From Escherichia coli (GTDB lineage: Bacteria; Pseudomonadota; Gammaproteobacteria; Enterobacterales; Enterobacteriaceae), in the NCBI GenBank assembly GCA_902500055.1, contig GCA_902500055.1_4131.1: a stretch of 64,000 nt of DNA, one strand, 5' to 3'. This document shows positions 1-64,000 of this stretch, one piece after another. Each line of letters starts with the position of its first letter. Within the stretch, counting starts at the first letter, position 1. Made by a program: the position numbers and the translations under genes. The notes below the pieces were generated by a model, which saw only the letters and a program-made list of their open reading frames with translations, had not been told where the DNA came from and did not search any database.

Positions 1-2
1 CT

Positions 3-839
3 AATACTTTCCAACAAGGATATACTGACTGGGCTGTGTATTTCACTGGTATAGATGTTACCCAAATTAAAAAAATGTTATGTGGTTATACAGCATTTAC
101 ATTAATGAAAGACGGAACACTTTATGGAAGAGGATGGAATCGAAGTGGTTCATTAGGTTTAGGACATAAAAATTATGTTTCAGCGTGGACTGTACTTGAC
201 ACTAATGTGGATAATATATTTGGCGGTTACCTTGGCGATACATTGTTTAAGATTAAAAACGATGGAACTGTATATGGTTCAGGTTCAAATAACAGCTTTC
301 AAGTTAAAGCAACATCGGGTGATGCAACCACATTTGTTCCGTTGTTTGATGATATATCTTATGATATAAAATGCAGTTTTGTTTCTGGTGTTGGTTTTGT
401 AATGATAACATCTGATAATAAAATATATGCAACTGGAACTACTTTTGCTGGTAGTGGTGCACATAGTAAAGTTTTTGATGTTGGTTTTACTATAGGTGAT
501 ATGAGTAATATATATCATCCTGATTCGTTGGACTATTCGACTAGTGTTGTATTTTTAATTAATGCAGATACAAACAAACTAATAGCAACTGGGCATACCC
601 CATTTACGGGAAGTAGTTCAAGTTCCCTTCCATATTTTACAGCATTTCAAGAATTCAATTTTACATCGTTCAATTCGAATACACGATATAGTGGGTCTTT
701 ATACTGGAATACATTTTACGAAGGTAATAATGTATGGATGAATGGATATAATCCTAAAAATACGGGTGGAAAGAATTTCTCATTGTGTTCAATACCGTTA
801 GATACTATTATTACTAAGCAAATTGATTTACCTTTTTGA
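3..839 (+). CDS. RCC1-like beta-propeller repeat protein, 5' end cut by the window edge (array paralog 1)
   Basis: The frame is open from nt 3. It has RCC1-type glycine repeats (GWNRSGSLGLGHKN, GSGSNNSFQV) and a C-terminal ...QIDLPF like the other paralogs. Confidence 0.8.
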   Translation, partial: NTFQQGYTDWAVYFTGIDVTQIKKMLCGYTAFTLMKDGTLYGRGWNRSGSLGLGHKNYVSAWTVLDTNVDNIFGGYLGDTLFKIKNDGTVYGSGSNNSFQVKATSGDATTFVPLFDDISYDIKCSFVSGVGFVMITSDNKIYATGTTFAGSGAHSKVFDVGFTIGDMSNIYHPDSLDYSTSVVFLINADTNKLIATGHTPFTGSSSSSLPYFTAFQEFNFTSFNSNTRYSGSLYWNTFYEGNNVWMNGYNPKNTGGKNFSLCSIPLDTIITKQIDLPF

Positions 840-846
840 ATACTAT

Positions 847-911
847 GCCAGTACTCAAGTACTGGCTTTTATTTTTGATTAAATATAGTATAATGAATAA
901 AGGAGGGAAAT
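847..911 (+). promoter_or_regulatory. Intergenic cassette: terminator hairpin, conserved TATAAT box and SD
   Basis: Hairpin gccagtactcaagtactggc (847-866) plus a T-run, then TAAATATAGTATAATGAATAAAGGAGG. TATAAT lies at 889-894 and the ATG at 912. Confidence 0.75.
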
Positions 912-2105
912 ATGTTACCTTTTGCTAGAATGGTTAAATACGGGAATAAACTGCCTATTCCTGATCCAGTTGAGTTCACTGATGTTTTACAGCAACATTA
1001 TACTAATGCTATGTATCTACATAAGCCCACGAATACACTATACGGTTATGGTGGTAATAACTTGAGCCAATTAGGTCTAGGGAATCGATCGGCAGTTTCT
1101 ACTTTTACAGTACTGGCAACGCACTGTGCAGCCTTTTGGTTAGGCGTTCATGGATCATTGATGATTGACTTGGATAATAGAATATATTTCACAGGGAATA
1201 CAGTAGCATTCCCCGATTATGGAGATGCAACTCCAGTTAATGGTTATTTTAGAACATGGACTGATGTTACTGCCGCATTTAACAAAATAAATGTACACGC
1301 TAATTTAATCAAGAGTGTACATATAGGTGAAAGTACTAGAATATTACTACACGATGGAAGAGTCGTTGTTTGTGGTAAAAATGCAAATGCCGAATGTGGA
1401 ACAGGTAACCAAAATCCCATTCCAGTACTAACAGTTGTTACTGGTATGGGTGAAGTTTCTCAATTGGCGTGTTCATTACAGGGTACGCACTATCTCAAAA
1501 CAAATAAAGAAGCATGGTTTTGTGGTAAGGATAACTTTGGTGAAAGTGGTGGTGGGACTAGCTCATACGTTTTTACTAATAAATTAATACGAACCAACGT
1601 CGATTATATAAGTACTACTTATGATGTTACCTGGTGGTTTACTGCCGGTAGGGTGTACTGGAGTGGTAGAAACAATTCTGGACAAGCTGGGAATGGTACT
1701 ACTTCAACTACAAACCAATTAACTACAGTTCAGAATTCACAGGTTATAGTGAATATTAGTGATGGTTTCCTGTGTCCTAGTAATATGGGTAACTCAACAA
1801 TTGGTGCACCTATGGCTCAATACCCATCATATGTCAGGAGTGCAGGCATCAATACATATGGTCAAGAAGGGACGGGAAATACAACAATAATTACTTCGTG
1901 GGGGGCGTTTTCTTTAAGTGCGATACAGGGTGGATATGACAATGTTCTTATGGCATCCAAAGACTGGTCCAGAACAATAATTATAACTAAAGATTATAAA
2001 TTATATGCATGTGGGGGCTTTAACGGTTCAGGTAGTAAATTACCGGATGGTACTTACTTAATTAAAACATTAACATTAATGCCAACGCAGTTATGGCAAT
2101 CATAG
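912..2105 (+). CDS. RCC1-like repeat protein with MLPFARMVKYGN leader (paralog 2)
   Basis: Contains GGNNLSQLGLGNRS, GRNNSGQAGNGTTS and GINTYGQEGTGNT repeats. A strong SD lies upstream. Confidence 0.85.
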   Translation: MLPFARMVKYGNKLPIPDPVEFTDVLQQHYTNAMYLHKPTNTLYGYGGNNLSQLGLGNRSAVSTFTVLATHCAAFWLGVHGSLMIDLDNRIYFTGNTVAFPDYGDATPVNGYFRTWTDVTAAFNKINVHANLIKSVHIGESTRILLHDGRVVVCGKNANAECGTGNQNPIPVLTVVTGMGEVSQLACSLQGTHYLKTNKEAWFCGKDNFGESGGGTSSYVFTNKLIRTNVDYISTTYDVTWWFTAGRVYWSGRNNSGQAGNGTTSTTNQLTTVQNSQVIVNISDGFLCPSNMGNSTIGAPMAQYPSYVRSAGINTYGQEGTGNTTIITSWGAFSLSAIQGGYDNVLMASKDWSRTIIITKDYKLYACGGFNGSGSKLPDGTYLIKTLTLMPTQLWQS

Positions 2106-2114
2106 GAGAAAATC

Positions 2115-3224
2115 ATGTTACCTTTTGTTAGAATGTTTGATTATGGGAATATCACACCTGGTCCTAAAAATATAATTAAAGTTGGTGCTTCTACACAGGG
2201 TCAATTCTTATTGACAGATTCACATGATTTATATTACATAGGTAGAAATCAAGGTGGTGAATCTGGAAATGGAAATACCAACACAGTATCCTCATGGATA
2301 TTAGTAAGTACAGATGTTTCTAATTTTTTCGTGGGTGATCGTACACTTGTTATTATTAAAAATGATAATACGATATGGTCATCAGGTCAAACGTACTGGT
2401 TCACATCTTCCACAACTACTTCTTACAGTACTGTATTAGTTGATAGAACCAGTTGGTTCACAAATGCAATACCAGTAAGTGAAATTGCTAATATTGTATG
2501 TACATATGGTTTAATATTTGTACTTAGCACTAATTCAGTACTCTATGGTGCAGGGGCTAATGGATATCGTGGTGCTTTAGGTATTGGTTCATCATCAATT
2601 TACACATTAACTCAATGTGCTACTAATGTGCGTAAAGTAATGACGAATTCAAATGACAGTATGTATATTACATTAGATAATAAGTTATATAGTTCTGGGT
2701 GGAATGACAGGGGTCAGCATGGCACGGGGAACCGAACACAAATTAACACGTGGGGATTACGTAGTACTGGAGTAATAGATGCAGCTATTGGTGGACATAC
2801 ACTCAATTACTATAATGGTACATCATATTTCACATGTGGTACAACTCCAAACTTTCTTAGTTCAGATTCAACTACATTCAAAGCAGTTCCTGTAAGTACT
2901 TTACCTAATAATTCACCTTTGTTTATGACAAATTCAGAGGCAACAAGCACGGCTACGCAAATTATATTAACTAGTGCATATCAGAAAGGTATTGGGGGAA
3001 ACCGTGGTTTGGGATTAAACAATTCTCAAACGGGTGCTATCTATAGTGCTGCTAATTTACAATTACCTGTAGAAGTTAGTGAGATTAGTGATGTTGCTTT
3101 TAGTGACGGATTAACATCATTATTAACCAAAGACGGGAATGTATATAGTACTGGATCGTATTACGCCATTCCAGGTGCAAGTGCAGATGTTGCAGTCTTT
3201 ACTAAAATTGATTTACCAAAATAA
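2115..3224 (+). CDS. RCC1-like repeat protein with MLPFVRMFDYGN leader (paralog 3)
   Basis: Contains GWNDRGQHGTGNRT and GANGYRGALGIGSS repeats. It is joined to paralog 2 only by a GGAG SD, so the two form an operon. Confidence 0.85.
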   Translation: MLPFVRMFDYGNITPGPKNIIKVGASTQGQFLLTDSHDLYYIGRNQGGESGNGNTNTVSSWILVSTDVSNFFVGDRTLVIIKNDNTIWSSGQTYWFTSSTTTSYSTVLVDRTSWFTNAIPVSEIANIVCTYGLIFVLSTNSVLYGAGANGYRGALGIGSSSIYTLTQCATNVRKVMTNSNDSMYITLDNKLYSSGWNDRGQHGTGNRTQINTWGLRSTGVIDAAIGGHTLNYYNGTSYFTCGTTPNFLSSDSTTFKAVPVSTLPNNSPLFMTNSEATSTATQIILTSAYQKGIGGNRGLGLNNSQTGAIYSAANLQLPVEVSEISDVAFSDGLTSLLTKDGNVYSTGSYYAIPGASADVAVFTKIDLPK

Positions 3225-3230
3225 CATAAT

Positions 3231-3295
3231 GCCAGTACTCAAGTACTGGCATTTCTTTTTGGGGTAAATATAGTATAATGAATAAAGGAGGAATT
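3231..3295 (+). promoter_or_regulatory. Intergenic cassette: terminator hairpin, conserved TATAAT box and SD
   Basis: Hairpin gccagtactcaagtactggc (3231-3250), TATAAT at 3274-3279, AAAGGAGG, ATG at 3296. Confidence 0.75.
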
Positions 3296-4465
3296 ATGTT
3301 ACCTTTTGTGAGATTGTTTGATTACGGGAATATTGCACCTGATAAACCAAATATTAAAAAAATACTTGCTAACAACTATAATGTTGCTGTTTTAACAAAC
3401 AGTGGTGATTTATATGTGCGTGGTGATAATGCATATGGTATTTTGGGTTTAGGTCACAAAAATACTGTTACTACATGGACTTTTAGTACTTCTGGTGTTG
3501 AAGATTTTTGGATGGGAGCCACGTCGATAGTTGTTAAGAAAAGCAATAATGAAATATGGTACAGTGGAAGTTCAACAACTGTTGGTATGAAAGGGTCAGG
3601 AGTATCAATATGGACATCTGCTATGCCTATATTCAATACATTAACATTACCAATATTAGATATAGCCGTTAGTTATCAGACTACAAGTGTGTTACTATCA
3701 GACCAAACAATATGGAGTACTGGAGTAGGGTCGGATGGTCAGTTGGGTGATGGGACAACAATTAACCATGTTTCTGGTAGATTCGTCAAAAGTACTGTTC
3801 CTACCGCAGCAAATCAATTACCTGTTAAATTGTTTGCAAGTAATTTAATGCACGGTTATGTTACAAACCAAGGATGGTTATTTTATACAGGAAGAGTCAA
3901 TGCAGTTACAAGTTCAGGAAGTAAGTTATATAATATATATTATGGTGCTCCTACCAGCTTAAGTAATACAATTAATATAAAGTACTATGTGAATAATGGT
4001 ACTTCAATGGCAATGGCAATAGGCACTGATCCCACTGGTAAAACTATCATCGCAAATGGTGGTTCAAGAATATTTGGTGCACAAGCAGATGGGAAAGATG
4101 GTTCTCTCAAAGATTATAGAGCATTTGAGGTACAAACAGCATCACTAATGCCACCTGGTGATGTAGTAAGCATTGCTAACAATACTTCATATTATAACCA
4201 AGTTATTGCTACAACAGATGGTATATATTGTTGCGGCTACAATCAATCTACACAAGCTGGTATGTTAGGTATTGGTACATCTACTAATGCATTAGTATAT
4301 ACCAAAGCAATCGTACCTGATGGGTTTGATTATAGTAAGTCACAGATGGCAGGTAGTTATAACCGAACTTATATAACTGATGGTAATTTTGTATATAGCA
4401 CGGGAACAGATGTCACATATGGTGGCATTAGTAGTTTAGAATTTATATTAGATTCGCCAGTTTAA
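3296..4465 (+). CDS. RCC1-like repeat protein with MLPFVRLFDYGN leader (paralog 4)
   Basis: The start was moved to the MLPF ATG because the track ATG lies inside the SD box. Contains GDNAYGILGLGHKN and GSDGQLGDGTT repeats. Confidence 0.85.
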   Translation: MLPFVRLFDYGNIAPDKPNIKKILANNYNVAVLTNSGDLYVRGDNAYGILGLGHKNTVTTWTFSTSGVEDFWMGATSIVVKKSNNEIWYSGSSTTVGMKGSGVSIWTSAMPIFNTLTLPILDIAVSYQTTSVLLSDQTIWSTGVGSDGQLGDGTTINHVSGRFVKSTVPTAANQLPVKLFASNLMHGYVTNQGWLFYTGRVNAVTSSGSKLYNIYYGAPTSLSNTINIKYYVNNGTSMAMAIGTDPTGKTIIANGGSRIFGAQADGKDGSLKDYRAFEVQTASLMPPGDVVSIANNTSYYNQVIATTDGIYCCGYNQSTQAGMLGIGTSTNALVYTKAIVPDGFDYSKSQMAGSYNRTYITDGNFVYSTGTDVTYGGISSLEFILDSPV

Positions 4466-4471
4466 ATATAG

Positions 4472-4536
4472 GCCAGTACTTGATACTGGCTTTTCTTTTT
4501 TGTATTAAATATAGTATAATGAATAAAGGAGGAAAT
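4472..4536 (+). promoter_or_regulatory. Intergenic cassette: terminator hairpin, conserved TATAAT box and SD
   Basis: Hairpin gccagtacttgatactggc (4472-4490), TATAAT at 4515-4520, ATG at 4537. Confidence 0.75.
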
Positions 4537-5727
4537 ATGTTACCTTTTGCAAGAATGATGAATTATGGGAATATTGTGCCTGTACCACTACAAATTAAGA
4601 AAATAATACCAACTGATACTGAGGTTGTTGTACTTTATACCGACGGTCAACTATACGCACGAGGCAGTAATAGTTATGGGAAGTTTGGTAGAGGAAATAA
4701 TAATGCAGTAAGGTCGTGGACATTAATTAGAGAAAATGTCAAAGATTGCTGGATGACACAAGGAACTTTGTTAGTACAAGATAATGACTTAAATTATTTT
4801 TATTGTGGATATGGTAGTCATATTGGTTTAGAAACTAGTACTACATCATTTTTAAGTTATAACCAATATATTGAAAATTTGTACACACAAAGTTCAAGTA
4901 CTTCAATTAAACAGATGTATGCAGGTACTACGTGGTTTACTTTCTTAATGGATAATAATACAATATGGAGTACAGGGTGGAATAGTGCTAGACAATTCGC
5001 AGATGGTACAGGAACTACTTATCAAATATCAGATGGTTCATTTGTTAAAGCGGTAACACCAGATGTAGATATTGCACAAATACAGTCAACAAATTACTGT
5101 GCAATGTTTTTTGATACACAAAATAATTTATATATTGGTGGTAGTACATCTGGCATAAGTACTAGTACCACATGGACACCATTTAATGAATATACTTTGT
5201 ATAAGCCAAGTACCACATATACAAAAACATTACAATATACTGTTTGTTCATTTGGTGCTGTCAGTGCTTTAGTGGAGAATCCAAATACAGGAGCACGTCA
5301 GTTTCTAGTTGGTGGATTAGCTAATAATGGGGCATGGGGTAATAACACTACGAATAGTACAGCACTAGCAGTATTAGGGAATAATAGTACTACATTACCA
5401 TCAGGAACTTATTATTCAATCCATACTGGATATGCATCACAATCTAGTATACTAGTTACGAGTACAGGTGTATATGCAACTGGTTTAAATGCGAGTGGTT
5501 ATGCTGGTACATTAGGTGTTGGTTCTAATGTTACCATTGGTAAATTTACTGCATGTCCATTGCCGTCAGGAATAACATATTCTATGTATGATAAAATTAA
5601 AATATATCGCGGTTCGTATCGTACTTTCCTAACTGCTGATATGAAAAATATATATTCAACCGGAACGCATGATGATGGTGGTCCTCGTACAAATAGATAT
5701 GTACTGGATACTCCAAGACAGTTATAA
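4537..5727 (+). CDS. RCC1-like repeat protein with MLPFARMMNYGN leader (paralog 5)
   Basis: Contains GSNSYGKFGRGNNN and GLNASGYAGTLGVGSN repeats. The start was set at the MLPF ATG. Confidence 0.85.
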   Translation: MLPFARMMNYGNIVPVPLQIKKIIPTDTEVVVLYTDGQLYARGSNSYGKFGRGNNNAVRSWTLIRENVKDCWMTQGTLLVQDNDLNYFYCGYGSHIGLETSTTSFLSYNQYIENLYTQSSSTSIKQMYAGTTWFTFLMDNNTIWSTGWNSARQFADGTGTTYQISDGSFVKAVTPDVDIAQIQSTNYCAMFFDTQNNLYIGGSTSGISTSTTWTPFNEYTLYKPSTTYTKTLQYTVCSFGAVSALVENPNTGARQFLVGGLANNGAWGNNTTNSTALAVLGNNSTTLPSGTYYSIHTGYASQSSILVTSTGVYATGLNASGYAGTLGVGSNVTIGKFTACPLPSGITYSMYDKIKIYRGSYRTFLTADMKNIYSTGTHDDGGPRTNRYVLDTPRQL

Positions 5728-5733
5728 TATAAT

Positions 5734-5799
5734 GCCAGTACAGAGTACTGGCTTTTCTTTTTTGTATTAAATATATTATAATGAATAAAGGAGGGAATT
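5734..5799 (+). promoter_or_regulatory. Intergenic cassette: terminator hairpin, conserved TATAAT box and SD
   Basis: Hairpin gccagtacagagtactggc (5734-5752), TATAAT at 5777-5782, ATG at 5800. Confidence 0.75.
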
Positions 5800-6537
5800 A
5801 TGTTACCTTTTGGAAGAATGGTTAAGTACGGGAATAAAATTGAATATAAGCCACATGGTGAACAATTAATCACGACAATAGGAACAACACAATTTACAGT
5901 TCCTGCTGGCGTTACCGAAATATCAGTATGTGTTATTTCGCCGGGTGGTCAACGTGGTGCTGGTGGCGGCTTATCGTGGCGTAATAATATTCCGGTTACT
6001 AGTGGTGAGTACTTAAGTGTTTCTCTTACACATCCCAACACTACTACACCAGTTGAAAACGGTTTATATCGTGGAACTGAAAAACTATGTGTTAGCTTCA
6101 CTGGTGAATATAGGGTTGGTGGACTAGGTGGGAAAGCTGCTAACGCTATTAATGATGGTGGTGGTAATGGGGGCAACGCTGGTGTAAGTGGTGGTGCAGT
6201 CATTGGTGGTGGTGCTGGTGGCTACACTGGTAAAGGTGGTAACGGAGATGCAATCACTGGTGAAAATGGTGCTGGCGGCGGCGGTGGTGGTGGTGCATTC
6301 TATAATACCTCGTTCATTGGTACGGGTGGTGGTACTGGTATCATTGTTCAAGGTGCTAATGGCATTGGCGGTAGATACGATGGTTCATATAATGGTGGTG
6401 CTGGTAGTGGTGGTGCTGGTAAGATGTATGGTGGTGGTGGTAGTATATGGGATAATTTTTCTTATACGGCTGCTGGTGGTGGTGCTGTGCGAATAATATG
6501 GGGACGTGGGAGATATTATCCTAACAATTCAGTCTAA
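5800..6537 (+). CDS. Glycine-rich domain protein with the same MLPFGRMVKYGN leader (array member 6, not RCC1)
   Basis: Begins FTVPAGVTEISVCVISPGG, continues with long GGxGG tracts and ends GGGAVRIIWG. This is the layout of glycine-rich-domain proteins. Confidence 0.8.
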   Translation: MLPFGRMVKYGNKIEYKPHGEQLITTIGTTQFTVPAGVTEISVCVISPGGQRGAGGGLSWRNNIPVTSGEYLSVSLTHPNTTTPVENGLYRGTEKLCVSFTGEYRVGGLGGKAANAINDGGGNGGNAGVSGGAVIGGGAGGYTGKGGNGDAITGENGAGGGGGGGAFYNTSFIGTGGGTGIIVQGANGIGGRYDGSYNGGAGSGGAGKMYGGGGSIWDNFSYTAAGGGAVRIIWGRGRYYPNNSV

Positions 6538-6544
6538 AATATAG

Positions 6545-6608
6545 GCCAGTACAGAGTACTGGCTTTTCTTTTTGTATTAAATATAGTATAATGAATAAAG
6601 GAGGAAAT
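6545..6608 (+). promoter_or_regulatory. Intergenic cassette: terminator hairpin, conserved TATAAT box and SD
   Basis: Hairpin gccagtacagagtactggc (6545-6563), TATAAT at 6587-6592, ATG at 6609. Confidence 0.75.
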
Positions 6609-7718
6609 ATGTTACCTTTTGGGAGAATGTTAAAGTACGGGAATATAGCACCTGAAGATCCAAAGATAAAGAAAGTACTGTGCGGTCTTGATAATTTGTA
6701 CGTCCTCTATGGCGATGGCTCACTTTATGGTTGTGGGGTTAATACTTATTTTCAGTTAAACGTTGAAAATACAGCAACAAGAAATACTTGGATATTAATT
6801 TCAGAAGGTGTTACTGATGCATGGGCTGGGGCGTACAATATTCTTTATCTCAAGGGTGAAGAATTCATAATGCATGGAGTTACCACACAATTAGGCACAG
6901 GAAATACTACGATTCCGTTGGGTGGTTTGAATGTTACTTCTTCATTTCCACATATATCTAATATTAAAATGATATCAATTGGTGTAGATACAATGCACTA
7001 CGTTGATGCTAGTGGTTCGATTGTTTATGGTAGAGGCATGAATGGTAACTATTCACTCGGTGGTGGGTATTCCACGGCTCAGAGTACTTTTGTTTCAGTT
7101 ATTAATACCGGAGCTAATACAGTCCTTGATATATTGGGTACACAGAATAACACATTAATATTAACATCAAATGGTGAACTTCTCGGTTGTGGGAGTAGTG
7201 GGTATGGTTCACTTGGCGTAAGTCCAGGACAGTATACTACACTAGTAAGCAGGTTAACCAGTGTTAAACTGTTTGGTGGTAACAGTACTGGTACTCTTGC
7301 TTATTCAGCCAGCAATATATACAACGCAGGTTGGCAGTATATTGGTCAACTTGGTAACGGTATTACAACGAACACACAAGTATATCCATTTGCATTTAAC
7401 TCCACTACTATTGATAGTAAGATACATAAAATATCAAAATCAAGTGCGACTTCATATGTTAATATGTACGCAACAACCGAAGGAAAGATATACAGTACTG
7501 GTGAATTTGGTAGAAATGGTTCTGGTGGTGGTTTGAGTAGATTCACCAATACACTAACTTTAGATAATTACAACCCAGAAAAATCAGCATTATACACATG
7601 TGCACATTTTAGTATAGTATTTGATGGTAATAATCAAATTTATGCTTGTGGTTCTTTTTTGTATGTGCCAGGTCCTATTACCACGAACTCATGGTCTGCA
7701 ATTACAATGCCGAAATAA
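6609..7718 (+). CDS. RCC1-like repeat protein with MLPFGRMLKYGN leader (paralog 7)
   Basis: Contains GVNTYFQLN, GMNGNYSLGGG and GSSGYGSLG repeats. The start was set at the MLPF ATG. Confidence 0.85.
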   Translation: MLPFGRMLKYGNIAPEDPKIKKVLCGLDNLYVLYGDGSLYGCGVNTYFQLNVENTATRNTWILISEGVTDAWAGAYNILYLKGEEFIMHGVTTQLGTGNTTIPLGGLNVTSSFPHISNIKMISIGVDTMHYVDASGSIVYGRGMNGNYSLGGGYSTAQSTFVSVINTGANTVLDILGTQNNTLILTSNGELLGCGSSGYGSLGVSPGQYTTLVSRLTSVKLFGGNSTGTLAYSASNIYNAGWQYIGQLGNGITTNTQVYPFAFNSTTIDSKIHKISKSSATSYVNMYATTEGKIYSTGEFGRNGSGGGLSRFTNTLTLDNYNPEKSALYTCAHFSIVFDGNNQIYACGSFLYVPGPITTNSWSAITMPK

Positions 7719-7732
7719 TACTATAAAACTAT

Positions 7733-7796
7733 GCCAGTACTTTGTACTGGCTTTCTTATTTGTATTAAATATAGTATAATGAATAAAGGAGGAATT
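7733..7796 (+). promoter_or_regulatory. Intergenic cassette: terminator hairpin, conserved TATAAT box and SD
   Basis: Hairpin gccagtactttgtactggc (7733-7751), TATAAT at 7775-7780, ATG at 7797. Confidence 0.75.
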
Positions 7797-8966
7797 ATGT
7801 TACCTTTTGGAAGAATGTTAAAGTACGGAAATATTAAACCAACTCTTCCCGAAATAAAGAAATTGGATGGTAGTCAATTACATGTCGGATTACTTTATAG
7901 TACAGGGAATATGTATATGCGTGGTTCTGGATCGAACTACAAATTAGGAACAGGGAATGATAGTGATGTATTAGGTGGTTGGGTACATGTACCCTATGAA
8001 GTTGATGATTTTTGGGCGTGTGTATCCGGTACATTAATAAAGACGGTTGATAATAAGTTATATTGTGCCGGACTATACATGGGTGGATATTTTGGGGCTA
8101 GTGGTTCATATGTTAACTGGACTGAAGTAACTTCATTATTTGTAGGTATTGACGTGTCGCAAATAAAGAATATAGAATTTACGTCAGCAGGTACGTCAGG
8201 TAGTACACTAATATTGATGTTAGATGGTCGTTTATATGGGTTCGGTATGAACAGTAGATCTGAGTTAGGTGTTAATAACAAAGTTGTATCTCCCATTCTT
8301 ATAGATACTGGGGTAAGTGAAATAGGAGCACATAAGTTAGGCGGTTCATCGTTCCATTATATAAAAGGCGGTAAGTACTACAGATGTGGAACATCGGTTG
8401 GTAGTAATATTGGAAGTTCTTCTTTAACTACTTTTACGGTATTGAGTATTCCTGATAACGTTATATCTATGCAAATTTTATATGACAACGTACAGTTATT
8501 ATGTTTAGGAAGTTCTGGATATAGTATCTATATGGCTGGTTCTAATGATTATGGTGGAAGAGGTGTTGGTGGTTCTACTGTTTACACTACATTCAGGAAA
8601 ATAGATCTTACAGGATTTGGTGTTGTTCCCAGTGAAATACTATTTGAAAATGCCGGAAATGGTTATGTTAATATATCAACTGATAGTACTGGAGTATATA
8701 CATGTGGTGGTGGAGCGGGTGTTAACGGTTTAGGTAGACCAACTAATGTAATACCAAGTTCACAGTTGGGGGTAGTTCAGTTCAGTACTGGAGTAGAACA
8801 ATCAAATATAAGTCGTGTGTATTCACAGAGTTCGAGTTCTGTTATATATTGTATAGTCAATAATGAATTGTACTGGGCTGGGAGTAATTCATATTTTACT
8901 GATCAAACCACAAATACTGGTACACAATTTTCATTTATTAAGATGAAGAATATGCCTTCTGCTTAG
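7797..8966 (+). CDS. RCC1-like repeat protein with MLPFGRMLKYGN leader (paralog 8)
   Basis: Contains GSGSNYKLGTGN, GMNSRSELGVNN and GSNDYGGRGVGG repeats. Confidence 0.85.
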   Translation: MLPFGRMLKYGNIKPTLPEIKKLDGSQLHVGLLYSTGNMYMRGSGSNYKLGTGNDSDVLGGWVHVPYEVDDFWACVSGTLIKTVDNKLYCAGLYMGGYFGASGSYVNWTEVTSLFVGIDVSQIKNIEFTSAGTSGSTLILMLDGRLYGFGMNSRSELGVNNKVVSPILIDTGVSEIGAHKLGGSSFHYIKGGKYYRCGTSVGSNIGSSSLTTFTVLSIPDNVISMQILYDNVQLLCLGSSGYSIYMAGSNDYGGRGVGGSTVYTTFRKIDLTGFGVVPSEILFENAGNGYVNISTDSTGVYTCGGGAGVNGLGRPTNVIPSSQLGVVQFSTGVEQSNISRVYSQSSSSVIYCIVNNELYWAGSNSYFTDQTTNTGTQFSFIKMKNMPSA

Positions 8967-8973
8967 ATTTTAT

Positions 8974-9037
8974 GCCAGTACTTAACACTGGCTTTTCTTT
9001 TTGATTAAATATAGTATAATGAATAAAGGAGGATTTT
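8974..9037 (+). promoter_or_regulatory. Intergenic cassette: terminator hairpin, conserved TATAAT box and SD
   Basis: Imperfect hairpin gccagtacttaacactggc (8974-8992), TATAAT at 9015-9020, ATG at 9038. Confidence 0.7.
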
Positions 9038-10243
9038 ATGTTACCTTTTCCAAGGATGTTAAAATACGCAAATAAAATGAAAGTTCCTGAAGTGAAAGAA
9101 ATCTTTATGTACAATGGTTATAGTGCGTCAGTTATTCCAGCAACAGCACTCTTACTATTATATAAAAATGGAGACTTAATGGGTATAGGTGGAACTAGTT
9201 CACAAAACTATGGATTCGGAAATGGTGTACCTAATGCGAAAGTAAAAGAGTGGGCTTTAATATACCAAAATGTAAAACGTTTTAGAACAGCCCAAGGTTC
9301 TTTTAATTTAATCCAAACCGAAGATAATAAATTTTATTACAGTGGCGTAGGTAGAGCTATTGGTACAGGATTAAGTACTGTCAGTACTTATACTGATTGT
9401 ACTTCATATTTTACATCAGTATTCAATGCAACACAATTGTCGCAAATTAAGGACATTCAAATTGTAGGGGAGGGTATTTTTGTTTTACTTCAAAATGGTA
9501 CGCTATATGGAATGGGGGCCAATACACAGGGATATTTTGGTAATAACACAACCACAAGATTATCAACATTTACTTCAATTAATACGAATGTGGATAGTGT
9601 AAAAACAGGTTCAAGTGCAGTGATTGTGCAGAAAATTGATAAAACACTTTGGGTCACTGGTCAAAACACATGGGGTTCACTTGGTATAAGTAATGGTGAA
9701 ACTAACATTAGAGTATGGACACAAATGGGTGCATTAGCCAACAATACTGTTATACATTATGAACTTGGTGGGAGTGCATCATGGGTTGTATCTAAACACA
9801 ACACGAATAATACATATACAGTTCGTGCAAGTGGGATTCAATCGGAAGGTAACTTGGGTAATAGTTCAGCCGCTTCATCAGGGACAGTATTATCTACAAT
9901 CTCCACTCTACCAATATCAGATAATATGGAAATGAAATCAAATTCATTAACATATGGTGGGCTTACGGTTAAAACTAACAATTCACTTTATATGTGTGGT
10001 ATAAACACATATGGTAGGCTCGGTCGCGGTAATACCACATCAAGTACTACATTTGTAGTTCCAGTTGATGCACCTAAAGTTGGCAGCATCGAGTTATTCT
10101 GTCCAAGTGAATGTACAAATGTGTATATGGATAATCAAGGGGATGTGTATTTGAGTGGCTATATCCCACAAGCAGCAGGGACAACAGTTTCTGATTACTA
10201 CACTAAATTCCAATTATATCAAATACCCAGTCGTGGTATATAA
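9038..10243 (+). CDS. RCC1-like repeat protein with MLPFPRMLKYAN leader (paralog 9)
   Basis: Contains GANTQGYFGNN, GQNTWGSLGISNG and GINTYGRLGRGNTT repeats. Confidence 0.85.
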   Translation: MLPFPRMLKYANKMKVPEVKEIFMYNGYSASVIPATALLLLYKNGDLMGIGGTSSQNYGFGNGVPNAKVKEWALIYQNVKRFRTAQGSFNLIQTEDNKFYYSGVGRAIGTGLSTVSTYTDCTSYFTSVFNATQLSQIKDIQIVGEGIFVLLQNGTLYGMGANTQGYFGNNTTTRLSTFTSINTNVDSVKTGSSAVIVQKIDKTLWVTGQNTWGSLGISNGETNIRVWTQMGALANNTVIHYELGGSASWVVSKHNTNNTYTVRASGIQSEGNLGNSSAASSGTVLSTISTLPISDNMEMKSNSLTYGGLTVKTNNSLYMCGINTYGRLGRGNTTSSTTFVVPVDAPKVGSIELFCPSECTNVYMDNQGDVYLSGYIPQAAGTTVSDYYTKFQLYQIPSRGI

Positions 10244-10250
10244 AAAAAAT

Positions 10251-10315
10251 GCCAGTATTTTGTACTGGCATTTTTTTGTCCTAAATATAATAACGATTTA
10301 CATTTGGAGGATACA
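10251..10315 (+). promoter_or_regulatory. Divergent copy of the intergenic cassette
   Basis: Hairpin gccagtattttgtactggc (10251-10269) flanked by an A-run and a T-run. TATAAT at 10286-10291, GGAGGA SD, ATG at 10316. Confidence 0.6.
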
Positions 10316-11468
10316 ATGCTACCCTTTGGAAGAATTATCACATCATCAAAAAAGAACATACAACCTTCTGTAACAAAAATAGCTTCATCTGATACAACAG
10401 TTTTTGCCCTTATGTCAGATGGTACGTTGTACAGTAGAGGCTCTCAAGAGTTTGGGCAAATGGGTATAGGTAATATTATAACACAAACCAAATGGGTTTT
10501 GTGCAATACAAACGTAGAAGATATATGGGTGCGGGTATGAGTCAACCTTAATAAAAAAGAAAGATAATACGATGTGGTACGCTGGAAATGGTGCATCATT
10601 CGGATTATCAACTGATAAGTCAACAACATGGGCTTCTGCAAAGATAGTGTTTGATAGAATAACCGCCCTAGGCAAAACAATAAAACAAATTGCAGTTAGT
10701 GCAGGTGCATTAAGCGTATTATGCACAGACAACACTATATGGAATACGGGCTATGGTAGTTATGGTCAACTGGGAAATGGTAGAAGTACCGATTCACTTT
10801 CATCATTTGTACAAGGAACAGTACCTACTGGAGTAACACCATCCAAAATACTGGCAAATTTTCTTATGCAAGGATTTATTGGAACCGATGGGAGATTGTA
10901 TTATACTGGTGCAATATCAGGCGTAGGTACAACCGACATGACGTTATATTCAAAGTACACGTTATGTTCTCAAATAACTAATACCTATACGGTGAAAGAT
11001 TATACAACAAACTCAAGTTACTTCGCTTTTGCTATAGCAAGTAATAATAGTAGTAATAAATTATTTGCATATCATGGTGGTGGACAATACTTTGGTCAGT
11101 TAGCAAATGGTTCTACATCACAAACATATATTTCGTTAAGACAAACAACACAAGCACCAGGTGATATAATAAGAAGCAGTGTGGGTTATTCATATTTTTC
11201 TAATCATATTATAACTTCATTAGGTGTTTACGCAACTGGTTATAACACAGGCGATAACGCAGGTCAATTAGGTATAGGTACACAAACAGATGTCTCAGCC
11301 TATACCAAATGTGTACTACCAATAGAGATGAATATGAATAACGTATATGTTACAGCAACTTTATACAGAACTTACTTAACCGATGGTATACAAATTTACA
11401 GTACTGGACAATATGTTACAGACGGTGGAGTTGCCAGTACTGTATTTGTCAAAGATTCACCATTTTAG
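10316..11468 (+). pseudogene. RCC1-like paralog 10, reading frame broken by a +1 shift between 10518 and 10540
   Basis: The MLPFGRIITS... frame stops at 10538-10540. The +1 frame is open from 10518 and reads GCGYESTLIKKKDNTMWYAGNG, which continues the paralog alignment to 11468. Confidence 0.6.
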
Positions 11469-12111
11469 GAATATTGTACAAAGTGTATGCGGTTATTTTA
11501 GAACTCTTTTTAAATTCATCGTAAAGATAATTCAAAATTTTGGAGCATTCAATATACTTTTCAATATCTTTATGGATTAATGAGTACTGAAACATTAAAT
11601 CAGATGATATAGTGTAGGTACTACCTTTTAAACTGTTTAAAATATCACAGATTTCAGGGTTTACTGGTACTTCGTCAAAATTATCATCTAAAACATTTAT
11701 TTCAAAATCAAAGCTATCTTTGTTTTTGATTAATTTGATAATAGAATCACCATAAACATTATATTGTTTTAATGGATTTACTACAATGTTAAAAAGATTG
11801 GATGTATTACAATCAATATCCATAAAGTATGTATTATCATTGTACTTAATATTGAAACATCCGTACTCAATAAAATCACCAGGAGTTATTGATGAGTTTC
11901 TTCTCGTTTCAACATAAGAAGCTTTAATTTTGTTTTTATGTAAAAGAGTAATAAATTTCTTAGACTGTTTAGCACCAGCTAAGTAAGTATTATAACTTGG
12001 TCTTTTAAAGATTATAGGACTAGACTTCTCGCCAGAGAAATATTTTTTTATAAATTTACGTTGTTTAACAAAATAGTTTTTATAAAACAAACCTAATTTT
12101 GATTTCATCAT
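11449..12111 (-). CDS. Hypothetical protein, distant member of the F-Q-x-S motif family
   Basis: Intact 220-aa ORF, convergent with the array. Carries the C-terminal motif SDLMFQYSLI. Confidence 0.7.
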   Translation of the reverse strand: MMKSKLGLFYKNYFVKQRKFIKKYFSGEKSSPIIFKRPSYNTYLAGAKQSKKFITLLHKNKIKASYVETRRNSSITPGDFIEYGCFNIKYNDNTYFMDIDCNTSNLFNIVVNPLKQYNVYGDSIIKLIKNKDSFDFEINVLDDNFDEVPVNPEICDILNSLKGSTYTISSDLMFQYSLIHKDIEKYIECSKILNYLYDEFKKSSKITAYTLYNIPKMVNL

Positions 12112-12123
12112 AACTCCTTATAC

Positions 12124-12147
12124 ATCCAGTACTTAATAGTACTGGAT
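12124..12147. other. 10-bp perfect hairpin ATCCAGTACT-taat-AGTACTGGAT
   Basis: Inverted repeat read directly from the sequence. The T-run lies only on the + side, so its role as a minus-strand terminator is doubtful. Confidence 0.5.
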
Positions 12148-12153
12148 TTTTTA

Positions 12154-12525
12154 TTATGACATACGCTTATTATGAATGGAATTATGAATGGATTTTAAAT
12201 AATTATATAATTTTATCAATCCACTACCAGTAGCTACAAACAGTAGTGCTGTTGGTATCATACATCCAAACATGGTTATTAATTCATGTATTTCCATACC
12301 ATCACTATTTGGTCCCACATCAAATATAACAACCAAAACAACACCTAAAATGCTTAGACAATAATATCCCATAAAGACCATAAAAGTGATATATCCGGCA
12401 CTTGATTTAATATTAGATAACATATTATACACTGGATTAATACAGAAGAAGTATAATAACCATACCAGTGTTCCAGTACTGAACATAATAATTGAAATAA
12501 TGGAAAATATCTCACGGTAACTCAT
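12154..12525 (-). CDS. Small multi-pass membrane protein (TM family, cluster 1)
   Basis: Has several hydrophobic segments and a basic tail ...SIHNKRMS. It abuts its neighbour. Confidence 0.7.
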   Translation of the reverse strand: MSYREIFSIISIIMFSTGTLVWLLYFFCINPVYNMLSNIKSSAGYITFMVFMGYYCLSILGVVLVVIFDVGPNSDGMEIHELITMFGCMIPTALLFVATGSGLIKLYNYLKSIHNSIHNKRMS

Positions 12526-12526
12526 A

Positions 12527-12889
12527 TTATTTCCTCATACCCAAACGTTGGTGGATTTCAGAGATCTTTATATACAATAGTACCACAAGGTGCAGTACTA
12601 AACAACATATAATTACGGCTAATACCAATGAACATATCATAAGACCGAAGGTTATTGTATTCAAAGAGGATGTGAACAGTCCAATTATTAATACAATAAA
12701 ACCAAAATTGAATACTGTACCCAACACAGTATATGCTGGACTATATCTCTTTTGGATTACATCATATATATTTGATAATGGTCGCTTATGGAAGTACTTC
12801 CCAATGCACACGAATGCATTCAGTGAGAAGATAAATGTATACGCCATTACTAGTAATTGACCAACGAAAGATAATTCTATCCCGTTCAT
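12527..12889 (-). CDS. Small multi-pass membrane protein (TM family, cluster 1)
   Basis: The start was moved to MNGIELSF (12889), just after the upstream stop at 12891. It is hydrophobic and ends ...HQRLGMRK. Confidence 0.7.
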   Translation of the reverse strand: MNGIELSFVGQLLVMAYTFIFSLNAFVCIGKYFHKRPLSNIYDVIQKRYSPAYTVLGTVFNFGFIVLIIGLFTSSLNTITFGLMICSLVLAVIICCLVLHLVVLLYIKISEIHQRLGMRK

Positions 12890-12890
12890 A

Positions 12891-13259
12891 CTAACCTCGT
12901 TTACGTTTTTTAATTGTACTGTGCATCTTTTCGAAATAGGGAACCAAAACATATTGAACAGTTTGCCAGATAACCATTAGATTATGCACTGCACCACCAA
13001 GGATACCAAACACTAGAACAATAATTGCCATAATAGGATCACCGTCTACCATACCCCATTTAAAGATATGTAAAATCCAAGCAATGACTAGACAAAATAA
13101 ACTAAGCCAATACGTAATGAAAAATCCGGCTTGTAGTTCATAATCATCAGCAATTTCATCGTATACCGTTTCTAAAAATGATACACAAAAGAATTTACCA
13201 ATTATAACCACAGTACTAATAAACAACATAGCAGTTAAGATAATAAGAGCAATTTCCAT
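12891..13259 (-). CDS. Small multi-pass membrane protein (TM family, cluster 1)
   Basis: Hydrophobic segments with a basic tail ...STIKKRKRG. Confidence 0.7.
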   Translation of the reverse strand: MEIALIILTAMLFISTVVIIGKFFCVSFLETVYDEIADDYELQAGFFITYWLSLFCLVIAWILHIFKWGMVDGDPIMAIIVLVFGILGGAVHNLMVIWQTVQYVLVPYFEKMHSTIKKRKRG

Positions 13260-13573
13260 TACATCCCTCGTTTACGCTTTTGATTGCGTCTAAATTCTGT
13301 TAGTCCACGGCTAATCGGCGGCATCAGACTACATAAAAAAGTAACAGTTGTTGGTAGTAACATCAAGTCAATCATTGCAGTGTTATCTGGTGGATCAAAA
13401 ACCAAAAAATACACACAAGAAACACTAATAATGGTTGAACCGATAAAAGGAATACAAAATTCTTTTATCTGTTTTTCAACATAATCAAACATCTTGAGTA
13501 CAAATAAAAATCCAACCCAACACATAATGAAATAGAATGAATACAACGTGTAAATCAATGTTACTATATCCAT
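13259..13573 (-). CDS. Small multi-pass membrane protein (TM family, cluster 1)
   Basis: Hydrophobic with tail ...RRNQKRKRGM. It has a 1-nt start/stop overlap with both neighbours. Confidence 0.7.
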   Translation of the reverse strand: MDIVTLIYTLYSFYFIMCWVGFLFVLKMFDYVEKQIKEFCIPFIGSTIISVSCVYFLVFDPPDNTAMIDLMLLPTTVTFLCSLMPPISRGLTEFRRNQKRKRGM

Positions 13574-13911
13574 TAGTACCTCGCATCAGGAACTTTAGCA
13601 CGTAACTTATGAACGACTGGGAACAACAACAAACTTACATATGCAATAGTTGAACCCCAATAGAATACTAATACAATTGGTTCACCATTAGAACGGAAAC
13701 CTCTACTAATCATTGAGTAGTGAATAATAGGCATAATCATCGCCATACCAAACCATGCGTGTAATTTTAATTGCAGCATGTTATCAGCGATGAATACTGA
13801 AATTGGTCGTTTAAAGAACCACATCAGAAAGTAGAATCCAGCACTAATAATATAGTACATGGTACTAACTTTCATATACCACGGCAGTAAATCAATAAAG
13901 TACTCCATCAT
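13573..13911 (-). CDS. Small 3-TM membrane protein (TM family)
   Basis: WFFKRP motif after TM1. Tail ...HKLRAKVPDARY. Confidence 0.75.
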   Translation of the reverse strand: MMEYFIDLLPWYMKVSTMYYIISAGFYFLMWFFKRPISVFIADNMLQLKLHAWFGMAMIMPIIHYSMISRGFRSNGEPIVLVFYWGSTIAYVSLLLFPVVHKLRAKVPDARY

Positions 13912-14255
13912 TCCTCCGGTATCTTATTTCGAAGTTCAATCATAACACAACAAATTTTAATGGTCAATATAAAAGTTAAACATATCATCCCAAGTGTGCC
14001 GTAAACTGCGGAAAAAGCTGGTAGTACCTTTCCTGTGAGTGTTGCTACAATACATGCAATCAATGTTGATGCAAACAACGATTGATTAATGGCAGAATTC
14101 ATAAAATCTTCACCATTACGTTTATAGAATTGTCGTTTAAAATACCATCCTAGAAACATAACTACCCAAAATGATACATAAGTTGTTAGAATAATCCCTG
14201 CAAGTGAATGTGCAACTGAACTACTCCTTAAAAACTCAAGATAAGCTTCAAACAT
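13908..14255 (-). CDS. Small 3-TM membrane protein (TM family)
   Basis: WYFKRQ motif, tail ...ELRNKIPEE, ATGA overlap with the neighbour. Confidence 0.75.
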   Translation of the reverse strand: MFEAYLEFLRSSSVAHSLAGIILTTYVSFWVVMFLGWYFKRQFYKRNGEDFMNSAINQSLFASTLIACIVATLTGKVLPAFSAVYGTLGMICLTFILTIKICCVMIELRNKIPEE

Positions 14256-14593
14256 TAGAAGTCTCCGCGAATTTTATCTCTACCATGAATAATGAGATGG
14301 ATTAAGTATACAACTAACCAAATGAACAACCCAAAGAATACAATATATTGTGAGATTGAGTTCAAGTGAGGATTGGCACAATAAATTAAGTGTGCCATAA
14401 GACCAACAATTGCAAACAAACCTTGAACTAGTGTGTAAAGAACTAGTGATGAATTCCTTACTGGATACAGTTTAAAAACAATTTTCTTTTTAAAATACCA
14501 CAGTACTACAACCAGTGCATGATAAAAGAAAAAACCAAACAGATAAATCAAAGTAATACTAATCATTGTATCTGAATTAAAAAACTCAAGCAT
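14255..14593 (-). CDS. Small 3-TM membrane protein (TM family)
   Basis: WYFKKK motif. Tail ...HGRDKIRGDF. Confidence 0.75.
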   Translation of the reverse strand: MLEFFNSDTMISITLIYLFGFFFYHALVVVLWYFKKKIVFKLYPVRNSSLVLYTLVQGLFAIVGLMAHLIYCANPHLNSISQYIVFFGLFIWLVVYLIHLIIHGRDKIRGDF

Positions 14594-14622
14594 ATCGTAT
14601 CTCCGGTGGTGAATATTAAGTT

Positions 14623-14651
14623 ATAGTACTACCATAGTGTAGTACTGTCAA
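14623..14651 (-). promoter_or_regulatory. Sigma-70-type promoter TTGACA-N17-TACTAT
   Basis: The reverse complement reads TTGACAgtactacactatggtagTACTAT, upstream of the TM gene cluster. Confidence 0.6.
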
Positions 14652-14660
14652 TACATGTAA

Positions 14661-15434
14661 TTAAATTTTCTCAAGGAACATATTCTCTGCCATTGATTCC
14701 CAATCGTATGGGAATTTATTATACAAACCAGCGATCAGTACTGGCATACGCAGTGATGGACTACGCAAACGTTCTTCGTTGTTCAGCATCCAATTCAGGA
14801 TTGCTTTACAACCATTTTTGTTAACACCATTGTTTTCAAGGATGTTAGTTTTGTTCATGATGTTCTCAATGTGAATCATCACTTCTTCGTTGGTGAACAG
14901 TTGCAGGTCAACAAAGATACTACGAGTGATCAGTGCATCGATGTGTGGTGCTAAGCTGCTTTTACCTTTAGCAATCTGTGACAGGTTTTTGTTAGTCAGA
15001 AAGATTACTTTACCACGGAATTCAAACTGCTTAGGGATACCCTGCTGTTCCAGGTACTTAGCAGAAGTCGCGTAAGAAACTACACGCTTCTCTGACGTAT
15101 CCAACACAGCTTTAAGCAAATCAATATTAGTCTCGTCAGAGAAGATATCAACGTCATCAAGTAACAGTACTGATGCGGCATGACGTGAACGATACAGTGC
15201 TTCGTACAGACCCAAAGTAGTTACTTTACCACTGATTTTCTTGTAGTCGATTTCAAAGTTATCATCAGCTTTCTGTAACCGTTGGTCAACGTTATAAGTT
15301 TTACCAACACCACCTTTACCTGATACGATCAGAGAGTTGATAGAGTTAGCTTGTGTATCAAGAAGGCATTCCAGTGCAGCCATCATGCTATTGAAGTTTT
15401 TTTCGATTTGGATTGCTTTCTCTTGACGGGTCAT
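14661..15434 (-). CDS. P-loop NTPase (AAA-like ATPase)
   Basis: Walker A VSGKGGVGKT and Walker B VLLLDDVD. The SD AAGGAGA precedes the ATG. Confidence 0.8.
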   Translation of the reverse strand: MTRQEKAIQIEKNFNSMMAALECLLDTQANSINSLIVSGKGGVGKTYNVDQRLQKADDNFEIDYKKISGKVTTLGLYEALYRSRHAASVLLLDDVDIFSDETNIDLLKAVLDTSEKRVVSYATSAKYLEQQGIPKQFEFRGKVIFLTNKNLSQIAKGKSSLAPHIDALITRSIFVDLQLFTNEEVMIHIENIMNKTNILENNGVNKNGCKAILNWMLNNEERLRSPSLRMPVLIAGLYNKFPYDWESMAENMFLEKI

Positions 15435-15462
15435 GGTTTGTCTCCTTCGTTTCGATATAGAT

Positions 15463-15494
15463 ATAATAGCAAAAGGGCCGACCTAAGTCAACCC
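15463..15494 (-). promoter_or_regulatory. Composite hairpin element (terminator-like stem with embedded -35 TTGACT) plus TATTAT -10
   Basis: The minus sense reads GGGTTGAC-TTAG-GTCGGCCC followed by TTTTGC. TTGACT (15486-15491), N17, TATTAT (15463-15468). Confidence 0.6.
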
Positions 15495-15504
15495 TTTTTT
15501 TATT

Positions 15505-15864
15505 CTATTCTAACTCACTCATTGTGGTGATAGTTAATCCCATTTCTTCTGCAATGTTGCATAGCAAACCAACTGCATTGCGAAGAATATCAGTGTTATC
15601 CACCGAGAATGATGAGTTTTCATTTACAGTTGAAGACTCAATGTAGTACTCAAAATAACGAGAAGTTGAACGGACAACTTTAACACCTTCATACTTCTGT
15701 AGTTCAGAGTTGATACGCTCGATGAGCGAATCTTCCAGTACTCGATAGTCACCATTCATTCCACGTTTCCATCCATCAGCAGGACGGAAGTAAAACGTCT
15801 TGGTGCGTTGAACAGTACTAATTACCAGTGGATTCAGTTCAGTGATTTCAGATAAAGATGCCAT
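15505..15864 (-). CDS. Hypothetical protein
   Basis: Intact ORF tiling the minus-strand block. I recognise no motif. Confidence 0.7.
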   Translation of the reverse strand: MASLSEITELNPLVISTVQRTKTFYFRPADGWKRGMNGDYRVLEDSLIERINSELQKYEGVKVVRSTSRYFEYYIESSTVNENSSFSVDNTDILRNAVGLLCNIAEEMGLTITTMSELE

Positions 15865-15894
15865 TTCCGATTCCTCATTAGTTGGTGTACATAC

Positions 15895-15923
15895 ATAATA
15901 CAGTTAAATGAGTACGGTGTCAA
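15895..15923 (-). promoter_or_regulatory. Sigma-70-type promoter TTGACA-N17-TATTAT
   Basis: The reverse complement reads TTGACAccgtactcatttaactgTATTAT. Confidence 0.65.
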
Positions 15924-15929
15924 TACCTT

Positions 15930-16199
15930 TTACTCAACAATTCCCAACTTAACAATCTCATACCCATCGAGTTGCCCGTGGGGACACTCAGGTGTTTCAT
16001 AAGATGAACCATCATGGATGTCCTGGCATTGACTTTTGGAATTCTCAAGCAATCGTTGCAGTACTGATACGTCATCAAGAACGTAATACAAGTTAGCATA
16101 TAAGTCCGTTACAATACAGTACTCCAACATGTCAAATGTATCAATCGAAATTTCAACCTTAGCAAATCGTTTCTTTTCTTTATTATACAGTGCGTACAT
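15930..16199 (-). CDS. Hypothetical protein (paralog of 18063..18317)
   Basis: The start was moved to MYALYNKEKK (GGAGA SD 5 nt upstream). It shares the M[FY]AL.NK...YEI..L pattern with 18063..18317. Confidence 0.7.
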   Translation of the reverse strand: MYALYNKEKKRFAKVEISIDTFDMLEYCIVTDLYANLYYVLDDVSVLQRLLENSKSQCQDIHDGSSYETPECPHGQLDGYEIVKLGIVE

Positions 16200-16200
16200 A

Positions 16201-16572
16201 TTAATCTCCATAATCAAGTTTAACCAACTTACCACACAGATACCCAAAGTTTTCTGGCTTCGCATCTGAATAGAAGAAGTCAGTACTTAACTCTGAATCC
16301 AATGCTAAAGCTCACAACTCCACCCAAAATAAACCCCTATGTTGTACTGGCTTACAACGTTTCTGTACAGTTACTAGTCCAGTACATGATGACCACAACG
16401 TAGGGCAGATACCACTATTACTACGCTTGGAGTACTGCATCCACGAACGTTCATTGAGGTTAGCTATCATCCCTGTTAAGAATAGCTTCCAACTTTTAAA
16501 GGTTGGAATCTTGATAGCATATTCCCCAATGAGTATGACAGTTCGTGTTGCACCTTTCAAATCTATATTCAT
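16201..16572 (-). pseudogene. Minimal protein-kinase-like gene interrupted by an in-frame TGA (16312-16314); pseudogene or readthrough
   Basis: The N-terminal part has TRTVILIGEYAIKIP (glycine loop and VAIK-like Lys). After the in-frame TGA the same frame reads ...FFYSDAKPENFGYLCGKLVKLDYGD (catalytic D-x-K-x-x-N and DFG-like DYG). Confidence 0.55.
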
Positions 16573-16583
16573 ATTTTTTTTAA

Positions 16584-16835
16584 TTAGAAGAACACAAACC
16601 AAGTCCAGAATAAATTCCACACTACAAATAAAGACATAGTGGTTTTATGTACAATATCAGCAGTACTGGTCCATCCTCCACCGTGTCCTATTCCATTTAT
16701 GAATAGAACTAAGAACAAGATACCATTTACTACAATAGTACATAGTAAGTACACAAACACATTCCATGCAAGTTCAGGGGATACTAACGTAAATGGTAAA
16801 ACAATTAGTAGTATTAGAACTAATAAAATTTTCAT
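16584..16835 (-). CDS. Small membrane protein
   Basis: 83 aa, almost entirely hydrophobic, with an N-terminal signal/TM segment. Confidence 0.65.
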   Translation of the reverse strand: MKILLVLILLIVLPFTLVSPELAWNVFVYLLCTIVVNGILFLVLFINGIGHGGGWTSTADIVHKTTMSLFVVWNLFWTWFVFF

Positions 16836-16863
16836 TTATCGCCTCACTTAATTAACGTGACAA

Positions 16864-17040
16864 TTAGTACGAATCAGATTCCCAGTACTCGATTGCTTCT
16901 TTCAGCAATTCTTTAGCACGTTGTTTTGCAATGCGAGCGGGAAACTGATATGTGTACATTAACTGACGCTTCACTTCATTCAGCGAAAGCTGTTCATGGT
17001 ACAGTGCATCCATCAGTCGATTACGAGTACGTAGTTTCAT
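16864..17040 (-). CDS. Hypothetical 58-aa protein (below the ORF-track cutoff)
   Basis: My own translation is MKLRTRNRLMDALYHEQLSLNEVKRQL...EYWESDSY. It fills an otherwise empty gap. The + ORF 16926..17129 is antisense to it. Confidence 0.55.
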   Translation of the reverse strand: MKLRTRNRLMDALYHEQLSLNEVKRQLMYTYQFPARIAKQRAKELLKEAIEYWESDSY

Positions 17041-17051
17041 ATAAGTTATCC

Positions 17052-17606
17052 TTATTTCAAAGAATCATAGTAAGCAGTGTCAAAGATTGGAGTCATAATA
17101 ACATAGTCAATACGGTCAATGTAAGTTGAACTCCACATTTCTGGTTTGTCATATAACTGACGCTCGCGTTCATTCATACGAGTCAGTACTTCTTCCAATT
17201 TACTACGTGAAGCCATCAATGTATTACGCGATCCATAAGTGAAGTACTCAGTCCATTGATATTCATATTCAGTACTGATAGATTGAATAGTACCATCTTT
17301 GAAATGAGCTAATGCATAACCTTTCTCTACAAAGTTATCAGGTGGAAGAACACCATCTGGATTAGTTTTCAATGCTTTTTCTAACTTTTCTTTAATTTCA
17401 GTTAACGTGCATACTGAACGAATGTTCTTCAGGTTTGATACTTGAAAATCACTGTACTTTCCAAAGAAAAATACACGCCAATCTTTAGGTTCATTATCAG
17501 ATACGGTAACATCAGGATGATGGGCGAGTAAACGAAGAAGGCCAGCTTTGTGACCGTTAATGTAGATTTCATGGATGTGGTTAGCAGTTTTCTTAAAAGT
17601 AATCAT
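17052..17606 (-). CDS. Hypothetical protein
   Basis: Intact 184-aa ORF with a GAGGAA SD upstream. Confidence 0.75.
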   Translation of the reverse strand: MITFKKTANHIHEIYINGHKAGLLRLLAHHPDVTVSDNEPKDWRVFFFGKYSDFQVSNLKNIRSVCTLTEIKEKLEKALKTNPDGVLPPDNFVEKGYALAHFKDGTIQSISTEYEYQWTEYFTYGSRNTLMASRSKLEEVLTRMNERERQLYDKPEMWSSTYIDRIDYVIMTPIFDTAYYDSLK

Positions 17607-17653
17607 GGTAGTTCCTCGATTGTAGGGATGAGAAGTTCATCCCCTTGATAAGC

Positions 17654-17681
17654 ATTATACAGTACTGAATGTGTTTGTCAA
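17654..17681 (-). promoter_or_regulatory. Consensus sigma-70 promoter TTGACA-N16-TATAAT
   Basis: The reverse complement reads TTGACAaacacattcagtactgTATAAT. Confidence 0.75.
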
Positions 17682-17682
17682 C

Positions 17683-18078
17683 TCAAAATAAATTCATTTC
17701 ATGTGCGTATTGTGGTTCAAGATAAGATAAGTTTTTGAAACTGTCTTTCAATTCCGCATCATCTACGTACACAGTACCAGGTACATTCCCCATAGTGAAG
17801 CCAACCCAAACAGTCATGTTTCCAGTTCCTAAGCGGGGCATTGATAGCGTCCCGTCAGGTGAAACATCAAACGCTACACTAAAGTCATCCGTTACAACTT
17901 CCGACCCATTTTCCAGAATAATACAACCACGTTCTTTAAGCTTCTGAATGTGGATAGCAGCCTCTACAGCACGTTTAAAGTTATAATAAGACTCTTTATC
18001 CTCGAACATTGATTGTTTAACCAGACGCTTGTTTAGCTCGGTTACTTTGTGCATTTGACGCATTACTTCAACTCCCAC
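17683..18078 (-). CDS. Hypothetical protein
   Basis: Intact 131-aa ORF in the tiling. Confidence 0.7.
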   Translation of the reverse strand: MGVEVMRQMHKVTELNKRLVKQSMFEDKESYYNFKRAVEAAIHIQKLKERGCIILENGSEVVTDDFSVAFDVSPDGTLSMPRLGTGNMTVWVGFTMGNVPGTVYVDDAELKDSFKNLSYLEPQYAHEMNLF

Positions 18079-18317
18079 AGTTGTAGAATTTCATAAGAGC
18101 CTGGTGGTGCTGGATTGATAATCTCAGGGTATTCAGTACTGTTAGGATTACCACCAGCATTGAACTCAGCAAGTAATAATTCGAGTTCATTCCTATCATG
18201 AACAACAAACACGCAATATCCAGTTCCTTCTTCAAGAACTGTAGTTGATCCCGCACAATCCCATACGGTATCAATACATAATAATTCTTTAGTGTTTTTA
18301 TTACGCAACGCAAACAT
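18063..18317 (-). CDS. Hypothetical protein (paralog of 15930..16199)
   Basis: Intact 84-aa ORF. The overlapping 137-aa ORF 18068..18481 has low-complexity composition and was rejected. Confidence 0.7.
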   Translation of the reverse strand: MFALRNKNTKELLCIDTVWDCAGSTTVLEEGTGYCVFVVHDRNELELLLAEFNAGGNPNSTEYPEIINPAPPGSYEILQLWELK

Positions 18318-18326
18318 ATATGTCTC

Positions 18327-18671
18327 CTATCGATTCGGCATATTCTTTCGTAGTCGCAAGAGAAATTCAACCACTGACCATGTTGTAATGAAGGCAATAT
18401 AAGTTGCAAGGAATCCAGTAAGAATAAATGCAACCAGCGTACTACCATTTGGGGAATCAGTTTTAATGCCGATGACACCATCGGCTACAGTGAAACATGT
18501 AGCCATTAATGTGTAACCTACGTACAACACAAAGAAAAACTCATTCTCCATTGAAGGATAGAAACGGTTAAACACTTTATAAAATTTAAAGTACAGTAGG
18601 ATTATACCAACAAAGGCATAGAATGTAAACAGTGTTGTTATAATATATGAGATTAGGTTCAAATTATACAT
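18327..18671 (-). CDS. Small 3-TM membrane protein (TM family, cluster 2)
   Basis: The start was moved to MYNLNLISY (GGAG SD). YFKFYKVFNRFYP motif and tail ...LRKNMPNR. Confidence 0.75.
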   Translation of the reverse strand: MYNLNLISYIITTLFTFYAFVGIILLYFKFYKVFNRFYPSMENEFFFVLYVGYTLMATCFTVADGVIGIKTDSPNGSTLVAFILTGFLATYIAFITTWSVVEFLLRLRKNMPNR

Positions 18672-18672
18672 A

Positions 18673-19020
18673 TCAACGCTCCGGTAGATTATCACGTAAT
18701 GTTTTAATTCGATGATACATTTTCATACCAATATTACCAAAGATACCATATCCAAGTACTAAAATGTATGCAATAAGCATAGTAATAATTACTATAGTGC
18801 CAAAACTATAATGTACACTACTGATACCCATTGTAGTTTCAACGATTATTTGAGAAACTGAAAGAATCAAAAGTACAACTACAATTGGATGATTTGGGTA
18901 CATTCGGTTGAACAACGTTTTGTACTTAAAGAAGCACAGTACTCCACCGAATAAGAAGTAAACAATGTAAATGCAAGCAACAGCATAGGCAAACATGTTA
19001 GTGTAATAAATCATTTCCAA
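18673..19020 (-). CDS. Small 3-TM membrane protein (TM family, cluster 2)
   Basis: FFKYKTLFNRMYP motif. Tail ...LRDNLPER. Confidence 0.75.
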   Translation of the reverse strand: MEMIYYTNMFAYAVACIYIVYFLFGGVLCFFKYKTLFNRMYPNHPIVVVLLILSVSQIIVETTMGISSVHYSFGTIVIITMLIAYILVLGYGIFGNIGMKMYHRIKTLRDNLPER

Positions 19021-19023
19021 TCC

Positions 19024-19362
19024 TTACTTTTCAGGGATATTAGAACGCCATATATCAATGCGATGAACTAGTCCAAAGAACAACCATACTGGAACGGCAG
19101 CTATCATAACAACAAATGAAAACCCAGTCAACACCGATACCAGATTTAATTCATCAGTACTATACCCACATATCAGTACTTCTAATATTCCCCACGTACA
19201 TGCACAAAACATCAAGAATGAAATTGGGGCATCATAGTAGATACGTTCATATAAAGTAGTATATCGGAAGAATGCAATAATATAGCAAAACATATAATAC
19301 ACCCAAACCAAAGATACTACATAAAATGATACTTTGTTTATTAATTCAAAATATTGTTCCAT
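19024..19362 (-). CDS. Small 3-TM membrane protein (TM family, cluster 2)
   Basis: FFRYTTLYERIYY motif. Tail ...WRSNIPEK. Confidence 0.75.
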   Translation of the reverse strand: MEQYFELINKVSFYVVSLVWVYYMFCYIIAFFRYTTLYERIYYDAPISFLMFCACTWGILEVLICGYSTDELNLVSVLTGFSFVVMIAAVPVWLFFGLVHRIDIWRSNIPEK

Positions 19363-19364
19363 TT

Positions 19365-19646
19365 TTACCCCAATATATATTCAGAGAGTAATGTATTAGC
19401 TTCATCTTTGTTCTTAAGGTAATACATGTAATATAGATTCGGTTCACCATCTTTAGAACTCAAATCGAAGTACTTTAAACTATGTACTTTCATAGTAAAA
19501 ACAAATAATGACTTAAAACCAATCTCACCGTACTTAATAAACAGTTCATCCAAATGAATGTAACTTTTTGATTTGGATAATTCTTTAACGTCTGCATCAA
19601 TTTCAGATAAAAGATGCTTACCTATTAAGTTTTCAAATGAACGCAT
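19365..19646 (-). CDS. Hypothetical protein
   Basis: Intact 93-aa ORF in the tiling. Confidence 0.7.
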   Translation of the reverse strand: MRSFENLIGKHLLSEIDADVKELSKSKSYIHLDELFIKYGEIGFKSLFVFTMKVHSLKYFDLSSKDGEPNLYYMYYLKNKDEANTLLSEYILG

Positions 19647-19682
19647 GATTTTATCCTTTACCGCAATTTTTATGGTTTATTA

Positions 19683-19711
19683 AGAATACACCAGAACATC
19701 AGTTCTGTCAA
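19683..19711 (-). promoter_or_regulatory. Possible sigma-70 promoter TTGACA-N17-TATTCT
   Basis: The reverse complement reads TTGACAgaactgatgttctggtgTATTCT. The -10 is weak. Confidence 0.4.
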
Positions 19712-20349
19712 TAAAAAACTGGATCTTCTTCAGTAACTGGTATTTCTCTACGTACATCACACGAAAGAGGATCAGTAATGAATACATTGCCATCTTTATC
19801 CATCATCACATTACTTGAATGAATGTCTGGTACAAAACGCCCGTGAAACTCTTTCATGATGTTAGCAGCGACCGTTGCAATAGCAATCTCTTCAGAATTT
19901 CCACGCATATCATTCACTGAAGTAGCGTACTGACCAGCATGTGCATAAGAATATAAATCTCCAATTTTAGTACTAACAAAGTCATCATAATTATTTTTTT
20001 GTTTAATTATAGGATAGTACTTGTCCATCTCATACCATCCAAAGTTTCCTTGTTCGTTGGCACTGTAGATCACTGGAAGAAACTTGGTTCCTGCGTTTTC
20101 AATGCAGTACTTTGCATAAGCACGAAAACCATCCCAGCGTGAAGTGGTTACTTTAAATGCACGTCCAGGATAGTTTTTATGTTCAACTACTACAGAGTAC
20201 ATCCCCATTCCAAGCAAAGTAAGTCCAGCAGCTTTAACTTGTGGAAAGATTACGCGTTCAGCATAAGGAATATCAAACTCCATCGCACAACGAGTTTTTG
20301 ATGGACGCAAAATGTCAATTAAAGTTTTGAATATGTCTTGCTTAGTCAT
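19708..20349 (-). CDS. Protein-kinase-like protein (atypical, short)
   Basis: GMGMYSVVV...GRAFKV (glycine loop and Lys) and FVPDIHSSNVMMDKDGNVFITDP (catalytic D-x-H-x-x-N and a DFG-like motif). The start was set at MTKQD after a GAGGA SD. Confidence 0.6.
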   Translation of the reverse strand: MTKQDIFKTLIDILRPSKTRCAMEFDIPYAERVIFPQVKAAGLTLLGMGMYSVVVEHKNYPGRAFKVTTSRWDGFRAYAKYCIENAGTKFLPVIYSANEQGNFGWYEMDKYYPIIKQKNNYDDFVSTKIGDLYSYAHAGQYATSVNDMRGNSEEIAIATVAANIMKEFHGRFVPDIHSSNVMMDKDGNVFITDPLSCDVRREIPVTEEDPVFY

Positions 20350-20378
20350 TACTTTATCCTCTGTAGTTAATACCAACA

Positions 20379-20409
20379 TCATAACAAAAAAGGCTGACCG
20401 AAGTCAACC
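20379..20409 (-). terminator. UUCG-tetraloop hairpin element GGTTGAC-TTCG-GTCAGCC plus U-run
   Basis: Hairpin at 20392-20409 followed (minus sense) by TTTTTTG. It carries an embedded TTGACT, but the -10 is only TTATGA. Confidence 0.65.
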
Positions 20410-20419
20410 TTTTGTTTTA

Positions 20420-21679
20420 TCATTTACCGTATTTGCTCATGATATCCTTTTCCCAAGGAGTTACATTTCCATTTTCGTAATCACGGAAAGAGTCATCAAG
20501 TGTAGTCAATGCATAATCATATGCCTCACCGGATTCAACATCAATGTCAACAGCACCATTCACTACATCAGTCCACGCTTTTTGTAGTTTACGAGCGTTG
20601 TTACCAACTTTATCTTTAATCCAACTAAGATTTCGGTTTATACTCTTCTTATCAGCACCAGCTTTTTCACCAACATCTGCAACCCATTGCATTAATTTCT
20701 GTAGTTCGTTATGGGATTTTTCAGTCATTTGGCGGTCTTGTGACAGTTCAGCTTCCATGTCATCAATTTCTTCGTCTGAATGAACATCATTCTGTTCTAC
20801 TGCACCTTCTTCATCATCACGCATCAGATAACCATCTCGTGTAACCTTCTCACCATGATCAGCTTCATACTTTTTCATAGTATTGAATGCAGCATCCATT
20901 GCAGTTACAAAACGACTCTTTTCACCTTGTACATAAGATTTAAGTGCATCGTTAACTGCATCAGATACTAATTTAATCTTATCGTCTTTACCTTCCAGAC
21001 GGTTTTCTAACTTAGCTAGTACATTCTTAACTTGTTGAGCATTAGCACGGTCTTCTTTACCAATACTATCAAATGTTTTAAGTACGCTTTCAAGACTTAC
21101 TTCCTCTTGTGCAGGCACATCACCTTGTTGCGTACCTTCAAGTGCACGCATTATAGTACTGAATACTTCAGTTGGTTCAGTACTGGTATTTCCACTCATT
21201 GCATCAAGTACAGCTTGTGCTTTGACTTTTAATTCTTCTTTAGGTACAGATTGCAATTCTTTCACAATACCTTGGATAAGTTGTGGTTTATTAGCAAAAA
21301 TCTTACCTAACTTATCAGACAGTTCTTTGACAGGGTTAACCGCCTTTGGTGCTTCTTGTTTTGGTTCTTCTTTCGCAGGAGCAGACTTTTCTTTTTCTTC
21401 ACGTTCCATATCAGCTAGACGTTGTTTTTGTGTAGCATTAAGAAGTCCCAATGAATTAACATAACGTAGCTTTTCTAGCTCAGTCATGTTCTCAGTACTC
21501 TTAACTTCACCTGCTTCTGCGTTTGCCTTACCAGCAAGTCCCGTTCCTTGGTTTCTGGAACCACGTGAACCTTGTCCTGCTTGATAACTATTTTTGCGAC
21601 GATTTCGGTCGGCCCATTTATCCGAGTGTTGTACTAGTCCACCATTACGATGTTTCATATCCCCATTATCTTGTGGCAT
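20420..21679 (-). CDS. Highly charged, Lys/Glu-rich hypothetical protein
   Basis: 419 aa with a basic Gly/Arg N-terminus. It shares the Y(V/L)(N/D)SLGLL...Q segment with 23024..23407. Confidence 0.75.
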   Translation of the reverse strand: MPQDNGDMKHRNGGLVQHSDKWADRNRRKNSYQAGQGSRGSRNQGTGLAGKANAEAGEVKSTENMTELEKLRYVNSLGLLNATQKQRLADMEREEKEKSAPAKEEPKQEAPKAVNPVKELSDKLGKIFANKPQLIQGIVKELQSVPKEELKVKAQAVLDAMSGNTSTEPTEVFSTIMRALEGTQQGDVPAQEEVSLESVLKTFDSIGKEDRANAQQVKNVLAKLENRLEGKDDKIKLVSDAVNDALKSYVQGEKSRFVTAMDAAFNTMKKYEADHGEKVTRDGYLMRDDEEGAVEQNDVHSDEEIDDMEAELSQDRQMTEKSHNELQKLMQWVADVGEKAGADKKSINRNLSWIKDKVGNNARKLQKAWTDVVNGAVDIDVESGEAYDYALTTLDDSFRDYENGNVTPWEKDIMSKYGK

Positions 21680-21683
21680 ATTT

Positions 21684-22226
21684 TTAATCCTCTATCCATG
21701 TTTGATTGTATAAAATACGACGTATTGTTTTTTTACATACACGGTATTTATTACAATTTTCTCGTGCATATTCTATCACATCATTATAATTATCATTATA
21801 ATCTTTTCTTATTTCTCTTACAATTTCCCATGTCAACACAGCAGCACCACGATTAGTTGTTGCGTTACCATGTGAATAAGAATATAGTACGTTTTCAGAT
21901 GCTGTGTTCCATTCCAAATTCAAATAGTGATTGTTACTTCTATTACAATCTTTATGGTTTATGTGAACAACTTTTTTCTTTGTTCTACTCGCCCACTGTA
22001 ACTGTTTCTGTGTGGGTGGTGGTAAAAATGCTTCAGCTACTAGTCGATGAATCGCCTTTCTATTTTTCACAGAATTGCGATACAAATCGACCTTCACATA
22101 CCCATCTTTATTTTTAAATCCACAACTTATATATCCAGTTTGTTCGTTTCTTACTCTTCCATGATCAGAAATTGAATAGTCATAATCAGGAATTAATTTC
22201 CAACGTTCCATGTTTATTTCTTCCAT
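21684..22226 (-). CDS. HNH homing endonuclease (NUMOD4-type N-terminus plus HNH_3-like core)
   Basis: ERWKLIPDYDYSISDHGRVRN, IHRLVAEAF and HINHKDCNRSNNHYLNLEWNTASEN. Confidence 0.85.
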   Translation of the reverse strand: MEEINMERWKLIPDYDYSISDHGRVRNEQTGYISCGFKNKDGYVKVDLYRNSVKNRKAIHRLVAEAFLPPPTQKQLQWASRTKKKVVHINHKDCNRSNNHYLNLEWNTASENVLYSYSHGNATTNRGAAVLTWEIVREIRKDYNDNYNDVIEYARENCNKYRVCKKTIRRILYNQTWIED

Positions 22227-22254
22227 TATATATAAAGGTTGACCGAAGTCAACC
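22225..22254 (-). promoter_or_regulatory. Composite hairpin element GGTTGAC-TTCG-GTCAACC with embedded TTGACT-N16-TATAAT
   Basis: Perfect 7-bp stem at 22237-22254. TATAAT at 22225-22230 (minus sense). Confidence 0.6.
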
Positions 22255-22276
22255 CTATTTTCACTGTACTATACCA

Positions 22277-22573
22277 TTAGTAGTTACAGTCAGCTTTCGC
22301 TGTGAATGTTTTACTTTCTCCGCGTTGTGTGGTGATTCGTCCGAGTAAAGTAGTTTTGTCAATAGTCATTGTAGTTAGTACTGGAACATTACCTTCAAAG
22401 TCAATAGCTTTGAAATTGTAGGTGGTTTCATTCTCCACTACACTTGGACCAAAGAGTTCATATGTGTTGATTTCAAGTGTGTCACCATCTGAACGCAACA
22501 GTGTGCAGTCCAGATTAGGAGTAGCCAGTACAGGGAAAGCCAAACACATTATCATTGCTATAATTAATTTCAT
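22277..22573 (-). CDS. Small secreted protein (signal peptide)
   Basis: N-terminus MKLIIAMIMCLAFPVLATP. Related in pattern to 26448..26798 and 27191..27550. Confidence 0.7.
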   Translation of the reverse strand: MKLIIAMIMCLAFPVLATPNLDCTLLRSDGDTLEINTYELFGPSVVENETTYNFKAIDFEGNVPVLTTMTIDKTTLLGRITTQRGESKTFTAKADCNY

Positions 22574-22833
22574 TTCACTTCTCCTGATTTTTTCTTAGGA
22601 TCAACCAATGACCAAATGAAGAATCCGAGAATTACAAGTACCCACAGAATCATGATAAAGAAAGCAAACAGTACAATAGTATTTGTCAAAAAGAAATACA
22701 ATAGAATGTTCGACCCAATACTACATACAATCAATGCAGCTTCATGTTTAACAACACGAATGGCTGTAATGAGTGCGGGAAGAAATCCGACAAATAACAG
22801 TACTAACGCATATAGTGATAATGTTTCAGCCAT
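22570..22833 (-). CDS. Small membrane protein
   Basis: 87 aa with three hydrophobic segments. ATGA overlap with the downstream gene. Confidence 0.7.
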   Translation of the reverse strand: MAETLSLYALVLLFVGFLPALITAIRVVKHEAALIVCSIGSNILLYFFLTNTIVLFAFFIMILWVLVILGFFIWSLVDPKKKSGEVK

Positions 22834-22841
22834 GATATCCC

Positions 22842-22955
22842 TTATTTGGTTTGTTCAACACTAGGTGTATTGATATAGGTGTCAATTGAATAACATACTG
22901 TACCCACTACAACAGCAGCGATTAGGGCAGCAACTACAAATTTCAAACCTTGCAT
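22842..22955 (-). CDS. 37-aa single-TM peptide (below the track cutoff)
   Basis: My own translation is MQGLKFVVAALIAAVVVGTVCYSIDTYINTPSVEQTK. A GAGGT SD lies 7 nt upstream. Confidence 0.5.
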   Translation of the reverse strand: MQGLKFVVAALIAAVVVGTVCYSIDTYINTPSVEQTK

Positions 22956-22984
22956 ATATGATACCTCAGTTATATTGAGAAGTT

Positions 22985-23016
22985 ATGATACAACAAAGGG
23001 CTGACCTTAGTCAACC
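22985..23016 (-). promoter_or_regulatory. Composite hairpin element GGTTGAC-TAAG-GTCAGCC with TTGACT-N18-TATCAT
   Basis: Hairpin at 22999-23016. The -10-like TATCAT is at 22985-22990. Confidence 0.5.
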
Positions 23017-23023
23017 ATTTTTA

Positions 23024-23407
23024 TTACTTCTTGAACTTATGTTTTTCACTTTCGATTGCATTCACGATTTCATCATGAATTTTACGAAGATTGTGAGTTT
23101 TCTTTAGAGAATCATGCAATGCACGGAATGCAGAGTGTACAGTTGCTTTAAAGTGCTCTTTAGGAGTTACTTTAAGTTTCTCGATAATATCACGTACATA
23201 GATTGGGTGATCCTCAAACACACGATTAAGCTCATGGCCTAGTGATTCTAGGCTAAATGCTTTTTCACGGGATGGACGATCATGTGCAAGACTTTGGTCT
23301 GGTTTTAGAAGACCTAGTGAATCTAGATACTTGTGCTTATGTGCATTGTCTAGACCAGAAATATCAACATCATGTGATGGATCTTTCTTATTCCATTTAC
23401 CAACCAT
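23024..23407 (-). CDS. Hypothetical protein (short paralog of 20420..21679)
   Basis: The segment KYLDSLGLLKPDQ...IIEKLKVTPKEHFKA parallels RYVNSLGLLNATQ...IVKELQSVPKEELKV. Confidence 0.7.
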   Translation of the reverse strand: MVGKWNKKDPSHDVDISGLDNAHKHKYLDSLGLLKPDQSLAHDRPSREKAFSLESLGHELNRVFEDHPIYVRDIIEKLKVTPKEHFKATVHSAFRALHDSLKKTHNLRKIHDEIVNAIESEKHKFKK

Positions 23408-23522
23408 TTTTATAACTCCTATAAGAGATAAATTTTACTATAATATTTATAGTTCCGTTGTCATTTATATCGAATGACATAAAACATTATATCATAATAA
23501 GAATGGTTGTCCCAAAGTTAAA

Positions 23523-23966
23523 TTAGTACTGATCAAGTTCAGATGTAAAAATGAATGCATCCATGTCTTCCAACGTAAGTTTTAAGTCTGGTACATACTT
23601 AAGAATAACGCACTCTGGCTTCTTAATAGCAGCTTGATAAGCAGCAATGGCAAGGGATTCCAACTGCTGTGCTGTATAATTTTTCCGTTCTGCATTAAAA
23701 ACTTTGTTTTTGATATCACCACCTGGGAGTTTTTCAAACTCACGCATAACTGCGGCAAGAACATCGTCGGCAGTGTTACTATATACCCATTGGGGTAATT
23801 GCATTACATTATAAATCACACCACTATCATCCATCAAAGAGATCCATTTATATCCATCACTCGCACTGAACAAACGCCCTTTTAGTACTGTATTATTGGT
23901 TAAATTTACAAATGCAAAAATATCTTGTTCGTTAAGTTCAATACTATTAACATTTACCCAACTCAT
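23523..23966 (-). CDS. Hypothetical protein
   Basis: The start was moved to MSWVNVNS to clear the upstream stop at 23980. Confidence 0.7.
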   Translation of the reverse strand: MSWVNVNSIELNEQDIFAFVNLTNNTVLKGRLFSASDGYKWISLMDDSGVIYNVMQLPQWVYSNTADDVLAAVMREFEKLPGGDIKNKVFNAERKNYTAQQLESLAIAAYQAAIKKPECVILKYVPDLKLTLEDMDAFIFTSELDQY

Positions 23967-23979
23967 TACGATTCCCCAT

Positions 23980-24552
23980 TCATAAATCACGAACAATATT
24001 CATTAAACACAATTTAGGCTTTATAGAATTCAAAACCCATATGCACTCTTTGTAAGTAGCTATTATATCATCTAAATGCTCAGTCACAATACTTTCTTGA
24101 AAATATTCTTCATCATTGAGCTTTGCTAATTTAGTAACATCACATGTAGGCACTATAGGTCTGGATTGTACACCCATTCCATTATTGATATTAGTGAAAT
24201 GTACAAAATGGTACTTCACAACACCTTTATCTAGATTTATTATACATGACAAATTTTCCAACTCAGTTAGTTTTTTATTACAAGTAACATTAATGAAACC
24301 AGCATTATAGGCTCTATAATCATCTACTGATATCTCAAAATCATTACGTTCAAATATAAGTGAAATGAGTTGGTCCAGTGGTTTGACATTCATATATTTT
24401 AATGAATTTACGTATGATACTTCAATCTTAGATGAAATTATCTTTTTACTAAGTGCAGTTAAATCTTTGTTAGATTTAACTGTTAAAACAATAGGTTTAA
24501 ACCTAGAACTTTTGTTCTTTTTTGATACTTTAAAACGACCTTTACGATTCAT
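23980..24552 (-). CDS. Hypothetical protein, F-Q-x-S motif family member
   Basis: The start was moved to MNRKGRFKV (GAGGA SD). C-terminal motif DEEYFQESIV. Confidence 0.7.
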   Translation of the reverse strand: MNRKGRFKVSKKNKSSRFKPIVLTVKSNKDLTALSKKIISSKIEVSYVNSLKYMNVKPLDQLISLIFERNDFEISVDDYRAYNAGFINVTCNKKLTELENLSCIINLDKGVVKYHFVHFTNINNGMGVQSRPIVPTCDVTKLAKLNDEEYFQESIVTEHLDDIIATYKECIWVLNSIKPKLCLMNIVRDL

Positions 24553-24559
24553 AATTTCC

Positions 24560-24781
24560 TCAATTAATAATTTCACATTTAACGTGTGGTTTATATAGCA
24601 TAATTAACCCATTTTTAAGTACAATGATTGTTGCTCTGTTAGTAATCGAAACGTTTTTAATTATACTTTTTTTATATGTTTCAACATATTTCTCTTCATA
24701 ATTTATACATTTAACATATTCTTTTTGTTTAGCACTTACAACAGTACTGAATAATATCAGTACAAGTACTATATATTTCAT
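24560..24781 (-). CDS. Small secreted protein
   Basis: Signal peptide MKYIVLVLILFSTVVSAKQ. Confidence 0.65.
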   Translation of the reverse strand: MKYIVLVLILFSTVVSAKQKEYVKCINYEEKYVETYKKSIIKNVSITNRATIIVLKNGLIMLYKPHVKCEIIN

Positions 24782-24833
24782 TACTATACCTTATAAACAA
24801 AAAGGAATTCATTTAAGAATTCCTATTTTACAA

Positions 24834-25127
24834 TCATTTATCTAACATACCATTGTGTAAACGTTCATATACTTCAGTTCGACGCAAATTCACAATATCT
24901 TCTGCGTATTTTAATGTAAATGCCCATGCTTTTGGATGTACGTTAAGCTTCATACGAATTCGATTTTTCATCAACTCTCCACTTAAACGAATAAATTCGT
25001 GTACACCACGACTACCGTATTCAGTAATTAAATCATTAATGTACATATCACGAAGAGTTTCATCTGCACATTCTTTAACCATTTCTACGTCAGCGACGAT
25101 GCTTTCATTAACTGAAGTACTGATCAT
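24834..25127 (-). CDS. Hypothetical protein
   Basis: Intact ORF. The antisense + ORF 24853..25146 was rejected. Confidence 0.65.
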   Translation of the reverse strand: MISTSVNESIVADVEMVKECADETLRDMYINDLITEYGSRGVHEFIRLSGELMKNRIRMKLNVHPKAWAFTLKYAEDIVNLRRTEVYERLHNGMLDK

Positions 25128-25138
25128 TTTAATTTACC

Positions 25139-25405
25139 TTATTTAAATTCGACTGTAATTTTATCACCTTCAACTACGAACTTACAGTTGTAGCGACGTG
25201 CCATATCCATGTACATATGCTCAGAGTACCAAGGAACATCAATAATCGGATGCTCTGCATATTGTAGAACTTCACGGTCGCCCACTGTAGTAATGATGAA
25301 AGGAATGTTCATCTCTCGTAAAAACAGTTCAGCACCAGGAGAACGATTAATAAATTCAGTATCATTACGTAAAGTAAATCCATTATATTGTAATTTAAGC
25401 TTCAT
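25139..25405 (-). CDS. Hypothetical protein
   Basis: Intact 88-aa ORF in the tiling. Confidence 0.65.
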   Translation of the reverse strand: MKLKLQYNGFTLRNDTEFINRSPGAELFLREMNIPFIITTVGDREVLQYAEHPIIDVPWYSEHMYMDMARRYNCKFVVEGDKITVEFK

Positions 25406-25419
25406 ATGTTATCCTCTAT

Positions 25420-25764
25420 TCAATACCATTCTTTAAAACCATTAAGTTCGGCTACGTGAGTGATTATAACACATATAACATTCAGGTCAAGTATAATTTG
25501 ATCATAATTTAATTTTATACGATCATCATTATATGCTCTAAAAACTACATCGTAATCAAAGAAATTTGCGTTTTCATCATTCATTGAAACGATTCGGTAT
25601 CTACGTCTTCCATCTGTATTGAATATAGTTAAACACTGTTGAAACTTTCTCATTAACTGTTTAGATAGGATATTATAATATTCAATATCTTTTTGTGAAT
25701 TACGTGGGTCATCAGGAAGATAGAATGAAACAAATTTCTTTAATTCTATTTGAGTTTTATCCAT
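25420..25764 (-). CDS. Hypothetical protein
   Basis: Intact 114-aa ORF in the tiling. Confidence 0.65.
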   Translation of the reverse strand: MDKTQIELKKFVSFYLPDDPRNSQKDIEYYNILSKQLMRKFQQCLTIFNTDGRRRYRIVSMNDENANFFDYDVVFRAYNDDRIKLNYDQIILDLNVICVIITHVAELNGFKEWY

Positions 25765-26197
25765 ATATTACCTCATGTGTTTCTCTTTTACTTTGTCGGA
25801 ACTCATCCTTTGCTTCCTTAACTGACATGATACGAACTAATTTAGCACTACCGCAATAGTACTGAACCTGATTACGACCAATGTCTACATGGTGGTCTGG
25901 AACTTCATATACAGATATAGCAAACCCAGCACGATGCAATTTACCTAAGTCCATAGTGAAGAATCTGAACAAATCTTTCAAACTTTGACAGCCAAATACC
26001 CATCCACTTTTGATTGAATAGATCCCATCCTCAGTTGGTTCAGGTTGGAATTGAGAAGGTGTAGTCATGAGCAAACGGTCAAATCCATTTTTAGTACTGT
26101 ATCTGGTTGAATACCGTGCAAACGGACCTACAGTTCGTGCAGGATCTAAGTTAGGTTCAATGTAACTAAATTTAAGTTCAAAACGATATACATACAT
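25757..26197 (-). CDS. Hypothetical protein
   Basis: Intact 146-aa ORF in the tiling. Confidence 0.7.
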   Translation of the reverse strand: MYVYRFELKFSYIEPNLDPARTVGPFARYSTRYSTKNGFDRLLMTTPSQFQPEPTEDGIYSIKSGWVFGCQSLKDLFRFFTMDLGKLHRAGFAISVYEVPDHHVDIGRNQVQYYCGSAKLVRIMSVKEAKDEFRQSKRETHEVIYG

Positions 26198-26225
26198 AAT
26201 TAAAATCCTCTAATTTATTAAGAGA

Positions 26226-26257
26226 ATTATAACAAAAAAGGCTGACCGAAGTCAACC
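26226..26257 (-). promoter_or_regulatory. Composite hairpin element GGTTGAC-TTCG-GTCAGCC with TTGACT-N18-TATAAT
   Basis: Hairpin at 26240-26257 plus TTTTTTG. TATAAT at 26226-26231 (minus sense). Confidence 0.6.
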
Positions 26258-26443
26258 TTTGTTTTGAAGTTCTTGAACTAATTGTCGTACTTCGTTAATA
26301 TTATTACACTGCTTTACAGTGAAGTAATCATACTTACGACCATAGGTTCTTGGGTCATCACCTTCCATATACTGCTGCACATCAAAGATTTGTAAGTAGG
26401 GATGCTGCATAACACGAATATTTTCACTTTGATAAATCAACAT
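26252..26443 (-). CDS. Hypothetical 63-aa protein
   Basis: The start was moved to MLIYQSEN, clearing the upstream stop at 26448. AAGGA SD. Confidence 0.6.
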   Translation of the reverse strand: MLIYQSENIRVMQHPYLQIFDVQQYMEGDDPRTYGRKYDYFTVKQCNNINEVRQLVQELQNKG

Positions 26444-26447
26444 AATA

Positions 26448-26798
26448 TCAATCCTTATATTTACACAAGCCACCAAAACTAGTTTCTTTAGCACCACGAC
26501 GCATCATAACTAATTTAGCATATTGTGTACCATTACTATCTTCATATACATCTACTTCAATAAACGCTAAGAAGTTAGGGTCTGTGTCGTTAGAAAACTC
26601 AGTGAAGCTAATGTCGCCTACTGTATGCTCTTTAACAAACGTATATGATTGTCCATCAATATATACAATATCTCGATCGTCACTATCACCTTGATAGATA
26701 TGTTTAATATTACCATCTGTACAAACTAAACCTTCCAATGGTTCAGCATATGACAATCCACACATTAACATACATACAAAAAATAAAATAATTTTCAT
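26448..26798 (-). CDS. Small secreted protein (paralog set with 27191..27550)
   Basis: Signal peptide MKIILFFVCMLMCGLSYAEP. Core pattern C..G......G......V.IDG..Y.F. Confidence 0.7.
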   Translation of the reverse strand: MKIILFFVCMLMCGLSYAEPLEGLVCTDGNIKHIYQGDSDDRDIVYIDGQSYTFVKEHTVGDISFTEFSNDTDPNFLAFIEVDVYEDSNGTQYAKLVMMRRGAKETSFGGLCKYKD

Positions 26799-26800
26799 GA

Positions 26801-27178
26801 TTATTTTCCTCCAACGTTAAGTGATTTCTTGTACTGATATTCTTTATAAGTACTATACCATATATCACCAACGTAAATCAAGTACCACGTAGCAGGATAA
26901 AGAGCCAATCCAGTACTGATGTATACGAACTTTTGGTCAAGGACATCAAATACATGCAGAAGGAAAGTTACTCCCATAATGCAAGAACAAATTAACCATA
27001 AGTTATAAGCCATTGAATCGCAAGCAAAAATAGAATCAAGCTTAGAAATTAGGACATATTTGTTTGTTAAAATAAAATGAATTACTGCAACTAAACAATA
27101 TCCTGCCATAAAAATAGAAATTAAAAAAGACAGAATAATTGGAATATTCAACAACAAAAGTAAAATAGTGTTTACCAT
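26801..27178 (-). CDS. Multi-pass membrane protein
   Basis: 125 aa with four hydrophobic segments. Confidence 0.7.
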   Translation of the reverse strand: MVNTILLLLLNIPIILSFLISIFMAGYCLVAVIHFILTNKYVLISKLDSIFACDSMAYNLWLICSCIMGVTFLLHVFDVLDQKFVYISTGLALYPATWYLIYVGDIWYSTYKEYQYKKSLNVGGK

Positions 27179-27190
27179 TTTTTTTAAGTC

Positions 27191-27550
27191 CTATATTTCA
27201 CAGTGTAAGTTCAATTTATCTATATCTAGGTCACGGCGTACCGATGAGTCCAAGTAAATTACTATATAGATATCACCATTACCAGTTCTTGGGTCTACAA
27301 TTAATATTACGTTTGCTAATGTACCAGAATCATCTCTATAAGTCGAGATTTTTTTATTACCGATAATACTTTCTACTTTAAAACGATAAATCACACCATC
27401 AACAACTATATTTTTACCATTTCTAGGGTCGTTAGTCAATACATGCCACGTTCCCTTAGTACTACGACAATATGTTTCTGCTGCTACACCATAACTAAAA
27501 CATGAAAATAATGCACACACAAGTGCTATTAATTTTATATAGCTTTTCAT
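27191..27550 (-). CDS. Small secreted protein (paralog set with 26448..26798)
   Basis: Signal peptide MKSYIKLIALVCALFSCFSYGVAAE. Confidence 0.7.
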   Translation of the reverse strand: MKSYIKLIALVCALFSCFSYGVAAETYCRSTKGTWHVLTNDPRNGKNIVVDGVIYRFKVESIIGNKKISTYRDDSGTLANVILIVDPRTGNGDIYIVIYLDSSVRRDLDIDKLNLHCEI

Positions 27551-27628
27551 AACAAACCTCTAACGAGAAATACTTCTGTACTATATATATGTACAGAAGT
27601 ATTTAATACTATAGAGGTATTTTGACTG

Positions 27629-27955
27629 TTACATCTTATTCGTGAACTTGAATTTGATAATATCAATCCAAATTTTAACATTTCCTGCAAATAGTGCTTT
27701 GATTAGCCACATAATTGCAACAAAGTTCTCAACTAAATCCAAAGTTTTAACTACTGCACCGAGTGGGAAGATAAAACTCAAAACCCATACAATTACTGAA
27801 ACCACAACGACTGTATAGAAAATACGCACAATCGGTGAATCAAGCATAAACAACTCAGAGAACTCTTTTTTATCATTATCATCAGTAATAAAGCATTCGT
27901 AAACCAGAAGCCAAATCAGAATTAAAGACGGAATTGAAATTAGTACTGATAGCAT
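27629..27955 (-). CDS. Small membrane protein
   Basis: 108 aa with three hydrophobic segments. Confidence 0.7.
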   Translation of the reverse strand: MLSVLISIPSLILIWLLVYECFITDDNDKKEFSELFMLDSPIVRIFYTVVVVSVIVWVLSFIFPLGAVVKTLDLVENFVAIMWLIKALFAGNVKIWIDIIKFKFTNKM

Positions 27956-28001
27956 ATTTTTTACCTCAAGTTTAAGTGTTAAGTTTCAGACTACAGGAAC
28001 C

Positions 28002-28029
28002 ATTATACAGTACTACTAATTGTTGTCAA
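28002..28029 (-). promoter_or_regulatory. Consensus sigma-70 promoter TTGACA-N16-TATAAT
   Basis: The reverse complement reads TTGACAacaattagtagtactgTATAAT. Confidence 0.75.
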
Positions 28030-28255
28030 CTGGTTTTTCTTCAATAAGCATAAGATAACTGATTACGAAGAGTAATACCGACACAATATCAATAACAGTA
28101 AAGCTCACGGGAATGATAATAGAAACCAGTACTAATGCCACGTTTAGCAAGAATACAGTAGTGATATCTACAATCGGTCGTTTAGTGGCTAATGCTACTA
28201 GTGTAGGATAAAACATAAACAATAGTGCAACAACAAAACTTAGTACTAGATACAT
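28016..28255 (-). CDS. Small membrane protein
   Basis: 79 aa with two long hydrophobic segments. Confidence 0.65.
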   Translation of the reverse strand: MYLVLSFVVALLFMFYPTLVALATKRPIVDITTVFLLNVALVLVSIIIPVSFTVIDIVSVLLFVISYLMLIEEKPVDNN

Positions 28256-28926
28256 TTCTTTTTCACCTTAATAAAATTATAACACAAAACCACATCAACA
28301 TCTGGTTCATCATACAAGTACTCAAAACGTTCTTTACTTCGTTTAGTACCAATATAATCACCATTCTTATGCCAACGCCATCCACCATCCTTTGGTTGTT
28401 CAGACTTCAGTACTGGGTGATAGCACAGGACAATTTCTTCTGGACCTTCAATTAGGTTCTTGTACTTATTCATAATCTGTTCAAGCGTATCTGCTACACC
28501 ATAAGATGGATGCATAAGATAAGACTCAGGACGTGGACGTCCACTTGGTAGAATATCATCAGTACTATTAAAGATAGCACGGAAGTCTTCAGATGTGTAT
28601 AGACTTCCATCTTCATGGATCATTGGGTATTCATCCACTACATCGTAATCAGTGAAGTGTTCAATTGCATGTCCAGGTCGATAACCTGCAAGGATACCTG
28701 CATGTTTAGTCTGGACAATAGTCATAACAGATGTATTGTTGTTTACAGTTGGATCATGAATTTCAGCCCAGAACGGATGATTTGGGTCAAAAGTTGCATT
28801 TACCAATGTACACTCACCAATGTAATCAAACATAGTTTCCTTGAAGTTTAAAGAAACCCCACGTAATGCCCAGTCAGGTGAAGTGATGAAATTAAGATTA
28901 ACTAACATAAGTATCCTCAGATGCAA
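28246..28926 (-). CDS. Hypothetical protein
   Basis: Intact 226-aa ORF. The start codon is uncertain (several Met near the N-terminus). Confidence 0.7.
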   Translation of the reverse strand: MHLRILMLVNLNFITSPDWALRGVSLNFKETMFDYIGECTLVNATFDPNHPFWAEIHDPTVNNNTSVMTIVQTKHAGILAGYRPGHAIEHFTDYDVVDEYPMIHEDGSLYTSEDFRAIFNSTDDILPSGRPRPESYLMHPSYGVADTLEQIMNKYKNLIEGPEEIVLCYHPVLKSEQPKDGGWRWHKNGDYIGTKRSKERFEYLYDEPDVDVVLCYNFIKVKKKCI

Positions 28927-28939
28927 TTTTTTGATGTGG

Positions 28940-29155
28940 TTATTGTATCAAAGATGTATCGATTTGTACAACATTTATTGTAACTATTTCGTACATATAG
29001 TCAGGTGCATTGAACTCAGCATACCACTCAATGATCTCACAGGCAGCATCAACTTGGTTGTTCGCATTAACACGTCTTGCATAGGTACTAGACATTTTAT
29101 ATCTACCATTTACATACACGTTATATACACCATGACACCACCACATCTTAGTCAT
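28940..29155 (-). CDS. Hypothetical protein
   Basis: Intact 71-aa ORF in the tiling. Confidence 0.6.
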   Translation of the reverse strand: MTKMWWCHGVYNVYVNGRYKMSSTYARRVNANNQVDAACEIIEWYAEFNAPDYMYEIVTINVVQIDTSLIQ

Positions 29156-29366
29156 TTATGCTAGGCCATACTTTGTATTGTAAGTTCTGGTATTGAAATT
29201 TACCAATTTCATTTTTCTTACGGAATGATTCATCTACTTGAATTTCCGCATCGTACTGACCATCAGCCTGTACAACGTACTTAAATTCTTCTACGTGTGA
29301 AAAACGTTGACCTTCACCTTCTGGTTTATAGACTTGTACTAAACCTTCAACTAGATATAAATTCAT
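29148..29366 (-). CDS. Hypothetical protein
   Basis: Intact 72-aa ORF in the tiling. Confidence 0.6.
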   Translation of the reverse strand: MNLYLVEGLVQVYKPEGEGQRFSHVEEFKYVVQADGQYDAEIQVDESFRKKNEIGKFQYQNLQYKVWPSIND

Positions 29367-29369
29367 TTA

Positions 29370-29591
29370 TCATTCCTCATCACTTTCAGTTAGCATAATG
29401 CTATGTACAGTTTCCACATAGCGGTGTGTTTTAGGTGTGTTATACTTTGTAATTTCATCAAACAATTTAAACAGTGCATCTACTTCACTAAGAGCACGAA
29501 TGAATACATCCATCTTGGTGACTACTCTGGAAAACCCGCGTATGTTATTAAATTCAGAGACGTGTTCATACACAACATAGTATCTATTCAT
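29370..29591 (-). CDS. Hypothetical protein
   Basis: Intact 73-aa ORF in the tiling. Confidence 0.6.
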   Translation of the reverse strand: MNRYYVVYEHVSEFNNIRGFSRVVTKMDVFIRALSEVDALFKLFDEITKYNTPKTHRYVETVHSIMLTESDEE

Positions 29592-30106
29592 ATATTAAAA
29601 AGTTCCATGAATTCATTGAATAAAGAAGTTCTAATGCACATAACAAATTCAAAGTCAACATCGATGGTGTCAAGTAGTTTGAACAACTTTGGTACTAATG
29701 GATCATTCACCTCAAAGTTATAAATCAAACTTTGTTGAAACACATTTTCTTCAGTACTATAATCAATAACAAAATATTCAGCAATACCAGGTGGTGTGTA
29801 AACATCATATAAAATATGGCGGTGATGATTTGTTTTAGAACTAGGGGAATATATAAGTTCTATTTCATAAGATTTATCAGCACTGCGTGCGTAACAAACA
29901 ATATCAGTACTTGTTATTTCTGAACCATCACTTCTCTCTGAAAAACAAATATCAGCATATCGTTTTCCAGAAAGATTCAAAAGATCATGAGTTGTTTTAC
30001 CATAACAGAAATCAGTTTCAATGCGTATCACATCTTGATATTCAATTGGTCTTGTATCGCGGCGTTCACGATTAAACACTAATGTCAACAACTCATTAAT
30101 ATCCAT
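29588..30106 (-). CDS. Hypothetical protein, F-Q-x-S motif family member
   Basis: C-terminal motif STEENVFQQSLIYN. Confidence 0.7.
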   Translation of the reverse strand: MDINELLTLVFNRERRDTRPIEYQDVIRIETDFCYGKTTHDLLNLSGKRYADICFSERSDGSEITSTDIVCYARSADKSYEIELIYSPSSKTNHHRHILYDVYTPPGIAEYFVIDYSTEENVFQQSLIYNFEVNDPLVPKLFKLLDTIDVDFEFVMCIRTSLFNEFMELFNI

Positions 30107-30306
30107 TACTTAGTCTCAATAACCTTTAGATTTACAAAGTCACCTTTAACCTTCATACATTTGTATTCAGTGCGAGTTTCATCACCAGCATCACGAGGCC
30201 AATGAGTTGCAGAGTAACACTGATCAGGTGTTTTATATACACCTTCACCAACGGTGCGAGTGATTTCACCATTAGTTAGTACTACTGCAAGATATAAAGT
30301 AAACAT
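30106..30306 (-). CDS. Hypothetical protein
   Basis: Intact 66-aa ORF in the tiling. Confidence 0.6.
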   Translation of the reverse strand: MFTLYLAVVLTNGEITRTVGEGVYKTPDQCYSATHWPRDAGDETRTEYKCMKVKGDFVNLKVIETK

Positions 30307-30314
30307 ATTAGTCC

Positions 30315-30461
30315 TTACAATAATTTATTAATAATAATAGCACCCAAACCAAGTACTGCAATAATTGCAGATACCCACATTACCGCGTTCACTGTACCTG
30401 TGAGTTCTTTATCAAACTCTCGGCACTTCTTGCGGTAATCTTCCCACTCTTTGTTATTCAC
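30315..30461 (-). CDS. 48-aa tail-anchored membrane peptide (below the track cutoff)
   Basis: My own translation from a GTG overlapping the upstream TGA (GTGTGA) is VNNKEWEDYRKKCREFDKELTGTVNAVMWVSAIIAVLGLGAIIINKLL. Confidence 0.45.
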   Translation of the reverse strand: MNNKEWEDYRKKCREFDKELTGTVNAVMWVSAIIAVLGLGAIIINKLL

Positions 30462-30673
30462 ACTGCCACTCCTAATAGGTCGGTAGCTTTCTTGAGTACT
30501 ACGTCAATGGTTTCCAGTACTGCACCTTTGTGTTCAATTGATACAATATTATTATAAGTATCAAGGTCCAAGTACTCCATATATTCAGTTTTGAATACAC
30601 GAACATCAGTACTAGTGATTTTAATATCACAACCTTTATCCCAAATAACCTGCATCATTTCATTGGTAGTCAT
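30458..30673 (-). CDS. Hypothetical protein
   Basis: Intact 71-aa ORF in the tiling. Confidence 0.6.
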   Translation of the reverse strand: MTTNEMMQVIWDKGCDIKITSTDVRVFKTEYMEYLDLDTYNNIVSIEHKGAVLETIDVVLKKATDLLGVAV

Positions 30674-30948
30674 TATTCAACCTTATCATAAACAAGTTTG
30701 TGTGTGCTTAGTACTTTGTTGTGATGTCCAGGGCATTCATATACATACAATCGCTCCTGTCGTTTTTCCCAACCACCACAGATACGACCTGATTGTGTAC
30801 ATACCTCATACTCGTTAATAAAAGACTTACCTGTGAATGTACAATCCTGACGAACTAAGTCTTTTGCACTAAACCTGCCGTCATCATTACATGCTGTAAG
30901 AAACATTGTACAGAATACAAAGACAACTGTCAATAGTTTTTTAATCAT
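30673..30948 (-). CDS. Small lipoprotein
   Basis: Signal peptide with lipobox: MIKKLLTVVFVFCTMFLTAC-NDD. Confidence 0.7.
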   Translation of the reverse strand: MIKKLLTVVFVFCTMFLTACNDDGRFSAKDLVRQDCTFTGKSFINEYEVCTQSGRICGGWEKRQERLYVYECPGHHNKVLSTHKLVYDKVE

Positions 30949-31313
30949 TGAACATCACCCCAACGGAAGCCATTCATATAATTCAAATTCACCTCAACGA
31001 GTTCATGTGTTTTTGTACACCAAATTGATAGAGTTTTTGTAACATCACCAGGTGAACTTTCATACTTCACACAATACCCTTCAATGCGAAGAGTTTTGTT
31101 AGTCCAATGTTGCCACTCAATCCAAATTTCATTAGGATAATAAACCATATCTTCCTTGAACCTATGGTATTGATCCATCGGTAAGTGACCTTCAACTTCA
31201 ATTACTTCAGCACTTCGAGCCAGTTTTTCAAGCTTGTACTTTATTTCAGCAAGATATTCTTCATCATTCAGACGAGTTAATAAATCTGCTGCACGTGTTG
31301 TATCAAGGCTCAT
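30945..31313 (-). CDS. Hypothetical protein
   Basis: Intact 122-aa ORF with an ATGA overlap. Confidence 0.7.
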   Translation of the reverse strand: MSLDTTRAADLLTRLNDEEYLAEIKYKLEKLARSAEVIEVEGHLPMDQYHRFKEDMVYYPNEIWIEWQHWTNKTLRIEGYCVKYESSPGDVTKTLSIWCTKTHELVEVNLNYMNGFRWGDVQ

Positions 31314-31315
31314 TG

Positions 31316-31561
31316 TTATTCTCCATGAATTACGGAAGTGTTGATTCGTGTTTTACCGCTAGTGTATCCAGTACTTGTATTTGCATTAGGACAGTACACA
31401 GTGTATAAAGTCGCACCAGCACCATCTTGTTGCATACGATAAATCTTACACCCTGCTTCTTTTAATTCAGCAGGTAGAACAAAATCACTTGTACGTTCTT
31501 TGGTAGAAGCATCACATGCAGTGAGTAGAAATGCGACGAGTACTGCTACAATGTATTTCAT
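31316..31561 (-). CDS. Small lipoprotein
   Basis: Signal peptide with lipobox: MKYIVAVLVAFLLTAC-DAS. Confidence 0.7.
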   Translation of the reverse strand: MKYIVAVLVAFLLTACDASTKERTSDFVLPAELKEAGCKIYRMQQDGAGATLYTVYCPNANTSTGYTSGKTRINTSVIHGE

Positions 31562-31869
31562 TAACGAACCTCCACTTCTTGAGAAAGAGCATGAGTCAGT
31601 GCATTTGAATTCGAACCATTCATTTCACGCTGACATACAAACATAATGGCATCTTGTACTGAACCTGCGATTTCATACTCACGACCTTCTGGATCAGTTA
31701 CCAGATGTTCAACGATACAACCACCTCTCAGTACAGAAGCACCAGTACTTACACTAATCCTGTAACCTAAAAAATCAAACTGCATACATGCGTCAGTAGG
31801 TTTCATCCAATAACCGCTGTTTTGATTCAAATCGATGATTACAAAACCTTGAGTGTTAGTTTGAAACAT
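31561..31869 (-). CDS. Hypothetical protein
   Basis: Intact 102-aa ORF with a GAGGAA SD. Confidence 0.7.
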   Translation of the reverse strand: MFQTNTQGFVIIDLNQNSGYWMKPTDACMQFDFLGYRISVSTGASVLRGGCIVEHLVTDPEGREYEIAGSVQDAIMFVCQREMNGSNSNALTHALSQEVEVR

Positions 31870-31962
31870 AGTTAATTCCTCATTTAATTTAAAAGGGCGG
31901 GAACGCAGTGACGAGTACGATTATGCTGTCTTTCCTTTCACTGCATTCCCTTTGATATAAAC

Positions 31963-31991
31963 ATTATACTGCTATTATTCAGTACTGTCAA
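31963..31991 (-). promoter_or_regulatory. Consensus sigma-70 promoter TTGACA-N17-TATAAT
   Basis: The reverse complement reads TTGACAgtactgaataatagcagTATAATgtttatatcaaa. Confidence 0.75.
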
Positions 31992-32266
31992 TCGATATAA
32001 GTACCTTTTTTAACATCACAGACTTCTTCCATCCAATGTGGATTTTCGTTTTTATCAGTGAAGATTTGTTCTGCTTCTTCTTTTGTTTCAGCTAGGACAA
32101 TACGATCCCCTTCATCCAAATCACGGATACGATACACTTTCAGTTCTTGTTTCTTCTCAAGAATATTACACAGTTCACGTGCTTTTTCTTCATCGCACTT
32201 CCCTTCATTAGCATAAAACCAAATTGCTTTTTTAATAAGGTCACGTTCTTCTTTAGAAAAAGACAT
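31988..32266 (-). CDS. Hypothetical protein
   Basis: The start is probably MSFSKEERD. An acidic 92-aa ORF. Confidence 0.65.
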   Translation of the reverse strand: MSFSKEERDLIKKAIWFYANEGKCDEEKARELCNILEKKQELKVYRIRDLDEGDRIVLAETKEEAEQIFTDKNENPHWMEEVCDVKKGTYID

Positions 32267-32311
32267 AATATTTCCTATCATTTGTTAAAGTGGATTTCGT
32301 TTGATATAAAC

Positions 32312-32339
32312 ATTATACAGTACTGATATCTTATGTCAA
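32312..32339 (-). promoter_or_regulatory. Consensus sigma-70 promoter TTGACA-N16-TATAAT
   Basis: The reverse complement reads TTGACAtaagatatcagtactgTATAATgtttatatcaaa. The downstream box is the same as in promoter 31963..31991. Confidence 0.75.
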
Positions 32340-32342
32340 GTA

Positions 32343-32426
32343 TTAATCACCAAAAATCATCAGATACCCAAACCAACCCACACAGACGACTAAGCTAACA
32401 ATACCAAAGACAATCTCTAAAGTCAT
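32343..32426 (-). CDS. 27-aa hydrophobic peptide (below the track cutoff)
   Basis: My own translation is MTLEIVFGIVSLVVCVGWFGYLMIFGD. A GGATG SD-like sequence lies 4 nt upstream. Confidence 0.35.
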   Translation of the reverse strand: MTLEIVFGIVSLVVCVGWFGYLMIFGD

Positions 32427-32435
32427 GTTACATCC

Positions 32436-32636
32436 TTAATCAATGATTTTATATTCACGATGACCATAGAAGCCAGCTTCAAGGATGCGATTACCATCAG
32501 CATCTTCCAAGTCCCAGCCACGGGATGTTTCGGCAATAATAGTCATGATGTGACCTCTTGGGAAAATCCCACTCAGAGTGGATACATCCTCAAGTAATTG
32601 AACTTTCTTACCAACATTGGAATTCGGTTTAAACAT
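32436..32636 (-). CDS. Hypothetical protein
   Basis: Intact 66-aa ORF in the tiling. Confidence 0.6.
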   Translation of the reverse strand: MFKPNSNVGKKVQLLEDVSTLSGIFPRGHIMTIIAETSRGWDLEDADGNRILEAGFYGHREYKIID

Positions 32637-32646
32637 TTTATTTCCC

Positions 32647-32829
32647 TTATTCGTTGATTACATCAAGTACTTTATCCAGCTTTTTACCAATGCTTTCCTT
32701 TGGTTTCTCACCATTCTGGAATACATTAGTACTGCAATACTCAGGACGCGTATTAGGAAACTTCTCGTTCATCCAGGAGTGACCGTAAACACCCAGCATG
32801 ATGCCAACGATAAGAATGATAATTTGCAT
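32647..32829 (-). CDS. Small N-terminally anchored membrane protein
   Basis: Hydrophobic start MQIIILIVGIMLGVYG. Confidence 0.55.
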   Translation of the reverse strand: MQIIILIVGIMLGVYGHSWMNEKFPNTRPEYCSTNVFQNGEKPKESIGKKLDKVLDVINE

Positions 32830-32844
32830 GATAATTTCCTCTGA

Positions 32845-33633
32845 TTAAATGTTAGTAGTATAGTACTTGATTTCGTTTTGAATTGCAAGTTCTATTTGTT
32901 TATTGAAAAGAATTCCAAACTCTTTGATTGATTCACAATCGAATTCAATAGAAAAAGTATACTCTGGTACACGTACATTGTCAATACCCAAATACTCTTT
33001 TATGTAAATTTTAATGAGTTCACATAGTGCAGTACTAAGACATTGAATTTCAAAATGTTTTGCACCTTTGTCAAAATACTTGAATGCATCAATATCACCT
33101 ACAATAAAACTATTCTTTAATGTAGTGAATAGGTTCTCAGGAAACACGGTAATAGGTGACATTGATTTAAGAATGTATGTATCTTTGGCATTCTTAATGT
33201 ACTCAATGAAGCAGTAGTTAACGTCAGGCTCGATTGAACGATCCGCGTTATGATACCAGTGTTTAAACTCACTGTATTCAGCAAACTTATGCTGGCGTAA
33301 TGCGTTACAATCTTCACACAGTGCAGTCATGTTCTCTTTATCATTACCGCCCTGAAGACAGTCCAGTACATTATGGTCTAACGTCATGCGTACAAGGCGT
33401 TTCCCTTTAAGTACATAAGGTCTGAATTTATAACGATCTTTAGTACTGTGCTTGTGTAAAGTGAATACTACATTTGATTCACCGCAACAATCACATTTAA
33501 AGCCATCACGTGACATTACATGAATGAGTTTTCGAGTATTTGGACCAAACTCTGATTTGGTAATGTTACCTACAATTTCTGATGGTTGGTAATATTTTGA
33601 ATTCCGTCGAATCAGTTCATCTATAGTGCTCAT
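32845..33633 (-). CDS. HNH endonuclease
   Basis: CDCCG...TLDHNVLDCLQGGNDKENMTALCEDCNALRQHK (Cys pairs plus an H-N-H core). Confidence 0.75.
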   Translation of the reverse strand: MSTIDELIRRNSKYYQPSEIVGNITKSEFGPNTRKLIHVMSRDGFKCDCCGESNVVFTLHKHSTKDRYKFRPYVLKGKRLVRMTLDHNVLDCLQGGNDKENMTALCEDCNALRQHKFAEYSEFKHWYHNADRSIEPDVNYCFIEYIKNAKDTYILKSMSPITVFPENLFTTLKNSFIVGDIDAFKYFDKGAKHFEIQCLSTALCELIKIYIKEYLGIDNVRVPEYTFSIEFDCESIKEFGILFNKQIELAIQNEIKYYTTNI

Positions 33634-33634
33634 T

Positions 33635-33865
33635 TTACATTAATCCTTCTATGCTACAACCAATAAGTACTTTTTTAACTTCAACAACTCGTACCAAATA
33701 GAATCCATTTGAAAAGTTAAAACTATACATTTGTACTAAGGCATCTGCTTCAGATTTCGCACGGATACATGATAGATAAATTTCACGTATATCACCATCT
33801 AACGATACTTGTTTCTCTGCATCGATGACAATAGAACGAATCTCAAAACGAACACCATAACTCAT
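33635..33865 (-). CDS. Hypothetical protein
   Basis: Intact 76-aa ORF in the tiling. Confidence 0.6.
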   Translation of the reverse strand: MSYGVRFEIRSIVIDAEKQVSLDGDIREIYLSCIRAKSEADALVQMYSFNFSNGFYLVRVVEVKKVLIGCSIEGLM

Positions 33866-34071
33866 TGAGTTTGTCCTACAATAAGCTTTGTGTTAGTATT
33901 ACTATTGTAACACCACATTTGTTCTTTATTAACTGTAATCCAAATATCTTTGTTTACTTGTTCGTATGTACTATCACGTACTGCTATGCATTGATTCATG
34001 GAATTCATTGGGGTTATTTGTATACCGGAATTAACAGAGAAAGCGACTACTAAAAAGATTACTGAATTCAT
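33862..34071 (-). CDS. Small secreted protein
   Basis: N-terminal signal-like MNSVIFLVVAFSVNSG. Confidence 0.6.
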   Translation of the reverse strand: MNSVIFLVVAFSVNSGIQITPMNSMNQCIAVRDSTYEQVNKDIWITVNKEQMWCYNSNTNTKLIVGQTQ

Positions 34072-34135
34072 TGGATATTCCTTAATGGTTAATCATCCAT
34101 CTCTTCGAGATGTCTGTTCGCTTCTAATACTACGT

Positions 34136-34164
34136 ATTCTACGCGAATGATTAATAACTGTCAA
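34136..34164 (-). promoter_or_regulatory. Sigma-70 promoter TTGACA-N17-TAGAAT
   Basis: The reverse complement reads TTGACAgttattaatcattcgcgTAGAAT. Confidence 0.7.
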
Positions 34165-34660
34165 GGACTTTTAATATTGACGGGATTTGAGGAAGGGATT
34201 TTTCTTCCCCCCCCAAGGAGGGAAATTTGACGCTGATGGTATCAGAGCTATTGCATTGAAGATTACTCATAACGAGTGCGAAAGCGGGTCATCCTGTTTC
34301 TCTCTACTTCAGTTTCATATGACGGTCTACACTTTTAAACATAGTGTATCTTCATTAAGTATCTATGCAATCAAATACTTAATGTGAGTACTCAAATTTT
34401 GGACGCAACTTTCCTGTACAAAATTCGATAACTCTCCCTTAGATAATTCGTAAGGTGTTATCCTTATATGTCTATCAAGGAACCACCAGCTATCCTAACG
34501 TGGTTCTTTATACAGCCGCATTGCCGTGAGGGGTTCAAACTATGCCCACATCTAACGGGTTTCTTTTGCTGTTCGCACTGTCGGACTGCTCAACTGCCCT
34601 CTACGTTTTCGAGTGGATCAGGTACATGAATATCATGCCAACAGAATTGTACAAGATAAT
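34165..34660 (-). ncRNA. Candidate structured non-coding RNA region; class unknown and strand tentative
   Basis: About 500 nt without a credible ORF and visibly GC-richer than its flanks. It has many local hairpins (for example GGAACCAC...GTGGTTCT and TTAAGTAT...ATACTTAA) and a C8 run. It is bounded by the sigma-gene terminator and the next promoter. The extended -10 TGaTATAAT lies near 34655-34663 on the minus strand. Confidence 0.35.
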
Positions 34661-34695
34661 TATATCACAAACTTTTACTTCATCCCATAAAAAAA

Positions 34696-34713
34696 GGTTG
34701 GCATAAGCCAACC
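34696..34713 (-). terminator. Rho-independent terminator (bidirectional form)
   Basis: GGTTGGC-ataa-GCCAACC flanked by an A-run and a T-run, directly after the sigma gene stop. Confidence 0.75.
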
Positions 34714-34721
34714 TTTTTTCT

Positions 34722-35687
34722 TTAGAAATCTTCGTATTCGTACCCTTTTGCAAGTACTAACTTCTTAAGCTTTTGCATAGCTTCACTGTACTTTCGGTGT
34801 ATTGATGAACGGGATTTAACATATTTTCCATTATCATCAACAAAACCATTATCAGCAATCTCACGAAGCGTTTCAGGTTCATATTCACCTAGACCATGAA
34901 CACGCTGGATAATCTCACGTTCTTTAGTACTCAATTCGTTAGTCAGTTCATTGATAGCATAACGTAAAGGTGCACGGATACTATCAACATTGAGGTTAAA
35001 ATCAGAAGCAGGTGAATGAATAATGTCACCTAATGTACCATCTGTAACACCGTCTAATGGTGCATCCAGCGAAGTGTATTCGCTTTGAAATAACAAACAA
35101 TTATTAACATGCTGAATCTCAATCCCAGTACCCTCTGAGATTATTTCAGGAGTTGGGCGAACACCATGTTTACGCATATATTCCTGACAGAATCTTTTTA
35201 CTTTGATCTTATGAACACTCATATAACGTGGGAAGTGTACCATATAGTTAGCGTCAGAACTTTCGTTATAGACTGTCATGTAAATACTAGAAGAAGCATA
35301 GGTAATGAACTTAACATTCTTATTAAGATCAAAGGTTTTTAGTGCTCTCATGAACCCCTCAACACCATATGAAATCTTATCTTCAAATGGGATATAACAA
35401 GTACATTTACTTGCTACATCAATAATCAGTCCATAATTGTAACGAACTAACAGTTCAGTGTTTTTCTTTACATTGATACCAGCTTGAATATCACGAATTA
35501 GATCTTCATTGGAAACATTTGGTGGTCGCTTAAGTGTAATATTATATTTGAAACTGCTTTGTACTTTACCTTCATTTTCATCTTTATCTTCAACGAAATC
35601 TAAGGCTTCTAGTGTGTTGACTTCTTCATTAGCAAAACATTCATCCAGAACTTCTTCGGCAATTGTATTTAAATCAAGCTTTTTCAC
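34722..35687 (-). CDS. Sigma-70 family RNA polymerase sigma factor
   Basis: Region 2-like LLVRYNYGLIIDVASKC...EGFMRALKTFDLNKNVKFITYASSSIYMTV. Region 4-like LSTKEREIIQRVHGLG...TLREIA...SRSSIHRKYSEAMQKLKK. GTG start after a GGAGAT SD. Confidence 0.85.
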   Translation of the reverse strand: MKKLDLNTIAEEVLDECFANEEVNTLEALDFVEDKDENEGKVQSSFKYNITLKRPPNVSNEDLIRDIQAGINVKKNTELLVRYNYGLIIDVASKCTCYIPFEDKISYGVEGFMRALKTFDLNKNVKFITYASSSIYMTVYNESSDANYMVHFPRYMSVHKIKVKRFCQEYMRKHGVRPTPEIISEGTGIEIQHVNNCLLFQSEYTSLDAPLDGVTDGTLGDIIHSPASDFNLNVDSIRAPLRYAINELTNELSTKEREIIQRVHGLGEYEPETLREIADNGFVDDNGKYVKSRSSIHRKYSEAMQKLKKLVLAKGYEYEDF

Positions 35688-35708
35688 TTACATCTCCTAA
35701 TGACGAAA

Positions 35709-36206
35709 TCAAAATCGATATACATTAATATTATCATCTGTGAAGCAATCATGGTTATGCACATCCATGAAAGTACTAAACACTTTATCATATAAAGTTG
35801 TATGTTCTTCATGAATAGCAGCATCTACCATGTATTCTCCACCACTTCCCATAAAGAAAGTGTAGTCTTCATGTAGATATTCAAGTTTTTTAATAAACTT
35901 TCCTTTAGTTAAAATCATATGAATAACATAATCTTTAGAAAGAAGCACACAATGGCAACTTAACTTTCTGTCAGGTATAACTGGTACTTTATTAATTAAC
36001 CAATCCAGTACTTTATCAATTTCACTTACTGCCCCACTAGCACTGAATAAACGGTCATGTACATATAAAGTTTTTTGATTAACAACTCCATATTGATATT
36101 TTGGTCTTAGTGGAAAAAAACCAAATAAGTTTCGTGGTATAGTTGACGTAACTCTAGAATCGGTAATCAATAAATTTAATCGTTTATCAATATAAACAGT
36201 TGTCAT
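35709..36206 (-). CDS. HslV / proteasome beta-subunit-like N-terminal-threonine peptidase
   Basis: Starts MTTVYI (Thr directly after Met) and has ITDSRVT, FSASGAVSE and FFMGSGGEYMVDAAIHE. These are collinear with HslV TTIVSV, IAGDGQAT, FAGGTADA and IAIGSGGPYAQAAARALLE. Confidence 0.6.
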   Translation of the reverse strand: MTTVYIDKRLNLLITDSRVTSTIPRNLFGFFPLRPKYQYGVVNQKTLYVHDRLFSASGAVSEIDKVLDWLINKVPVIPDRKLSCHCVLLSKDYVIHMILTKGKFIKKLEYLHEDYTFFMGSGGEYMVDAAIHEEHTTLYDKVFSTFMDVHNHDCFTDDNINVYRF

Positions 36207-36207
36207 A

Positions 36208-36627
36208 TTAAACCTTATCTAAGAATTTATCGTATATATAAAATTCTTTATCGGTGAATACATTAATTCTAGTATCGAATCTTTGCATCGTGTTCATATA
36301 CAATGAACTTTTTAAATAAAAATACAAAGCAACAAATTCTGATATATGCATATTCTTTTTATTGTTACATAAATTCTTTAGCATTTTGATGCTATCAAAT
36401 TCTTCTTTATCAAATCTGTACTGGTAAAAATTATATCTATTGAACTGGCACTCATAGATACGAAGTGCCATTATATCAATACATGCTTGCGATTTACAGT
36501 ACTTATTCAATACGTCATAATCACCCGTACATAATGCTACAAAGATTTTATGTGCAAGTGTAGCTTTTCCTTCAATCGTATGATAACCAAAGAACTTAAT
36601 GATTAAGTACTGAAGAAATCTAAACAT
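36208..36627 (-). CDS. Hypothetical protein
   Basis: Intact 139-aa ORF in the tiling. Confidence 0.7.
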   Translation of the reverse strand: MFRFLQYLIIKFFGYHTIEGKATLAHKIFVALCTGDYDVLNKYCKSQACIDIMALRIYECQFNRYNFYQYRFDKEEFDSIKMLKNLCNNKKNMHISEFVALYFYLKSSLYMNTMQRFDTRINVFTDKEFYIYDKFLDKV

Positions 36628-36632
36628 TTTAT

Positions 36633-36893
36633 TTAGAATTTCTCCGAAATTACAAGTGTATCATCATAATCATCAGCAATATCATGAAGAACTTTTAAGT
36701 TACTTTCACCAGAAACGCTTTTTACTTCGTTCAAAAGATAGTTTAGATCAACTTTAGTTACTTTTTCTGAATCAAACACACAGAAAGTTAATTCAGCGTT
36801 TGGACAGATCTTCTTCAGATTATCAGCAACCACTTGTTTGAAGTTGAAAGATGGGGAAGCAACTAGGTTAACTGCAACGAGAATAGATTTCAT
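36633..36893 (-). CDS. Hypothetical protein
   Basis: Intact 86-aa ORF in the tiling. Confidence 0.65.
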   Translation of the reverse strand: MKSILVAVNLVASPSFNFKQVVADNLKKICPNAELTFCVFDSEKVTKVDLNYLLNEVKSVSGESNLKVLHDIADDYDDTLVISEKF

Positions 36894-36932
36894 AATGTTT
36901 TCCTTTCTAGCTGATAATTAAATTAGGAGCAC

Positions 36933-36961
36933 ATTGTACTCCATATTATTTGTTATGTCAA
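36933..36961 (-). promoter_or_regulatory. Sigma-70 promoter TTGACA-N17-TACAAT
   Basis: The reverse complement reads TTGACAtaacaaataatatggagTACAAT. Confidence 0.7.
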
Positions 36962-36967
36962 ATACTT

Positions 36968-37219
36968 TTAGATACCAAGTGCAGTAGATAACTCTTTACG
37001 TTTGTTATATGAATCAGATTCAATCTTACTTTTCTTGTTGAAAAGGGATTCGATATCCTTATAGATTGCTTCGATAGATTTAGTTACTACCCATTCTGAT
37101 TCTTGAAGCATACCTTGGAGTCGTGCGTACTCAACTTTGATAGTACTGCGAAGTTCTTCACAAACTTCTTCATTCTTAATTAGTGCAGCACTAAGTTCTT
37201 TGACCTTATCGATGTTCAT
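36968..37219 (-). CDS. Hypothetical coiled-coil-like protein
   Basis: Intact 83-aa ORF rich in Lys, Glu and Leu. Confidence 0.65.
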   Translation of the reverse strand: MNIDKVKELSAALIKNEEVCEELRSTIKVEYARLQGMLQESEWVVTKSIEAIYKDIESLFNKKSKIESDSYNKRKELSTALGI

Positions 37220-37253
37220 AAGTTCCTTACTCTAATTTGTTTTTAACAAAATA

Positions 37254-37282
37254 ATTATATATAACATACTAAATTATGTCAA
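37254..37282 (-). promoter_or_regulatory. Consensus sigma-70 promoter TTGACA-N17-TATAAT
   Basis: The reverse complement reads TTGACAtaatttagtatgttataTATAAT. Confidence 0.75.
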
Positions 37283-37704
37283 GTATTTTTAGTACCTTCT
37301 TCTGCCATTTTTGTGATATACCAATTAAGTACTGATTTGTGTACCATAAAAAATGTGAATGCAAATATAGCAATAGCTGCTGATGTAACACTATTAGATA
37401 ATGACCCAAGTTGGATGTTAGTACCTAAAATAACAATAAATGGATACAACACAATCAATCTACTGTAAGGTTCGTCTCCAGTATCACGGAGAAATCCAAG
37501 CCTTTCATGATCAGTATCCATAGTGACAATTGGACAGAACATAAGTGCAGACATAAGAGCAATACCAATTTGTGCTACATTGGAAATTGTAAACCACAAA
37601 GGATTTAAACCATATGAAATATTATTTTCTGTACAGTAGTAACCAAACGAATTGAATGCACAAACTAAAAATACAAAAATACAAATCTTATTATAACCTC
37701 TCAT
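37279..37704 (-). CDS. Multi-pass membrane protein
   Basis: 141 aa with four hydrophobic segments. Confidence 0.7.
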   Translation of the reverse strand: MRGYNKICIFVFLVCAFNSFGYYCTENNISYGLNPLWFTISNVAQIGIALMSALMFCPIVTMDTDHERLGFLRDTGDEPYSRLIVLYPFIVILGTNIQLGSLSNSVTSAAIAIFAFTFFMVHKSVLNWYITKMAEEGTKNT

Positions 37705-38123
37705 TTGTTTAGCTCCGTTAATTTTCGTTTAACTTCTAGATCATGAAATTCATCGGCATATGAGTTTTGAACAGTTCTGATGTATTCCAACATAACAAAC
37801 ATAGTTCCACATACCCATAGATATGTATAGTAATCAAATACAAATGCATATAACATACACGGTACTAAAATGAAAGTGTAAACAAAACTATATCGGGTAG
37901 TTCCAAATACTTTCAGATATAACAAACGTCGATAATCACGGGCAAATGTATTGATGCACACTGAAAATGTAATTAATGTATACCATGAAATACCCTGAAT
38001 TAAACCTGAAACATTTAAAAGTTTATGTTCATCGGAAAACCCCAGTGCATTTAGCACTGGAGCCATAACCCAACCAATAATACTAATAAGAAAAAGATAT
38101 TTTGCATTACTTAGTGTGAACAT
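37701..38123 (-). CDS. Multi-pass membrane protein
   Basis: 140 aa with four hydrophobic segments and an ATGA overlap. Confidence 0.7.
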   Translation of the reverse strand: MFTLSNAKYLFLISIIGWVMAPVLNALGFSDEHKLLNVSGLIQGISWYTLITFSVCINTFARDYRRLLYLKVFGTTRYSFVYTFILVPCMLYAFVFDYYTYLWVCGTMFVMLEYIRTVQNSYADEFHDLEVKRKLTELNK

Positions 38124-38124
38124 A

Positions 38125-38583
38125 TTACTTTAGTCCCCATGCTTTTTTGATTGCATCAACAGAGTTTTGGTCCACTACTTCCTTTTTTTCTGATGTAGTT
38201 TGAAGTTTATTAATTACATATTCCTTTGCATCTTTTTCTATCATAAATTTACCATCAACCAACACACCAAAAACTTTAGAATTTCGGGCTGGATATGGAT
38301 TAATTTCATCAAGAGTACGGACTTTCTTATCAACTATAATGGCTTTGATGTAACCAGTTTCAAGTACTGTTGTAATCACAGTCATTTCAATTGCAACTGG
38401 TGAATCTTCCCAATACGCAATCCATTTAGTAAAGCTACGATCAGGTGAATCTTTTGTGCATTTTAATTTAATTGCACTATTAAAAATGTATTGTTTAAAA
38501 TTGTCATCGACAACTTCACTAATACTCAAATAACCTTCACGCTCTTCTGTGTTACGTTTGAAATTTGTAGCTAATACATCCAT
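38125..38583 (-). CDS. Hypothetical protein
   Basis: Intact 152-aa ORF in the tiling. Confidence 0.7.
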   Translation of the reverse strand: MDVLATNFKRNTEEREGYLSISEVVDDNFKQYIFNSAIKLKCTKDSPDRSFTKWIAYWEDSPVAIEMTVITTVLETGYIKAIIVDKKVRTLDEINPYPARNSKVFGVLVDGKFMIEKDAKEYVINKLQTTSEKKEVVDQNSVDAIKKAWGLK

Positions 38584-38625
38584 TTTCCATCCCCCCTTGG
38601 GTTACTTGGTGTGTTAATTATAATA

Positions 38626-39102
38626 CTAAGAATCTTTGTTGTCAAACTTTTCCCTCAAGTATTTTTCTATTAATCTAATTTGTGTTGGTGGTAAGATAAA
38701 GTAATCGTACATAGATTTACTACCATGTATCGAACAACCTACACTAATACTATAATCATATGGATATAAGTATATTGGGTCTTGTATATCAGGTATGAAA
38801 ACTATTCTTGGTATATTACCATTTCCTATTCTTACTTGGACGTTATCATTATTATTAAGATAATTTCTTATACAGTACTCAATTATACCATTTACTTTAG
38901 AATCATAACCATAATTTTTATATTCAGGAAAAATGAAATAGCGTTCATGGTATAGATATGAGCATAGTAATGCTGGGAAAAAATTCCAAAAACCTTCATG
39001 CTTTGCAATTGTTTGTGCATATTTAAAATGATTAGCATTACTAAAAATATTATACAGCACAAAATACACAAATGGACTAACCAACAACACTATTGTTAAC
39101 AT
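38626..39102 (-). CDS. Hypothetical protein with N-terminal TM segment
   Basis: Hydrophobic N-terminus MLTIVLLVSPFVYFVLYNIF. Confidence 0.7.
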   Translation of the reverse strand: MLTIVLLVSPFVYFVLYNIFSNANHFKYAQTIAKHEGFWNFFPALLCSYLYHERYFIFPEYKNYGYDSKVNGIIEYCIRNYLNNNDNVQVRIGNGNIPRIVFIPDIQDPIYLYPYDYSISVGCSIHGSKSMYDYFILPPTQIRLIEKYLREKFDNKDS

Positions 39103-39563
39103 CAGAAGCCTCTGTATTTTTCATACACTTCAACGCATTCCATGATTTTGTCATCGTCCATCATATCATAGCCTTGTAGAAATTCTTCTTTATCAACCTT
39201 CCCTGCCATCATATCTGTGTCAGAAATTCTGGAGTCATAGAAGTAATACATATCTTTATAGTACTGGTTTTTGTGCTGCTCAATCTTTACTTTAGCATAT
39301 CCAGCACAAAATGAAGGAGATTTAACAACTTCCCATTTATGCTTCTTGATGGGTTTATCATTAGCATGTTTTTCCCTGTATGTCTGACGATAACGTTCAC
39401 GCATTTCAGGCATGTATTCTTCAGCAGTACGTTTAGGGGGAGTTTTACCAGTCCCAATAGTTTTAATAGTTTGACGTTGTTCTTCTGCGTGTACTGGGGA
39501 AATGAAACATGATGTACCAAACAGTACTGCTACGATAACCATAAAATTCTTAAACATAATCAA
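39102..39563 (-). CDS. Secreted protein
   Basis: Signal peptide MIMFKNFMVIVAVLFGTSCFISPVHAEE. Confidence 0.7.
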   Translation of the reverse strand: MIMFKNFMVIVAVLFGTSCFISPVHAEEQRQTIKTIGTGKTPPKRTAEEYMPEMRERYRQTYREKHANDKPIKKHKWEVVKSPSFCAGYAKVKIEQHKNQYYKDMYYFYDSRISDTDMMAGKVDKEEFLQGYDMMDDDKIMECVEVYEKYRGF

Positions 39564-39787
39564 ACCTCTTTTACAATAATATCGATTGATACTGGAATTG
39601 CAATTTCACTATTACATGAATATACATCAGCACAGTACTCAATATCTAGCACTTTATAATATTTCTCAAAACCACAAATGGTAAGATTCAACGTTGACCC
39701 AACTGCTGGGAGTACAGGAAATGATAAGAACGCAATTTTAGAATGAAATTCTTCATTGATATCTTGATATACAGTTGCAGTAATCAC
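39560..39787 (-). CDS. Hypothetical protein
   Basis: Intact 75-aa ORF with an ATGA overlap. Confidence 0.6.
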   Translation of the reverse strand: MITATVYQDINEEFHSKIAFLSFPVLPAVGSTLNLTICGFEKYYKVLDIEYCADVYSCNSEIAIPVSIDIIVKEV

Positions 39788-40368
39788 AATGGTAACTCCT
39801 GTAGTGGTTTCATAATACCGAGTACTGGGTGATTTTCAATCATTGGTCGCCCTGGTACACCAGTGAGGATAACTGGGATAGAACTAATATCTTTTACATA
39901 GTTGAATCCCTCAAACGTGAACTCTTGTTTTTTCTCATTATACAATACCCATAGTATTACGTCAGCTTTTTTCTGGATATTTTTTAACTGTCGAGTACTA
40001 ACACATGGTCCAAAGTCAGTCCATGATTTATACTTGATACCTTTTACTTCAATACGAAGGTTGTTTACCTTAATATCACATTCACCGTCACGTGCTTCAT
40101 TTTGGAATGCTGGATCGATATTAAGTTTAATACCAGTATTGTTTTCAATTTCATTAAAAAGTACTAAAGATGCGTGCTCACACACCATACCAACAAAATG
40201 ACTATGTGCATGATTAAAACCATATGGCGATTTACTTGCTGGAGCCAAAAGTTTATATCTTTCTGATTTTTCAATCGCTTTTGCCATAAAGGAATCAGCT
40301 TCATCTTTATATAACTTAACAGTCATTTTTCCATTTTTCAGTACTAATCTATTATCAATAACATTCAT
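39784..40368 (-). CDS. Possible PD-(D/E)XK-fold nuclease
   Basis: GECDIKVNNLRIEVKG has D...E-x-K spacing. The call rests on this motif alone. Confidence 0.4.
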   Translation of the reverse strand: MNVIDNRLVLKNGKMTVKLYKDEADSFMAKAIEKSERYKLLAPASKSPYGFNHAHSHFVGMVCEHASLVLFNEIENNTGIKLNIDPAFQNEARDGECDIKVNNLRIEVKGIKYKSWTDFGPCVSTRQLKNIQKKADVILWVLYNEKKQEFTFEGFNYVKDISSIPVILTGVPGRPMIENHPVLGIMKPLQELPL

Positions 40369-40395
40369 AAAAACACCTCATTATTCATTCACTAC

Positions 40396-40424
40396 ATGAT
40401 AACACCAAATCATACACCAGTCAA
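40396..40424 (-). promoter_or_regulatory. Sigma-70 promoter TTGACT-N17-TATCAT
   Basis: The reverse complement reads TTGACTggtgtatgatttggtgtTATCAT. It is divergent from the + promoter. Confidence 0.6.
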
Positions 40425-40433
40425 GCTCATTTT

Positions 40434-40462
40434 TTGGATATGCATAATAAATACGTTATAAT
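40434..40462 (+). promoter_or_regulatory. Sigma-70 promoter TTGGAT-N17-TATAAT for the lone + strand gene
   Basis: TTGGATatgcataataaatacgtTATAAT, then a GGAGGG SD and the ATG at 40485. Confidence 0.65.
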
Positions 40463-40484
40463 AATTATACCAATGGAGGGATAA

Positions 40485-41639
40485 ATGTCAAGGTCAATTG
40501 CTGCGGCTGGACGCTATAAGTTTGGTGAATGTGGTTATGTTGTTGATGGTGCAATCCTCAATGATGGAACTAGACTAAAAAATATTAGAATCTATCGCCA
40601 AAGAAGCCATAGATTATATGATTTAGTTGATCCAAGAACTAATATAATATATCGTAAAGTACAAATAACAACTAAAGATAATAAAGGTTATCTATTAAAT
40701 TACAATAAAACTAATGACCAACTATTAAGTGAAATTAATAAAAATTGTTTCTTTGTTCGTGGATATTCTGAAGAGCCACAAGAAACTGATACTGGATTTG
40801 TATATAAATTTATGCTACATAAAACAATTTTAGGTAGTTCACAAACCTTGTATCATATGTATACACCTGAATGTGGTATTATAGATCGTGATATAGATAA
40901 TATTCTCATTTCACCAGTATTTGTTGGTAATGACTCAATTAGTGGTAAATTATTCAACACTGGTTCAGAAATTGATACTAACGGTATGGTAATAACAATC
41001 GTATTACCAGACGGGACAGAATACTTTACTACCCAATTTGTTAATGATGCATTTACAATTCCAGTTGATGTTATCACACAATCAGGGAAAGGTACTGCTA
41101 CACTCACTTCTCCATATTATAACACTAAAGTGGTGGAATTTGATGTTCTTGAAAGTGGTGAGGATATTGATTTTGTTACATCAGTTCTTCTATCCCAATT
41201 TGAACCTGTTTCGGAAGGTGTATTTTCTGCGGTTGTTCCATTTGATGTTCATGATCGTGGACAGTACTTAGCACTTCAAGCATACAGTGGTGACTTATAT
41301 CAAGTTGGTGTAGATCTTTCTGTAGACGCAGAAGGTAATATTACTGTGTATCAAACTGACAATTTACCTGTTTCTTTGAGTATAATCGGAAAAACACTGC
41401 ATACTACTCCTTTCCATAAAGAATATACTTTAAGTGAGTGGGTTCTCGGTGAAGACTCTATGTACTCTATCTCAGTTCCAGTAACTGAACATGGTAAAGC
41501 ACTACCACAAGTTCAATTATATTCTTCAGACAATCATGTAGTTCATAGTGAAATACAAGTGGATGAAGATGATAATGTAATTCTTAAAGTAGTAGAACCG
41601 CTTGACTGCTCAGTCGTAATAGTTGGTTACAACGCATAA
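40485..41639 (+). CDS. Hypothetical protein with an internally duplicated C-terminal module (beta-sandwich-like pattern)
   Basis: Two collinear segments, ...FDVHDRGQYLALQAYSGDLYQVGVDLSVDAEGNITVYQ...LSIIG and ...VTEHGKALPQVQLYSSDNHVVHSEIQVDEDDNVILKV...VVIVG. It is the only + gene in the minus-strand block. Confidence 0.8.
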   Translation: MSRSIAAAGRYKFGECGYVVDGAILNDGTRLKNIRIYRQRSHRLYDLVDPRTNIIYRKVQITTKDNKGYLLNYNKTNDQLLSEINKNCFFVRGYSEEPQETDTGFVYKFMLHKTILGSSQTLYHMYTPECGIIDRDIDNILISPVFVGNDSISGKLFNTGSEIDTNGMVITIVLPDGTEYFTTQFVNDAFTIPVDVITQSGKGTATLTSPYYNTKVVEFDVLESGEDIDFVTSVLLSQFEPVSEGVFSAVVPFDVHDRGQYLALQAYSGDLYQVGVDLSVDAEGNITVYQTDNLPVSLSIIGKTLHTTPFHKEYTLSEWVLGEDSMYSISVPVTEHGKALPQVQLYSSDNHVVHSEIQVDEDDNVILKVVEPLDCSVVIVGYNA

Positions 41640-41646
41640 TAAAAAA

Positions 41647-41665
41647 GCCACTACATTGTAGTGGC
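41647..41665. terminator. Bidirectional rho-independent terminator
   Basis: GCCACTAC-att-GTAGTGGC flanked by an A-run and a T-run, between convergent genes. Confidence 0.8.
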
Positions 41666-41680
41666 TTTAATTTTATCTAA

Positions 41681-42469
41681 TTATTTGAAATTGTCACGTA
41701 GAACTTCTTCAAGTGTTTTATCTGGATTGCTAATGGCTACATTATAAATCAATTCTTTAAATGCAGTTAGTGCCTGCTCAGTTGCTTCTGGACCAAAGTT
41801 CTCACTAATGCTTTTAAACATACTTTGTGCACGTTCTGATTTGATACAACTAGTTACAAACTTGTCAATTTCATTACGAAGCTGCTTAGTTGTCATGTCA
41901 CCAATGAGCATCTCACTAATTTCTTTTGGTTCATCTGCACTTGTTCGGACATTCGTAAAACCAAACACATCATCACCTGAGCCAAAGCTACGTTTTTCTT
42001 TTTTAGTTTCTTTTACTGGTTCTTCTTCAACTTCTTGTTCGTATTCTTTAGTAAAGAGATGAGATAGTACATCATCAAGATTTTTAACCATACCGTCAAT
42101 ACGAGATTCAGCATTCTTGGATACATGTTTGAATGCTTGCTCTAGTGCTTTTTCTTGAATCTGGTCACGAACATTATTAACTACATTACGAAGTTTTTCA
42201 TTACAGTTGTCTAAAATTTCTAATACTTCACCAGTTTTGATTTTTTCCAAAAGTACATCTAAATCAGATTTTACATGTTGTTTTTGACTTACTTCACCAT
42301 TAAGAATTGAATTCAATTCTTTAGCACCTTCAACTGCTTCTTCATGTGTTTTAAATTCAACTGGTACGTCAACACCATCCAGTACAATATTAAGCACTTT
42401 ACCATCAACGTAGGCGTAGGAGTAAGATGCTTTTTTGAAAGAAATAGTTTTGAAGAAAATGTTGCTCAT
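41681..42469 (-). CDS. Hypothetical acidic protein
   Basis: The start was moved to MSNIFFKT (GGAG SD) to clear the upstream stop at 42483. Confidence 0.7.
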   Translation of the reverse strand: MSNIFFKTISFKKASYSYAYVDGKVLNIVLDGVDVPVEFKTHEEAVEGAKELNSILNGEVSQKQHVKSDLDVLLEKIKTGEVLEILDNCNEKLRNVVNNVRDQIQEKALEQAFKHVSKNAESRIDGMVKNLDDVLSHLFTKEYEQEVEEEPVKETKKEKRSFGSGDDVFGFTNVRTSADEPKEISEMLIGDMTTKQLRNEIDKFVTSCIKSERAQSMFKSISENFGPEATEQALTAFKELIYNVAISNPDKTLEEVLRDNFK

Positions 42470-42482
42470 ATTGATATACTCC

Positions 42483-42824
42483 TTAATGCCCACTAGCTGG
42501 GAAGGTTTTAAACATATAGTGACATTGTACTAAATCATCGAACTTCAAGCCGAAGTCTTTAGTACCCATCAGTGTGTGGTAAAAATAATGCGAAATTGTA
42601 TTAGTTTCAGCGTCTTTAATATATATACCAAATTCGGTACAGCAAAACTGAACAACTTCATTATAACTTTCTAACTTGGAAATTACAAGTACTTGATCAT
42701 AAGAATTTTTATCAAATCCAATGATGTACATTTCCTCTGTTTCTGGGTGTACAATCATCCCACCGCGAGAAATAATTTTCTCGAAGTTACTGCTCAAGTA
42801 CTGAATTGTTGAACTTAAGTTCAT
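42483..42824 (-). CDS. Hypothetical protein
   Basis: Intact 113-aa ORF in the tiling. Confidence 0.7.
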   Translation of the reverse strand: MNLSSTIQYLSSNFEKIISRGGMIVHPETEEMYIIGFDKNSYDQVLVISKLESYNEVVQFCCTEFGIYIKDAETNTISHYFYHTLMGTKDFGLKFDDLVQCHYMFKTFPASGH

Positions 42825-43037
42825 TTACAACTCCTTACGTATTACTCGTCCGGTAAGATGTTCATCTGTACAGAACTTCATTATAAATGCTTTTAGATGG
42901 AAGTCTTCTAAAATTCTATATGCTTGCTTTTTCATAACGACTTCCTTCTTCTCCACATCAACAATTATATCATGTTTCTCGTGAAGTTCCTGGATCATTT
43001 GATATGAATTCAAACTTAGTACGCTCATAACCACCAA
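42825..43037 (-). CDS. Hypothetical protein (start uncertain: 43037, 43034 or 43028)
   Basis: Intact ORF. It overlaps the tail of 42970..43344, and a GGAGGA SD lies just upstream. Confidence 0.55.
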   Translation of the reverse strand: MVVMSVLSLNSYQMIQELHEKHDIIVDVEKKEVVMKKQAYRILEDFHLKAFIMKFCTDEHLTGRVIRKEL

Positions 43038-43344
43038 TGTCCTCCATCTCCCACAAAATTTGAACTGCCACTTCTAATTCGTGGTGAATTTGAAAATAAC
43101 CATTACTTGCAGTATAGATGTAGCCATTTTTAGTAATTGCATAACCCCACTTTTTACTTTGAGAATGCATCTCACGTTTCAACCCATAAGGTGATGGTGG
43201 CTTCTTGACTGGTTCTGGTTCTCGGTTTTCGTTGTAAATCTCTTGTTCGATTCGCAACGCTTTATGATATGAGTATACATGAATCAGGCGACAAAGTACA
43301 ATAGTAATGCAACAAATAATTGTAAATGTTATCAAGCTCATCAA
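42970..43344 (-). CDS. N-terminally anchored membrane protein
   Basis: Hydrophobic start MMSLITFTIICCITIVLCRLI. Confidence 0.65.
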   Translation of the reverse strand: MMSLITFTIICCITIVLCRLIHVYSYHKALRIEQEIYNENREPEPVKKPPSPYGLKREMHSQSKKWGYAITKNGYIYTASNGYFQIHHELEVAVQILWEMEDIGGYERTKFEFISNDPGTSRET

Positions 43345-43760
43345 TTTGCCCTCTGCCTAGATACATATTCATTAATTGCATCTTCCAAATCATACCCTGA
43401 CATTTTTACATTATCAATTGAAACATGATATTTTTTCAGCACTTTTTGTCCAGCAGTGTTCTCCCATATAGACCCATCAGGCTCAATATGAACTTTATGG
43501 TTCAGGATGAAATCGAACATTTCTTCTTTTGATAAGTTTGCTTTACGGGTTTCAATGTGATTAGTATTAAGTAATTCACGAGTATGTTTAATGCCATATT
43601 CAGTGTGCTCACCAACACTACGATGCAAAACTTTTAACTGCTCGGCAGCAGTATCTTCATCATAAACATGAATAGTTTCAGTACTATATAAAATATCCTG
43701 AATATTACCAGTACTCACTTCTGTCCATGTGTCTTTGAAATGCACTTTGATTGTTTTCAT
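43341..43760 (-). CDS. Hypothetical protein
   Basis: Intact 139-aa ORF in the tiling. Confidence 0.7.
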   Translation of the reverse strand: MKTIKVHFKDTWTEVSTGNIQDILYSTETIHVYDEDTAAEQLKVLHRSVGEHTEYGIKHTRELLNTNHIETRKANLSKEEMFDFILNHKVHIEPDGSIWENTAGQKVLKKYHVSIDNVKMSGYDLEDAINEYVSRQRAN

Positions 43761-43771
43761 AAAAGCTCTTG

Positions 43772-44218
43772 TTAGTTATATGCAGTGAATAGATCAATAT
43801 TTTTATCATCTACACTGATTAATTTACCAGTTGAACTAACAAACACAATATTACCACCAGGGGTGATTTGAACACGCTGGTTTACTGAATATTGATCACT
43901 AAGGTTATAATTAGCCCATTCAACTACATAACGCTGTTCAACACCGTTAGTATCATATAGATAAACGTGTGTAACGTCACGCATTTTTAAACGGTCTAAC
44001 AGTGTAGAGTTGTCCATGAAATCCGATGGTGTATTGCTGCGTAATGCAATACCGAACTCACCGATAACAGTACTAATTGTCAGTCCGTTTGAAAAACGGC
44101 TACAAAGAGTCTTCTCATCAGCAATATGCATCCATAAAACATTCTTTACATCAATATCAACAAATTCACAGTTTTCAAAAACCAAACCTACTTTGGAAAC
44201 TTTACCATTAAATTGCAT
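43772..44218 (-). CDS. Hypothetical protein
   Basis: Intact 148-aa ORF in the tiling. Confidence 0.7.
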   Translation of the reverse strand: MQFNGKVSKVGLVFENCEFVDIDVKNVLWMHIADEKTLCSRFSNGLTISTVIGEFGIALRSNTPSDFMDNSTLLDRLKMRDVTHVYLYDTNGVEQRYVVEWANYNLSDQYSVNQRVQITPGGNIVFVSSTGKLISVDDKNIDLFTAYN

Positions 44219-44618
44219 TAGTAACTCCTATTTTTTTATATTTTAAAATTAAATCACTCACGGCTTTCATTAGCTTATATGGAATAGCTAACTCTTGAAC
44301 AGTACTTTCCATAAAATGTTCTTCTTCTGTATCATAAAATGTTGAACTATAGTGTTCACAATCATCTATACTATCATAAAAAGAAGACGTAAGTTTATCA
44401 ACAATGACAGTGATTTGTTTGTCAGTTTTGGCACATCCTACCTGAACGGTTAATCCAATATCATCAGCCTCTACACGAATTATAAACGAATTATTAGTAT
44501 AGTTCAGCCAACAATCTTCACCAAAGTATACAACACTGTGTTTCTTCTGAAATGAAGTTGCGGTGTTAAGAACACCAATAACAACATCAACTGTTTTTTC
44601 ATTTAAAATATTAGACAT
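44208..44618 (-). CDS. F-Q-x-S motif family protein
   Basis: Motif TEEEHFMESTV. The start was moved to MSNILNEK. Confidence 0.7.
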   Translation of the reverse strand: MSNILNEKTVDVVIGVLNTATSFQKKHSVVYFGEDCWLNYTNNSFIIRVEADDIGLTVQVGCAKTDKQITVIVDKLTSSFYDSIDDCEHYSSTFYDTEEEHFMESTVQELAIPYKLMKAVSDLILKYKKIGVTNAI

Positions 44619-45027
44619 TTTTATTCCTGCTTCGTATGTTTCGTGAAATCTCAAATATTCCATTCAACTGCTCAACAGTTAAACCCTGTAAATCGTAAAC
44701 TGTTGATAGCTGAAAGAACATCTCTGAATCTATAGTATCATGTTCAATTGGAAGACTCAAGAGGTCTTTATTAATAAAATAATCATATGTTCGAATTGTC
44801 AAAGAATCACCAAAGATATCAATGTAAAATTTCGGAACATTATGTAACGAAACATCTATTAATATGTTTTCAGCATATCTACAAGAAATTTTAGAATTAT
44901 TTTTATAAGATTGGTATGAAAAATTATAAGGTTCATCGACCAATGTGTATGATGAGGTATCACCTTCGGAAAATATTACACCACATTCAATAAGATGTGT
45001 TAACGACTTAGGTGGAATTTTTAACAT
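44611..45027 (-). CDS. F-Q-x-S motif family protein
   Basis: Motif DSEMFFQLSTVYDLQGLTVEQLNGI. The start was moved to MLKIPPKS. Confidence 0.7.
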   Translation of the reverse strand: MLKIPPKSLTHLIECGVIFSEGDTSSYTLVDEPYNFSYQSYKNNSKISCRYAENILIDVSLHNVPKFYIDIFGDSLTIRTYDYFINKDLLSLPIEHDTIDSEMFFQLSTVYDLQGLTVEQLNGIFEISRNIRSRNKNV

Positions 45028-45028
45028 T

Positions 45029-45448
45029 TCACTTCCCATCCTTACTCATATTACTACGGATCACCCCACTAAGAAAACATATTTTCCTTAATGTATCATA
45101 ACTGATATTTGTAAGATCATGTACAAAATTCAACTGCAAGTACATTTCTTCAGTTAATTGATTAAATGTATCATCAACATGAATGTTAGTATGTTCCGTT
45201 ATATCTATTTCTATATTATTTTCCCAAATATCAATGCTAACAGCATAGTCTGATGTATGTCTGGATTGAACTGAAATAAAAATATTATTACTGTTGTATA
45301 ATGTCTCTGTGTATCCATTCAAAAATGATCCAACGACAACATCAAAAATGCCATCTCTAATTGGGTTTTTTGTTTCAAACGTATCACTACAAACTTGACG
45401 GTATACAATGTCAACATACTTATCAATTAAAGTAAACAAATAACTCAT
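45029..45448 (-). CDS. F-Q-x-S motif family protein
   Basis: Motif TEEMYLQLNFVHDLTNISYDTL. The start was set at MSYLF (AGGTGA SD). Confidence 0.7.
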   Translation of the reverse strand: MSYLFTLIDKYVDIVYRQVCSDTFETKNPIRDGIFDVVVGSFLNGYTETLYNSNNIFISVQSRHTSDYAVSIDIWENNIEIDITEHTNIHVDDTFNQLTEEMYLQLNFVHDLTNISYDTLRKICFLSGVIRSNMSKDGK

Positions 45449-45472
45449 TGCATTCACCTATATAAGAAAAAA

Positions 45473-45493
45473 GGCCGATTCATCGAATCAGCC
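45473..45493 (-). terminator. Rho-independent terminator
   Basis: The minus sense reads GGCTGATTC-gat-GAATCGGCC followed by TTTTTTC. Confidence 0.7.
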
Positions 45494-45622
45494 TTAAGTA
45501 TAACACAGTAGAAGTTAAAAAGTCAACTTCTAAATTACAGCATCCAAGAGGAATAAAAAGATACTGTTAGAGGGTAACGAATATAATGAATTTGAGGGTA
45601 ATATCATTATACGTAAAAAAGT

Positions 45623-45669
45623 GATAGCTTCTATACATAAGGAGGAATCAGTACTGACTAGAAGCTATC
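45623..45669 (-). terminator. Long-loop hairpin followed by a U-run
   Basis: 11-bp stem GATAGCTTCTA...TAGAAGCTATC with a 25-nt loop, then ACTTTTTT on the minus sense. Confidence 0.5.
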
Positions 45670-45682
45670 GGGTTAAACGATT

Positions 45683-45967
45683 TCAGTACTGAGTGTTTAG
45701 TTTAGGATGAGTATTTCCATCTTCGATTTGTTTTAGAATCGAGTCACGAATTTCTACTGCCCCTTGATAACTATATTTATCTTTTGGGATCACCCATGTA
45801 TATTCGCCATCAGTGGTTTTAAAATCAATACATGGATTATCCCTGTATTCAGATGCAATGATTGCAATAACATGTAATGAATTCAATGAATGATTTGTAT
45901 AAGGATAATTGTTATTATCTCTGAACGTGAATGTTTTAAGTTCATCAGGTGCAACAATGAATTCCAT
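45683..45967 (-). CDS. Hypothetical protein
   Basis: Intact 94-aa ORF in the tiling. Confidence 0.7.
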   Translation of the reverse strand: MEFIVAPDELKTFTFRDNNNYPYTNHSLNSLHVIAIIASEYRDNPCIDFKTTDGEYTWVIPKDKYSYQGAVEIRDSILKQIEDGNTHPKLNTQY

Positions 45968-46158
45968 TATTCATCCTCGTACTTCTTGAATGGTGGAACA
46001 TCTACCTTGAAGTCTTTGCACATCTTAGTTGTACGAACTTCAGTATTGTTGTGATAATTTTTCTTAAATTCATAAGAAACATAATTACGAATACCAGGTG
46101 TATGAATAATAGCAAGAACCAATGTACGACCAAACAAGCATAATAAATTCCAGAACAT
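45967..46158 (-). CDS. Small N-terminally anchored protein
   Basis: Hydrophobic start MFWNLLCLFGRTLVLAII. Confidence 0.6.
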   Translation of the reverse strand: MFWNLLCLFGRTLVLAIIHTPGIRNYVSYEFKKNYHNNTEVRTTKMCKDFKVDVPPFKKYEDE

Positions 46159-46167
46159 ATGAATCTC

Positions 46168-46533
46168 CTAATTGTGGGTTTTAACCAAACGTGAGACAGC
46201 TAGTATAGCATTAACCTCATCCAATGTCAACCCACCAATGTCATTAATCATTGAGTACTGAAATAGTGATTCTTCAGTGTAATGGTAATCATGAGAAGCA
46301 ATAAAGATTGCTGGTTTAGATGCATCCAAAATTATCTTTGTCATTGTACTATATATATCAAATTGATATAATAGATTTTCACCTGTATATGCTACGTAGA
46401 TATTATTTGAATAGGCTGGATGTACCATTGTAAAACCATCATAACATAATATTTTTATGTTCGGATCGTCAAAATTGCCTGTATAAAGGTTATTACAAAC
46501 ATCTTGCATTATACGTACTATTAGACTAGTCAT
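46168..46533 (-). CDS. F-Q-x-S motif family protein
   Basis: Motif TEESLFQYSMINDIGGLTLDEVNAI. Confidence 0.7.
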   Translation of the reverse strand: MTSLIVRIMQDVCNNLYTGNFDDPNIKILCYDGFTMVHPAYSNNIYVAYTGENLLYQFDIYSTMTKIILDASKPAIFIASHDYHYTEESLFQYSMINDIGGLTLDEVNAILAVSRLVKTHN

Positions 46534-46954
46534 TTAACGGATTTAATACCTCTTCTGGAATCAATCTTTGAACTTTAAGGATAGCACTAATGTCATCAAA
46601 TGTTAATCCTAATGTGTTGTTAACGAGGCAGTACTGGAAGAATTTTTCTTCAGTGTTTATATCATCTACATTAAATTCAATGTTTTCATCAATATAATAA
46701 TCTTCATTAAAATTATCATATTCAGAAATTCTAAATGTAACAGTGTTCAAATACATATCAATTGAATAAAACTGCTTATTAAGTTCATAAGCCATAAAAA
46801 TATTAAAACATTTACTCAAATCAGTGATTTCATTCAATTCTGGATCATAGCAAAAAACACGCACTTCACCAACGTCTTCTACTTGTACATCGTGTAGTGA
46901 CCATGTTTTATTTTGTAATACATAATCAACAAATTTTACAATGTTCATTTTCAT
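46526..46954 (-). CDS. F-Q-x-S motif family protein
   Basis: Motif TEEKFFQYCLVNNTLGLTFDDISAI. Confidence 0.7.
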   Translation of the reverse strand: MKMNIVKFVDYVLQNKTWSLHDVQVEDVGEVRVFCYDPELNEITDLSKCFNIFMAYELNKQFYSIDMYLNTVTFRISEYDNFNEDYYIDENIEFNVDDINTEEKFFQYCLVNNTLGLTFDDISAILKVQRLIPEEVLNPLND

Positions 46955-46970
46955 TGTGTACCTTAAAAAT

Positions 46971-47672
46971 TTATTTACGATTCCTTGCGGAGTTTTTATT
47001 TCTTGCTCTAAATGTCGGTGTCATTGAATGACAATTCGGACAAAGAATTTTTAAATTCGATAGGTCATTATTTGTTGCATCACCATCAATATGTTCAACT
47101 TCGGTAAGGACTGCACCATCAACTGGATGACGTTCATCCCATCCACAATCTTCACATGCAGTTCCACGTGTTTCATGTAGGTATCTTCTCACATAATTAC
47201 TAATTTTGCAAGTCTTACCAGTACAACCCAGTTTATCACCAGCAAGCCAAGACTTAACATAAGTGTCATATTGGTGCTGTTTATGGCATTTCGAATCACA
47301 ATATTTCTTATCTGTTTTTCCTTTAGGTATAAATGTATTACATGATAAACAGTACTGATCCTTCACCATCTCACCTGTATGTCGGTTATAACCTTTATTA
47401 TTATAACTAGCAGCACAAGATTGATTGCAAAATTTCTTTACTTCAACCCCTTTACAAAAAGGTATTGAGTTATGACACATCAAACACAACGTTGGATTTT
47501 CATTATAATATCTTTCACGAAATTCTTTATTAAGATTCGACAATGTAAATCCATACTTTAATAGTATTGTATTATAAGAAGGTAGTTCTTTACATTCATT
47601 GATATCTTTTTTGGTTATATTTGATTTTTTATTTTTGTATAGATTGTACATAATCTCTTTCATAACATCCAT
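46971..47672 (-). CDS. HNH endonuclease with Cys-rich zinc-finger region
   Basis: CEDCGW...VEHIDGDATNNDLSNLKILCPNCHSMT, with multiple CxxC pairs upstream. Confidence 0.8.
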   Translation of the reverse strand: MDVMKEIMYNLYKNKKSNITKKDINECKELPSYNTILLKYGFTLSNLNKEFRERYYNENPTLCLMCHNSIPFCKGVEVKKFCNQSCAASYNNKGYNRHTGEMVKDQYCLSCNTFIPKGKTDKKYCDSKCHKQHQYDTYVKSWLAGDKLGCTGKTCKISNYVRRYLHETRGTACEDCGWDERHPVDGAVLTEVEHIDGDATNNDLSNLKILCPNCHSMTPTFRARNKNSARNRK

Positions 47673-47729
47673 ATCCTATATAAGTAATATATAGTATTTA
47701 GTGCTATGAAATAGATTCGAACTTATTTG

Positions 47730-47803
47730 TGCCCCAATTCCGACTCGAACGGAAAAATCTCACGATTACAAATCGTGTGCATTACCAATTTTGCTATTGA
47801 GGC
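47730..47803 (-). tRNA. tRNA-Thr (anticodon UGU)
   Basis: Cloverleaf folded by hand. Acceptor GCCTCAA/TTGGGGC, anticodon arm CACGA-TTTGTAA-TCGTG, T arm TTCCG-TTCGAGT-CGGAA. Confidence 0.85.
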
Positions 47804-47886
47804 TAATTTAGGAAGTAAGATAACCAACAAGTCTCCATACTCTTTCGCATTGAGGGGAGGTCATCTTACTGTATTATTTATCATTT

Positions 47887-48064
<178 letters not shown>

Positions 48065-48066
48065 TA

Positions 48067-48192
<126 letters not shown>

Positions 48193-48211
48193 GCATACTC
48201 GAAGTACCTCT

Positions 48212-48317
<106 letters not shown>

Positions 48318-48361
48318 AATTGCTTTATAAGCTACTGAATCGGGAATCACAACCTCCCCAT

Positions 48362-48616
<255 letters not shown>

Positions 48617-48625
48617 TAATACCCG

Positions 48626-49027
48626 CTAGTAGTTTAAGTCTGCGGCGTTGAATACACCAAGTGAAGTCTTACCACGTAGTTTAGGTGAAAGGACATACTT
48701 TGTCAATTTCTTTTTACCGTACCAGTGATTGAATTCGTCTTCAGTAACATGTGGGTTCTGGAAATCGTATTCACGTTTCTTATGAAGTTTTTTAGCTTGT
48801 TCTGCAATCTTAGTTCGTTGATCTTCTGGAATGTCGAATGTATTGTTACGTTTGCACCATTCGTGCACTAATGCTTCCAGAAGGAACTGTTCAGTTTCTT
48901 TGACTAGAGTGATTTTAGTCAAGCCTTTTTCGATGTTCATATAATCATCGACATATCCATTCCAAATAACAATCTCTGGATTGCCGTCAATCTCTTGAAG
49001 CATTTTGATCAAGTCATTCTTTTTCAT
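48626..49027 (-). CDS. Hypothetical protein
   Basis: Intact 133-aa ORF in the tiling. Confidence 0.7.
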   Translation of the reverse strand: MKKNDLIKMLQEIDGNPEIVIWNGYVDDYMNIEKGLTKITLVKETEQFLLEALVHEWCKRNNTFDIPEDQRTKIAEQAKKLHKKREYDFQNPHVTEDEFNHWYGKKKLTKYVLSPKLRGKTSLGVFNAADLNY

Positions 49028-49035
49028 TTAAATTC

Positions 49036-49293
<258 letters not shown>

Positions 49294-49316
49294 GTATACC
49301 TCTCGTTGTTTTTTTG

Positions 49317-49389
49317 CGACTCTGGAGGAACTCGAATCCCCAACCAATTAATTAACAGTTAATCGCACCACCTATTGTGCTACAGAGTC
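49317..49389 (-). tRNA. tRNA-Asn (anticodon GUU)
   Basis: Acceptor GACTCTG/CAGAGTC, anticodon arm ATTAA-CTGTTAA-TTAAT, T arm GGGGA-TTCGAGT-TCCTC. Confidence 0.85.
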
Positions 49390-49397
49390 ATAATTAT

Positions 49398-50102
49398 TTA
49401 TAAGCCATGTCTTTTCAAAAATCTAGCAAACACATTTTTGGAAGCACCATAACTTTCATATATACTAACTTTTTTCTCACCATTATTCAAACGTTGTTTG
49501 ATATCTTCTATGTTATCTTCTAAACGTTTTACGTTTGCAAATTTCTTAGATGGTATATTATTTTTGGTTCTATAATTCAGTACTGAACCTGAACTAATAT
49601 TCATTATTTTAGCAATTTCAGTATCTAATAAACCTTGGTTAATATATTCTTTTACCTTTTCATAATCAACAGATGTTTCACCACCCTTTGTATTAGAAGG
49701 AGGCTTGACCATTTTTTGTGAACACTCAACACTACAATATTTTGTATATGATTTCACTTTAGTATGCCTACGGGTAAATTCCATATTACAACAAGCACAT
49801 ACAAATGAATCATATCGTGCTTGCACACCATTCTTATGTGTTTTATAACGATGTTCATCAACATGAAGTATTTGCAAATTTGACAAATCATCATTTGTGA
49901 AATCATTATCAATGTGGTCTGCTTCTTCAGACTCAGTTAAATATCTACCTTCTTGTACTGCTAATAGATATCTGGCATATTGAGTACTGCTTCTATCAGT
50001 TGGAGAATTATAAAGTATTACAGTTCTTCTACCTTCAGGGTTTATCTGTATATACCCATTCTCCCAATCATTACTGTATGGATATTCTAATTTTATTTTC
50101 AT
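49398..50102 (-). CDS. HNH endonuclease with C-terminal helix-turn-helix-like region
   Basis: EADHIDNDFTNDDLSNLQILHVDEHRYKTH. The C-terminal DTEIAKIMNISSGSVLNYR looks like an HTH. Confidence 0.8.
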   Translation of the reverse strand: MKIKLEYPYSNDWENGYIQINPEGRRTVILYNSPTDRSSTQYARYLLAVQEGRYLTESEEADHIDNDFTNDDLSNLQILHVDEHRYKTHKNGVQARYDSFVCACCNMEFTRRHTKVKSYTKYCSVECSQKMVKPPSNTKGGETSVDYEKVKEYINQGLLDTEIAKIMNISSGSVLNYRTKNNIPSKKFANVKRLEDNIEDIKQRLNNGEKKVSIYESYGASKNVFARFLKRHGL

Positions 50103-50121
50103 TATTTTATTTCAAAGTTTG

Positions 50122-50426
50122 TGAGCCATCTGTGAGTCGAACACAGTACCTAACGATTCGTATAATCTATAGTTTTCACTATAGTACGGACTATATCATC
50201 ATCCCATAGGGATGCCGGACGCTAATGATGTATTACACAGTAAGATCGTACTGTACCATCTAGTCTCTGCACCTTCCCAATACGCTTATTGGGCTTGGCT
50301 CAGGATTGTCATCACCATTACGTGTTAAGATTTCCCTGAATTCATCCAGTTTTTCAATCACCATTACTGATGAAAGTCACCATTGTCGATGAGTCGTTTG
50401 CTCTAACCACCGTGAGCTAATGGCCC
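50122..50426 (-). tRNA. tRNA with CAU anticodon (elongator Met or Ile2), split by a group I intron
   Basis: 5' exon at 50389-50426 is GGGCCATTAGCTCACGGTGGTTAGAGCAAACGACTCAT. 3' exon at 50122-50158 is AATCGTTAGGTACTGTGTTCGACTCACAGATGGCTCA. Joined, they give a full cloverleaf with anticodon loop CTCATAA. It lacks the initiator features (1:72 is paired and there is no GGG/CCC in the anticodon stem). Confidence 0.85.
50159..50388 (-). mobile_element. ORF-less group I intron (230 nt) in the tRNA anticodon loop
   Basis: The conserved core elements are read directly. P-like TTCAGGGAAATC (50329-50340), Q-like AATCCTGAGCC (50297-50307), R GCAGAGACTAGA (about 50261-50270), S GATATAGTCC (50188-50197). 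The 5' splice site follows U and the intron ends in G. Confidence 0.85.
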
Positions 50427-50433
50427 GATTTAG

Positions 50434-50670
<237 letters not shown>

Positions 50671-50676
50671 AAATTA

Positions 50677-50695
50677 ATTATATCAGTACTGAAAA

Positions 50696-50705
<10 letters not shown>
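50677..50705 (-). promoter_or_regulatory. Sigma-70 promoter TGGACA-N17-TATAAT (extended -10 TGa) in front of tRNA-Ser
   Basis: The reverse complement reads TGGACAatagttttcagtactgaTATAAT. The tRNA 5' end lies 6 nt after the -10. Confidence 0.7.
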
Positions 50706-51085
<380 letters not shown>

Positions 51086-51448
51086 ATCACCAACTTTAAT
51101 TAAAAAAAATGGATGGTGACGCTTTTAAACGTCGCTGTCAATTCAGCTTTATAACCACCCGTTTTAACTTACCTTTCGGCTACCTTGACGTGGGGCGTAC
51201 AGGCTACTAAAAGCAACTTCTGTAAACATATTTCCACGCCTTACCCTTTTAAATAAAAGTCCATCCGGTTTTCCAGTTTGATGAAGGACTGTCACCTCTA
51301 GTTTAAACCTGCTAGTCAAGTAATAATTGCCTATCGTCCAATTATCAAACCCGTCTAGGTTAACATTCACCACTTCCTAGAGTACCAGAGATCTTGTTCT
51401 GGATTGCATCGACGTAACTTACACCATATACGTCTGATTGTGGAATTC

Positions 51449-51486
<38 letters not shown>

Positions 51487-51543
51487 ACAAATCTGGACGT
51501 TCATCTTTAAACATATTAATATCCTCAGTACTGAATTATTTAG

Positions 51544-51956
<413 letters not shown>

Positions 51957-51968
51957 GCTTTTTTTTAA

Positions 51969-52129
<161 letters not shown>

Positions 52130-52133
<4 letters not shown>

Positions 52134-52294
52134 ATTCGTACCATTAGTTCAATTAAGTACTTTTTATATTCTGGGTCGTTGATAAGTTTATCATACAGAT
52201 GCAACTTTGAAATGAATTCCCAATGATACTTTAGCCATTTACCAATACCTGCATATCTAAAATTAATATCATTCATCCATTCTTCATGCGTCAT
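52130..52294 (-). CDS. MTHEEW micro-protein, 54 aa
   Basis: My own translation is MTHEEWMNDINFRYAGIGKWLKYHWEFISKLHLYDKLINDPEYKKYLIELMVRI. ATGA coupling at both ends. Confidence 0.65.
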
Positions 52295-52455
52295 ATTCGT
52301 ACCATTATTTCAATAAAGAACCACGGATACACTTCATGATTTATAAGTTTATCGTATTCTGCTGGGTCTGATATAATCTCCCAATGATATTTTCGCCAAT
52401 TACCTATGCCGGAGTATCTGAACTTTAGTTCACTTAACCATTCTTCATGGGTCAT
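52291..52455 (-). CDS. MTHEEW micro-protein, 54 aa
   Basis: My own translation is MTHEEWLSELKFRYSGIGNWRKYHWEIISDPAEYDKLINHEVYPWFFIEIMVRI. Confidence 0.65.
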   Translation of the reverse strand: MTHEEWLSELKFRYSGIGNWRKYHWEIISDPAEYDKLINHEVYPWFFIEIMVRI

Positions 52456-52489
52456 GGTTTTCCCTTTTAATTAATGGAATATAATTGTA

Positions 52490-53032
<543 letters not shown>

Positions 53033-53046
53033 AATATTATATTTTA

Positions 53047-53118
53047 TAAAGGGCCGGAGAATCGAACTCCGATTGGATTCTTAGAAGGAATCTGTTTTAT
53101 CCGTTAAACTAGCCCCTC
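53047..53118 (-). tRNA. tRNA-Arg (anticodon UCU)
   Basis: D arm GTTT/AAAC, anticodon arm GATTC-CTTCTAA-GAATC, T arm CGGAG-TTCGATT-CTCCG. The acceptor has two G-U pairs. Confidence 0.8.
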
Positions 53119-53128
53119 AGTACTAATA

Positions 53129-53156
53129 ATTATATCACATCTTTTTGTGCTGTCCC
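53129..53156 (-). promoter_or_regulatory. Promoter GGGACA-N16-TATAAT (extended -10 TGa) in front of tRNA-Arg
   Basis: The reverse complement reads GGGACAgcacaaaaagatgtgaTATAAT. The tRNA starts 10 nt after the -10. Confidence 0.55.
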
Positions 53157-53161
53157 ATTAT

Positions 53162-53434
53162 TTATGATTCGGTTTGGGGATTAAATTTGATAAATTCATC
53201 TTTATGTTCATCTTCGATTGCAATATCTTCTACATCTTCAGGCCAGATTGTGGTGTCATCTTGGAAGAAGCGATAATTATCGAATTCTGCACTACGTGTT
53301 CTTCCCTGTTTCCAACCAATAGTGCAGTCATGATATACATCACCACTACGTGTACGAATACTAATTGAGTCTTGTGTTTCATAAAGAACATCAATGCGTG
53401 TGTCACGACTTGTGTTGAATTTTTCAAAATGCAT
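53162..53434 (-). CDS. Hypothetical acidic protein
   Basis: The start was moved to MHFEKFNT (GAGGA SD). Confidence 0.65.
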   Translation of the reverse strand: MHFEKFNTSRDTRIDVLYETQDSISIRTRSGDVYHDCTIGWKQGRTRSAEFDNYRFFQDDTTIWPEDVEDIAIEDEHKDEFIKFNPQTES

Positions 53435-53528
53435 AATATTATCCTCATTTAGAACCAATGATAATCATTATATAATGAATTAATCATTTATGCAAGTGCT
53501 TTAGATACACTAACGCAATTTTCTATAT

Positions 53529-53708
53529 TCATTGTTTGATTGTTTTTCTAAATGCCAGTTCGCATATAAACCAGGGTTTTCTGGTATCCAAAACATATGA
53601 CCTGAAAAGATTTTCATCTCTTAAGATGTCATAGTGTACCTGACGAATACCATTCCCAAAGAAATCATGTTCTTTATGTTGTTTGGACATCCATTCTTTG
53701 TGTGTCAT
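53529..53708 (-). CDS. MTHEEW-family micro-protein, 59 aa (MTHKEW variant)
   Basis: My own translation is MTHKEWMSKQHKEHDFFGNGIRQVHYDILRDENLFRSYVLDTRKPWFICELAFRKTIKQ. Confidence 0.6.
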   Translation of the reverse strand: MTHKEWMSKQHKEHDFFGNGIRQVHYDILRDENLFRSYVLDTRKPWFICELAFRKTIKQ

Positions 53709-53709
53709 T

Positions 53710-54045
<336 letters not shown>

Positions 54046-54050
54046 TCTTA

Positions 54051-54227
54051 CTATTTTTTATCTCTAATAGCAAGCTCGTAGATGAACCAGTGGTTGGAAT
54101 CTTCGTCCAAAACCAATGATTCGAACGTTTTTTTATCGTTCAAAATATCATAATGGCCTTGGCGTATACCAAATCCAAAATGATCATGTTTATATTTTAG
54201 TGACTCTATCCATTCTTCATGTGTCAT
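54051..54227 (-). CDS. MTHEEW micro-protein, 58 aa
   Basis: The start was moved to MTHEEWIESLKYKHDHFGFGIRQGHYDIL.... Confidence 0.65.
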   Translation of the reverse strand: MTHEEWIESLKYKHDHFGFGIRQGHYDILNDKKTFESLVLDEDSNHWFIYELAIRDKK

Positions 54228-54305
54228 TTTATGTATCCAGTTCAATTAAGTGTTTCATTTATTCTTCTGTAAAGAAAGCATTGCAATGGACAATGGAAAA
54301 GGTTA

Positions 54306-54485
54306 TTATATTTTTTTGTCTCTAACCGCAAGCTCATAGATGAACCAACGATTTCCATTCTCATCTAGTACATATGATTCGAACTTATATTTGTCTCGTA
54401 AAATATCGAAATGACCATCAATAAATCCATTTCCAAACTGGTCATAACGTTTTTTCATCATTGCCATCCATTCTTCATGTGTCAT
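54306..54485 (-). CDS. MTHEEW micro-protein, 59 aa
   Basis: My own translation is MTHEEWMAMMKKRYDQFGNGFIDGHFDILRDKYKFESYVLDENGNRWFIYELAVRDKKI. ATGA overlap with 54482..54667. Confidence 0.65.
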   Translation of the reverse strand: MTHEEWMAMMKKRYDQFGNGFIDGHFDILRDKYKFESYVLDENGNRWFIYELAVRDKKI

Positions 54486-54667
54486 CTCTTAATATCCATA
54501 ACGGCTATACTAAAATATGTACCAAAATCATCACAATTGATAATGTTGTTATAGTACTCAATTGGGTTACGCAATGATATATACAATTCAAGCTTAAAAT
54601 AGTATATATCTGCTGCATTTATATTATAGTGTAGATTAAACCACTCATCAAATGTCTTAGGCTGCAT
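54482..54667 (-). CDS. Hypothetical protein
   Basis: Intact 61-aa ORF in the tiling. Confidence 0.55.
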   Translation of the reverse strand: MQPKTFDEWFNLHYNINAADIYYFKLELYISLRNPIEYYNNIINCDDFGTYFSIAVMDIKR

Positions 54668-55061
54668 TATATTTATCTTTATAAAAATCCATGATTTTAG
54701 TCAACAGTACTGCAATCGTATAATCTAAATCAGGATAAAGTAAATTGTACTGAAATTCTTCCTCAACACTATAGTTAGTGGTACAGTACTGGTAATCTTT
54801 ATAACCTATTGAAAAATAATTCGGATACAATGTACAACGAAAGCGATAAGCTTCATCTGTCATATAATCATTGTATTCAACACAGAAGTATAGTGATTTT
54901 GAATTTAATTCGATAAGCTCCACGAAACCATCTGGTAATGAATGATTATAAATGGTATTATCATTATTAAACCATTCATAATATTTTTCTAAAAAATCAC
55001 TAATAGATACATCAAGACTTTGTATAGGTGGAGTTATGATAATTTGAACTTCGTTATTCAT
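54657..55061 (-). CDS. F-Q-x-S motif family protein (divergent)
   Basis: Motif SVEEEFQYNLLYPDLDYT. Confidence 0.7.
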   Translation of the reverse strand: MNNEVQIIITPPIQSLDVSISDFLEKYYEWFNNDNTIYNHSLPDGFVELIELNSKSLYFCVEYNDYMTDEAYRFRCTLYPNYFSIGYKDYQYCTTNYSVEEEFQYNLLYPDLDYTIAVLLTKIMDFYKDKYNAA

Positions 55062-55546
55062 TTTCTCCCCTTATTATATTTTACATATGGGTTATCATAA
55101 AGATCATAACTTTTCTGAGCACGTTCTTTTTTGCGTTCATACATAATTCTATCATACTCCTTCGCTTTCCCATTTGCTTCATTATACAGTTTTAAAATTA
55201 GCAAAAATGTATCAAGGTCAGGGTAGTTTGCTGGATTGATAGTACTTAACATAAATCGTTCTTCTTCAGTTCTAGCAACATCAAACTCATACTTAATAGT
55301 TTTATACCCACTCCATTTATATGTGTGTATTACTTTGTTAGTAAGTACATTATATTCAACGAAATCAGTACTACCATCAAGTACACGAGTAATCTTAATA
55401 GATGTACCAATGACAATCTGTACAGAACTCATTTCTGAAGTTTTAAAGTAATAAATGTTATTACGGCGAAGATTAACTTCTCGATCTCCAATGCGAACAT
55501 GCTTAATAACTTCCATTAATGGTTCTGGTACACCACGAATTGGCAT
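55058..55546 (-). CDS. F-Q-x-S motif family protein (divergent)
   Basis: Motif TEEERFMLSTINP. The start was moved to MPIRGVPE (GGAG SD). Confidence 0.7.
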   Translation of the reverse strand: MPIRGVPEPLMEVIKHVRIGDREVNLRRNNIYYFKTSEMSSVQIVIGTSIKITRVLDGSTDFVEYNVLTNKVIHTYKWSGYKTIKYEFDVARTEEERFMLSTINPANYPDLDTFLLILKLYNEANGKAKEYDRIMYERKKERAQKSYDLYDNPYVKYNKGRK

Positions 55547-55547
55547 G

Positions 55548-55766
55548 TTAATGCTCCTTTTTAATTCTATACATTTTAACAGCACTGGTTTCCCAAAAGT
55601 CACCATCTAAGTTGCTGAATTTATATATAGTTTCGAGATTTTCACCATCAAACGAAAACAACACAACATCTTCTTGTACAGTGCCGTTATGTAACATGAT
55701 ATCATAAACTTCATTTCTTACAAATAATTCTTTGGCCTTAGAAATATCAAAATCAATAAATTTCAT
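55548..55766 (-). CDS. Hypothetical protein
   Basis: The start was moved to MKFIDFD (GGAGG SD). Confidence 0.65.
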   Translation of the reverse strand: MKFIDFDISKAKELFVRNEVYDIMLHNGTVQEDVVLFSFDGENLETIYKFSNLDGDFWETSAVKMYRIKKEH

Positions 55767-55814
55767 ATATCCTCCTATTATCATTATTTGTATTATATCA
55801 GAGTTTCATTGCAT

Positions 55815-56207
55815 CTACCAGCATGTTTTCATAACTTCTGTGATGTGATTCATTTTATCTTTAAGTACGTAAGGGATGCAAATTTCACCTGGGCTTAACG
55901 TTGTGTTCTTTTGAAACTCATCTTCTTCGGAATCAGCCAGGTAAAATGGGTGTGTCACAAAGGTATCATCAACTGGACGATTATGTGGTTTCATTAATGC
56001 ATCATGATTGACAAAATAATAAGCATCAATATCAGGACGGAAATACAAACAATCAACCTTAATGCACGGGTGTAACCATAAGGACAAAGAATATGTTATT
56101 TGGTTACCAATTTGTCTTGGGCCTGATGCAATTGTATTGATGTTATTTTTATCTTGTACCATTTCATAAATGAAATCTATCATTTCGTGTAGTTCTGATT
56201 CAGTCAT
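55815..56207 (-). CDS. F-Q-x-S motif family protein (divergent)
   Basis: Motif SEEDEFQKNTTLSP. Confidence 0.7.
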   Translation of the reverse strand: MTESELHEMIDFIYEMVQDKNNINTIASGPRQIGNQITYSLSLWLHPCIKVDCLYFRPDIDAYYFVNHDALMKPHNRPVDDTFVTHPFYLADSEEDEFQKNTTLSPGEICIPYVLKDKMNHITEVMKTCW

Positions 56208-56224
56208 TTTATTTCCTTAAAAAA

Positions 56225-56247
56225 ATACCCAGTACTTGACTGGGTAT
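56225..56247 (-). terminator. Rho-independent terminator
   Basis: ATACCCAGT-caagt-ACTGGGTAT followed by TTTTTTT on the minus sense. Confidence 0.75.
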
Positions 56248-56261
56248 TTACAAAGTAACGT

Positions 56262-56411
56262 TTAATCAGATTTATTTTCGTAATCTGTAAAAACAGTCAG
56301 GATTGTTGCACATAGTGAATCAACTACTGATGCACGTGTGTTATCAAGGTCTTTAGCTAGTGCTTGAATCTCTTGAAGTTTTACTACTAAGTCGATTTTT
56401 TGATTACTCAT
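56262..56411 (-). CDS. 49-aa hypothetical protein (below the track cutoff)
   Basis: My own translation is MSNQKIDLVVKLQEIQALAKDLDNTRASVVDSLCATILTVFTDYENKSD. A GGAG SD lies 5 nt upstream and a terminator follows. Confidence 0.6.
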   Translation of the reverse strand: MSNQKIDLVVKLQEIQALAKDLDNTRASVVDSLCATILTVFTDYENKSD

Positions 56412-56433
56412 TACTTCTCCTATTGGATGTTTT

Positions 56434-56724
56434 TTAGATATTAATTTTTATACCACTAAGGTCTAGAACTTTTTTATTAGATACTGTTTCTGATTCTAAT
56501 TTAGTTTCTTTTACCTCAGTGTTAATATTTACGTCATCTTTGAGAATATCAGGGATAATACCATGTTGAATATCATCGTACATAGAAACAACGGTTTCGG
56601 CACAAGATAACATTTCACGAACTTTGTACTGATAACCCTGTGGTAACTCATTGATGATTTCCATAATATCTAATAATTTAGTTTGGACATCAATAAGAAT
56701 TTTTCTTGATTTTTCTGGTTCCAT
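56434..56724 (-). CDS. Hypothetical protein
   Basis: Intact 96-aa ORF in the tiling. Confidence 0.7.
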   Translation of the reverse strand: MEPEKSRKILIDVQTKLLDIMEIINELPQGYQYKVREMLSCAETVVSMYDDIQHGIIPDILKDDVNINTEVKETKLESETVSNKKVLDLSGIKINI

Positions 56725-57230
56725 TACTCCAACTCCACAACATTACTTTTTTTGGATTTAATCACTGATGGTGGCTCATTAACGCTTGTTTGACCACGAA
56801 GTGATTTTTCCAACGCAATGATGCGTTTTAAAGTTTTTATTGATGGTCGCTTCTTCGTCAACTCAGCTTTTGCTTCTGAATAATATTTTCTTACATATCC
56901 ATAGGCATAATATTTTGAACCAATGAAAATTTCAGCAACTACTGGATTTGAGTATTGTGTATCAATCCCATTCTGTTCTGTCTCTACAGTGTAAAATGAA
57001 ATATTTGTATCACATGCTGAAATTTTAGCCACCAAAAGATTTGCATCGAACTTATCTAAAATTAGAGAAATTGTTTTTTCGGCATCAGCACTATATGGCA
57101 TAGCAGACATTAAAAGTTGGAATGTCTTAAAGTACTTACTTCCACTAATCATGGTATTGAAAATCAATCCAATGGTGATTAATGCAAGTGTACCAATACA
57201 CACAAACAAAAACCAATATTCAACACTCAT
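56724..57230 (-). CDS. N-terminally anchored membrane protein
   Basis: Hydrophobic start MSVEYWFLFVCIGTLALITIGLIF. Confidence 0.7.
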   Translation of the reverse strand: MSVEYWFLFVCIGTLALITIGLIFNTMISGSKYFKTFQLLMSAMPYSADAEKTISLILDKFDANLLVAKISACDTNISFYTVETEQNGIDTQYSNPVVAEIFIGSKYYAYGYVRKYYSEAKAELTKKRPSIKTLKRIIALEKSLRGQTSVNEPPSVIKSKKSNVVELE

Positions 57231-57262
57231 TTATAAATCCTCTTACTTTATATGATTAAAAT

Positions 57263-57284
57263 GCCCCATCAAAAATGATGAGGC
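57263..57284 (-). terminator. Rho-independent terminator
   Basis: The minus sense reads GCCTCATCA-tttt-TGATGGGGC followed by ATTTTAAT. Confidence 0.65.
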
Positions 57285-57295
57285 GGTAAGATAAA

Positions 57296-57505
57296 TTACT
57301 TACGATTTGCTTTACGCAGTTCAGATAGTTCTTCTTGAAGACTTTTCTTCCATGCAATCAAGTGAGCAAAACGGATTGGCCTTGCACCAGTACCGTGGAA
57401 TACTGCTAGAGCTTCTTCTGCTTGATGAATCTGGAATTGAATATAGTTCACAGTGCGGTCGAAGTCGGTGATATCTAGTACTTGTGCGTTAGTTTCTTTA
57501 GCCAT
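57296..57505 (-). CDS. Hypothetical protein
   Basis: Intact 69-aa ORF in the tiling. Confidence 0.65.
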   Translation of the reverse strand: MAKETNAQVLDITDFDRTVNYIQFQIHQAEEALAVFHGTGARPIRFAHLIAWKKSLQEELSELRKANRK

Positions 57506-57588
57506 TTTAATACCCTTTTATTTCTTTTTTATGAAAAACCCTCATCATTGAGGAATGGTTTGCATTTTAATATCTGCCGATAACAAAC

Positions 57589-57616
57589 ATTATATCACAA
57601 TATCTGTTCTTGTCCA
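57589..57616 (-). promoter_or_regulatory. Sigma-70 promoter TGGACA-N16-TATAAT (extended -10 TGa)
   Basis: The reverse complement reads TGGACAagaacagatattgtgaTATAAT. Confidence 0.7.
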
Positions 57617-57620
57617 ATTT

Positions 57621-57917
57621 TTAATTATTAGAAAGAACAATTTTTGAAACTGGTAAATCTGTATTATTTACACGTTGTTCATTATATCCATTCTGTACAA
57701 GAATGTCAATAACTTTAGACTTATCAATTGTAAATGATTCTAACATATCATATCGGTAATAACCAATAGTCTGACTGAACTCATATTTTCCTGGCTGTTG
57801 ACGACAACACGTATTTGTTTCAGCCATAATCTTATTGATTAGGTAATATGTTTCAGTACTATCAATATTTGGAATATAGATCTTATCATCAAAATGAATT
57901 ACTTCATGTTTATTCAT
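57621..57917 (-). CDS. Hypothetical protein
   Basis: The start was moved to MNKHEVIHFDD, overlapping the upstream stop. Confidence 0.65.
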   Translation of the reverse strand: MNKHEVIHFDDKIYIPNIDSTETYYLINKIMAETNTCCRQQPGKYEFSQTIGYYRYDMLESFTIDKSKVIDILVQNGYNEQRVNNTDLPVSKIVLSNN

Positions 57918-58179
57918 AGAGTGATTCAATCTCCGCTTTAAGAATGGAAATAATCTCTTTCTGAAGGCCAGTAATTTCACTGTTCAAAGATGATAGTCGC
58001 TTCGATAATGCCATGAATTGCTTTGCATCTTCTTTAGAACGGTCATTTCGTACTTTATCAGAACTCCAGTTAGCATATGATTGCTCATCTTTCCTGTTAA
58101 GGATATCCCAGTCTAAACGTACTAGTTTACGTTCTTTCTTCAGTTCGCTTAAGCGAGATTTCATTTCTTCTTTAGTCAT
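57910..58179 (-). CDS. Hypothetical coiled-coil-like protein
   Basis: Intact 89-aa ORF rich in Lys, Glu and Leu. Confidence 0.65.
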   Translation of the reverse strand: MTKEEMKSRLSELKKERKLVRLDWDILNRKDEQSYANWSSDKVRNDRSKEDAKQFMALSKRLSSLNSEITGLQKEIISILKAEIESLYE

Positions 58180-58469
58180 TAAATTGTTCCTTTCATGAAG
58201 TCTGGAATAACGATTACGATAGGAGGATTATACTCTACATAACCATTTTTTGTCAATAGACTTTTAATATCTGAAATCACATTATCATGCTGTTCAATAT
58301 CTTTATCACAAAAGATTTCCAATTCTTTCTGAAACGGTTTTTTAACCGAGATGTTTTGAGTCAGTGTTTGGATTCTCTGTAACATATCAATTGGATCTGG
58401 ACTGAACTCATTACCAACATAAAGAGTACCAGATGCATCTTTTTCTAGCAAGACTTCTAAAATTTTCAT
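58179..58469 (-). CDS. Hypothetical protein
   Basis: Intact 96-aa ORF in the tiling. Confidence 0.65.
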   Translation of the reverse strand: MKILEVLLEKDASGTLYVGNEFSPDPIDMLQRIQTLTQNISVKKPFQKELEIFCDKDIEQHDNVISDIKSLLTKNGYVEYNPPIVIVIPDFMKGTI

Positions 58470-59302
58470 TTCTTATCCTTCAATTTACTAAAGTTTTCTC
58501 GTGTAAATCCAGGAACTGGAAAATATACATCACAGTCAACATCAGGATTAATAATTACCATGTCATTACATATTATATCACGAATTTTACTACCGTCCAC
58601 GATTTTTTGCATTAAATCATTCCATTTTTTACGAGAAACAACGAATGTACTAATTATACATAAATCATGTCCACGTTTTGAAATATATCCTAATACTTCA
58701 TTATCGTAAACAACACGTATGGTAACTTTTCCAATTGTTACCCCTCTTACTGGATTAATACTAGTATCTTCAAAAATTAATTCTAATTTAAGTTTACCAT
58801 TTGAAATAAGTGATGAAGTATATTTAGAAACCATTTTATCAATTTCTTGAGTCAAATCATCTCTACCTAGATATTCAAATACAGAATAAGTTAATTCGTC
58901 TGCACCTAACTGTTGGATAGTTGGAAGCTGGGCAACCATATCTAAAGATACAGGTTCGATATATATTCTTTCAATATCAGACGATTGTATAAATAGACAA
59001 CCATCAGGTGTCGTATCTCTAACAATTTCGGCATAATATGTATAAAGATAAAAAACATTAGACTCTGATGAGTCAGTTTCTACCCAAATCTCAGATTGTT
59101 TCATTTCATCTTTATGAAGAATTCGTTGAGTAAATCCTATGTAAAAACCAAGATATAAATCATCATCAGTTTCAAACGGATTAAACATCAAATACGGATA
59201 TTTGTCAAGGTACTCATTGAACTTACGCTGCACATCTCTATCACAATCCATGATATACTTTCGGAATTCAGAAATGATTATTTTTTCTAATGACATAATC
59301 AA
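58466..59302 (-). CDS. Hypothetical protein
   Basis: Intact 278-aa ORF in the tiling. Confidence 0.75.
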   Translation of the reverse strand: MIMSLEKIIISEFRKYIMDCDRDVQRKFNEYLDKYPYLMFNPFETDDDLYLGFYIGFTQRILHKDEMKQSEIWVETDSSESNVFYLYTYYAEIVRDTTPDGCLFIQSSDIERIYIEPVSLDMVAQLPTIQQLGADELTYSVFEYLGRDDLTQEIDKMVSKYTSSLISNGKLKLELIFEDTSINPVRGVTIGKVTIRVVYDNEVLGYISKRGHDLCIISTFVVSRKKWNDLMQKIVDGSKIRDIICNDMVIINPDVDCDVYFPVPGFTRENFSKLKDKK

Positions 59303-59496
59303 TCCTCAAGATGCATGTAGTACATAAACATCGCCAACCATATAAAAAAGCCGAAACAACGAAGTAAAATATCAATTGTTGGATCTGTCCCACCATTAAC
59401 TTGGTAAACGATTACTGGGATTAAAGCAATAGTAAGAGACACAGCACATAAGATGAATGCAACAAACACCTCAAACATAAACTTAATCGTTTCCAT
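59299..59496 (-). CDS. Small 2-TM membrane protein
   Basis: 65 aa with two hydrophobic segments. Confidence 0.6.
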   Translation of the reverse strand: METIKFMFEVFVAFILCAVSLTIALIPVIVYQVNGGTDPTIDILLRCFGFFIWLAMFMYYMHLED

Positions 59497-60055
59497 TATT
59501 ATCCTTCAGTGTGTAGTGTAGTACATCTAAAAAGTTATACATTGATTCATTACGCATAACCTTGATTGTTAAATTACGACAACCCAACATACGTTTGAGG
59601 CGACGCTTCACCGCAGTTAAATCATGTGTACTATTCGTATACAGACCATTAACCTGACCTGGAACAGTTGGCACATGAAGAATGTAATCATAATTCATTA
59701 GTAAGCGTTGATTATATTTCTTTAATGCTTGCTTGTATTCTGAAATATTTTCAAAGAATGTACAATAACGGTCGTAACGATTCATTTTATTCAAAATTGA
59801 AATACGAAAAGCGTTACCACTATTCCAATCATCTTCAGTTGGGTTTGGGTTGATATGTGCCATGTTAGCTGTACTGTACCCACCACTTGTGAAAACTTCA
59901 GAATATCCATTCTCAAAAACATACAATGTTGCTTTGTGGCCTCTGAATTCTTTACGGTACTTTGACAGTACTTGGATGTGATTACGCTTGGACTTGTACA
60001 TTTCGTAACCTTCATAATCTGAACTGAATTCACAAATTTTATCAACACCAGCCAT
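59483..60055 (-). CDS. Hypothetical protein
   Basis: Intact 190-aa ORF. The overlapping ORF 59791..60096 was rejected. Confidence 0.75.
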   Translation of the reverse strand: MAGVDKICEFSSDYEGYEMYKSKRNHIQVLSKYRKEFRGHKATLYVFENGYSEVFTSGGYSTANMAHINPNPTEDDWNSGNAFRISILNKMNRYDRYCTFFENISEYKQALKKYNQRLLMNYDYILHVPTVPGQVNGLYTNSTHDLTAVKRRLKRMLGCRNLTIKVMRNESMYNFLDVLHYTLKDNNGND

Positions 60056-60087
60056 TTCGTATATCCTCGTTTAATTAATATAGGAGT

Positions 60088-60116
60088 ATTATACATACTC
60101 CATTTTCATGTGTCAA
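60088..60116 (-). promoter_or_regulatory. Consensus sigma-70 promoter TTGACA-N17-TATAAT
   Basis: The reverse complement reads TTGACAcatgaaaatggagtatgTATAAT. Confidence 0.75.
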
Positions 60117-60256
60117 GCTTTATAATACGGAAGACTTTTTACTAAAGATTCAGACGTATTATTTTTTACCCATGTACTACCGTTGTCATTAGATACGTAT
60201 CCAGTACCATTAATAAATTTACGCATAATACCAGTAAAAATGTTAGTGTATACCAT
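60113..60256 (-). CDS. 47-aa hypothetical protein (below the track cutoff)
   Basis: My own translation is MVYTNIFTGIMRKFINGTGYVSNDNGSTWVKNNTSESLVKSLPYYKA. TAATG overlap with the upstream gene. Confidence 0.45.
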   Translation of the reverse strand: MVYTNIFTGIMRKFINGTGYVSNDNGSTWVKNNTSESLVKSLPYYKA

Positions 60257-60426
60257 TATTCAGTATCCTTCGGTTTAGAATGCAAACCATACTTTTCATC
60301 ATAACGATCATAGGTAGTGCCATTAGTACTGGCTTTGATGCTTTCTGTTCGATTGATTTTTTCAATCTTAACACCACGATAACCAATCTCTTCTTTAAAT
60401 TGTTCCCATGATTCACGTAGACTCAT
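60256..60426 (-). CDS. Hypothetical 56-aa protein
   Basis: The start was moved to MSLRESWEQ (GGGGC SD-like). Confidence 0.55.
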   Translation of the reverse strand: MSLRESWEQFKEEIGYRGVKIEKINRTESIKASTNGTTYDRYDEKYGLHSKPKDTE

Positions 60427-60440
60427 TTTAGCCCCTTTTG

Positions 60441-60584
60441 TTATTTCATACACTCACGTAGGTCAATCTTTTCAACTGAACCACCGAGTACTAGATAGTG
60501 AAAATTAGAATCTTTGTTTGCCATATTCAAAAGATCTGCTTTCTGTTGAAGCGTAAAGCGTGAAGTACTGTTACGTACTGGCAT
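60441..60584 (-). CDS. 47-aa hypothetical protein (below the track cutoff)
   Basis: My own translation is MPVRNSTSRFTLQQKADLLNMANKDSNFHYLVLGGSVEKIDLRECMK. A GGAG SD lies 5 nt upstream. Confidence 0.5.
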   Translation of the reverse strand: MPVRNSTSRFTLQQKADLLNMANKDSNFHYLVLGGSVEKIDLRECMK

Positions 60585-60586
60585 AG

Positions 60587-61030
60587 TTACTCCTTAAAGT
60601 AGATATCACGAATTTGCTTAATCATCTCTAACTCTTGAAGTCCTATCATACCAAAGTTTTCTTGTACTGTCAACTGTTGGAAGTACATTTCCTCTAAATT
60701 ATCATAAGGAATATCCACTAATGATAAAGGAACACGTTCACCACGGTATAGCAGATCTTCAACTAAAAGTTTTAAAATCATGATAGAAAATGAATCTTTT
60801 TGGATATGAAATTTGTAAAATGTCTGGTTAGTACTGAACATTGTATTTGATGGATTGAAACCCATTTCAACAAATACTGTATCTTTATCATTATGTGTGA
60901 CATATGTACATCTTGAATTCGCAAGAACTTTAGATTTTGGGAAATAAAAATCACCCATCAACTTCTGTCGTTTCCAATCCTCGTATACAACTGGATGCTT
61001 AACCTTCTTCAATTGGTGCAGTACTGTCAT
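60587..61030 (-). CDS. F-Q-x-S motif family protein
   Basis: Motif LEEMYFQQLTVQENFGMIGLQELEMI. Confidence 0.7.
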   Translation of the reverse strand: MTVLHQLKKVKHPVVYEDWKRQKLMGDFYFPKSKVLANSRCTYVTHNDKDTVFVEMGFNPSNTMFSTNQTFYKFHIQKDSFSIMILKLLVEDLLYRGERVPLSLVDIPYDNLEEMYFQQLTVQENFGMIGLQELEMIKQIRDIYFKE

Positions 61031-61410
61031 AGTTTTTTCCAGTCCAATGAATCGAAATCGATTTGCTCAGGATTATCAACAGCGACAACTCGTGCATTAT
61101 GAAGAGTTTCAAAGTAGCCGTTCCACGGTGTTCGTAATGGAACTGTCACATCGCCAACTTTAACCAAGAATGAATATTCTGGTGATATTGGGTCAAACCA
61201 CTCTTTTTGTTTAGCATTTTCAACGATAGTTTCGTGTTCTTTAGTATAGCAATTATCTTGCTTCATATAAAACACCCAATGCTCTTTTAGGCACTGTAAA
61301 GCAGCAACTGCTTCCTCTTTAGAAGACCATTGAATATCAATTGTATTAAGAACGTCATAACAATTTTCAGTGTCCCCTGTAGTGTAATGTACTTCAATGC
61401 TGTATTTCAT
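61027..61410 (-). CDS. Hypothetical protein
   Basis: Intact 127-aa ORF with an ATGA overlap. Confidence 0.7.
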   Translation of the reverse strand: MKYSIEVHYTTGDTENCYDVLNTIDIQWSSKEEAVAALQCLKEHWVFYMKQDNCYTKEHETIVENAKQKEWFDPISPEYSFLVKVGDVTVPLRTPWNGYFETLHNARVVAVDNPEQIDFDSLDWKKL

Positions 61411-61865
61411 TAATCATCGCCTTTTAGTAATTTACAAATTTCAATCATATGATAATAACATGTATTCCAAAATTGTCCATTAGTACTTCCAACATCATGC
61501 ACAGTACTTTGTTGGAAAACATATTCATCGTTGAACATCATTTTAATATCATCAATGTAAAATTCTGGTTTTGAATCATTATTGTATTCAATACTCGTTT
61601 CACCATCTGGATCAAGTGAAATTGATGATATGTCGTGAATTCCTCTCGGATTTGTTGGATAAATTCTCAACGTAAGAGGATAGAAGTCTGGATCGGTTTC
61701 ATAAGTATATTCGATTATGTAATAACCATCACCAGTAATTGATTGATATTTAAATGTAGTTTCAATTGAATTTGAGATGTTAAATCCCAGTTTCTTTATC
61801 TCATGTAGATGTGATAATATTTTATGTAAAGATCCTAAAACATGAATCAAATTATCAATTTTCAT
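61410..61865 (-). CDS. F-Q-x-S motif family protein
   Basis: Motif NDEYVFQQSTVHDVG. Confidence 0.7.
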   Translation of the reverse strand: MKIDNLIHVLGSLHKILSHLHEIKKLGFNISNSIETTFKYQSITGDGYYIIEYTYETDPDFYPLTLRIYPTNPRGIHDISSISLDPDGETSIEYNNDSKPEFYIDDIKMMFNDEYVFQQSTVHDVGSTNGQFWNTCYYHMIEICKLLKGDD

Positions 61866-62377
61866 TTACGATCCTTTGAAAAGTTCAGTTTAAAAGTTTT
61901 ACCAAATTCCATTGTAGCTTTACCCAGATTGTTAATATTTTCTTTCAACATTTCTTGCATCTTCCTAATACTTTCAATCCAGGCTTCTTCTTCGATACGA
62001 AGAATTGGTCGCAATCGTTCCTGAATATCGTTAAAACGTGTATTGAGTTCAACCAATGATTCATATGTGAAATCTTTCATATCGATAATAGTACTTCTTT
62101 GAAAGAATTCTTCTTCAGACAAATTACTTAAAATGATTTTATCACGACCAATAGATAATGTCAATTCATCATCTTTATTTTTTTTAATTACAATACTAAT
62201 AGGTGTTTTTAATGTAATGCAAATATCATGATTATTAAATGTTTCAGTTTGGTTTGACATTCTGAATTGAAGTTTCCCAGATAAAGCATGTACTGGTGAT
62301 GGTTGCTTTTTACCAGTAATAACATCTTCCCATGAATCGAGAATATTATTAATAATTTTAACATAAGGAATTGGCAT
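61862..62377 (-). CDS. F-Q-x-S motif family protein
   Basis: Motif SEEEFFQRSTIIDMKDFTYESL. The start is probably MPIPYVK (AGGTG SD). Confidence 0.7.
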   Translation of the reverse strand: MPIPYVKIINNILDSWEDVITGKKQPSPVHALSGKLQFRMSNQTETFNNHDICITLKTPISIVIKKNKDDELTLSIGRDKIILSNLSEEEFFQRSTIIDMKDFTYESLVELNTRFNDIQERLRPILRIEEEAWIESIRKMQEMLKENINNLGKATMEFGKTFKLNFSKDRK

Positions 62378-62419
62378 ATATGCACCTATGAAAAATCCAC
62401 GCATTGCGTGGATTTGTAA

Positions 62420-62950
62420 TTATTCAAGTATAGTAATTTCAATTAAACGAATTTCGATAAACTCGTTTTCAGTTTCCCATGACGTGCCAAATTTCTTTTC
62501 AAGTTCAGATTTCACATCACTTTTAAATTTTCCCATAGTATTAGGAATAATTTGTTTGGTTAATTTGTCGTAACCACAATAAAACATAGGTTTCTCCCTT
62601 CGAGATATTAGCTGAACAAAATCTTTTGGATATGCAGGTATGTTATGCATCACTTCATGAATACACTCAGTACTTGAATCTTGTACTTTGTACATTACAT
62701 TAAGTTTACCTCTGAAATTTGCGGTCATATCAACAATAGTTCCTTTACCCGATTTAAGTAAAGTTCCATTCTTTGAATGAGAGCAATAAAATACCTCATC
62801 ACCAATATTAGGATAATACAAATTAAATTCTAATTCAGATTTTACAGCCAGACGTTTGAAACTTTCTGCACGTTTTATATAAGTTTGGTGTTTGTTTATG
62901 TTCAAAAGAATATATCTCGTAGTAAGTGTGATATAACTGGCATAGTCCAT
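62420..62950 (-). CDS. Hypothetical protein
   Basis: Intact 176-aa ORF. Its first 49 nt overlap the methyltransferase 3' end. Confidence 0.65.
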   Translation of the reverse strand: MDYASYITLTTRYILLNINKHQTYIKRAESFKRLAVKSELEFNLYYPNIGDEVFYCSHSKNGTLLKSGKGTIVDMTANFRGKLNVMYKVQDSSTECIHEVMHNIPAYPKDFVQLISRREKPMFYCGYDKLTKQIIPNTMGKFKSDVKSELEKKFGTSWETENEFIEIRLIEITILE

Positions 62951-63762
62951 CCATTCCCAAGCATTTTGTATGCTTGTGTTGAACTACTAACTTTGAAGTA
63001 GTTTACATCAATTCCTTGCAACATGCAACACTCTTGTACTGTTAAATGACGATAGTCCACATTTCGCTTACCATGTTCAATAAGGAAATCCCTATCGATA
63101 TCAGGTTCTTTGAAAACAATTTGTCTTCTTGATTTATTAAAGTACTGGTTACAATCACCACCTTTAAAATAGTTAGCATCTATACAGTACGAAGCGGTTC
63201 TGTCAGTGTACCAACCATCTTCAATAATATCTTGAAGTTTAGGTGCATTGGATAATGCAGGTGGTATAAAAAGCTTATCAGTACTGTACCAGTAATATCT
63301 CTGCCTGAAGTGAGGCGTATAATGCTGGGAGTTTATCAGTACTGGTGCAACACCAATCTCTTTGTTGAATATATCCAATGATTCTTTTTTCATTTTAACA
63401 TTCTCAAACAAAAAATTCAAATTGGGATTTAAACTTTTTATGTGATTGAAAATGTCCATCATTGTGTAAAATAACATACTACGTGGATCTTGTAATCCTA
63501 ATTGTTTCCCAGCCGTTGATAGTCCTTGACATGGACTACCCCCGATAAGTAAATCAATTTTATCCCACTCAATATCCCATTCTCTCCATTTAGTTACATC
63601 ACCCAATTGGGTGATATCAGGAAAGTTAGCTTGGGATTCAGCTATTGCGTACTTGTCAATTTCGGATGAATAATATTTTTCAACAGGGATGCCAGCATCT
63701 TTTAATGCCATGTATCCCACACTCATCCCATTAAAAAGAGATAGTACTCGGATAGGTTTCAT
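62902..63762 (-). CDS. DNA (cytosine-5)-methyltransferase
   Basis: Motif I LFNGMSVG, motif IV GGSPCQGLS, motif VI FENVKM, motif VIII FRQRYYW, motif X LGNGWTMPV. Confidence 0.9.
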   Translation of the reverse strand: MKPIRVLSLFNGMSVGYMALKDAGIPVEKYYSSEIDKYAIAESQANFPDITQLGDVTKWREWDIEWDKIDLLIGGSPCQGLSTAGKQLGLQDPRSMLFYTMMDIFNHIKSLNPNLNFLFENVKMKKESLDIFNKEIGVAPVLINSQHYTPHFRQRYYWYSTDKLFIPPALSNAPKLQDIIEDGWYTDRTASYCIDANYFKGGDCNQYFNKSRRQIVFKEPDIDRDFLIEHGKRNVDYRHLTVQECCMLQGIDVNYFKVSSSTQAYKMLGNGWTMPVISHLLRDIFF

Positions 63763-63814
63763 ATAAAATCCTTTTTATATTGTTAAGGTACTATAATATA
63801 TTATAGCATCTTAT

Positions 63815-64000
63815 TTAGAAATCTTCCAAACTTTTTTCATCACACCATCGTGATGTACAGATGATTGCAGATGCCATAATTGAAGCACTTGCACGTCCTC
63901 CACCGAGTAAGTACTGGCTAATTACACCAATCATATTGAACACTTTATCATACTCGGTTAGTTGTTCAAAACCTTTCTTCCAATGCTGATATTCTTCTTC
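63815..64000 (-). CDS. Hypothetical protein, 3' end only (gene continues beyond the window)
   Basis: The frame is open from the window edge and reads ...EEEYQHWKKGFEQLTEYDKVFNMIGVISQYLLGGGRASASIMASAIICTSRWCDEKSLEDF with its stop at 63815. Confidence 0.5.
   Translation of the reverse strand, partial: EEEYQHWKKGFEQLTEYDKVFNMIGVISQYLLGGGRASASIMASAIICTSRWCDEKSLEDF

What the first reader, a model, noticed from the sequence alone, without database searches (positions are those of the whole stretch)
5800..6537. Unrelated glycine-rich domain carries the same leader peptide and cassette as the RCC1 paralogs
Member 6 of the array has the identical promoter cassette and the MLPFGRMVKYGN start. Its body, however, is a glycine-rich domain (FTVPAGVTEISVCVISPGG, long GGxGG tracts, GGGAVRIIWG) with no RCC1 repeats. 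The leader therefore behaves as a portable module grafted onto non-homologous cargo. That argues it is a functional address tag (docking, export or packaging) rather than just the conserved start of one protein family.
Basis: partly seen in the sequence, partly recalled or inferred. Interest (0 to 1): 0.6.

Follow-up and report, generated by a model that had tools for sequence, protein, structure and literature searches.

The report
Portable virion-address tag on phage proteins
A 12-residue start (MLPF..R...YGN) is shared by a glycine-rich fibre-head protein and its unrelated RCC1 neighbours; across giant phages it sits on at least four protein folds found in virus particles, so it probably attaches binding modules to the particle.

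Summary
ORF 5800-6537 (+, 245 aa) is the ortholog of coliphage 121Q gp243. It carries the same hairpin/AT-box/RBS cassette and the same first 13 codons as its RCC1 neighbours, and DNA homology stops at nucleotide +39/+40.

The leader lies outside the fold in both proteins (low pLDDT; domains start at residue 20). The decisive evidence comes from outside the window:
- 105 distinct MLPF-led proteins occur in Rak2-like jumbo phages and metagenomes.
- Their bodies are RCC1 or Kelch propellers, laminin-G lectins, glycine-rich heads and unassigned families.
- Outside Asteriusvirus the upstream DNA is unrelated, and conserved residues use varied synonymous codons.
- Published virion proteomics detects many of these proteins.

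A second tag (MLE[LM][LM]) marks RCC1 and glycine-rich proteins in Vequintavirinae. The best reading is a lineage-specific virion-incorporation (docking) peptide. Where it docks is untested.

The parts
5734..5762 (+). Terminator-like hairpin GCCAGTAC-AGA-GTACTGGC plus T-run. It ends the upstream RCC1 gene and forms the 5' edge of the repeated cassette.
   Evidence: an identical copy lies at 6545-6573
5764..5782 (+). AT-rich promoter-like box GTATTAAATATATTATAAT (TATAAT at 5777-5782), shared with most array members. It has no sigma-70 -35 partner, so a phage-specific promoter is presumed.
   Evidence: not called as a sigma-70 promoter; function is inferred
5787..5795 (+). Ribosome-binding site AAAGGAGGG, ending 4 nt before the ATG.
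5800..5838 (+). Leader, codons 1-13 (MLPFGRMVKYGNK). This is tag subtype A, MLPFxR#xxY(G/A)N. It is the last stretch of DNA homology with the RCC1 paralogs.
   Evidence: pLDDT about 52 over residues 1-10
5839..5856 (+). Linker, residues 14-19 (IEYKPH), between the tag and the folded domain.
   Evidence: the first strand starts at residue 20, and pLDDT for residues 11-20 is about 78
5857..6099 (+). TNF-like beta-sandwich part of the body (about residues 20-100), including FTVPAGVTEISVCV and GGGLSWRNNIPV.
6100..6537 (+). Glycine-rich (polyglycine) sub-domain, about residues 101-245, ending GGGAVRIIWGRGRYYPNNSV, plus the stop codon.
   Evidence: (conserved Gly columns; W234, G235 and P241 invariant)
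6543..6573 (+). Downstream terminator-like hairpin plus T-run, which begins the next cassette.
912..5727 (+). Four upstream RCC1-like paralogs with the MLPF leader (912-2105, 2115-3224, 3296-4465, 4537-5727).
6609..11468 (+). Downstream RCC1-like paralogs with the MLPF leader (6609-7718, 7797-8966, 9038-10243) and a degenerate split member (10316-10540 plus 10572-11468).
   Evidence: model of 6609-7718

Best explanation
ORF 5800-6537 encodes a stand-alone fibre-head module: a TNF-like sandwich plus a polyglycine domain. In other viruses this kind of domain sits at the distal, receptor-binding end of tail fibres.

In place of a fibre shaft it has only a 12-13 residue N-terminal peptide (MLPFxR#xxYGN) and a 6-7 residue linker. 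That peptide is a lineage-specific virion-incorporation tag. Rak2-like jumbo phages put it on a toolbox of small binding modules (RCC1 and Kelch propellers, laminin-G lectins, glycine-rich heads), so that each can plug non-covalently into a common socket on the particle.

The socket is most likely external and of low copy number, on the tail, baseplate or the hair-like fibres. If so, the virion carries a mixed set of adhesins.

In Asteriusvirus the tag is also embedded in a repeated terminator-promoter-RBS cassette. That cassette keeps each module separately expressed and favours duplication and shuffling.

Shown here: fold, non-homology to RCC1, portability, protein-level conservation, and the tag lying outside the fold. 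Taken from the literature: virion association of tagged proteins. Inferred: docking as the function, and an external location.
For: Fold.
- The model has pLDDT 93.8 and pTM 0.90.
- BFVD hits are viral 'glycine-rich domain' proteins, including collagen-like fibres of giant viruses, baseplate proteins and minor tail proteins.
- In Pam3 gp24 the segment N-terminal to this head is the baseplate-docking element (PMC9608196).

The tag lies outside the fold.
- Residues 1-10 have pLDDT 52 in the glycine-rich protein and 56 in RCC1 paralog 6609. Both domains start at residue 20.
- Cellular RCC1 homologs lack the tag.

Portability.
- There are 54 unique MLPF genes in six jumbo-phage contigs from IMG/VR.
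- With metagenomes the total is 105 unique proteins in 13 body clusters.
- Bodies include RCC1, Kelch, Laminin_G_3 and Gly_rich_2.
- The glycine-rich body carries tag subtype A in Asteriusvirus, subtype B in Serratia phage BF and subtype C in CBB.

Protein-level constraint.
- M, P and F are invariant in 54/54 genes while codons vary (CCA/CCT/CCC/CCG, TTT/TTC, TAC/TAT, GGG/GGA/GGT).
- Upstream DNA outside Asteriusvirus is unrelated.

Virion association (published proteomics).
- phAPEC6: eight RCC1 proteins (PMC7247149 Table 1).
- CBB: CBB_144, the glycine-rich homolog, with 5 peptides and 34% coverage, plus 536, 537 and 552 named in the paper's text; 548, 549, 551 and 553 are annotated 'structural protein' in the GenBank record (PMC5259590).
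- Eneladusvirus: the 'PE-PGRS' protein (PMC7760394; linked to the BF glycine-rich loci).

Parallel system.
- In Vequintavirinae, RCC1 arrays and glycine-rich proteins share a different tag, MLE[LM][LM].
- W70_237-239 are virion proteins with spectral counts similar to baseplate proteins (PMC11370258).
Against: - No experiment has tested the peptide, and no socket has been identified.
- The glycine-rich protein has not been shown in Asteriusvirus virions. In phAPEC6 it was annotated in the wrong frame, so it could not have been found.
- Mass spectrometry of purified virions can pick up co-purifying proteins, and phAPEC6 peptide counts for the RCC1 proteins are low (1-5).
- Within Asteriusvirus the leader DNA is almost invariant, which is also what gene conversion of the cassette would produce.
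- The external location rests only on the nature of the cargo and on rough spectral-count reasoning.
- The phAPEC6 authors instead proposed an internal, DNA-organising role for the RCC1 proteins.
Confidence: 0.6

Rival explanations
1. The tag is a capsid-targeting sequence. Like the roughly 10-residue CTS of T4 internal proteins, it would bind the scaffolding core, so that diverse cargo is packaged inside the head (for example the inner body seen in phAPEC6) and ejected into the host.
For: - T4 offers an exact precedent: diverse proteins that share only an N-terminal CTS (PMC3012670).
- phAPEC6 has an inner body of unknown composition, and its authors suggested the RCC1 proteins for it.
- These phages encode a T4-like prohead protease.
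- Some CBB tags read L-x-E.
Against: - Position 9 is Glu in only 10 of 54 tags and is K, N, Q or D elsewhere, so there is no conserved L/I-x-E cleavage site.
- The cargo are 25-45 kDa rigid binding folds typical of fibre tips (lectin, propeller, TNF-like/polyglycine), not small basic internal proteins.
- W70 RCC1 spectral counts resemble baseplate proteins rather than high-copy internal proteins (a rough argument).
Confidence: 0.2
2. The shared start is a by-product of DNA mechanics or expression signals. The cassette plus the first 39 nt would be a recombination/gene-conversion unit, or a translation-initiation region, and the peptide would have no function of its own.
For: - In this window the leader is contiguous with a near-identical terminator-promoter-RBS repeat.
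- Its DNA is nearly invariant, while the bodies are only 21-26% identical.
- Codon TTA is used for Leu2 in 49 of 54 genes.
Against: - The peptide is conserved in four or more genera whose upstream sequences and RBS contexts are unrelated, with synonymous variation at Pro, Phe, Tyr, Gly and Asn.
- CBB_144 keeps the peptide at an unrelated locus.
- Member 2115 keeps the peptide without the cassette.
Confidence: 0.05
3. The tag is recognised by something other than the virion. Candidates are a dedicated chaperone or modifying enzyme, or an export route formed by the adjacent conserved block of small multi-pass membrane paralogs and a P-loop ATPase.
For: In both Asteriusvirus and CBB the MLPF arrays flank a block of small membrane paralogs plus an ATPase: window 12154-15434 (-), and CBB_538-547.
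Against: - The synteny may simply reflect common ancestry.
- The tag has no hydrophobic core or lipobox (read directly from the sequence).
- Tagged proteins end up in virion preparations in four studies.
Confidence: 0.08
4. The glycine-rich body is a degenerate RCC1 propeller.
For: None was found beyond membership of the same array.
Against: - hhalign probability is 0.3%.
- No Pfam RCC1 signal.
Confidence: 0.01

Closest known systems
Conserved N-terminal docking peptides of secondary receptor-binding proteins in branched RBP systems (K1E/K1-5/SP6 hepta- and undecapeptides; KP32/KP34 'conserved peptide' binding a T4gp10-like branching domain)
   Same: A 7-20 residue N-terminal peptide, conserved within a phage group, heads otherwise unrelated virion proteins. 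It is what attaches them to the particle, and the cargo is exchangeable (PMC6872550; shown experimentally in PMC13352976).
   Different: - The sequence is different. RaK2's own depolymerase RBPs start M.N.LIQPKGS or MSLSNL, not MLPF.
- The cargo here is small globular binding domains, not trimeric beta-helix depolymerases.
- There are 10-15 tagged genes per genome and several tag subtypes.
- No branching-domain partner has been identified.
T4 capsid targeting sequence (CTS) of internal proteins IPI-III
   Same: A short N-terminal peptide is the only element shared by a hypervariable set of proteins. It suffices for incorporation into the particle and is portable to foreign cargo (PMC3012670).
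   Different: The CTS is removed at an L/I-x-E site and targets the head interior, and its cargo are small proteins present in hundreds of copies. Here there is no conserved cleavage motif and the cargo are lectin-like.
Pam3 tail fibre gp24 and the T-even/S16 gp38 adhesin (glycine-rich receptor-binding heads)
   Different: Pam3 gp24 docks through a long alpha-helical bundle and S16 gp38 through three short helices. Here there is only a 12-residue peptide, and it is shared with non-homologous proteins.
Pfam PF21722 Gly_rich_2 and the ALK/LTK glycine-rich domain
   Different: This protein itself does not reach any Pfam threshold. ALK is a eukaryotic receptor ectodomain.
Promoter-stem-loop mobile regulatory cassettes (PeSLs) of T4-type phages (recalled from memory: Arbiol, Comeau, Krisch and colleagues, about 2010; not checked here)
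   Same: Repeated hairpin-plus-promoter units flank individual genes in a hyperplastic region and favour shuffling.
   Different: Here the repeat extends 39 nt into the coding sequence. That coding part is conserved as a peptide even in phages that lack the DNA repeat.

Membership tests
RCC1-like beta-propeller (Pfam PF00415, PF13540, PF25390) | Sequence match to RCC1 repeat or RLD profiles | tested here: not met
   There is no hit for 5800-6537 even at E<=10, whereas every neighbour hits PF25390 at 1e-19 to 1e-23. hhalign against the paralog alignment gives probability 0.3%.
RCC1-like beta-propeller (Pfam PF00415, PF13540, PF25390) | Seven-bladed propeller fold | tested here: not met
Viral TNF-like plus glycine-rich fibre head (PF21722 Gly_rich_2; Pam3 gp24 type) | Direct match to the Pfam model at its gathering score | tested here: not met
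   There are no Pfam or NCBIfam hits. The phage BF paralogs reach only 18-20 bits against a cut-off of 24.3.
Viral TNF-like plus glycine-rich fibre head (PF21722 Gly_rich_2; Pam3 gp24 type) | Transitive sequence homology to family members | tested here: met
   194 homologs have E<=1e-3, and many carry precomputed PF21722. The match to PHROG 4474 has E 1e-68.
Viral TNF-like plus glycine-rich fibre head (PF21722 Gly_rich_2; Pam3 gp24 type) | Fold: TNF-like sandwich followed by a polyglycine lattice | tested here: met
Viral TNF-like plus glycine-rich fibre head (PF21722 Gly_rich_2; Pam3 gp24 type) | Trimeric assembly at the tip of a fibre, with receptor binding | not testable with these tools
   Only a monomer model was possible.
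N-terminal docking ('conserved') peptide of phage receptor-binding proteins | A short N-terminal peptide shared by otherwise non-homologous proteins of one phage group | tested here: met
   105 unique proteins fall into 13 body clusters, and M, P and F are invariant.
N-terminal docking ('conserved') peptide of phage receptor-binding proteins | The peptide lies outside the folded cargo domain | tested here: met
   Residues 1-10 have pLDDT 52 and 56, and the domains start at residue 20 in both models.
N-terminal docking ('conserved') peptide of phage receptor-binding proteins | Tagged proteins are components of the virion | tested here: inconclusive
   Published mass spectrometry finds tagged homologs in phAPEC6, CBB, GAP32 and Eneladusvirus virions. 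This protein in Asteriusvirus has never been searched for, because phAPEC6 gp004 is annotated in the wrong frame.
N-terminal docking ('conserved') peptide of phage receptor-binding proteins | A cognate socket (for example a T4gp10-like branching domain) and a requirement for the peptide in incorporation | not tested
   No partner was sought. It would need multimer modelling or genetics.
T4-type capsid targeting sequence | Prohead-protease cleavage motif (L/I-x-E) at the end of the tag | tested here: not met
   Position 9 is E in 10 of 54 tags and is K, N, Q, D or V otherwise. In this gene it is K.
T4-type capsid targeting sequence | Location inside the head and ejection with the DNA | not testable with these tools
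   Needs bubblegram imaging, protease protection or immuno-EM.

The most novel reading that the evidence does not exclude
MLPF in Rak2-like jumbo phages, and the unrelated MLE[LM][LM] tag in Vequintavirinae, would be two instances of a general plug-and-socket system. A peptide of about 12 residues would be necessary and sufficient to load any small globular module onto a defined site of the virion. Tag subtypes (A, B, C and PQL variants) would address different sockets. Arrays of tagged RCC1, Kelch, laminin-G and glycine-rich heads would form the so-far unassigned distal parts of the 'hairs' seen on 121Q, phAPEC6 and CBB, giving one particle a combinatorial set of adhesins.
Probability: 0.35. 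Interest if true: 0.8.

Novelty: new variant of a known kind. Interest (0 to 1): 0.66.

Why it matters
**Reinterpreting the 'DNA condensation' arrays.** The large tandem arrays annotated 'RCC1 / DNA condensation protein' are a hallmark of these jumbo phages and have no known function. On this reading they are a kit of interchangeable surface-binding heads rather than chromatin-like factors.

**A lead on the 'hairs'.** The result gives a concrete, testable candidate for how the unexplained hairs of 121Q, phAPEC6 and CBB are built or decorated.

**A small engineering handle.** If the tag is sufficient for incorporation, 12 residues would be enough to display foreign proteins on jumbo-phage or Vequintavirinae particles. 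That is much shorter than the anchor domains now used for RBP swapping.

**Annotation errors.** The work also exposes a wrong-frame gene call for gp243 homologs, and 'PE-PGRS' and 'S-layer' labels.

Tried and rejected
- **Family searches on the glycine-rich ORF.** Pfam and NCBIfam returned nothing even at E<=10. Family assignment had to come from homologs and from the fold.
- **RaK2 depolymerases.** I checked whether MLPF is the 'conserved peptide' already described for RaK2/K64-1 depolymerases. It is not: RaK2 gp525-534 have other N-termini, and there is no MLPF ORF in the last 46 kb of RaK2.
- **N-terminal peptides in mass-spectrometry supplements.** I looked for them to learn whether the tag is retained in virions. 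The CBB supplements hold no peptide lists, and no phAPEC6 supplements are held.
- **Literature searches.** A search for 'MLPF' plus phage found nothing relevant. Searches of the jumbo-phage review, the phi92 cryo-EM paper and the CB7 paper also found nothing on these tags.
- **Naming the uncultured contigs.** The 355-kb and 371-kb contigs have no match in the phage collection.
- **Metagenome pattern hits.** 17 of the 39 loci gave no leader-type ORF of at least 100 aa. I treated them as chance or truncated matches.
- **Socket search.** I considered phyletic profiling across whole genomes to find the socket, but did not run it because too many genes would fit the pattern.

Full report
**What the window is.** The window is 91-98% identical to E. 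coli jumbo phages of the 121Q/PBECO4/phAPEC6 group, genus Asteriusvirus. Its first 11.5 kb hold a + strand array of paralogs. Nine ORFs start with MLPF, at 912, 2115, 3296, 4537, 5800, 6609, 7797, 9038 and 10316. None occurs elsewhere in the 64 kb on either strand.

**The observation.** ORF 5800-6537 (245 aa) starts MLPFGRMVKYGNK.
- It is flanked by identical hairpins, GCCAGTAC-AGA-GTACTGGC plus a T-run, at 5734-5762 and 6545-6573.
- It is preceded by the shared AT-rich box and AAAGGAGG ribosome-binding site.
- The cassette is near-identical rather than identical. Member 2115 lacks it, and member 10316 is diverged and split.
- With all members anchored on the ATG, identity to the paralogs stays at 7-10 of 10 nt per bin through +39 and drops to background from +40.
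- The neighbours hit Pfam RCC1 profiles at E 1e-19 to 1e-23, but this ORF hits nothing even at E<=10.
- The gene is the ortholog of 121Q gp243. It is present at 84-100% identity, full length and inside the array, in all 18 Asteriusvirus records found.

**What the body is.**
- Sequence searches find 194 homologs. Most are phage proteins of about 245 aa, and many carry Pfam PF21722 (Gly_rich_2).
- An AlphaFold model built on 61 sequences is confident (pLDDT 93.8, pTM 0.90), with beta strands from residue 20 to about 100 followed by a glycine-rich region.
- Against predicted viral structures, the matches are 'glycine-rich domain' proteins, collagen-like fibres of giant viruses, baseplate components and minor tail proteins.
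- A profile-profile comparison with the RCC1 paralogs gives probability 0.3%.
- The body is therefore a TNF-like plus polyglycine fibre head and not a decayed propeller. In Pam3 gp24 the part N-terminal to this head is the baseplate-docking element (PMC9608196).

**Where the leader sits.**
- In both models the first 10 residues have low confidence (pLDDT 52 in the glycine-rich protein, 56 in RCC1 paralog 6609-7718), and the folded domain starts at residue 20.
- Cellular RCC1 homologs lack the peptide, while phage RCC1 homologs from metagenomes have it.
- The leader is thus an extension outside two unrelated folds, followed by a short linker that often contains proline.

**Is the leader more than a DNA repeat?** Within this window it could be a by-product of the repeated cassette. 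Relatives settle the matter.
- Pectobacterium phage CBB belongs to another genus and was reported to lack a homolog of the RCC1-like GAP32 gp1. Its CBB_144 is a glycine-rich homolog starting MLPFSPLIVYGNK, located between nrdD and nrdG with unrelated upstream DNA.
- Nine further CBB proteins (536, 537, 548-554) all start MLPFxR#xxY(G/A)N or a close variant. Their bodies include Kelch propellers and laminin-G lectins.
- A degenerate DNA pattern for the leader matched only six contigs of 348-378 kb among the 2.9 million IMG/VR contigs: 121Q, CBB, GAP32, Serratia phage BF and two uncultured phages.
- Those six contigs, together with this window, carry 54 unique MLPF genes. M, P and F are invariant and L is present in 53 of 54.
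- Codons vary at the conserved residues (CCA/CCT/CCC/CCG, TTT/TTC, TAC/TAT, GGG/GGA/GGT, AAT/AAC), and the upstream sequences outside Asteriusvirus are unrelated.
- Adding one metagenome scan gives 105 unique proteins of at least 140 aa. With the leader removed, they fall into 13 BLAST clusters: RCC1/Kelch propellers (68), several laminin-G groups, glycine-rich heads and families with no Pfam match.
- Tag subtypes exist: A (xR#xxYGN), B (PIISxT), AB, C (xPLxVYGN) and a PQL variant. The glycine-rich body carries A in Asteriusvirus, B in phage BF and C in CBB.
- The peptide is therefore portable and under protein-level constraint.

**Are tagged proteins in virions?** Published proteomics says yes for many of them.
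- phAPEC6: eight RCC1 proteins (PMC7247149 Table 1).
- GAP32: gp1.
- CBB: CBB_144 with 5 peptides and 34% coverage, and 536, 537 and 552 named in the paper's text; 548, 549, 551 and 553 are annotated 'structural protein' in the GenBank record (PMC5259590).
- Eneladusvirus Erwinia phages: the 'PE-PGRS family protein' (PMC7760394). This is the annotation that sits on the BF-type glycine-rich MLPF genes.
- The glycine-rich protein is missing from the phAPEC6 list for a trivial reason. phAPEC6 gp004 is called in the wrong frame inside an intact 245-aa ORF.

**A parallel system.**
- About half of the stand-alone glycine-rich homologs outside the jumbo phages start M[LI]E[LM][LM] (28 of 61).
- In Vequintavirinae the same tag heads tandem RCC1-like arrays: four genes in vB_EcoM-LTH01 and three in W70, all starting MLEM[LM]NL.
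- In Cronobacter phage EspYZU08 an RCC1-like protein (MFEMLLGG) and a 245-aa glycine-rich protein (MLEILTIG) lie 1.9 kb apart.
- PVP-SE1 has gp19 (glycine-rich, MFEMMLAT) and a truncated RCC1-like gp179 (MFEMLLGG).
- W70_237-239 are virion proteins with spectral counts of 141-233, close to baseplate proteins at 173-212 (PMC11370258).
- The same cargo set therefore carries two unrelated tags in two phage lineages, with virion association in both. This is what lineage-specific address tags would produce.

**Mechanism.** The best-supported reading is a virion-incorporation (docking) peptide.
- The closest known analogues are the 7-11 residue N-terminal peptides by which secondary receptor-binding proteins dock on T4gp10-like branching domains (PMC6872550). 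These have now been shown to be required and transferable (PMC13352976).
- MLPF is not one of those peptides. RaK2's depolymerases have other N-termini.
- I favour an external, low-copy socket for three reasons. All identifiable cargo are lectin-like or fibre-tip folds. The glycine-rich head elsewhere is covalently joined to fibre shafts. The W70 counts resemble baseplate stoichiometry. This step is inference.
- 121Q, phAPEC6 and CBB have 'hairs' on the tail and, in the first two, on the head. Their components have not been assigned, which makes them an obvious candidate site.
- The main rival is a T4-like capsid targeting sequence. It lacks a conserved cleavage motif here: position 9 is Glu in only 10 of 54 tags.
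- A purely DNA- or translation-level explanation is largely excluded.
- An export or chaperone signal linked to the adjacent membrane-protein/ATPase block cannot be excluded, but it has no positive support beyond synteny.

**Novelty.** None of the papers searched describes the MLPF or MLEM tags. The RCC1 arrays are annotated as 'DNA condensation' proteins and have been interpreted as possible inner-body components. The principle of an N-terminal docking or targeting peptide is known. What looks new is this peptide, its breadth (more than 100 proteins, at least four folds, several genera), its subtypes and the parallel tag in Vequintavirinae. I therefore rate it a new variant of a known kind.

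Noticed in passing
L025:1483-6152; L027:1145-4643; L026:3353-4516 and 6366-7103; L024:19250-19552; L022:14790-15632; L018:8134-10744: A second, unrelated N-terminal tag, M[LIF]E[LMI][LM], heads RCC1-like arrays, 245-aa glycine-rich proteins and a weak laminin-G protein. It occurs in Vequintavirinae (LTH01, W70, EspYZU08, PVP-SE1) and in a Plesiomonas-associated phage contig. W70_237-239 are virion proteins by mass spectrometry.
   Followed up: partly
L003:7325-8059 (phAPEC6, MK817115.1): phAPEC6 gp004 (7716-8018) is annotated in the wrong reading frame (VVQSLVVV...) inside an intact 245-aa MLPF glycine-rich ORF. The real protein was therefore absent from the database used for virion proteomics.
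   Followed up: yes
window 10304-11468: The last array member is degenerate. Its leader has diverged (MLPFGRIITSSKK), its cassette differs, and the RCC1 body is split into two ORFs (10316-10540 and 10572-11468). 121Q shows similar split members (gp240/gp239).
   Followed up: partly
window 2105-2115: Member 2115 has no hairpin or promoter cassette. It starts 9 nt after the stop codon of the gene at 912 with its own weak RBS, yet keeps the MLPF leader, so it is presumably co-transcribed.
   Followed up: no
window 3278, 4480, 6591, 7731: An ATG inside the cassette (ATGAATAAAGGAGG) is in frame in some members and produces mechanical ORF extensions (MNKGG[IN]MLPF...). The RBS spacing argues that MLPF is the true start.
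   Followed up: no
window 12154-15434 (- strand): A block of six or seven paralogous small multi-pass membrane proteins plus a P-loop ATPase (14661-15434) adjoins the array. The arrangement is syntenic with CBB_538-547, which are likewise flanked by MLPF genes. Its function is unknown.
   Followed up: partly
window 5949-6496 (both strands): Long alternative-frame ORFs inside the glycine-rich gene (for example 6188-6496 +, 6124-6351 -) are artefacts of the GGN-rich coding sequence. One of them is what was annotated in phAPEC6.
   Followed up: yes
P0002 (metagenome protein, 206 aa): One metagenomic variant of this protein lacks the leader. It starts MNKGGNKIEYKPHGE, as if residues MLPFGRMVKYG were deleted between the RBS region and codon 12, and it also has an internal deletion in the glycine-rich part. 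This could be a natural deletion or an assembly artefact.
   Followed up: no
L010:6413-8416 and L059:13824 (uncultured jumbo phages): Proteins of 667-690 aa fuse an RCC1-like and a Kelch propeller behind a subtype C or PQL leader. They link the two propeller families in one cluster.
   Followed up: partly
Annotations in related records: Homologs of these genes carry misleading names, including 'DNA condensation protein', 'S-layer protein', 'Ig domain-containing protein', 'PE-PGRS family protein', 'E3 ubiquitin-protein ligase HERC1' and 'X-linked retinitis pigmentosa GTPase regulator'.
   Followed up: no

What the first reader, a model, noticed from the sequence alone, without database searches (positions are those of the whole stretch)
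15463..26257. Five copies of a UUCG-tetraloop hairpin that also carries a -35 hexamer, forming a terminator-promoter composite element
The element GGYTGAC-YKMR-GTCARCC occurs at 15475-15494, 20392-20409, 22237-22254, 22999-23016 and 26240-26257. On the minus (transcribed) sense it is GGTTGAC-UUCG-GUCAGCC, a stable cUUCGg-type loop in three copies and UUAG/UAAG in two. It is followed by a U-run, so it is an intrinsic terminator. The 5' arm spells TTGACT. In four of the five copies a good -10 follows at 16-18 nt (TATTAT, TATAAT, TATCAT, TATAAT). Termination of the upstream unit and initiation of the next are thus packed into about 32 nt. Hairpin formation could in principle occlude or present the -35. 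I know of no described equivalent.
Basis: partly seen in the sequence, partly recalled or inferred. Interest (0 to 1): 0.5.

Follow-up and report, generated by a model that had tools for sequence, protein, structure and literature searches.

The report
Phage terminator hairpin doubling as promoter

Summary
Five copies of GGTTGAC-N4-GTC(A/G)(A/G)CC lie on the coding (minus) strand, where chance predicts none. Each sits between a stop codon and the next ribosome-binding site. All five, not four, have a -10 hexamer 16-18 nt after TTGACT.

The window comes from an Asteriusvirus, a 121Q/PBECO4/phAPEC6-like jumbo coliphage. Evidence for an RNA hairpin:
- G-U wobbles pair only in the sense transcript.
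- Loops are mostly UUCG.
- The A-tract and U-tract flank the stem.
- One flanking pair covaries.

Evidence for a promoter:
- The 5' arm never varies, while the 3' arm toggles A/G.
- 27 of 28 copies from Rak2-like phages carry a -10 at the right spacing, often with TGn. Only 2 of 18 bacterial chromosomal copies of the same hairpin do.

Related phages differ by gene cassettes bounded by these elements. Copy 20392 is an exact fusion of two copies that flank three genes in relatives.

This matches the PeSL ("promoter-early stem-loop") cassettes described in T4-like phages in 2010 and 2014, including a subclass whose stem-loop overlaps the -35. I found no description of it for Rak2-like jumbo phages. 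The same hairpin-plus--10 also occurs in KVP40-like, Vequintavirinae and Brochothrix A9 phages. No transcript-end data exist. Verdict: new member of a known kind.

The parts
15463..15498 (-). Cassette copy 1. A-tract plus hairpin at 15498-15471 (core GGGTTGAC-UUAG-GUCGGCCC, 15494-15475). -35 TTGACT at 15491-15486, 17-nt spacer, TGc, -10 TATTAT at 15468-15463. It lies between the stop codon of ORF 15505-15864 and the ATG at 15434.
   Evidence: -19.2 kcal/mol, z -5.4
20378..20413 (-). Cassette copy 2. Hairpin at 20413-20388 (GGUUGAC-UUCG-GUCAGCC plus A:U extension). -35 at 20407-20402, 18-nt spacer, TGt, -10 TATGAT at 20383-20378. It sits upstream of the T7 gp0.7-like protein kinase gene (19708-20382). 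It is an exact fusion of the two copies that flank genes 202-204 in G17, 121Q and phAPEC6.
22225..22256 (-). Cassette copy 3. Hairpin at 22256-22235 (GGUUGAC-UUCG-GUCAACC, the only perfectly palindromic copy in the window). -35 at 22252-22247, 16-nt spacer, -10 TATAAT at 22230-22225. It is directly upstream of an HNH/NUMOD4 homing-endonuclease ORF (21684-22226), inside a stretch (about 21629-22912) absent from G17, 121Q and phAPEC6; its two small ORFs (264 and 297 bp) have same-length counterparts annotated in BF17, not compared by sequence.
22985..23016 (-). Cassette copy 4. Hairpin at 23016-22999 (GGUUGAC-UAAG-GUCAGCC). -35 at 23014-23009, 18-nt spacer, -10 TATCAT at 22990-22985. The U-tract is interrupted. 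It sits upstream of a small ORF whose start codon is visible in the read sequence about 44 nt downstream of the element; I infer it to be the homologue of the 38-aa gene 200 of 121Q from the matching element position and the G17 annotation, not from a listed ORF.
26226..26260 (-). Cassette copy 5. Hairpin at 26260-26237 (GGUUGAC-UUCG-GUCAGCC). -35 at 26255-26250, 18-nt spacer, TGt, -10 TATAAT at 26231-26226. The TGA stop codon of upstream ORF 26252-26497 lies inside GGTTGAC.
15895..15935 (-). Degraded or hybrid site. AAAAGGtaTTGACAcc followed by TATTAT: a plain sigma-70-type promoter without a hairpin (-35 at 15923-15918, -10 at 15900-15895). It marks the point where the window lacks the gene-218 + denV cassette and the element that precedes it in G17 and 121Q. 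The junction falls at the shared TTGAC.

Best explanation
Each copy is a PeSL-type regulatory cassette of about 35 nt, with up to about 55 nt conserved in relatives. It has three proposed roles.

(1) Terminator. Transcribed in gene sense, it gives an A-tract, a 7-8 bp G/C-clamped stem closed by a cUUCGg-type tetraloop, and a U-tract. This is an intrinsic terminator, or at least an attenuator, for the upstream early transcription unit.

(2) Promoter. The same DNA is a sigma-70-type promoter for the next gene. The A-tract acts as an UP-like element. TTGAC of the 5' arm plus the first loop base forms the -35. The 3' arm and the T-tract fill the sequence-neutral 16-18 bp spacer. Then come (TGn)TATNAT, a short 5'UTR, SD and ATG. 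Each gene block is therefore transcriptionally insulated and restarted.

(3) Crossover site. Because the cassette is repeated, it supplies short homology for recombination, and this deletes, inserts and swaps gene cassettes between related phages.

What is shown here: the anatomy, the strand-specific pairing, the dual constraint on the 5' arm, the conserved -10, and the recombinant junctions. What is inferred: actual termination, actual initiation, which sigma factor is used (host sigma-70 or the phage's own RpoD-like factor), and the recombination mechanism.
For: Five copies against none expected by chance. All are intergenic, on the coding strand, 7-22 nt after a stop codon (or overlapping it), with an ATG about 28-45 nt after the -10.

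Sense RNA folds at -12 to -19 kcal/mol; the antisense folds tested (4 copies) are 5-7 kcal/mol weaker. The orthologous hairpins in G17 carry ARNold terminator annotations in the deposited record, and the GAP32 record annotates its copy at 17290-17313 the same way.

In 33 copies (32 distinct) from 7 phages, the core stem pairs in 100% of cells. The first pair outside the -35 covaries: GC 18, AU 8, GU 5. GGTTGAC is invariant, and the 3' arm varies only A<->G opposite the two U's. A search allowing transitions on both arms still found no 5'-arm variant in K64-1 (14 copies), GAP32 (2) or five Asteriusvirus loci. A stabilising U->C change in the 5' arm is therefore never seen, which is what an extra -35 constraint predicts.

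A -10 with A2, T6 and at least 4 of 6 matches at a 16-18 nt spacer is present in 27 of 28 Rak2-like copies, against 2 of 18 bacterial chromosomal copies of the identical 23-mer. Judged by eye, most of 11 copies from other IMG/VR phage contigs also carry a TATNAT-type hexamer there, often with TGn; the -10 criterion was not applied to that alignment.

Recombination: copy 20392 has the upstream flank of G17 copy 9877 and the downstream flank of G17 copy 8792. The slot at 15476 is empty in the window and holds three different cassettes in G17, 121Q and phAPEC6, each flanked by two copies; CRJP21 also has a filled slot flanked by two copies. Across six genomes, 42 of 187 homology-breakpoint clusters fall on the cassette, against 5.9 expected, and 35 of 45 elements carry a breakpoint.

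PeSLs with a stem-loop overlapping the -35 have been shown experimentally to be promoters and terminators in RB49/phi1 (PMC2839356).
Against: There are no transcript 3'- or 5'-end data for any Rak2-like phage that I could find.

Copies are paralogous and partly homogenised: a roughly 55-nt identical cassette recurs in G17, TH47 and BF17. Conservation therefore overstates the number of independent observations.

The spacer is 18 nt in three of the five copies, which is suboptimal for sigma-70. Two copies have weak, interrupted U-tracts. Some orthologous copies lack a usable -10 (G17 9877: TGTAAA/TAAATA), so not every copy is composite.

Against the stricter null that breakpoints fall only in intergenic spacers, the enrichment in G17 is only marginal (5 of 7 element spacers hit, 8 of 19 spacers hit overall; P about 0.07).

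The cassette around copy 22237 carries an HNH homing endonuclease. That variant stretch may owe more to homing than to element-mediated recombination.
Confidence: 0.75

Rival explanations
1. Terminator only. The hairpin family happens to contain TTGAC, and the -10-like hexamers are a by-product of a T-run followed by AT-rich phage DNA. Downstream genes would be expressed by read-through or from other promoters.
For: The same 23-mer hairpin occurs as an apparent plain terminator in chromosomes of Acinetobacter, Exiguobacterium, Vibrio, Bdellovibrio and Bacteroidetes, mostly with no -10. Database records annotate the phage copies only as terminators. Promoter-like matches in the region as a whole are no more frequent than in shuffles: 94 found against 89.5 expected.
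Against: A -10 is present in 27 of 28 Rak2-like copies against 2 of 18 bacterial copies. Positions T1, A2 and T6 are kept while positions 3-5 vary, and TGn is frequent. The 5' arm is invariant while the 3' arm varies, even under a symmetric search. The TTGAC-type hairpin is used only where a gene follows within about 45 nt. The terminators at 12124-12147 and 34689-34720 use other stems.
Confidence: 0.12
2. Promoter with a palindromic operator. The inverted repeat overlapping the -35 would be the DNA binding site of a dimeric phage regulator that shuts off, or activates, early promoters. It would not be an RNA structure.
For: An inverted repeat centred on a -35 is a classical operator layout. 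Rak2-like phages encode their own transcription factors and an RpoD-like sigma factor.
Against: The DNA palindrome is imperfect in 28 of 32 distinct copies, and always in the direction that keeps G-U pairing in the sense RNA. The 4-nt centre is enriched for the extra-stable RNA tetraloops UUCG (20 of 33) and GAAA (3 of 33). The A-tract/U-tract flanks and the position right after stop codons fit a terminator. This reading is not mutually exclusive with the main explanation.
Confidence: 0.05
3. RNA 3'-end stabiliser or processing site. The hairpin would mainly protect upstream mRNA from 3' exonucleases, or mark an RNase cut in a long polycistronic early transcript, without terminating RNA polymerase.
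For: Two copies have poor U-tracts (22237 and 22999). PMC2839356 itself speaks of 'terminator/attenuator'.
Against: Three copies have canonical U-tracts of 5-7 U and an upstream A-tract. ARNold scores them as terminators. A stabiliser role would add to termination rather than replace it.
Confidence: 0.08

Closest known systems
PeSL (promoter-early stem-loop) cassettes of T4-like phages: RB49/phi1, T4/PST, KVP40/nt-1 (Arbiol et al. 2010, PMC2839356; Comeau et al. 2014, PMC4122927)
   Same: Both are composite sigma-70-type promoters plus terminator stem-loops. Both have an AT-rich tract upstream, the stop codon of the upstream gene at the 5' edge, and SD/ATG at the 3' edge. Both contain G-T pairs in the stem. 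Both are repeated in regions of small ORFans. Both sit at indel and replacement boundaries between close relatives, with crossovers inside the element. One described subclass has the stem-loop overlapping the -35.
   Different: The host genomes here are Rak2-like jumbo phages (Asteriusvirus and relatives), not Straboviridae. The stem differs: here it is a fixed GGTTGAC-UUCG-GUCAGCC, against Gn-loop-Cn in RB49 and A3-4G3-loop-C3T3-4 reported for nt-1. In RB49/phi1 the commonest placement is between the -35 and -10 or over the -10. Mini-circles and reporter activity have not been tested for this family.
Canonical intrinsic (Rho-independent) terminator
   Same: A G/C-clamped stem, a stable tetraloop, a 3' U-tract and a 5' A-tract, placed just after a stop codon.
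   Different: The 5' arm is frozen by a second function, and the U-tract runs straight into a -10 hexamer.
Extended -10 (TGn) sigma-70 promoters and T4 early promoters with an upstream A-rich element
   Same: TTGACT / 16-18 nt / (TGn)TATNAT, with an A-tract at about -38 to -45.
   Different: The spacer is mostly 17-18 nt and is filled by the terminator's 3' arm and T-tract. Which sigma factor is used (host or phage RpoD-like) is unknown.
Promoter-terminator coupling and post-termination RNA polymerase recycling in bacteria (PMC6978322; PMC11364550; bioRxiv 10.64898/2026.08.19.745784, of which only the title and the start of the abstract were visible)
   Same: A terminator and the next promoter lie within a few tens of bases, which is where polymerase retained on DNA after termination could reinitiate.
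   Different: Nothing here tests coupling. This is only a lead.

Membership tests
PeSL cassette | Sigma-70-like promoter (-35, spacer of about 17, -10) inside the repeated motif | tested here: met
   TTGACT, 16-18 nt, TATNAT in 5 of 5 window copies and 27 of 28 Rak2-like copies; TGn in 3 of 5
PeSL cassette | Stable stem-loop within or adjacent to the promoter that can act as a terminator or attenuator | tested here: met
   Sense-strand folds of -12 to -19 kcal/mol, z -3.6 to -5.4. 100% pairing of the core stem in 32 distinct copies. ARNold annotation in G17 and GAP32. Function was not assayed.
PeSL cassette | AT-rich tract upstream, upstream stop codon at the 5' edge, SD and start codon at the 3' edge | tested here: met
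PeSL cassette | Concentrated in hyperplastic regions of small ORFans | tested here: met
   All 5 window copies lie within 10.8 kb of the 64-kb window. Eight of G17's 9 places lie in one stretch of about 14 kb made of small hypothetical genes.
PeSL cassette | Indels and replacements between close relatives bounded by the elements, with crossovers inside them | tested here: met
   Exact fusion at copy 20392. The slot at 15476 has several different fillings (empty in the window; different cassettes in G17, 121Q and phAPEC6; also filled in CRJP21). 42 of 187 breakpoint clusters fall on cassettes against 5.9 expected. The enrichment is only marginal (P about 0.07) against a spacer-only null.
PeSL cassette | Experimentally shown promoter and terminator activity; excised mini-circles | not testable with these tools
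   Needs reporter assays and inverse PCR on infected cells or virion DNA.
PeSL cassette | Carried by a T4-like (Straboviridae) genome, as originally described | tested here: not met
   The window matches Asteriusvirus at 95-98% identity. The same hairpin plus -10 does occur in Schizotequatrovirus phages. Taxonomy is a circumstance of the original description, not a mechanistic criterion.
Intrinsic terminator | GC-rich stem, 3-8 nt loop, U-tract within 0-2 nt of the stem, downstream of a stop codon | tested here: met
   Four of the five copies are flagged on the coding strand by the consensus scan. The fifth, 22237, is flagged on the other strand and has 5 T of 8 in sense.
Dimeric-protein operator (DNA palindrome) | Symmetric half-sites conserved in DNA; centre not constrained by RNA stability | tested here: not met
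   Half-sites are asymmetric in 28 of 32 distinct copies, in the direction that preserves the RNA wobble pair. The centre is enriched for UUCG and GAAA.
Rfam RNA family | Match at gathering score | tested here: not met
   No Rfam hit in 15-27 kb. The only hits in the window are tRNAs and a group I intron elsewhere.

The most novel reading that the evidence does not exclude
The GGTTGAC-UUCG-GUCAGCC / T-tract / TGnTATNAT module may be a recurrent 'standard part' of large virulent phages. It appears in Rak2-like jumbo phages, KVP40-like T4-type phages, Vequintavirinae, and the SPO1-like Brochothrix phage A9 of a Gram-positive host.

Its exact geometry might be selected for more than compaction. 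RNA polymerase releases its transcript in a U-tract that lies inside the next promoter's spacer, about 13 nt from the next start site. That could allow termination-coupled re-initiation, a polymerase hand-off. The shared 30-55 nt could also allow gene cassettes to move between otherwise unrelated phage genomes.
Probability: 0.15. Interest if true: 0.65.

Novelty: new member of a known kind. Interest (0 to 1): 0.35.

Why it matters
The finding explains how the early 'ORFan' region of these 350-kb phages is wired. Short, self-contained transcription units each stop the previous unit and start the next. It also explains why gene content there differs between near-identical isolates: cassettes are lost, gained and swapped at these repeats.

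For annotation, hairpins now labelled only 'terminator' in Asteriusvirus, GAP32, Munch and similar records should also be read as early promoters.

For engineering, the module is a natural, compact insulator-plus-promoter of about 35 nt.

The asymmetry between an invariant 5' arm and a wobbling 3' arm is a clean sequence signature of two functions sharing one strand. It could be used to find such composites elsewhere.

Tried and rejected
- Cruciform or occlusion of the -35 by a DNA hairpin: rejected. The stem is 7-8 bp with a 4-nt loop, and the complementary strand carries a C-A mismatch in most copies.
- Palindromic operator: considered unlikely, for the reasons given under the rival explanations.
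- Mobile element of MITE type: nothing supports it. The repeat is 18-55 nt with no terminal repeats, and the 18-mer is not dispersed outside the early region.
- Rfam: no family matches.
- Covariation test on the stem: almost uninformative, because the -35 freezes the 5' arm. Only the first pair outside the core covaries.
- Chance recurrence of the 23-mer: 18 bacterial hits is far above my own uniform-base-frequency estimate of the expectation (about 0.07), but I judge it not surprising for terminator-like sequence space. I used those hits only as a control for the -10.
- Breakpoint enrichment against a spacer-only null: only marginal (P about 0.07).
- The T5-like phage hits are 17-nt matches to the T-run/-10 part only, and I disregarded them.
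- The 2026 bioRxiv preprint on promoter-terminator coupling could not be opened.
- Loci fetched in parallel did not reach the Python sandbox, so CRJP21 and UB were used only through the alignment and pattern tools.
- The 161-kb IMG/VR contig carrying the element has no relative in the phage collection.

Full report
**Observation**

The pattern GGYTGACNNNNGTCARCC has four exact matches in the window, at 20392, 22237, 22999 and 26240. None of 100 dinucleotide-preserving shuffles gave any match.

From about 11.4 kb onward the genes are on the minus strand. Read in that sense, every copy is (A)n-GGTTGAC-loop-GTC(A/G)(A/G)CC-(T)n. Each lies 7-22 nt after a stop codon and ahead of an SD/ATG. In copy 26240 the TGA stop of the upstream ORF lies inside GGTTGAC itself.

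The loops are UUCG in three copies, UUAG in one and UAAG in one. All five copies, not four, have a -10-like hexamer 16-18 nt after TTGACT: TATTAT, TATGAT, TATAAT, TATCAT and TATAAT. Three are preceded by TGn.

**What the window is**

The region is 95-98% identical to Asteriusvirus jumbo coliphages such as phAPEC6, 121Q, PBECO4 and G17. It lies in a block of small, mostly hypothetical genes. The block includes a T7 gp0.7-like protein kinase, and in relatives also denV. It lies downstream of a phage RpoD-like sigma-factor gene in the direction of transcription. The G17 record already annotates the orthologous hairpins as ARNold terminators of -13.5 to -17 kcal/mol. The GAP32 record annotates its copy at 17290-17313 the same way.

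**Evidence for an RNA hairpin on the sense strand**

- The sense transcript folds at -12.1 to -19.2 kcal/mol, with z-scores of -3.6 to -5.4. For the four copies also folded antisense, the fold is 5-7 kcal/mol weaker.
- I aligned 33 copies (32 distinct) from the window, G17, Klebsiella phage K64-1, Cronobacter phage GAP32, two KVP40-like vibriophages and Pectobacterium phage POP17.
- In that alignment the seven core pairs form in 100% of cells.
- Two pairs toggle between U-A and U-G through changes in the 3' arm only.
- The first pair outside the core covaries: G-C 18, A-U 8, G-U 5.
- In 28 of 32 distinct copies the DNA is not a perfect palindrome. The imperfection is always a G opposite U in the sense RNA, which becomes a C-A mismatch on the other strand.
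- The loops are dominated by UUCG (20 of 33), and GAAA is also present (3 of 33).

These features point to a structure selected in the sense RNA. They do not fit a symmetric protein-binding site or a DNA cruciform.

**Evidence for a promoter**

*The 5' arm is frozen.* GGTTGAC never varies. I searched with a pattern that allows transitions on both arms. It found 14 copies in K64-1, 2 in GAP32 and 6-8 in each of five Asteriusvirus loci. All of them carry GGTTGAC, and all variation lies in the 3' arm. A U-to-C change in the 5' arm would turn the U-G wobble into a stronger C-G pair, yet it is never seen. Something other than pairing constrains that arm, and a TTGAC -35 box is the obvious candidate.

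*The -10 is conserved and correctly placed.* Its positions T1, A2 and T6 are essentially fixed, while positions 3-5 vary (A/T/G/C at position 4). The sequence beyond it diverges.

*Bacterial copies serve as a control.* I scanned 185,579 bacterial and archaeal genomes for the same 23-mer hairpin plus T-run. It occurs 18 times, in Acinetobacter, Exiguobacterium, Vibrio, Bdellovibrio and Bacteroidetes. Only 2 of these 18 have a hexamer with A2, T6 and at least 4 of 6 matches at a 16-18 nt spacer. The figure is 27 of 28 for copies from Rak2-like phages and 29 of 33 for all phage copies in the alignment. A T-run followed by AT-rich DNA does not, by itself, produce the -10.

*Use of this hairpin type is context-dependent.* In the window it appears only where a gene follows within about 45 nt. 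The terminator between the convergent gene blocks (12124-12147) and the one at 34689-34720 use other stems.

**How the two functions fit together**

The parts specific to the terminator are the 3' arm and the U-tract. They occupy the promoter spacer, which sigma-70 does not read. The A-tract extends the stem by pairing with the U-tract, and it also sits where UP-like A-rich elements lie.

The predicted RNA 3' end (in the U-tract) and the next predicted start (about 7 nt below the -10) are only about 13 nt apart. For copy 26240 they are at roughly 26232 and 26219. These positions are inferences; no transcript-end data exist.

**A third role: crossover points**

*Slot at 20392.* Copy 20392 has the upstream flank of G17 copy 9877 and the downstream flank of G17 copy 8792. 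It is therefore an exact fusion of the two copies, 1,085 bp apart, that flank genes 202-204 in G17, 121Q and phAPEC6; CRJP21 and UB have copies at the same 1,085-bp spacing.

*Slot at 15476.* It is empty in the window. It holds different cassettes in G17 (00092-00093), 121Q (220-222, including a CapR-domain protein) and phAPEC6 (gp019c-020c), and is also filled in CRJP21 (gp_557-558). Each filling is flanked by two copies.

*Missing denV cassette.* The window lacks the gene-218 + denV cassette together with its element. The junction (15918-15929) lies at the TTGAC shared between the element and an ordinary TTGACA promoter.

*Statistics.* Across six Asteriusvirus genomes, 42 of 187 homology-breakpoint clusters fall on a cassette, against 5.9 expected if breakpoints were placed uniformly. 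35 of 45 elements carry a breakpoint. Against the stricter null that breakpoints fall only in intergenic spacers, the enrichment in G17 is marginal (P about 0.07). The junction anatomy, not the statistic, carries this claim.

*Homogenisation.* Many copies in G17, TH47 and BF17 share an extended cassette of about 55 nt: AAAAGGGTTGACTTCGGTCAGCCCTTTTTGCTATAATtATTTCATCAAC. This suggests homogenisation among copies.

*One exception.* The stretch around copy 22237 (about 21629-22912) is absent from G17, 121Q and phAPEC6 and carries an HNH/NUMOD4 homing endonuclease directly behind the element. BF17 annotates two ORFs of the same lengths as the window's two small ORFs in this stretch; I did not compare their sequences. 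That variation may be due to homing.

**Comparison with what is known**

This is the anatomy and behaviour of PeSLs ("promoter-early stem-loops"), described in the T4-like phages RB49/phi1. PeSLs are composite sigma-70 promoters plus terminator stem-loops with G-T pairs in the stem. They have AT-rich upstream tracts. Five subclasses are distinguished by stem-loop position, including overlap with the -35. Reporter assays showed promoter and terminator activity, and crossovers were mapped inside the element (PMC2839356). PeSLs were later found in T4/PST and KVP40/nt-1 (PMC4122927).

I found no paper describing such composites in Asteriusvirus or other Rak2-like phages. Papers on CBB, PA5oct, Sharanji and fEgEco12 list promoters and terminators separately, or not at all.

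**Breadth**

A 36-nt query finds 5-13 places per genome in all Rak2-like jumbo phages: Asteriusvirus, K64-1/RaK2, GAP32, CBB, Munch, fHe-Yen9-04 and fENko-Kae01. The identical hairpin followed by a -10 also occurs in other lineages:
- Schizotequatrovirus vibriophages. In two of these copies the downstream box reads TATAAATA, the T4 late-promoter consensus.
- Vequintavirinae.
- Brochothrix phage A9, a phage of a Gram-positive host whose closest matches in the phage collection are Staphylococcus, Listeria, Enterococcus and Bacillus phages.

The -35 fixes TTGAC, pairing fixes GTCAR, and stability favours UUCG and a GG/CC clamp. Independent convergence on the same 18-mer is therefore plausible. 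Horizontal spread is not excluded.

**Verdict**

The terminator-promoter reading is well supported in silico but untested by experiment. The idea that the hairpin occludes or presents the -35 has no support. The element is a new member of a known kind (PeSL-type regulatory cassettes), found in a phage group where it had not been pointed out, with clear signs of cassette shuffling at the repeats.

The most novel reading still open is functional coupling of termination to re-initiation, given evidence that RNA polymerase can stay on DNA after termination (PMC6978322, PMC11364550). Nothing here tests it.

Noticed in passing
window 835-10330 (+ strand); hairpins at 847-866, 3228-3253, 4470-4492, 5734-5752, 6543-6565, 7733-7751, 8974-8992 and 10243-10277: A second, longer terminator-plus-promoter-like cassette family of about 75 nt. 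It consists of hairpin GCCAGTAC-N3/4-GTACTGGC, a T-run, then the conserved TAAATATAGTATAATGAATAAAGGAGG and ATGTTACCTTTTG. It is repeated before each gene of a + strand array whose phAPEC6 homologues are annotated as RCC1-repeat proteins. It has no TTGAC -35, so it may be a middle- or late-type analogue, comparable to the PmSLs of phage nt-1.
   Followed up: partly
window 21684-22226 (-): A 180-aa ORF with HNH_3 and NUMOD4 domains, a free-standing homing endonuclease. It lies immediately downstream of cassette copy 22237, inside a stretch (about 21629-22912) absent from G17, 121Q and phAPEC6.
   Followed up: partly
window 50167-50481 (-), with ORF 49398-50102 (-): A group I intron (Rfam RF00028, 99 bits) sits inside the tRNA cluster, between tRNA-Ser (50581-50670) and tRNA-Asn (49316-49389). 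It is followed by a 234-aa ORF with an HNH-like motif. The host exon was not identified.
   Followed up: partly
window 26252-26254: The TGA stop codon of ORF 26252-26497 lies inside the GGTTGAC 5' arm. Stop codon, -35 box and terminator stem therefore overlap in one heptamer. The G17 record likewise shows the CDS overlapping the annotated terminator.
   Followed up: yes
window 12124-12147 and 34689-34720: Two near-perfect palindromic hairpins flanked by an A-run and a T-run: ATCCAGTAC-TTAATA-GTACTGGAT at the junction of the convergent + and - gene blocks, and AAAAAAGGTTGGC-TTAT-GCCAACCTTTTTT. They look like bidirectional terminators and do not embed a consensus -35.
   Followed up: no
L009 12001-12040 (Vibrio phage D485); L010 15032-15096 (Vibrio phage 1.081.O): In KVP40-like vibriophages the identical hairpin AAAAGGGTTGACTTCGGTCAGCCCTTTTT is followed by TATAAATA, the T4 late-promoter consensus, at the -10 position. 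This suggests a possible dual early/late promoter behind the same terminator.
   Followed up: no
L001 9842-9906 (G17 copy 9877) and orthologues in 121Q, phAPEC6, TH47 and BF17: One orthologous copy keeps the hairpin and TTGACT but has no usable -10 (TTTTTTTGTAAATAC). The hairpin/-35 half and the -10 half can evidently be uncoupled, probably by crossover inside the element.
   Followed up: partly
L015, L016, L017, L019 and others (bacterial chromosomes): The same 23-mer, RGGTTGACTTCGGTCAGCCYTTT, occurs 18 times across one representative genome per bacterial species (Acinetobacter, Exiguobacterium, Vibrio, Bdellovibrio, Bacteroidetes MAGs), apparently as ordinary terminators. Only the Bdellovibrio copy and one Clostridia MAG copy have a -10 at the right spacing.
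   Followed up: partly

What the first reader, a model, noticed from the sequence alone, without database searches (positions are those of the whole stretch)
16201..16572. Minimal kinase-like gene with an in-frame opal codon between the N-lobe and the catalytic loop
Frame-checked by hand. The sequence reads ...GLFWVEL-TGA-ALALDSELSTDFFYSDAKPENFGYLCGKLVKLDYGD-TAA. The Lys-containing YAIKIP strand lies upstream of the TGA. The catalytic D-x-K-P-E-N and the Mg-binding DYG lie downstream in the same frame. The gene is only functional if UGA is read through.

TGA is a genuine stop elsewhere in the window, including many ATGA-coupled genes. Whole-genome recoding is therefore unlikely. None of the six tRNAs here is a suppressor. 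The options are a recent nonsense pseudogene, leaky or programmed readthrough giving two products, or a suppressor tRNA encoded elsewhere.

A second kinase-like gene with a longer N-terminal part and a similarly short C-terminus (19708..20349) lies 3 kb away. Both end about 5-20 residues after the DFG-like motif, so they lack most of a normal C-lobe.
Basis: partly seen in the sequence, partly recalled or inferred. Interest (0 to 1): 0.5.

Follow-up and report, generated by a model that had tools for sequence, protein, structure and literature searches.

The report
Mini kinase-like phage gene, broken by stop
A 123-codon jumbo-phage gene for an unusually small kinase-like protein carries a one-base change in this isolate that turns a cysteine codon into a stop, which is an ordinary recent knockout and not a recoding signal; the protein family itself is the more interesting part.

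Summary
On the minus strand, 16201..16572 reads as one 123-codon frame with a single TGA at codon 87 (16312-16314). The window comes from an Asteriusvirus (121Q/PBECO4-like jumbo coliphage).

Of 17 close orthologues checked, 16 are intact 123-aa ORFs with TGT (Cys) at codon 87. The gene is under purifying selection (pN/pS about 0.12), and the window differs from phage WPEC3 by only 2 of 372 nt. The TGA is therefore a private, recent TGT>TGA nonsense allele.

No support for recoding was found:
- TGA ends 22 conserved genes in the window.
- No other real gene has an in-frame stop.
- There is no suppressor tRNA.
- There is no significant RNA structure after the UGA.

Four other Asteriusviruses carry different lesions in this gene, so it is dispensable.

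The second gene (19708..20349) is a known T7-kinase homologue.

The parts
16201..16572 (-). Mini protein-kinase-like gene (orthologue of 121Q gp215, phrog_4301): 123 codons plus TAA, interrupted by TGA at codon 87
16312..16314 (-). In-frame opal codon TGA (codon 87). Orthologues have TGT (Cys). The derived base is plus-strand T at 16312, where relatives have A.
   Evidence: The same allele occurs on Logan contig ERR3555814_196, which is 100% identical to the window over 4261 bp.
16315..16572 (-). 86-codon N-terminal ORF. It holds the kinase N-lobe (G7/R10 loop, beta3 Lys21, alphaC Glu41, beta4-5) and the first half of helix 79-92. This is the product expected when UGA terminates.
   Evidence: secondary structure; G7, R10, K21 and E41 invariant in 146/146 family members.
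16201..16311 (-). 36 sense codons plus TAA after the opal codon. They encode the catalytic loop D103-A-K105-P-E-N108 and the DFG-like D120-Y-G, and are made only by readthrough.
   Evidence: The family profile aligns this segment to the HSDLKPANF...IDFG of human TTK (E = 0.004). D120 is invariant.
15930..16199 (-). Downstream 89-aa gene (phrog_8563). Its ATG starts 1 nt after the TAA of the mini-kinase gene, with GGAG inside that gene's 3' end. It may suffer a polar effect from the premature stop. It is not a conserved partner.
   Evidence: The downstream genes of distant family members are unrelated to it.
16584..16835 (-). Upstream 83-aa hydrophobic small protein gene in the same transcription unit. 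It is deleted together with the mini-kinase 5' end in phage TH47.
17654..17681 (-). Perfect sigma-70 consensus promoter (TTGACA-16-TATAAT, 12/12) upstream of the gene block that contains the mini-kinase gene. Suggests host-RNAP (early) transcription.
   Evidence: This is a consensus match only and function was not shown.
15471..15498 (-). Terminator-like hairpin (12 bp stem plus T run) downstream of the block, with an embedded TTGACT -35 box
19708..20349 (-). Second kinase-like gene, 213 aa. It is a T7 protein kinase (gp0.7/T7K) homologue without the shut-off domain. Motifs: GMGMYS...FKV, DIHSSN, ITDPL (the DPV-type replacement of DFG).

Best explanation
The locus is the Asteriusvirus orthologue of 121Q gp215. 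This is a stand-alone 123-aa accessory protein with a drastically shortened protein-kinase-like fold: an N-lobe, one helix, a catalytic loop and a DFG-like DYG, with the chain ending 3 residues after the DFG Asp. It probably lies in a host-RNA-polymerase (early) transcription unit.

In this isolate a single T>A change converted Cys87 (TGT) into TGA. RF2 will therefore terminate most ribosomes after residue 86. The resulting N-lobe fragment lacks D103, K105, N108 and D120 and cannot catalyse phosphotransfer. This is a recent loss-of-function, or strongly hypomorphic, allele of a dispensable gene.

The only route to full-length protein is unprogrammed near-cognate decoding of UGA by host Trp-tRNA(Trp), which runs at a few per cent at most. 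Residue 87 is a variable helix position, so a Trp87 product might still fold.

Shown: the stop, its private and derived status, purifying selection in relatives, the absence of recoding signals, and the kinase-like fold.

Inferred: loss of function, early expression, any catalytic activity of the intact protein, and a possible polar effect on the translationally coupled downstream 89-aa gene.
For: - Sequence and frame.
- Codon 87 is TGT in 16 of 17 close orthologues, all intact 123-aa ORFs. It is Ala in the more distant phage EJP2.
- The window differs from WPEC3 at 2 of 372 nt, one of them the T>A at gene position 261. pN/pS among 15 orthologues is about 0.12.
- Across about 37 kb shared with phage JP4, this is the only real gene with an in-frame stop.
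- 22 TGA stops are conserved with JP4.
- No UCA-anticodon tRNA is present. The 6 tRNAs reported for relative fEgEco12 include no suppressor (PMC13070987).
- The RNA around and after the UGA folds no better than shuffled sequence (z = -0.92, 31 of 200 shuffles as good), and there is no meaningful Rfam match.
- The same allele is present in an independent read-level assembly, Logan ERR3555814, 100% identical over 4261 bp.
- Independent lesions in other Asteriusviruses show the gene is dispensable: a 1-nt deletion in CMSTMSU, two different deletion/fusion alleles in Salmonella phages SD-6_S16 and SD-1_S14, and a 562-bp deletion in TH47.
- K21, E41 and D120 are invariant in 146/146 family members, and position 87 is highly variable.
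- Basal UGA readthrough in E. coli K-12 is about 2% at 37 C and about 4% at 25 C, by Trp-tRNA(Trp) (PMC10570021).
Against: - No read-level data could be inspected. The Logan contig may derive from the same sequencing run as the window, so a systematic error is not formally excluded.
- No expression or proteomic data are available, so some functional full-length protein could still be made by leaky readthrough.
- Five independent lesions among roughly 37 genomes could reflect selection for loss rather than neutral decay.
- The kinase activity of the intact protein is untested. A fold lacking everything after the DFG (no activation segment, no alphaF) may be a nucleotide binder or a pseudokinase.
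Confidence: 0.8

Rival explanations
1. Sequencing or assembly error: the phage really carries TGT (Cys) like its relatives and the gene is intact.
For: The change is a single base, seen in one genome only. No read pile-up could be examined.
Against: An independent assembly of run ERR3555814 (Logan) carries the identical base within a contig that is 100% identical to the window over 4261 bp. No other real gene in about 37 kb shows an in-frame stop relative to JP4, so the sequence is not generally error-prone. The site is not a homopolymer.
Confidence: 0.07
2. Leaky or programmed UGA readthrough used as a feature: the phage makes an abundant 86-aa N-lobe protein plus a small amount of full-length kinase-like protein, as Q-beta does for its A1 protein.
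For: UGA is the leakiest stop in E. coli, at about 2-4% in K-12 (PMC10570021). Residue 87 is a variable position in the family, so Trp would probably be tolerated. The downstream 36 codons are still intact.
Against: The stop is not conserved in any of the 17 close orthologues or in 14 more distant homologues. The flanking sequence matches that of the TGT-bearing relatives, so no readthrough context has evolved. There is no significant downstream structure. The intact downstream codons are explained by how recent the mutation is (2 nt from WPEC3).
Confidence: 0.08
3. UGA is decoded by a dedicated factor: a phage suppressor tRNA encoded outside the window, genome-wide UGA reassignment, or selenocysteine insertion at a Cys/Sec position.
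For: TGA replaces a Cys codon, which superficially resembles a Cys/Sec pair. Only 64 kb of a roughly 350-kb genome was seen.
Against: 22 conserved TGA gene ends argue against reassignment, as does the absence of other in-frame TGAs. All six tRNAs in the window have sense anticodons. The 6 tRNAs reported for relative fEgEco12 include no suppressor. There is no SECIS-like or otherwise significant hairpin after the UGA, and no meaningful Rfam hit. Cys87 is not conserved in the family and lies in a helix, not a redox motif.
Confidence: 0.02

Closest known systems
Phage T7 protein kinase (gp0.7 / T7K) and its jumbophage homologues
   Same: It is a phage-encoded, early-expressed protein-kinase-like enzyme whose kinase domain ends soon after the DFG-equivalent Asp (DPV at residues 213-215 of a 1-242 kinase domain; PMC13645617). 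A true T7K homologue sits 3 kb away in this window (19708..20349). T7K acts by promiscuous phosphorylation that disarms host defences, which is the most plausible functional analogy.
   Different: No detectable sequence relationship exists between the mini family and the T7K-like family (hhalign probability 1.4%). The mini protein is about half the size and lacks the N-terminal three-helix bundle and the inserted helices. It keeps a canonical D-x-K-x-x-N loop and DYG, where T7K homologues have D-x-H-x-x-N and DP(V/L).
Minimal bacterial effector kinases OspG / NleH, and archaeal RNA kinase Ark1/ArkI
   Different: Their solved chains are 160-216 residues, so they are larger than this family. The phage family is typically 115-130 aa and stops about 3 residues after the DFG Asp. 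It shares no sequence-level family with them.
RIO / Bud32 atypical kinases and aminoglycoside phosphotransferases
   Different: They have much larger C-lobes, and no profile match was found at sequence level.
Programmed UGA readthrough in coliphage Q-beta (A1 protein)
   Same: A UGA in an E. coli phage gene would be read at a few per cent by host Trp-tRNA(Trp), giving a short and a long product. (The Q-beta facts rest on my own knowledge. The basal readthrough rate is from PMC10570021.)
   Different: In Q-beta the stop is conserved and the extension is an essential virion component. Here the stop is private to one isolate and all relatives encode a sense codon.
Ordinary nonsense, frameshift or deletion alleles of non-essential phage accessory genes
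   Same: A single-base nonsense change in a gene that other isolates have independently frameshifted or deleted.
   Different: Nothing distinguishes it from this class, apart from the unusual protein family affected.

Membership tests
Protein-kinase-like (ePK-like) fold superfamily | beta3 Lys (VAIK) paired with an alphaC Glu | tested here: met
   K21 (YAIKIP) and E41 are invariant in 146/146 family members. The AF2 model places K21 in strand 18-23 and E41 in helix 28-43.
Protein-kinase-like (ePK-like) fold superfamily | Catalytic loop Asp with downstream Asn (HRD-type D-x-K-x-x-N), and a metal-binding DFG Asp | tested here: met
   D103-A-K105-P-E-N108 and D120-Y-G align to HSDLKPANF...IDFG of TTK (E = 0.004). 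D120 is invariant (146/146). Position 103 is D in 94 and E in 51 of 146 members, K105 is present in 126 of 146, and position 108 is N in 98 and S in 46 of 146.
Protein-kinase-like (ePK-like) fold superfamily | Overall bilobal fold recognisable by structure comparison | tested here: met
Protein-kinase-like (ePK-like) fold superfamily | Gly-rich loop GxGxxG | tested here: inconclusive
   Only one invariant Gly (G7), followed by T9 and R10 (KGATRTV). This is not the canonical motif.
Canonical eukaryotic-type protein kinases (Pfam Pkinase) | Activation segment/APE, alphaF and the GHI helices of the C-lobe, and a score above the family threshold | tested here: not met
   The chain ends 3 residues after the DFG Asp (median tail 3 aa in 146 members). 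No Pfam or NCBIfam family is reached.
Canonical eukaryotic-type protein kinases (Pfam Pkinase) | Phosphotransferase activity | not testable with these tools
   Needs ATP-binding and phosphorylation assays with the intact orthologue (for example 121Q gp215) and K21/D103/D120 mutants.
Programmed stop-codon readthrough | The stop codon is conserved among orthologues | tested here: not met
   TGT in 16 of 17 close orthologues (the 17th is frameshifted), and sense codons in all 14 distant homologues.
Programmed stop-codon readthrough | A stimulatory context or RNA structure, or a dedicated suppressor tRNA | tested here: not met
   Fold z-score is -0.92. No meaningful Rfam match. No UCA-anticodon tRNA in the window. 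The rest of the genome was not seen.
Bacterial selenoprotein gene | A SECIS hairpin immediately 3' of the UGA, at a functionally conserved Cys/Sec position | tested here: not met
   No significant hairpin. Position 87 is variable across the family (E, K, A, C and others).
T7 kinase (gp0.7/T7K) family, for the second gene 19708..20349 | Sequence homology to gene 0.7 kinases, with a DP-type motif replacing DFG | tested here: met
   phrog_15752 at 2.5e-97 and phrog_2828 at 8.8e-17. tblastn hits to annotated 0.7 kinases. An invariant ITDP motif. Kinase fold confirmed. Jumbophage homologues, including G17, are published.
T7 kinase (gp0.7/T7K) family, for the mini gene 16201..16572 | Sequence or profile homology to T7K-like kinases | tested here: not met
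   hhalign of A2 against the 213-aa protein gave probability 0.1%. A3 against A4 gave probability 1.4%.

The most novel reading that the evidence does not exclude
The roughly 120-aa family (phrog_4301) may be a catalytically competent, self-sufficient phosphotransferase. It has over 1,200 clusters at 50% identity in phages and prophages and ends 3 residues after the DFG Asp. If active, it would be the smallest protein-kinase-like enzyme known, used by phages as an early host-takeover or anti-defence factor. Its repeated independent inactivation in Asteriusviruses (the TGA here, one frameshift and three different deletions among about 37 genomes) would then reflect host-dependent counter-selection rather than neutral decay.
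Probability: 0.25. Interest if true: 0.65.

Novelty: new variant of a known kind. Interest (0 to 1): 0.3.

Why it matters
The opal codon matters little. It is a private nonsense allele and should be annotated as a disrupted gene, not as recoding.

The gene it hits matters more. It belongs to a large, unannotated phage family that keeps the nucleotide- and metal-binding residues of protein kinases (Lys21, Glu41, Asp/Glu103, Lys105, Asn/Ser108, Asp120). It discards everything after the DFG motif and measures about 120 aa.

If such a protein phosphorylates anything, it would redefine the minimal kinase unit. It would also add a second, unrelated kinase type to the early arsenal of jumbo phages that already carry a T7-kinase homologue.

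This isolate and the four other lesion-bearing relatives are natural knockouts. They could be compared directly with intact relatives.

Tried and rejected
- Pfam, NCBIfam and PADLOC scans of the mini protein and its neighbours gave no family. Only stray sub-threshold hits of single family members to the kinase-like families ABC1 and PIP49_C appeared.
- A profile of the 14 closest homologues found nothing in PDB sequences. Only the 146-member profile reached TTK.
- I tested for a conserved partner that could supply the missing C-lobe. The genes immediately downstream in six distant loci are mutually unrelated. The Salmonella prophage homologue stands alone between the lysis genes and the terminase Nu1 gene. 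The partner idea was rejected.
- I tested for paralogy between the two kinase-like genes. hhalign found no similarity, so this was rejected.
- I tested for a SECIS or readthrough hairpin and found none that was significant.
- I searched for the TGA allele elsewhere. IMG/VR pattern scans gave 0 hits, but my patterns were too specific to be informative. A metagenome scan gave 7 hits, all unrelated chance matches.
- A paper search for run ERR3555814 found nothing.
- The afdb50 fold library was unavailable.
- Literature searches for a described roughly 120-aa phage kinase found nothing relevant.
- ARAGORN's 'tRNA-Arg(acg)' call for the intron-containing tRNA was rejected after reading the sequence. 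The anticodon is CAU.

Full report
**1. What is in the sequence**

The finding lies on the minus strand. The reverse complement of 16201..16572 reads as one frame of 124 codons with a single internal TGA at codon 87 (plus-strand 'tca' at 16312-16314) and a terminal TAA. YAIKIP lies before the stop. A mechanical ORF list splits the region into a 102-aa GTG-started ORF and a 33-aa TTG ORF. The family alignment and all orthologue annotations start at the ATG at 16572, so the product is 123 aa, not 139 aa.

**2. Where the window comes from**

BLAST against phage genomes shows an Asteriusvirus, that is a 121Q/PBECO4-like jumbo coliphage with a genome of about 350-385 kb. Identity to the best records is 95-98%, and no record is identical.

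**3. The stop is private and recent**

I fetched the orthologous locus from 17 close relatives.
- Sixteen carry an intact 123-aa ORF with TGT (Cys) at codon 87. The seventeenth, CMSTMSU (an UNVERIFIED record), has a 1-nt deletion a few codons upstream.
- The more distant EJP2 has Ala at this position.
- The window copy differs from WPEC3 at 2 of 372 nt and from fEgEco12 at 3. One of those differences is always the T>A at gene position 261 that makes the TGA.
- Among 15 intact orthologues pN/pS is about 0.12, so the gene is maintained by selection in the genus.
- The 86-aa truncated product occurs on exactly one other public contig, the Logan assembly of run ERR3555814. That contig is 100% identical to the window over 4261 bp. 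The base is therefore reproduced by an independent assembler, though possibly from the same reads.

**4. No sign of recoding**

- Translating all JP4 ORFs against the window shows only one real gene with an in-frame stop, and it is this one. The other five hits are 40-49-aa ORFs that do not correspond to any annotated JP4 CDS, being on the opposite strand or not matching the annotated CDS there.
- Of 75 window ORFs with a JP4 orthologue, 23 end in TGA, and 22 of those end at the same place with TGA in JP4. I take the exception to be this gene, but the script did not print its identity.
- ARAGORN finds five tRNAs: Thr-UGU, Asn-GUU, Ser-GCU, Arg-UCU and Gly-UCC.
Reading the exons gives anticodon CAU, not UCA.
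- The paper on relative fEgEco12 lists six tRNAs, none of them a suppressor (PMC13070987).
- The 76 nt around and after the UGA fold no better than shuffles (z = -0.92), and nothing in Rfam matches meaningfully.
- The flanking sequence is the same as in the TGT-bearing relatives, so no readthrough or SECIS signal can have evolved there.

**5. The gene is dispensable**

Besides the frameshift in CMSTMSU, three other Asteriusviruses have different lesions.
- Salmonella phage SD-6_S16 has an internal deletion that removes the Lys/alphaC region and fuses the remainder to the upstream 58-aa gene.
- SD-1_S14 has a different deletion and fusion.
- TH47 has a 562-bp deletion that removes codons 1-43 together with the upstream 83-aa gene.

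**6. What the gene encodes**

No Pfam, NCBIfam or PADLOC family is reached. PHROGs places it in phrog_4301, of unknown function.
- A word-indexed search found 15 homologues of 118-127 aa.
- A profile search over 1.84 billion cluster representatives found 1,206 clusters at E <= 1e-3 and 639 at E <= 1e-10. Most are 110-130 aa.
- In a 146-member alignment G7, R10, K21, E41 and D120 are invariant.
- Position 103 is D in 94 and E in 51 members. K105 is present in 126. Position 108 is N in 98 and S in 46.
- The median tail after D120 is 3 residues. Position 87 is among the most variable.
- AlphaFold2 gives pLDDT 90 and pTM 0.80. The order of elements is beta1-3, alphaC (residues 28-43), beta4-5, a helix (79-92) that contains residue 87, a short helix, then two strands leading to D120.
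- The 146-member profile hits TTK kinase sequences at E = 0.004, aligning DAKPENFG...KLDYG with HSDLKPANF...IDFG.
- Foldseek against BFVD finds many small uncharacterised phage proteins and some annotated viral kinases.

The kinase-fold reading is well supported for both halves. What is unusual is that the family ends at the DFG motif. It has no activation segment and no alphaF-alphaI helices.

**7. Context**

The gene sits in a run of small minus-strand genes, between a perfect sigma-70 consensus promoter (17681..17654) and a terminator-like hairpin (15498..15471). This suggests early, host-RNAP transcription. It is a consensus match only.

The next gene (89 aa, phrog_8563) starts 1 nt after the TAA, so the premature stop may weaken its translation. 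That is an inference. This neighbour is not a conserved partner, because the downstream genes in six distant loci are unrelated. In a Salmonella lambdoid prophage the homologue stands alone between the Rz-type lysis gene and the terminase Nu1 gene, which I read as a typical moron position. Other contexts are arrays of small hypothetical phage genes.

**8. The second kinase-like gene**

The gene at 19708..20349 (213 aa) matches phrog_15752 ('protein kinase; inhibitor of host transcription...') at 2.5e-97. It also matches the gene 0.7 kinases of hundreds of T7-like phages by tblastn.

A 2026 Nature paper already reports T7-kinase homologues in jumbophages, including Asteriusvirus G17. These lack the shut-off domain and carry a DP-type motif in place of DFG (PMC13645617). 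This gene is therefore known, and its short C-terminus is normal for its family.

The two kinase-like families show no profile-profile similarity.

**9. Mechanism and verdict**

The best-supported account (confidence about 0.8) is a recent TGT>TGA nonsense mutation in a non-essential accessory gene. Termination yields an 86-aa N-lobe fragment without the catalytic loop or the metal-binding Asp, so it cannot be catalytic.

E. coli K-12 reads UGA through at about 2% (37 C) to 4% (25 C) via Trp-tRNA(Trp) (PMC10570021). A trace of Trp87 full-length protein is therefore possible, but nothing indicates that this is programmed.

The rivals and their rough probabilities are:
- sequencing error, about 0.07
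- functional readthrough, about 0.08
- suppressor tRNA, reassignment or selenocysteine, about 0.02

**10. Novelty**

The stop codon is ordinary. The family it interrupts is a new, extreme variant of the kinase-like fold. It is widespread in phages, unannotated, and I found no paper describing it. Whether it is an enzyme is open.

Noticed in passing
window 50121..50481 (- strand): A tRNA gene interrupted by a group I intron. Rfam RF00028 hits 50167..50481 at 99 bits. The exons read GGGCCATTAGCTCACGGTGGTTAGAGCAAACGACTCAT | intron | AATCGTTAGGTACTGTGTTCGACTCACAGATGGCTCA, which gives a CAU (Met/Ile2) anticodon with the intron right after it. ARAGORN -i miscalls it as Arg(acg). As far as I know, group I introns in phage tRNA genes are uncommon.
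   Followed up: partly
window 15471..15498 and 20388..20413 (- strand): Two near-identical terminator-like hairpins (AAAAGG(G)TTGACTT..GGTC.GCC(C)TTTT). Each carries a TTGACT -35 box inside the stem, followed 17-18 nt later by a TATTAT or TATGAT box. This looks like a repeated combined terminator/promoter cassette between gene blocks.
   Followed up: no
window 13908..14593 and 18327..19362 (- strand): Runs of back-to-back ORFs of 112-122 aa. All are very hydrophobic and end in similar R-x-N/K-hPE-like tails. They look like tandem paralogues of a small membrane protein. Homology was not tested.
   Followed up: no
window about 15864..15930, compared with L030 (JP4) 19654..20870: The denV (endonuclease V) gene, an adjacent HNH endonuclease and a small ORF lie between the 89-aa and 119-aa genes in JP4. 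121Q also has endonuclease V next to its 89-aa gene. These genes, together with a homing endonuclease gene and one further small ORF (L030 17112..19141) lying beyond the 119-aa gene in JP4, give no tblastn hit anywhere in the window, so this is a mosaic indel.
   Followed up: partly
L024 (SD-6_S16) 552..974; P0006 (SD-1_S14); L032 (TH47): Three different deletions remove the N-lobe part of the mini-kinase gene in other Asteriusviruses. Two of them create in-frame fusions with the upstream 58-aa gene.
   Followed up: yes
P0036 (1073 aa): A protein made of about 16 tandem copies of a 66-aa unit (LLGCLNPQLFYEPFGFLEI...) scores 1e-26 against the mini-kinase profile, through positions 51-101 only. 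It is probably a translated tandem DNA repeat or a compositional artefact. It remains unexplained.
   Followed up: no
window 19708..20382 and homologues P0161-P0187: The precomputed Pfam column lists PF27024.1 for every T7K-like homologue, but the local Pfam copy returned no family for the same protein. That Pfam family appears to be newer than the local library.
   Followed up: no
L014 (CMSTMSU) 152..522: The orthologue in the UNVERIFIED CMSTMSU record is split into 84-aa and 38-aa CDSs by a 1-nt deletion. Both fragments appear as separate entries in BFVD. This may be a sequencing error in that record.
   Followed up: partly
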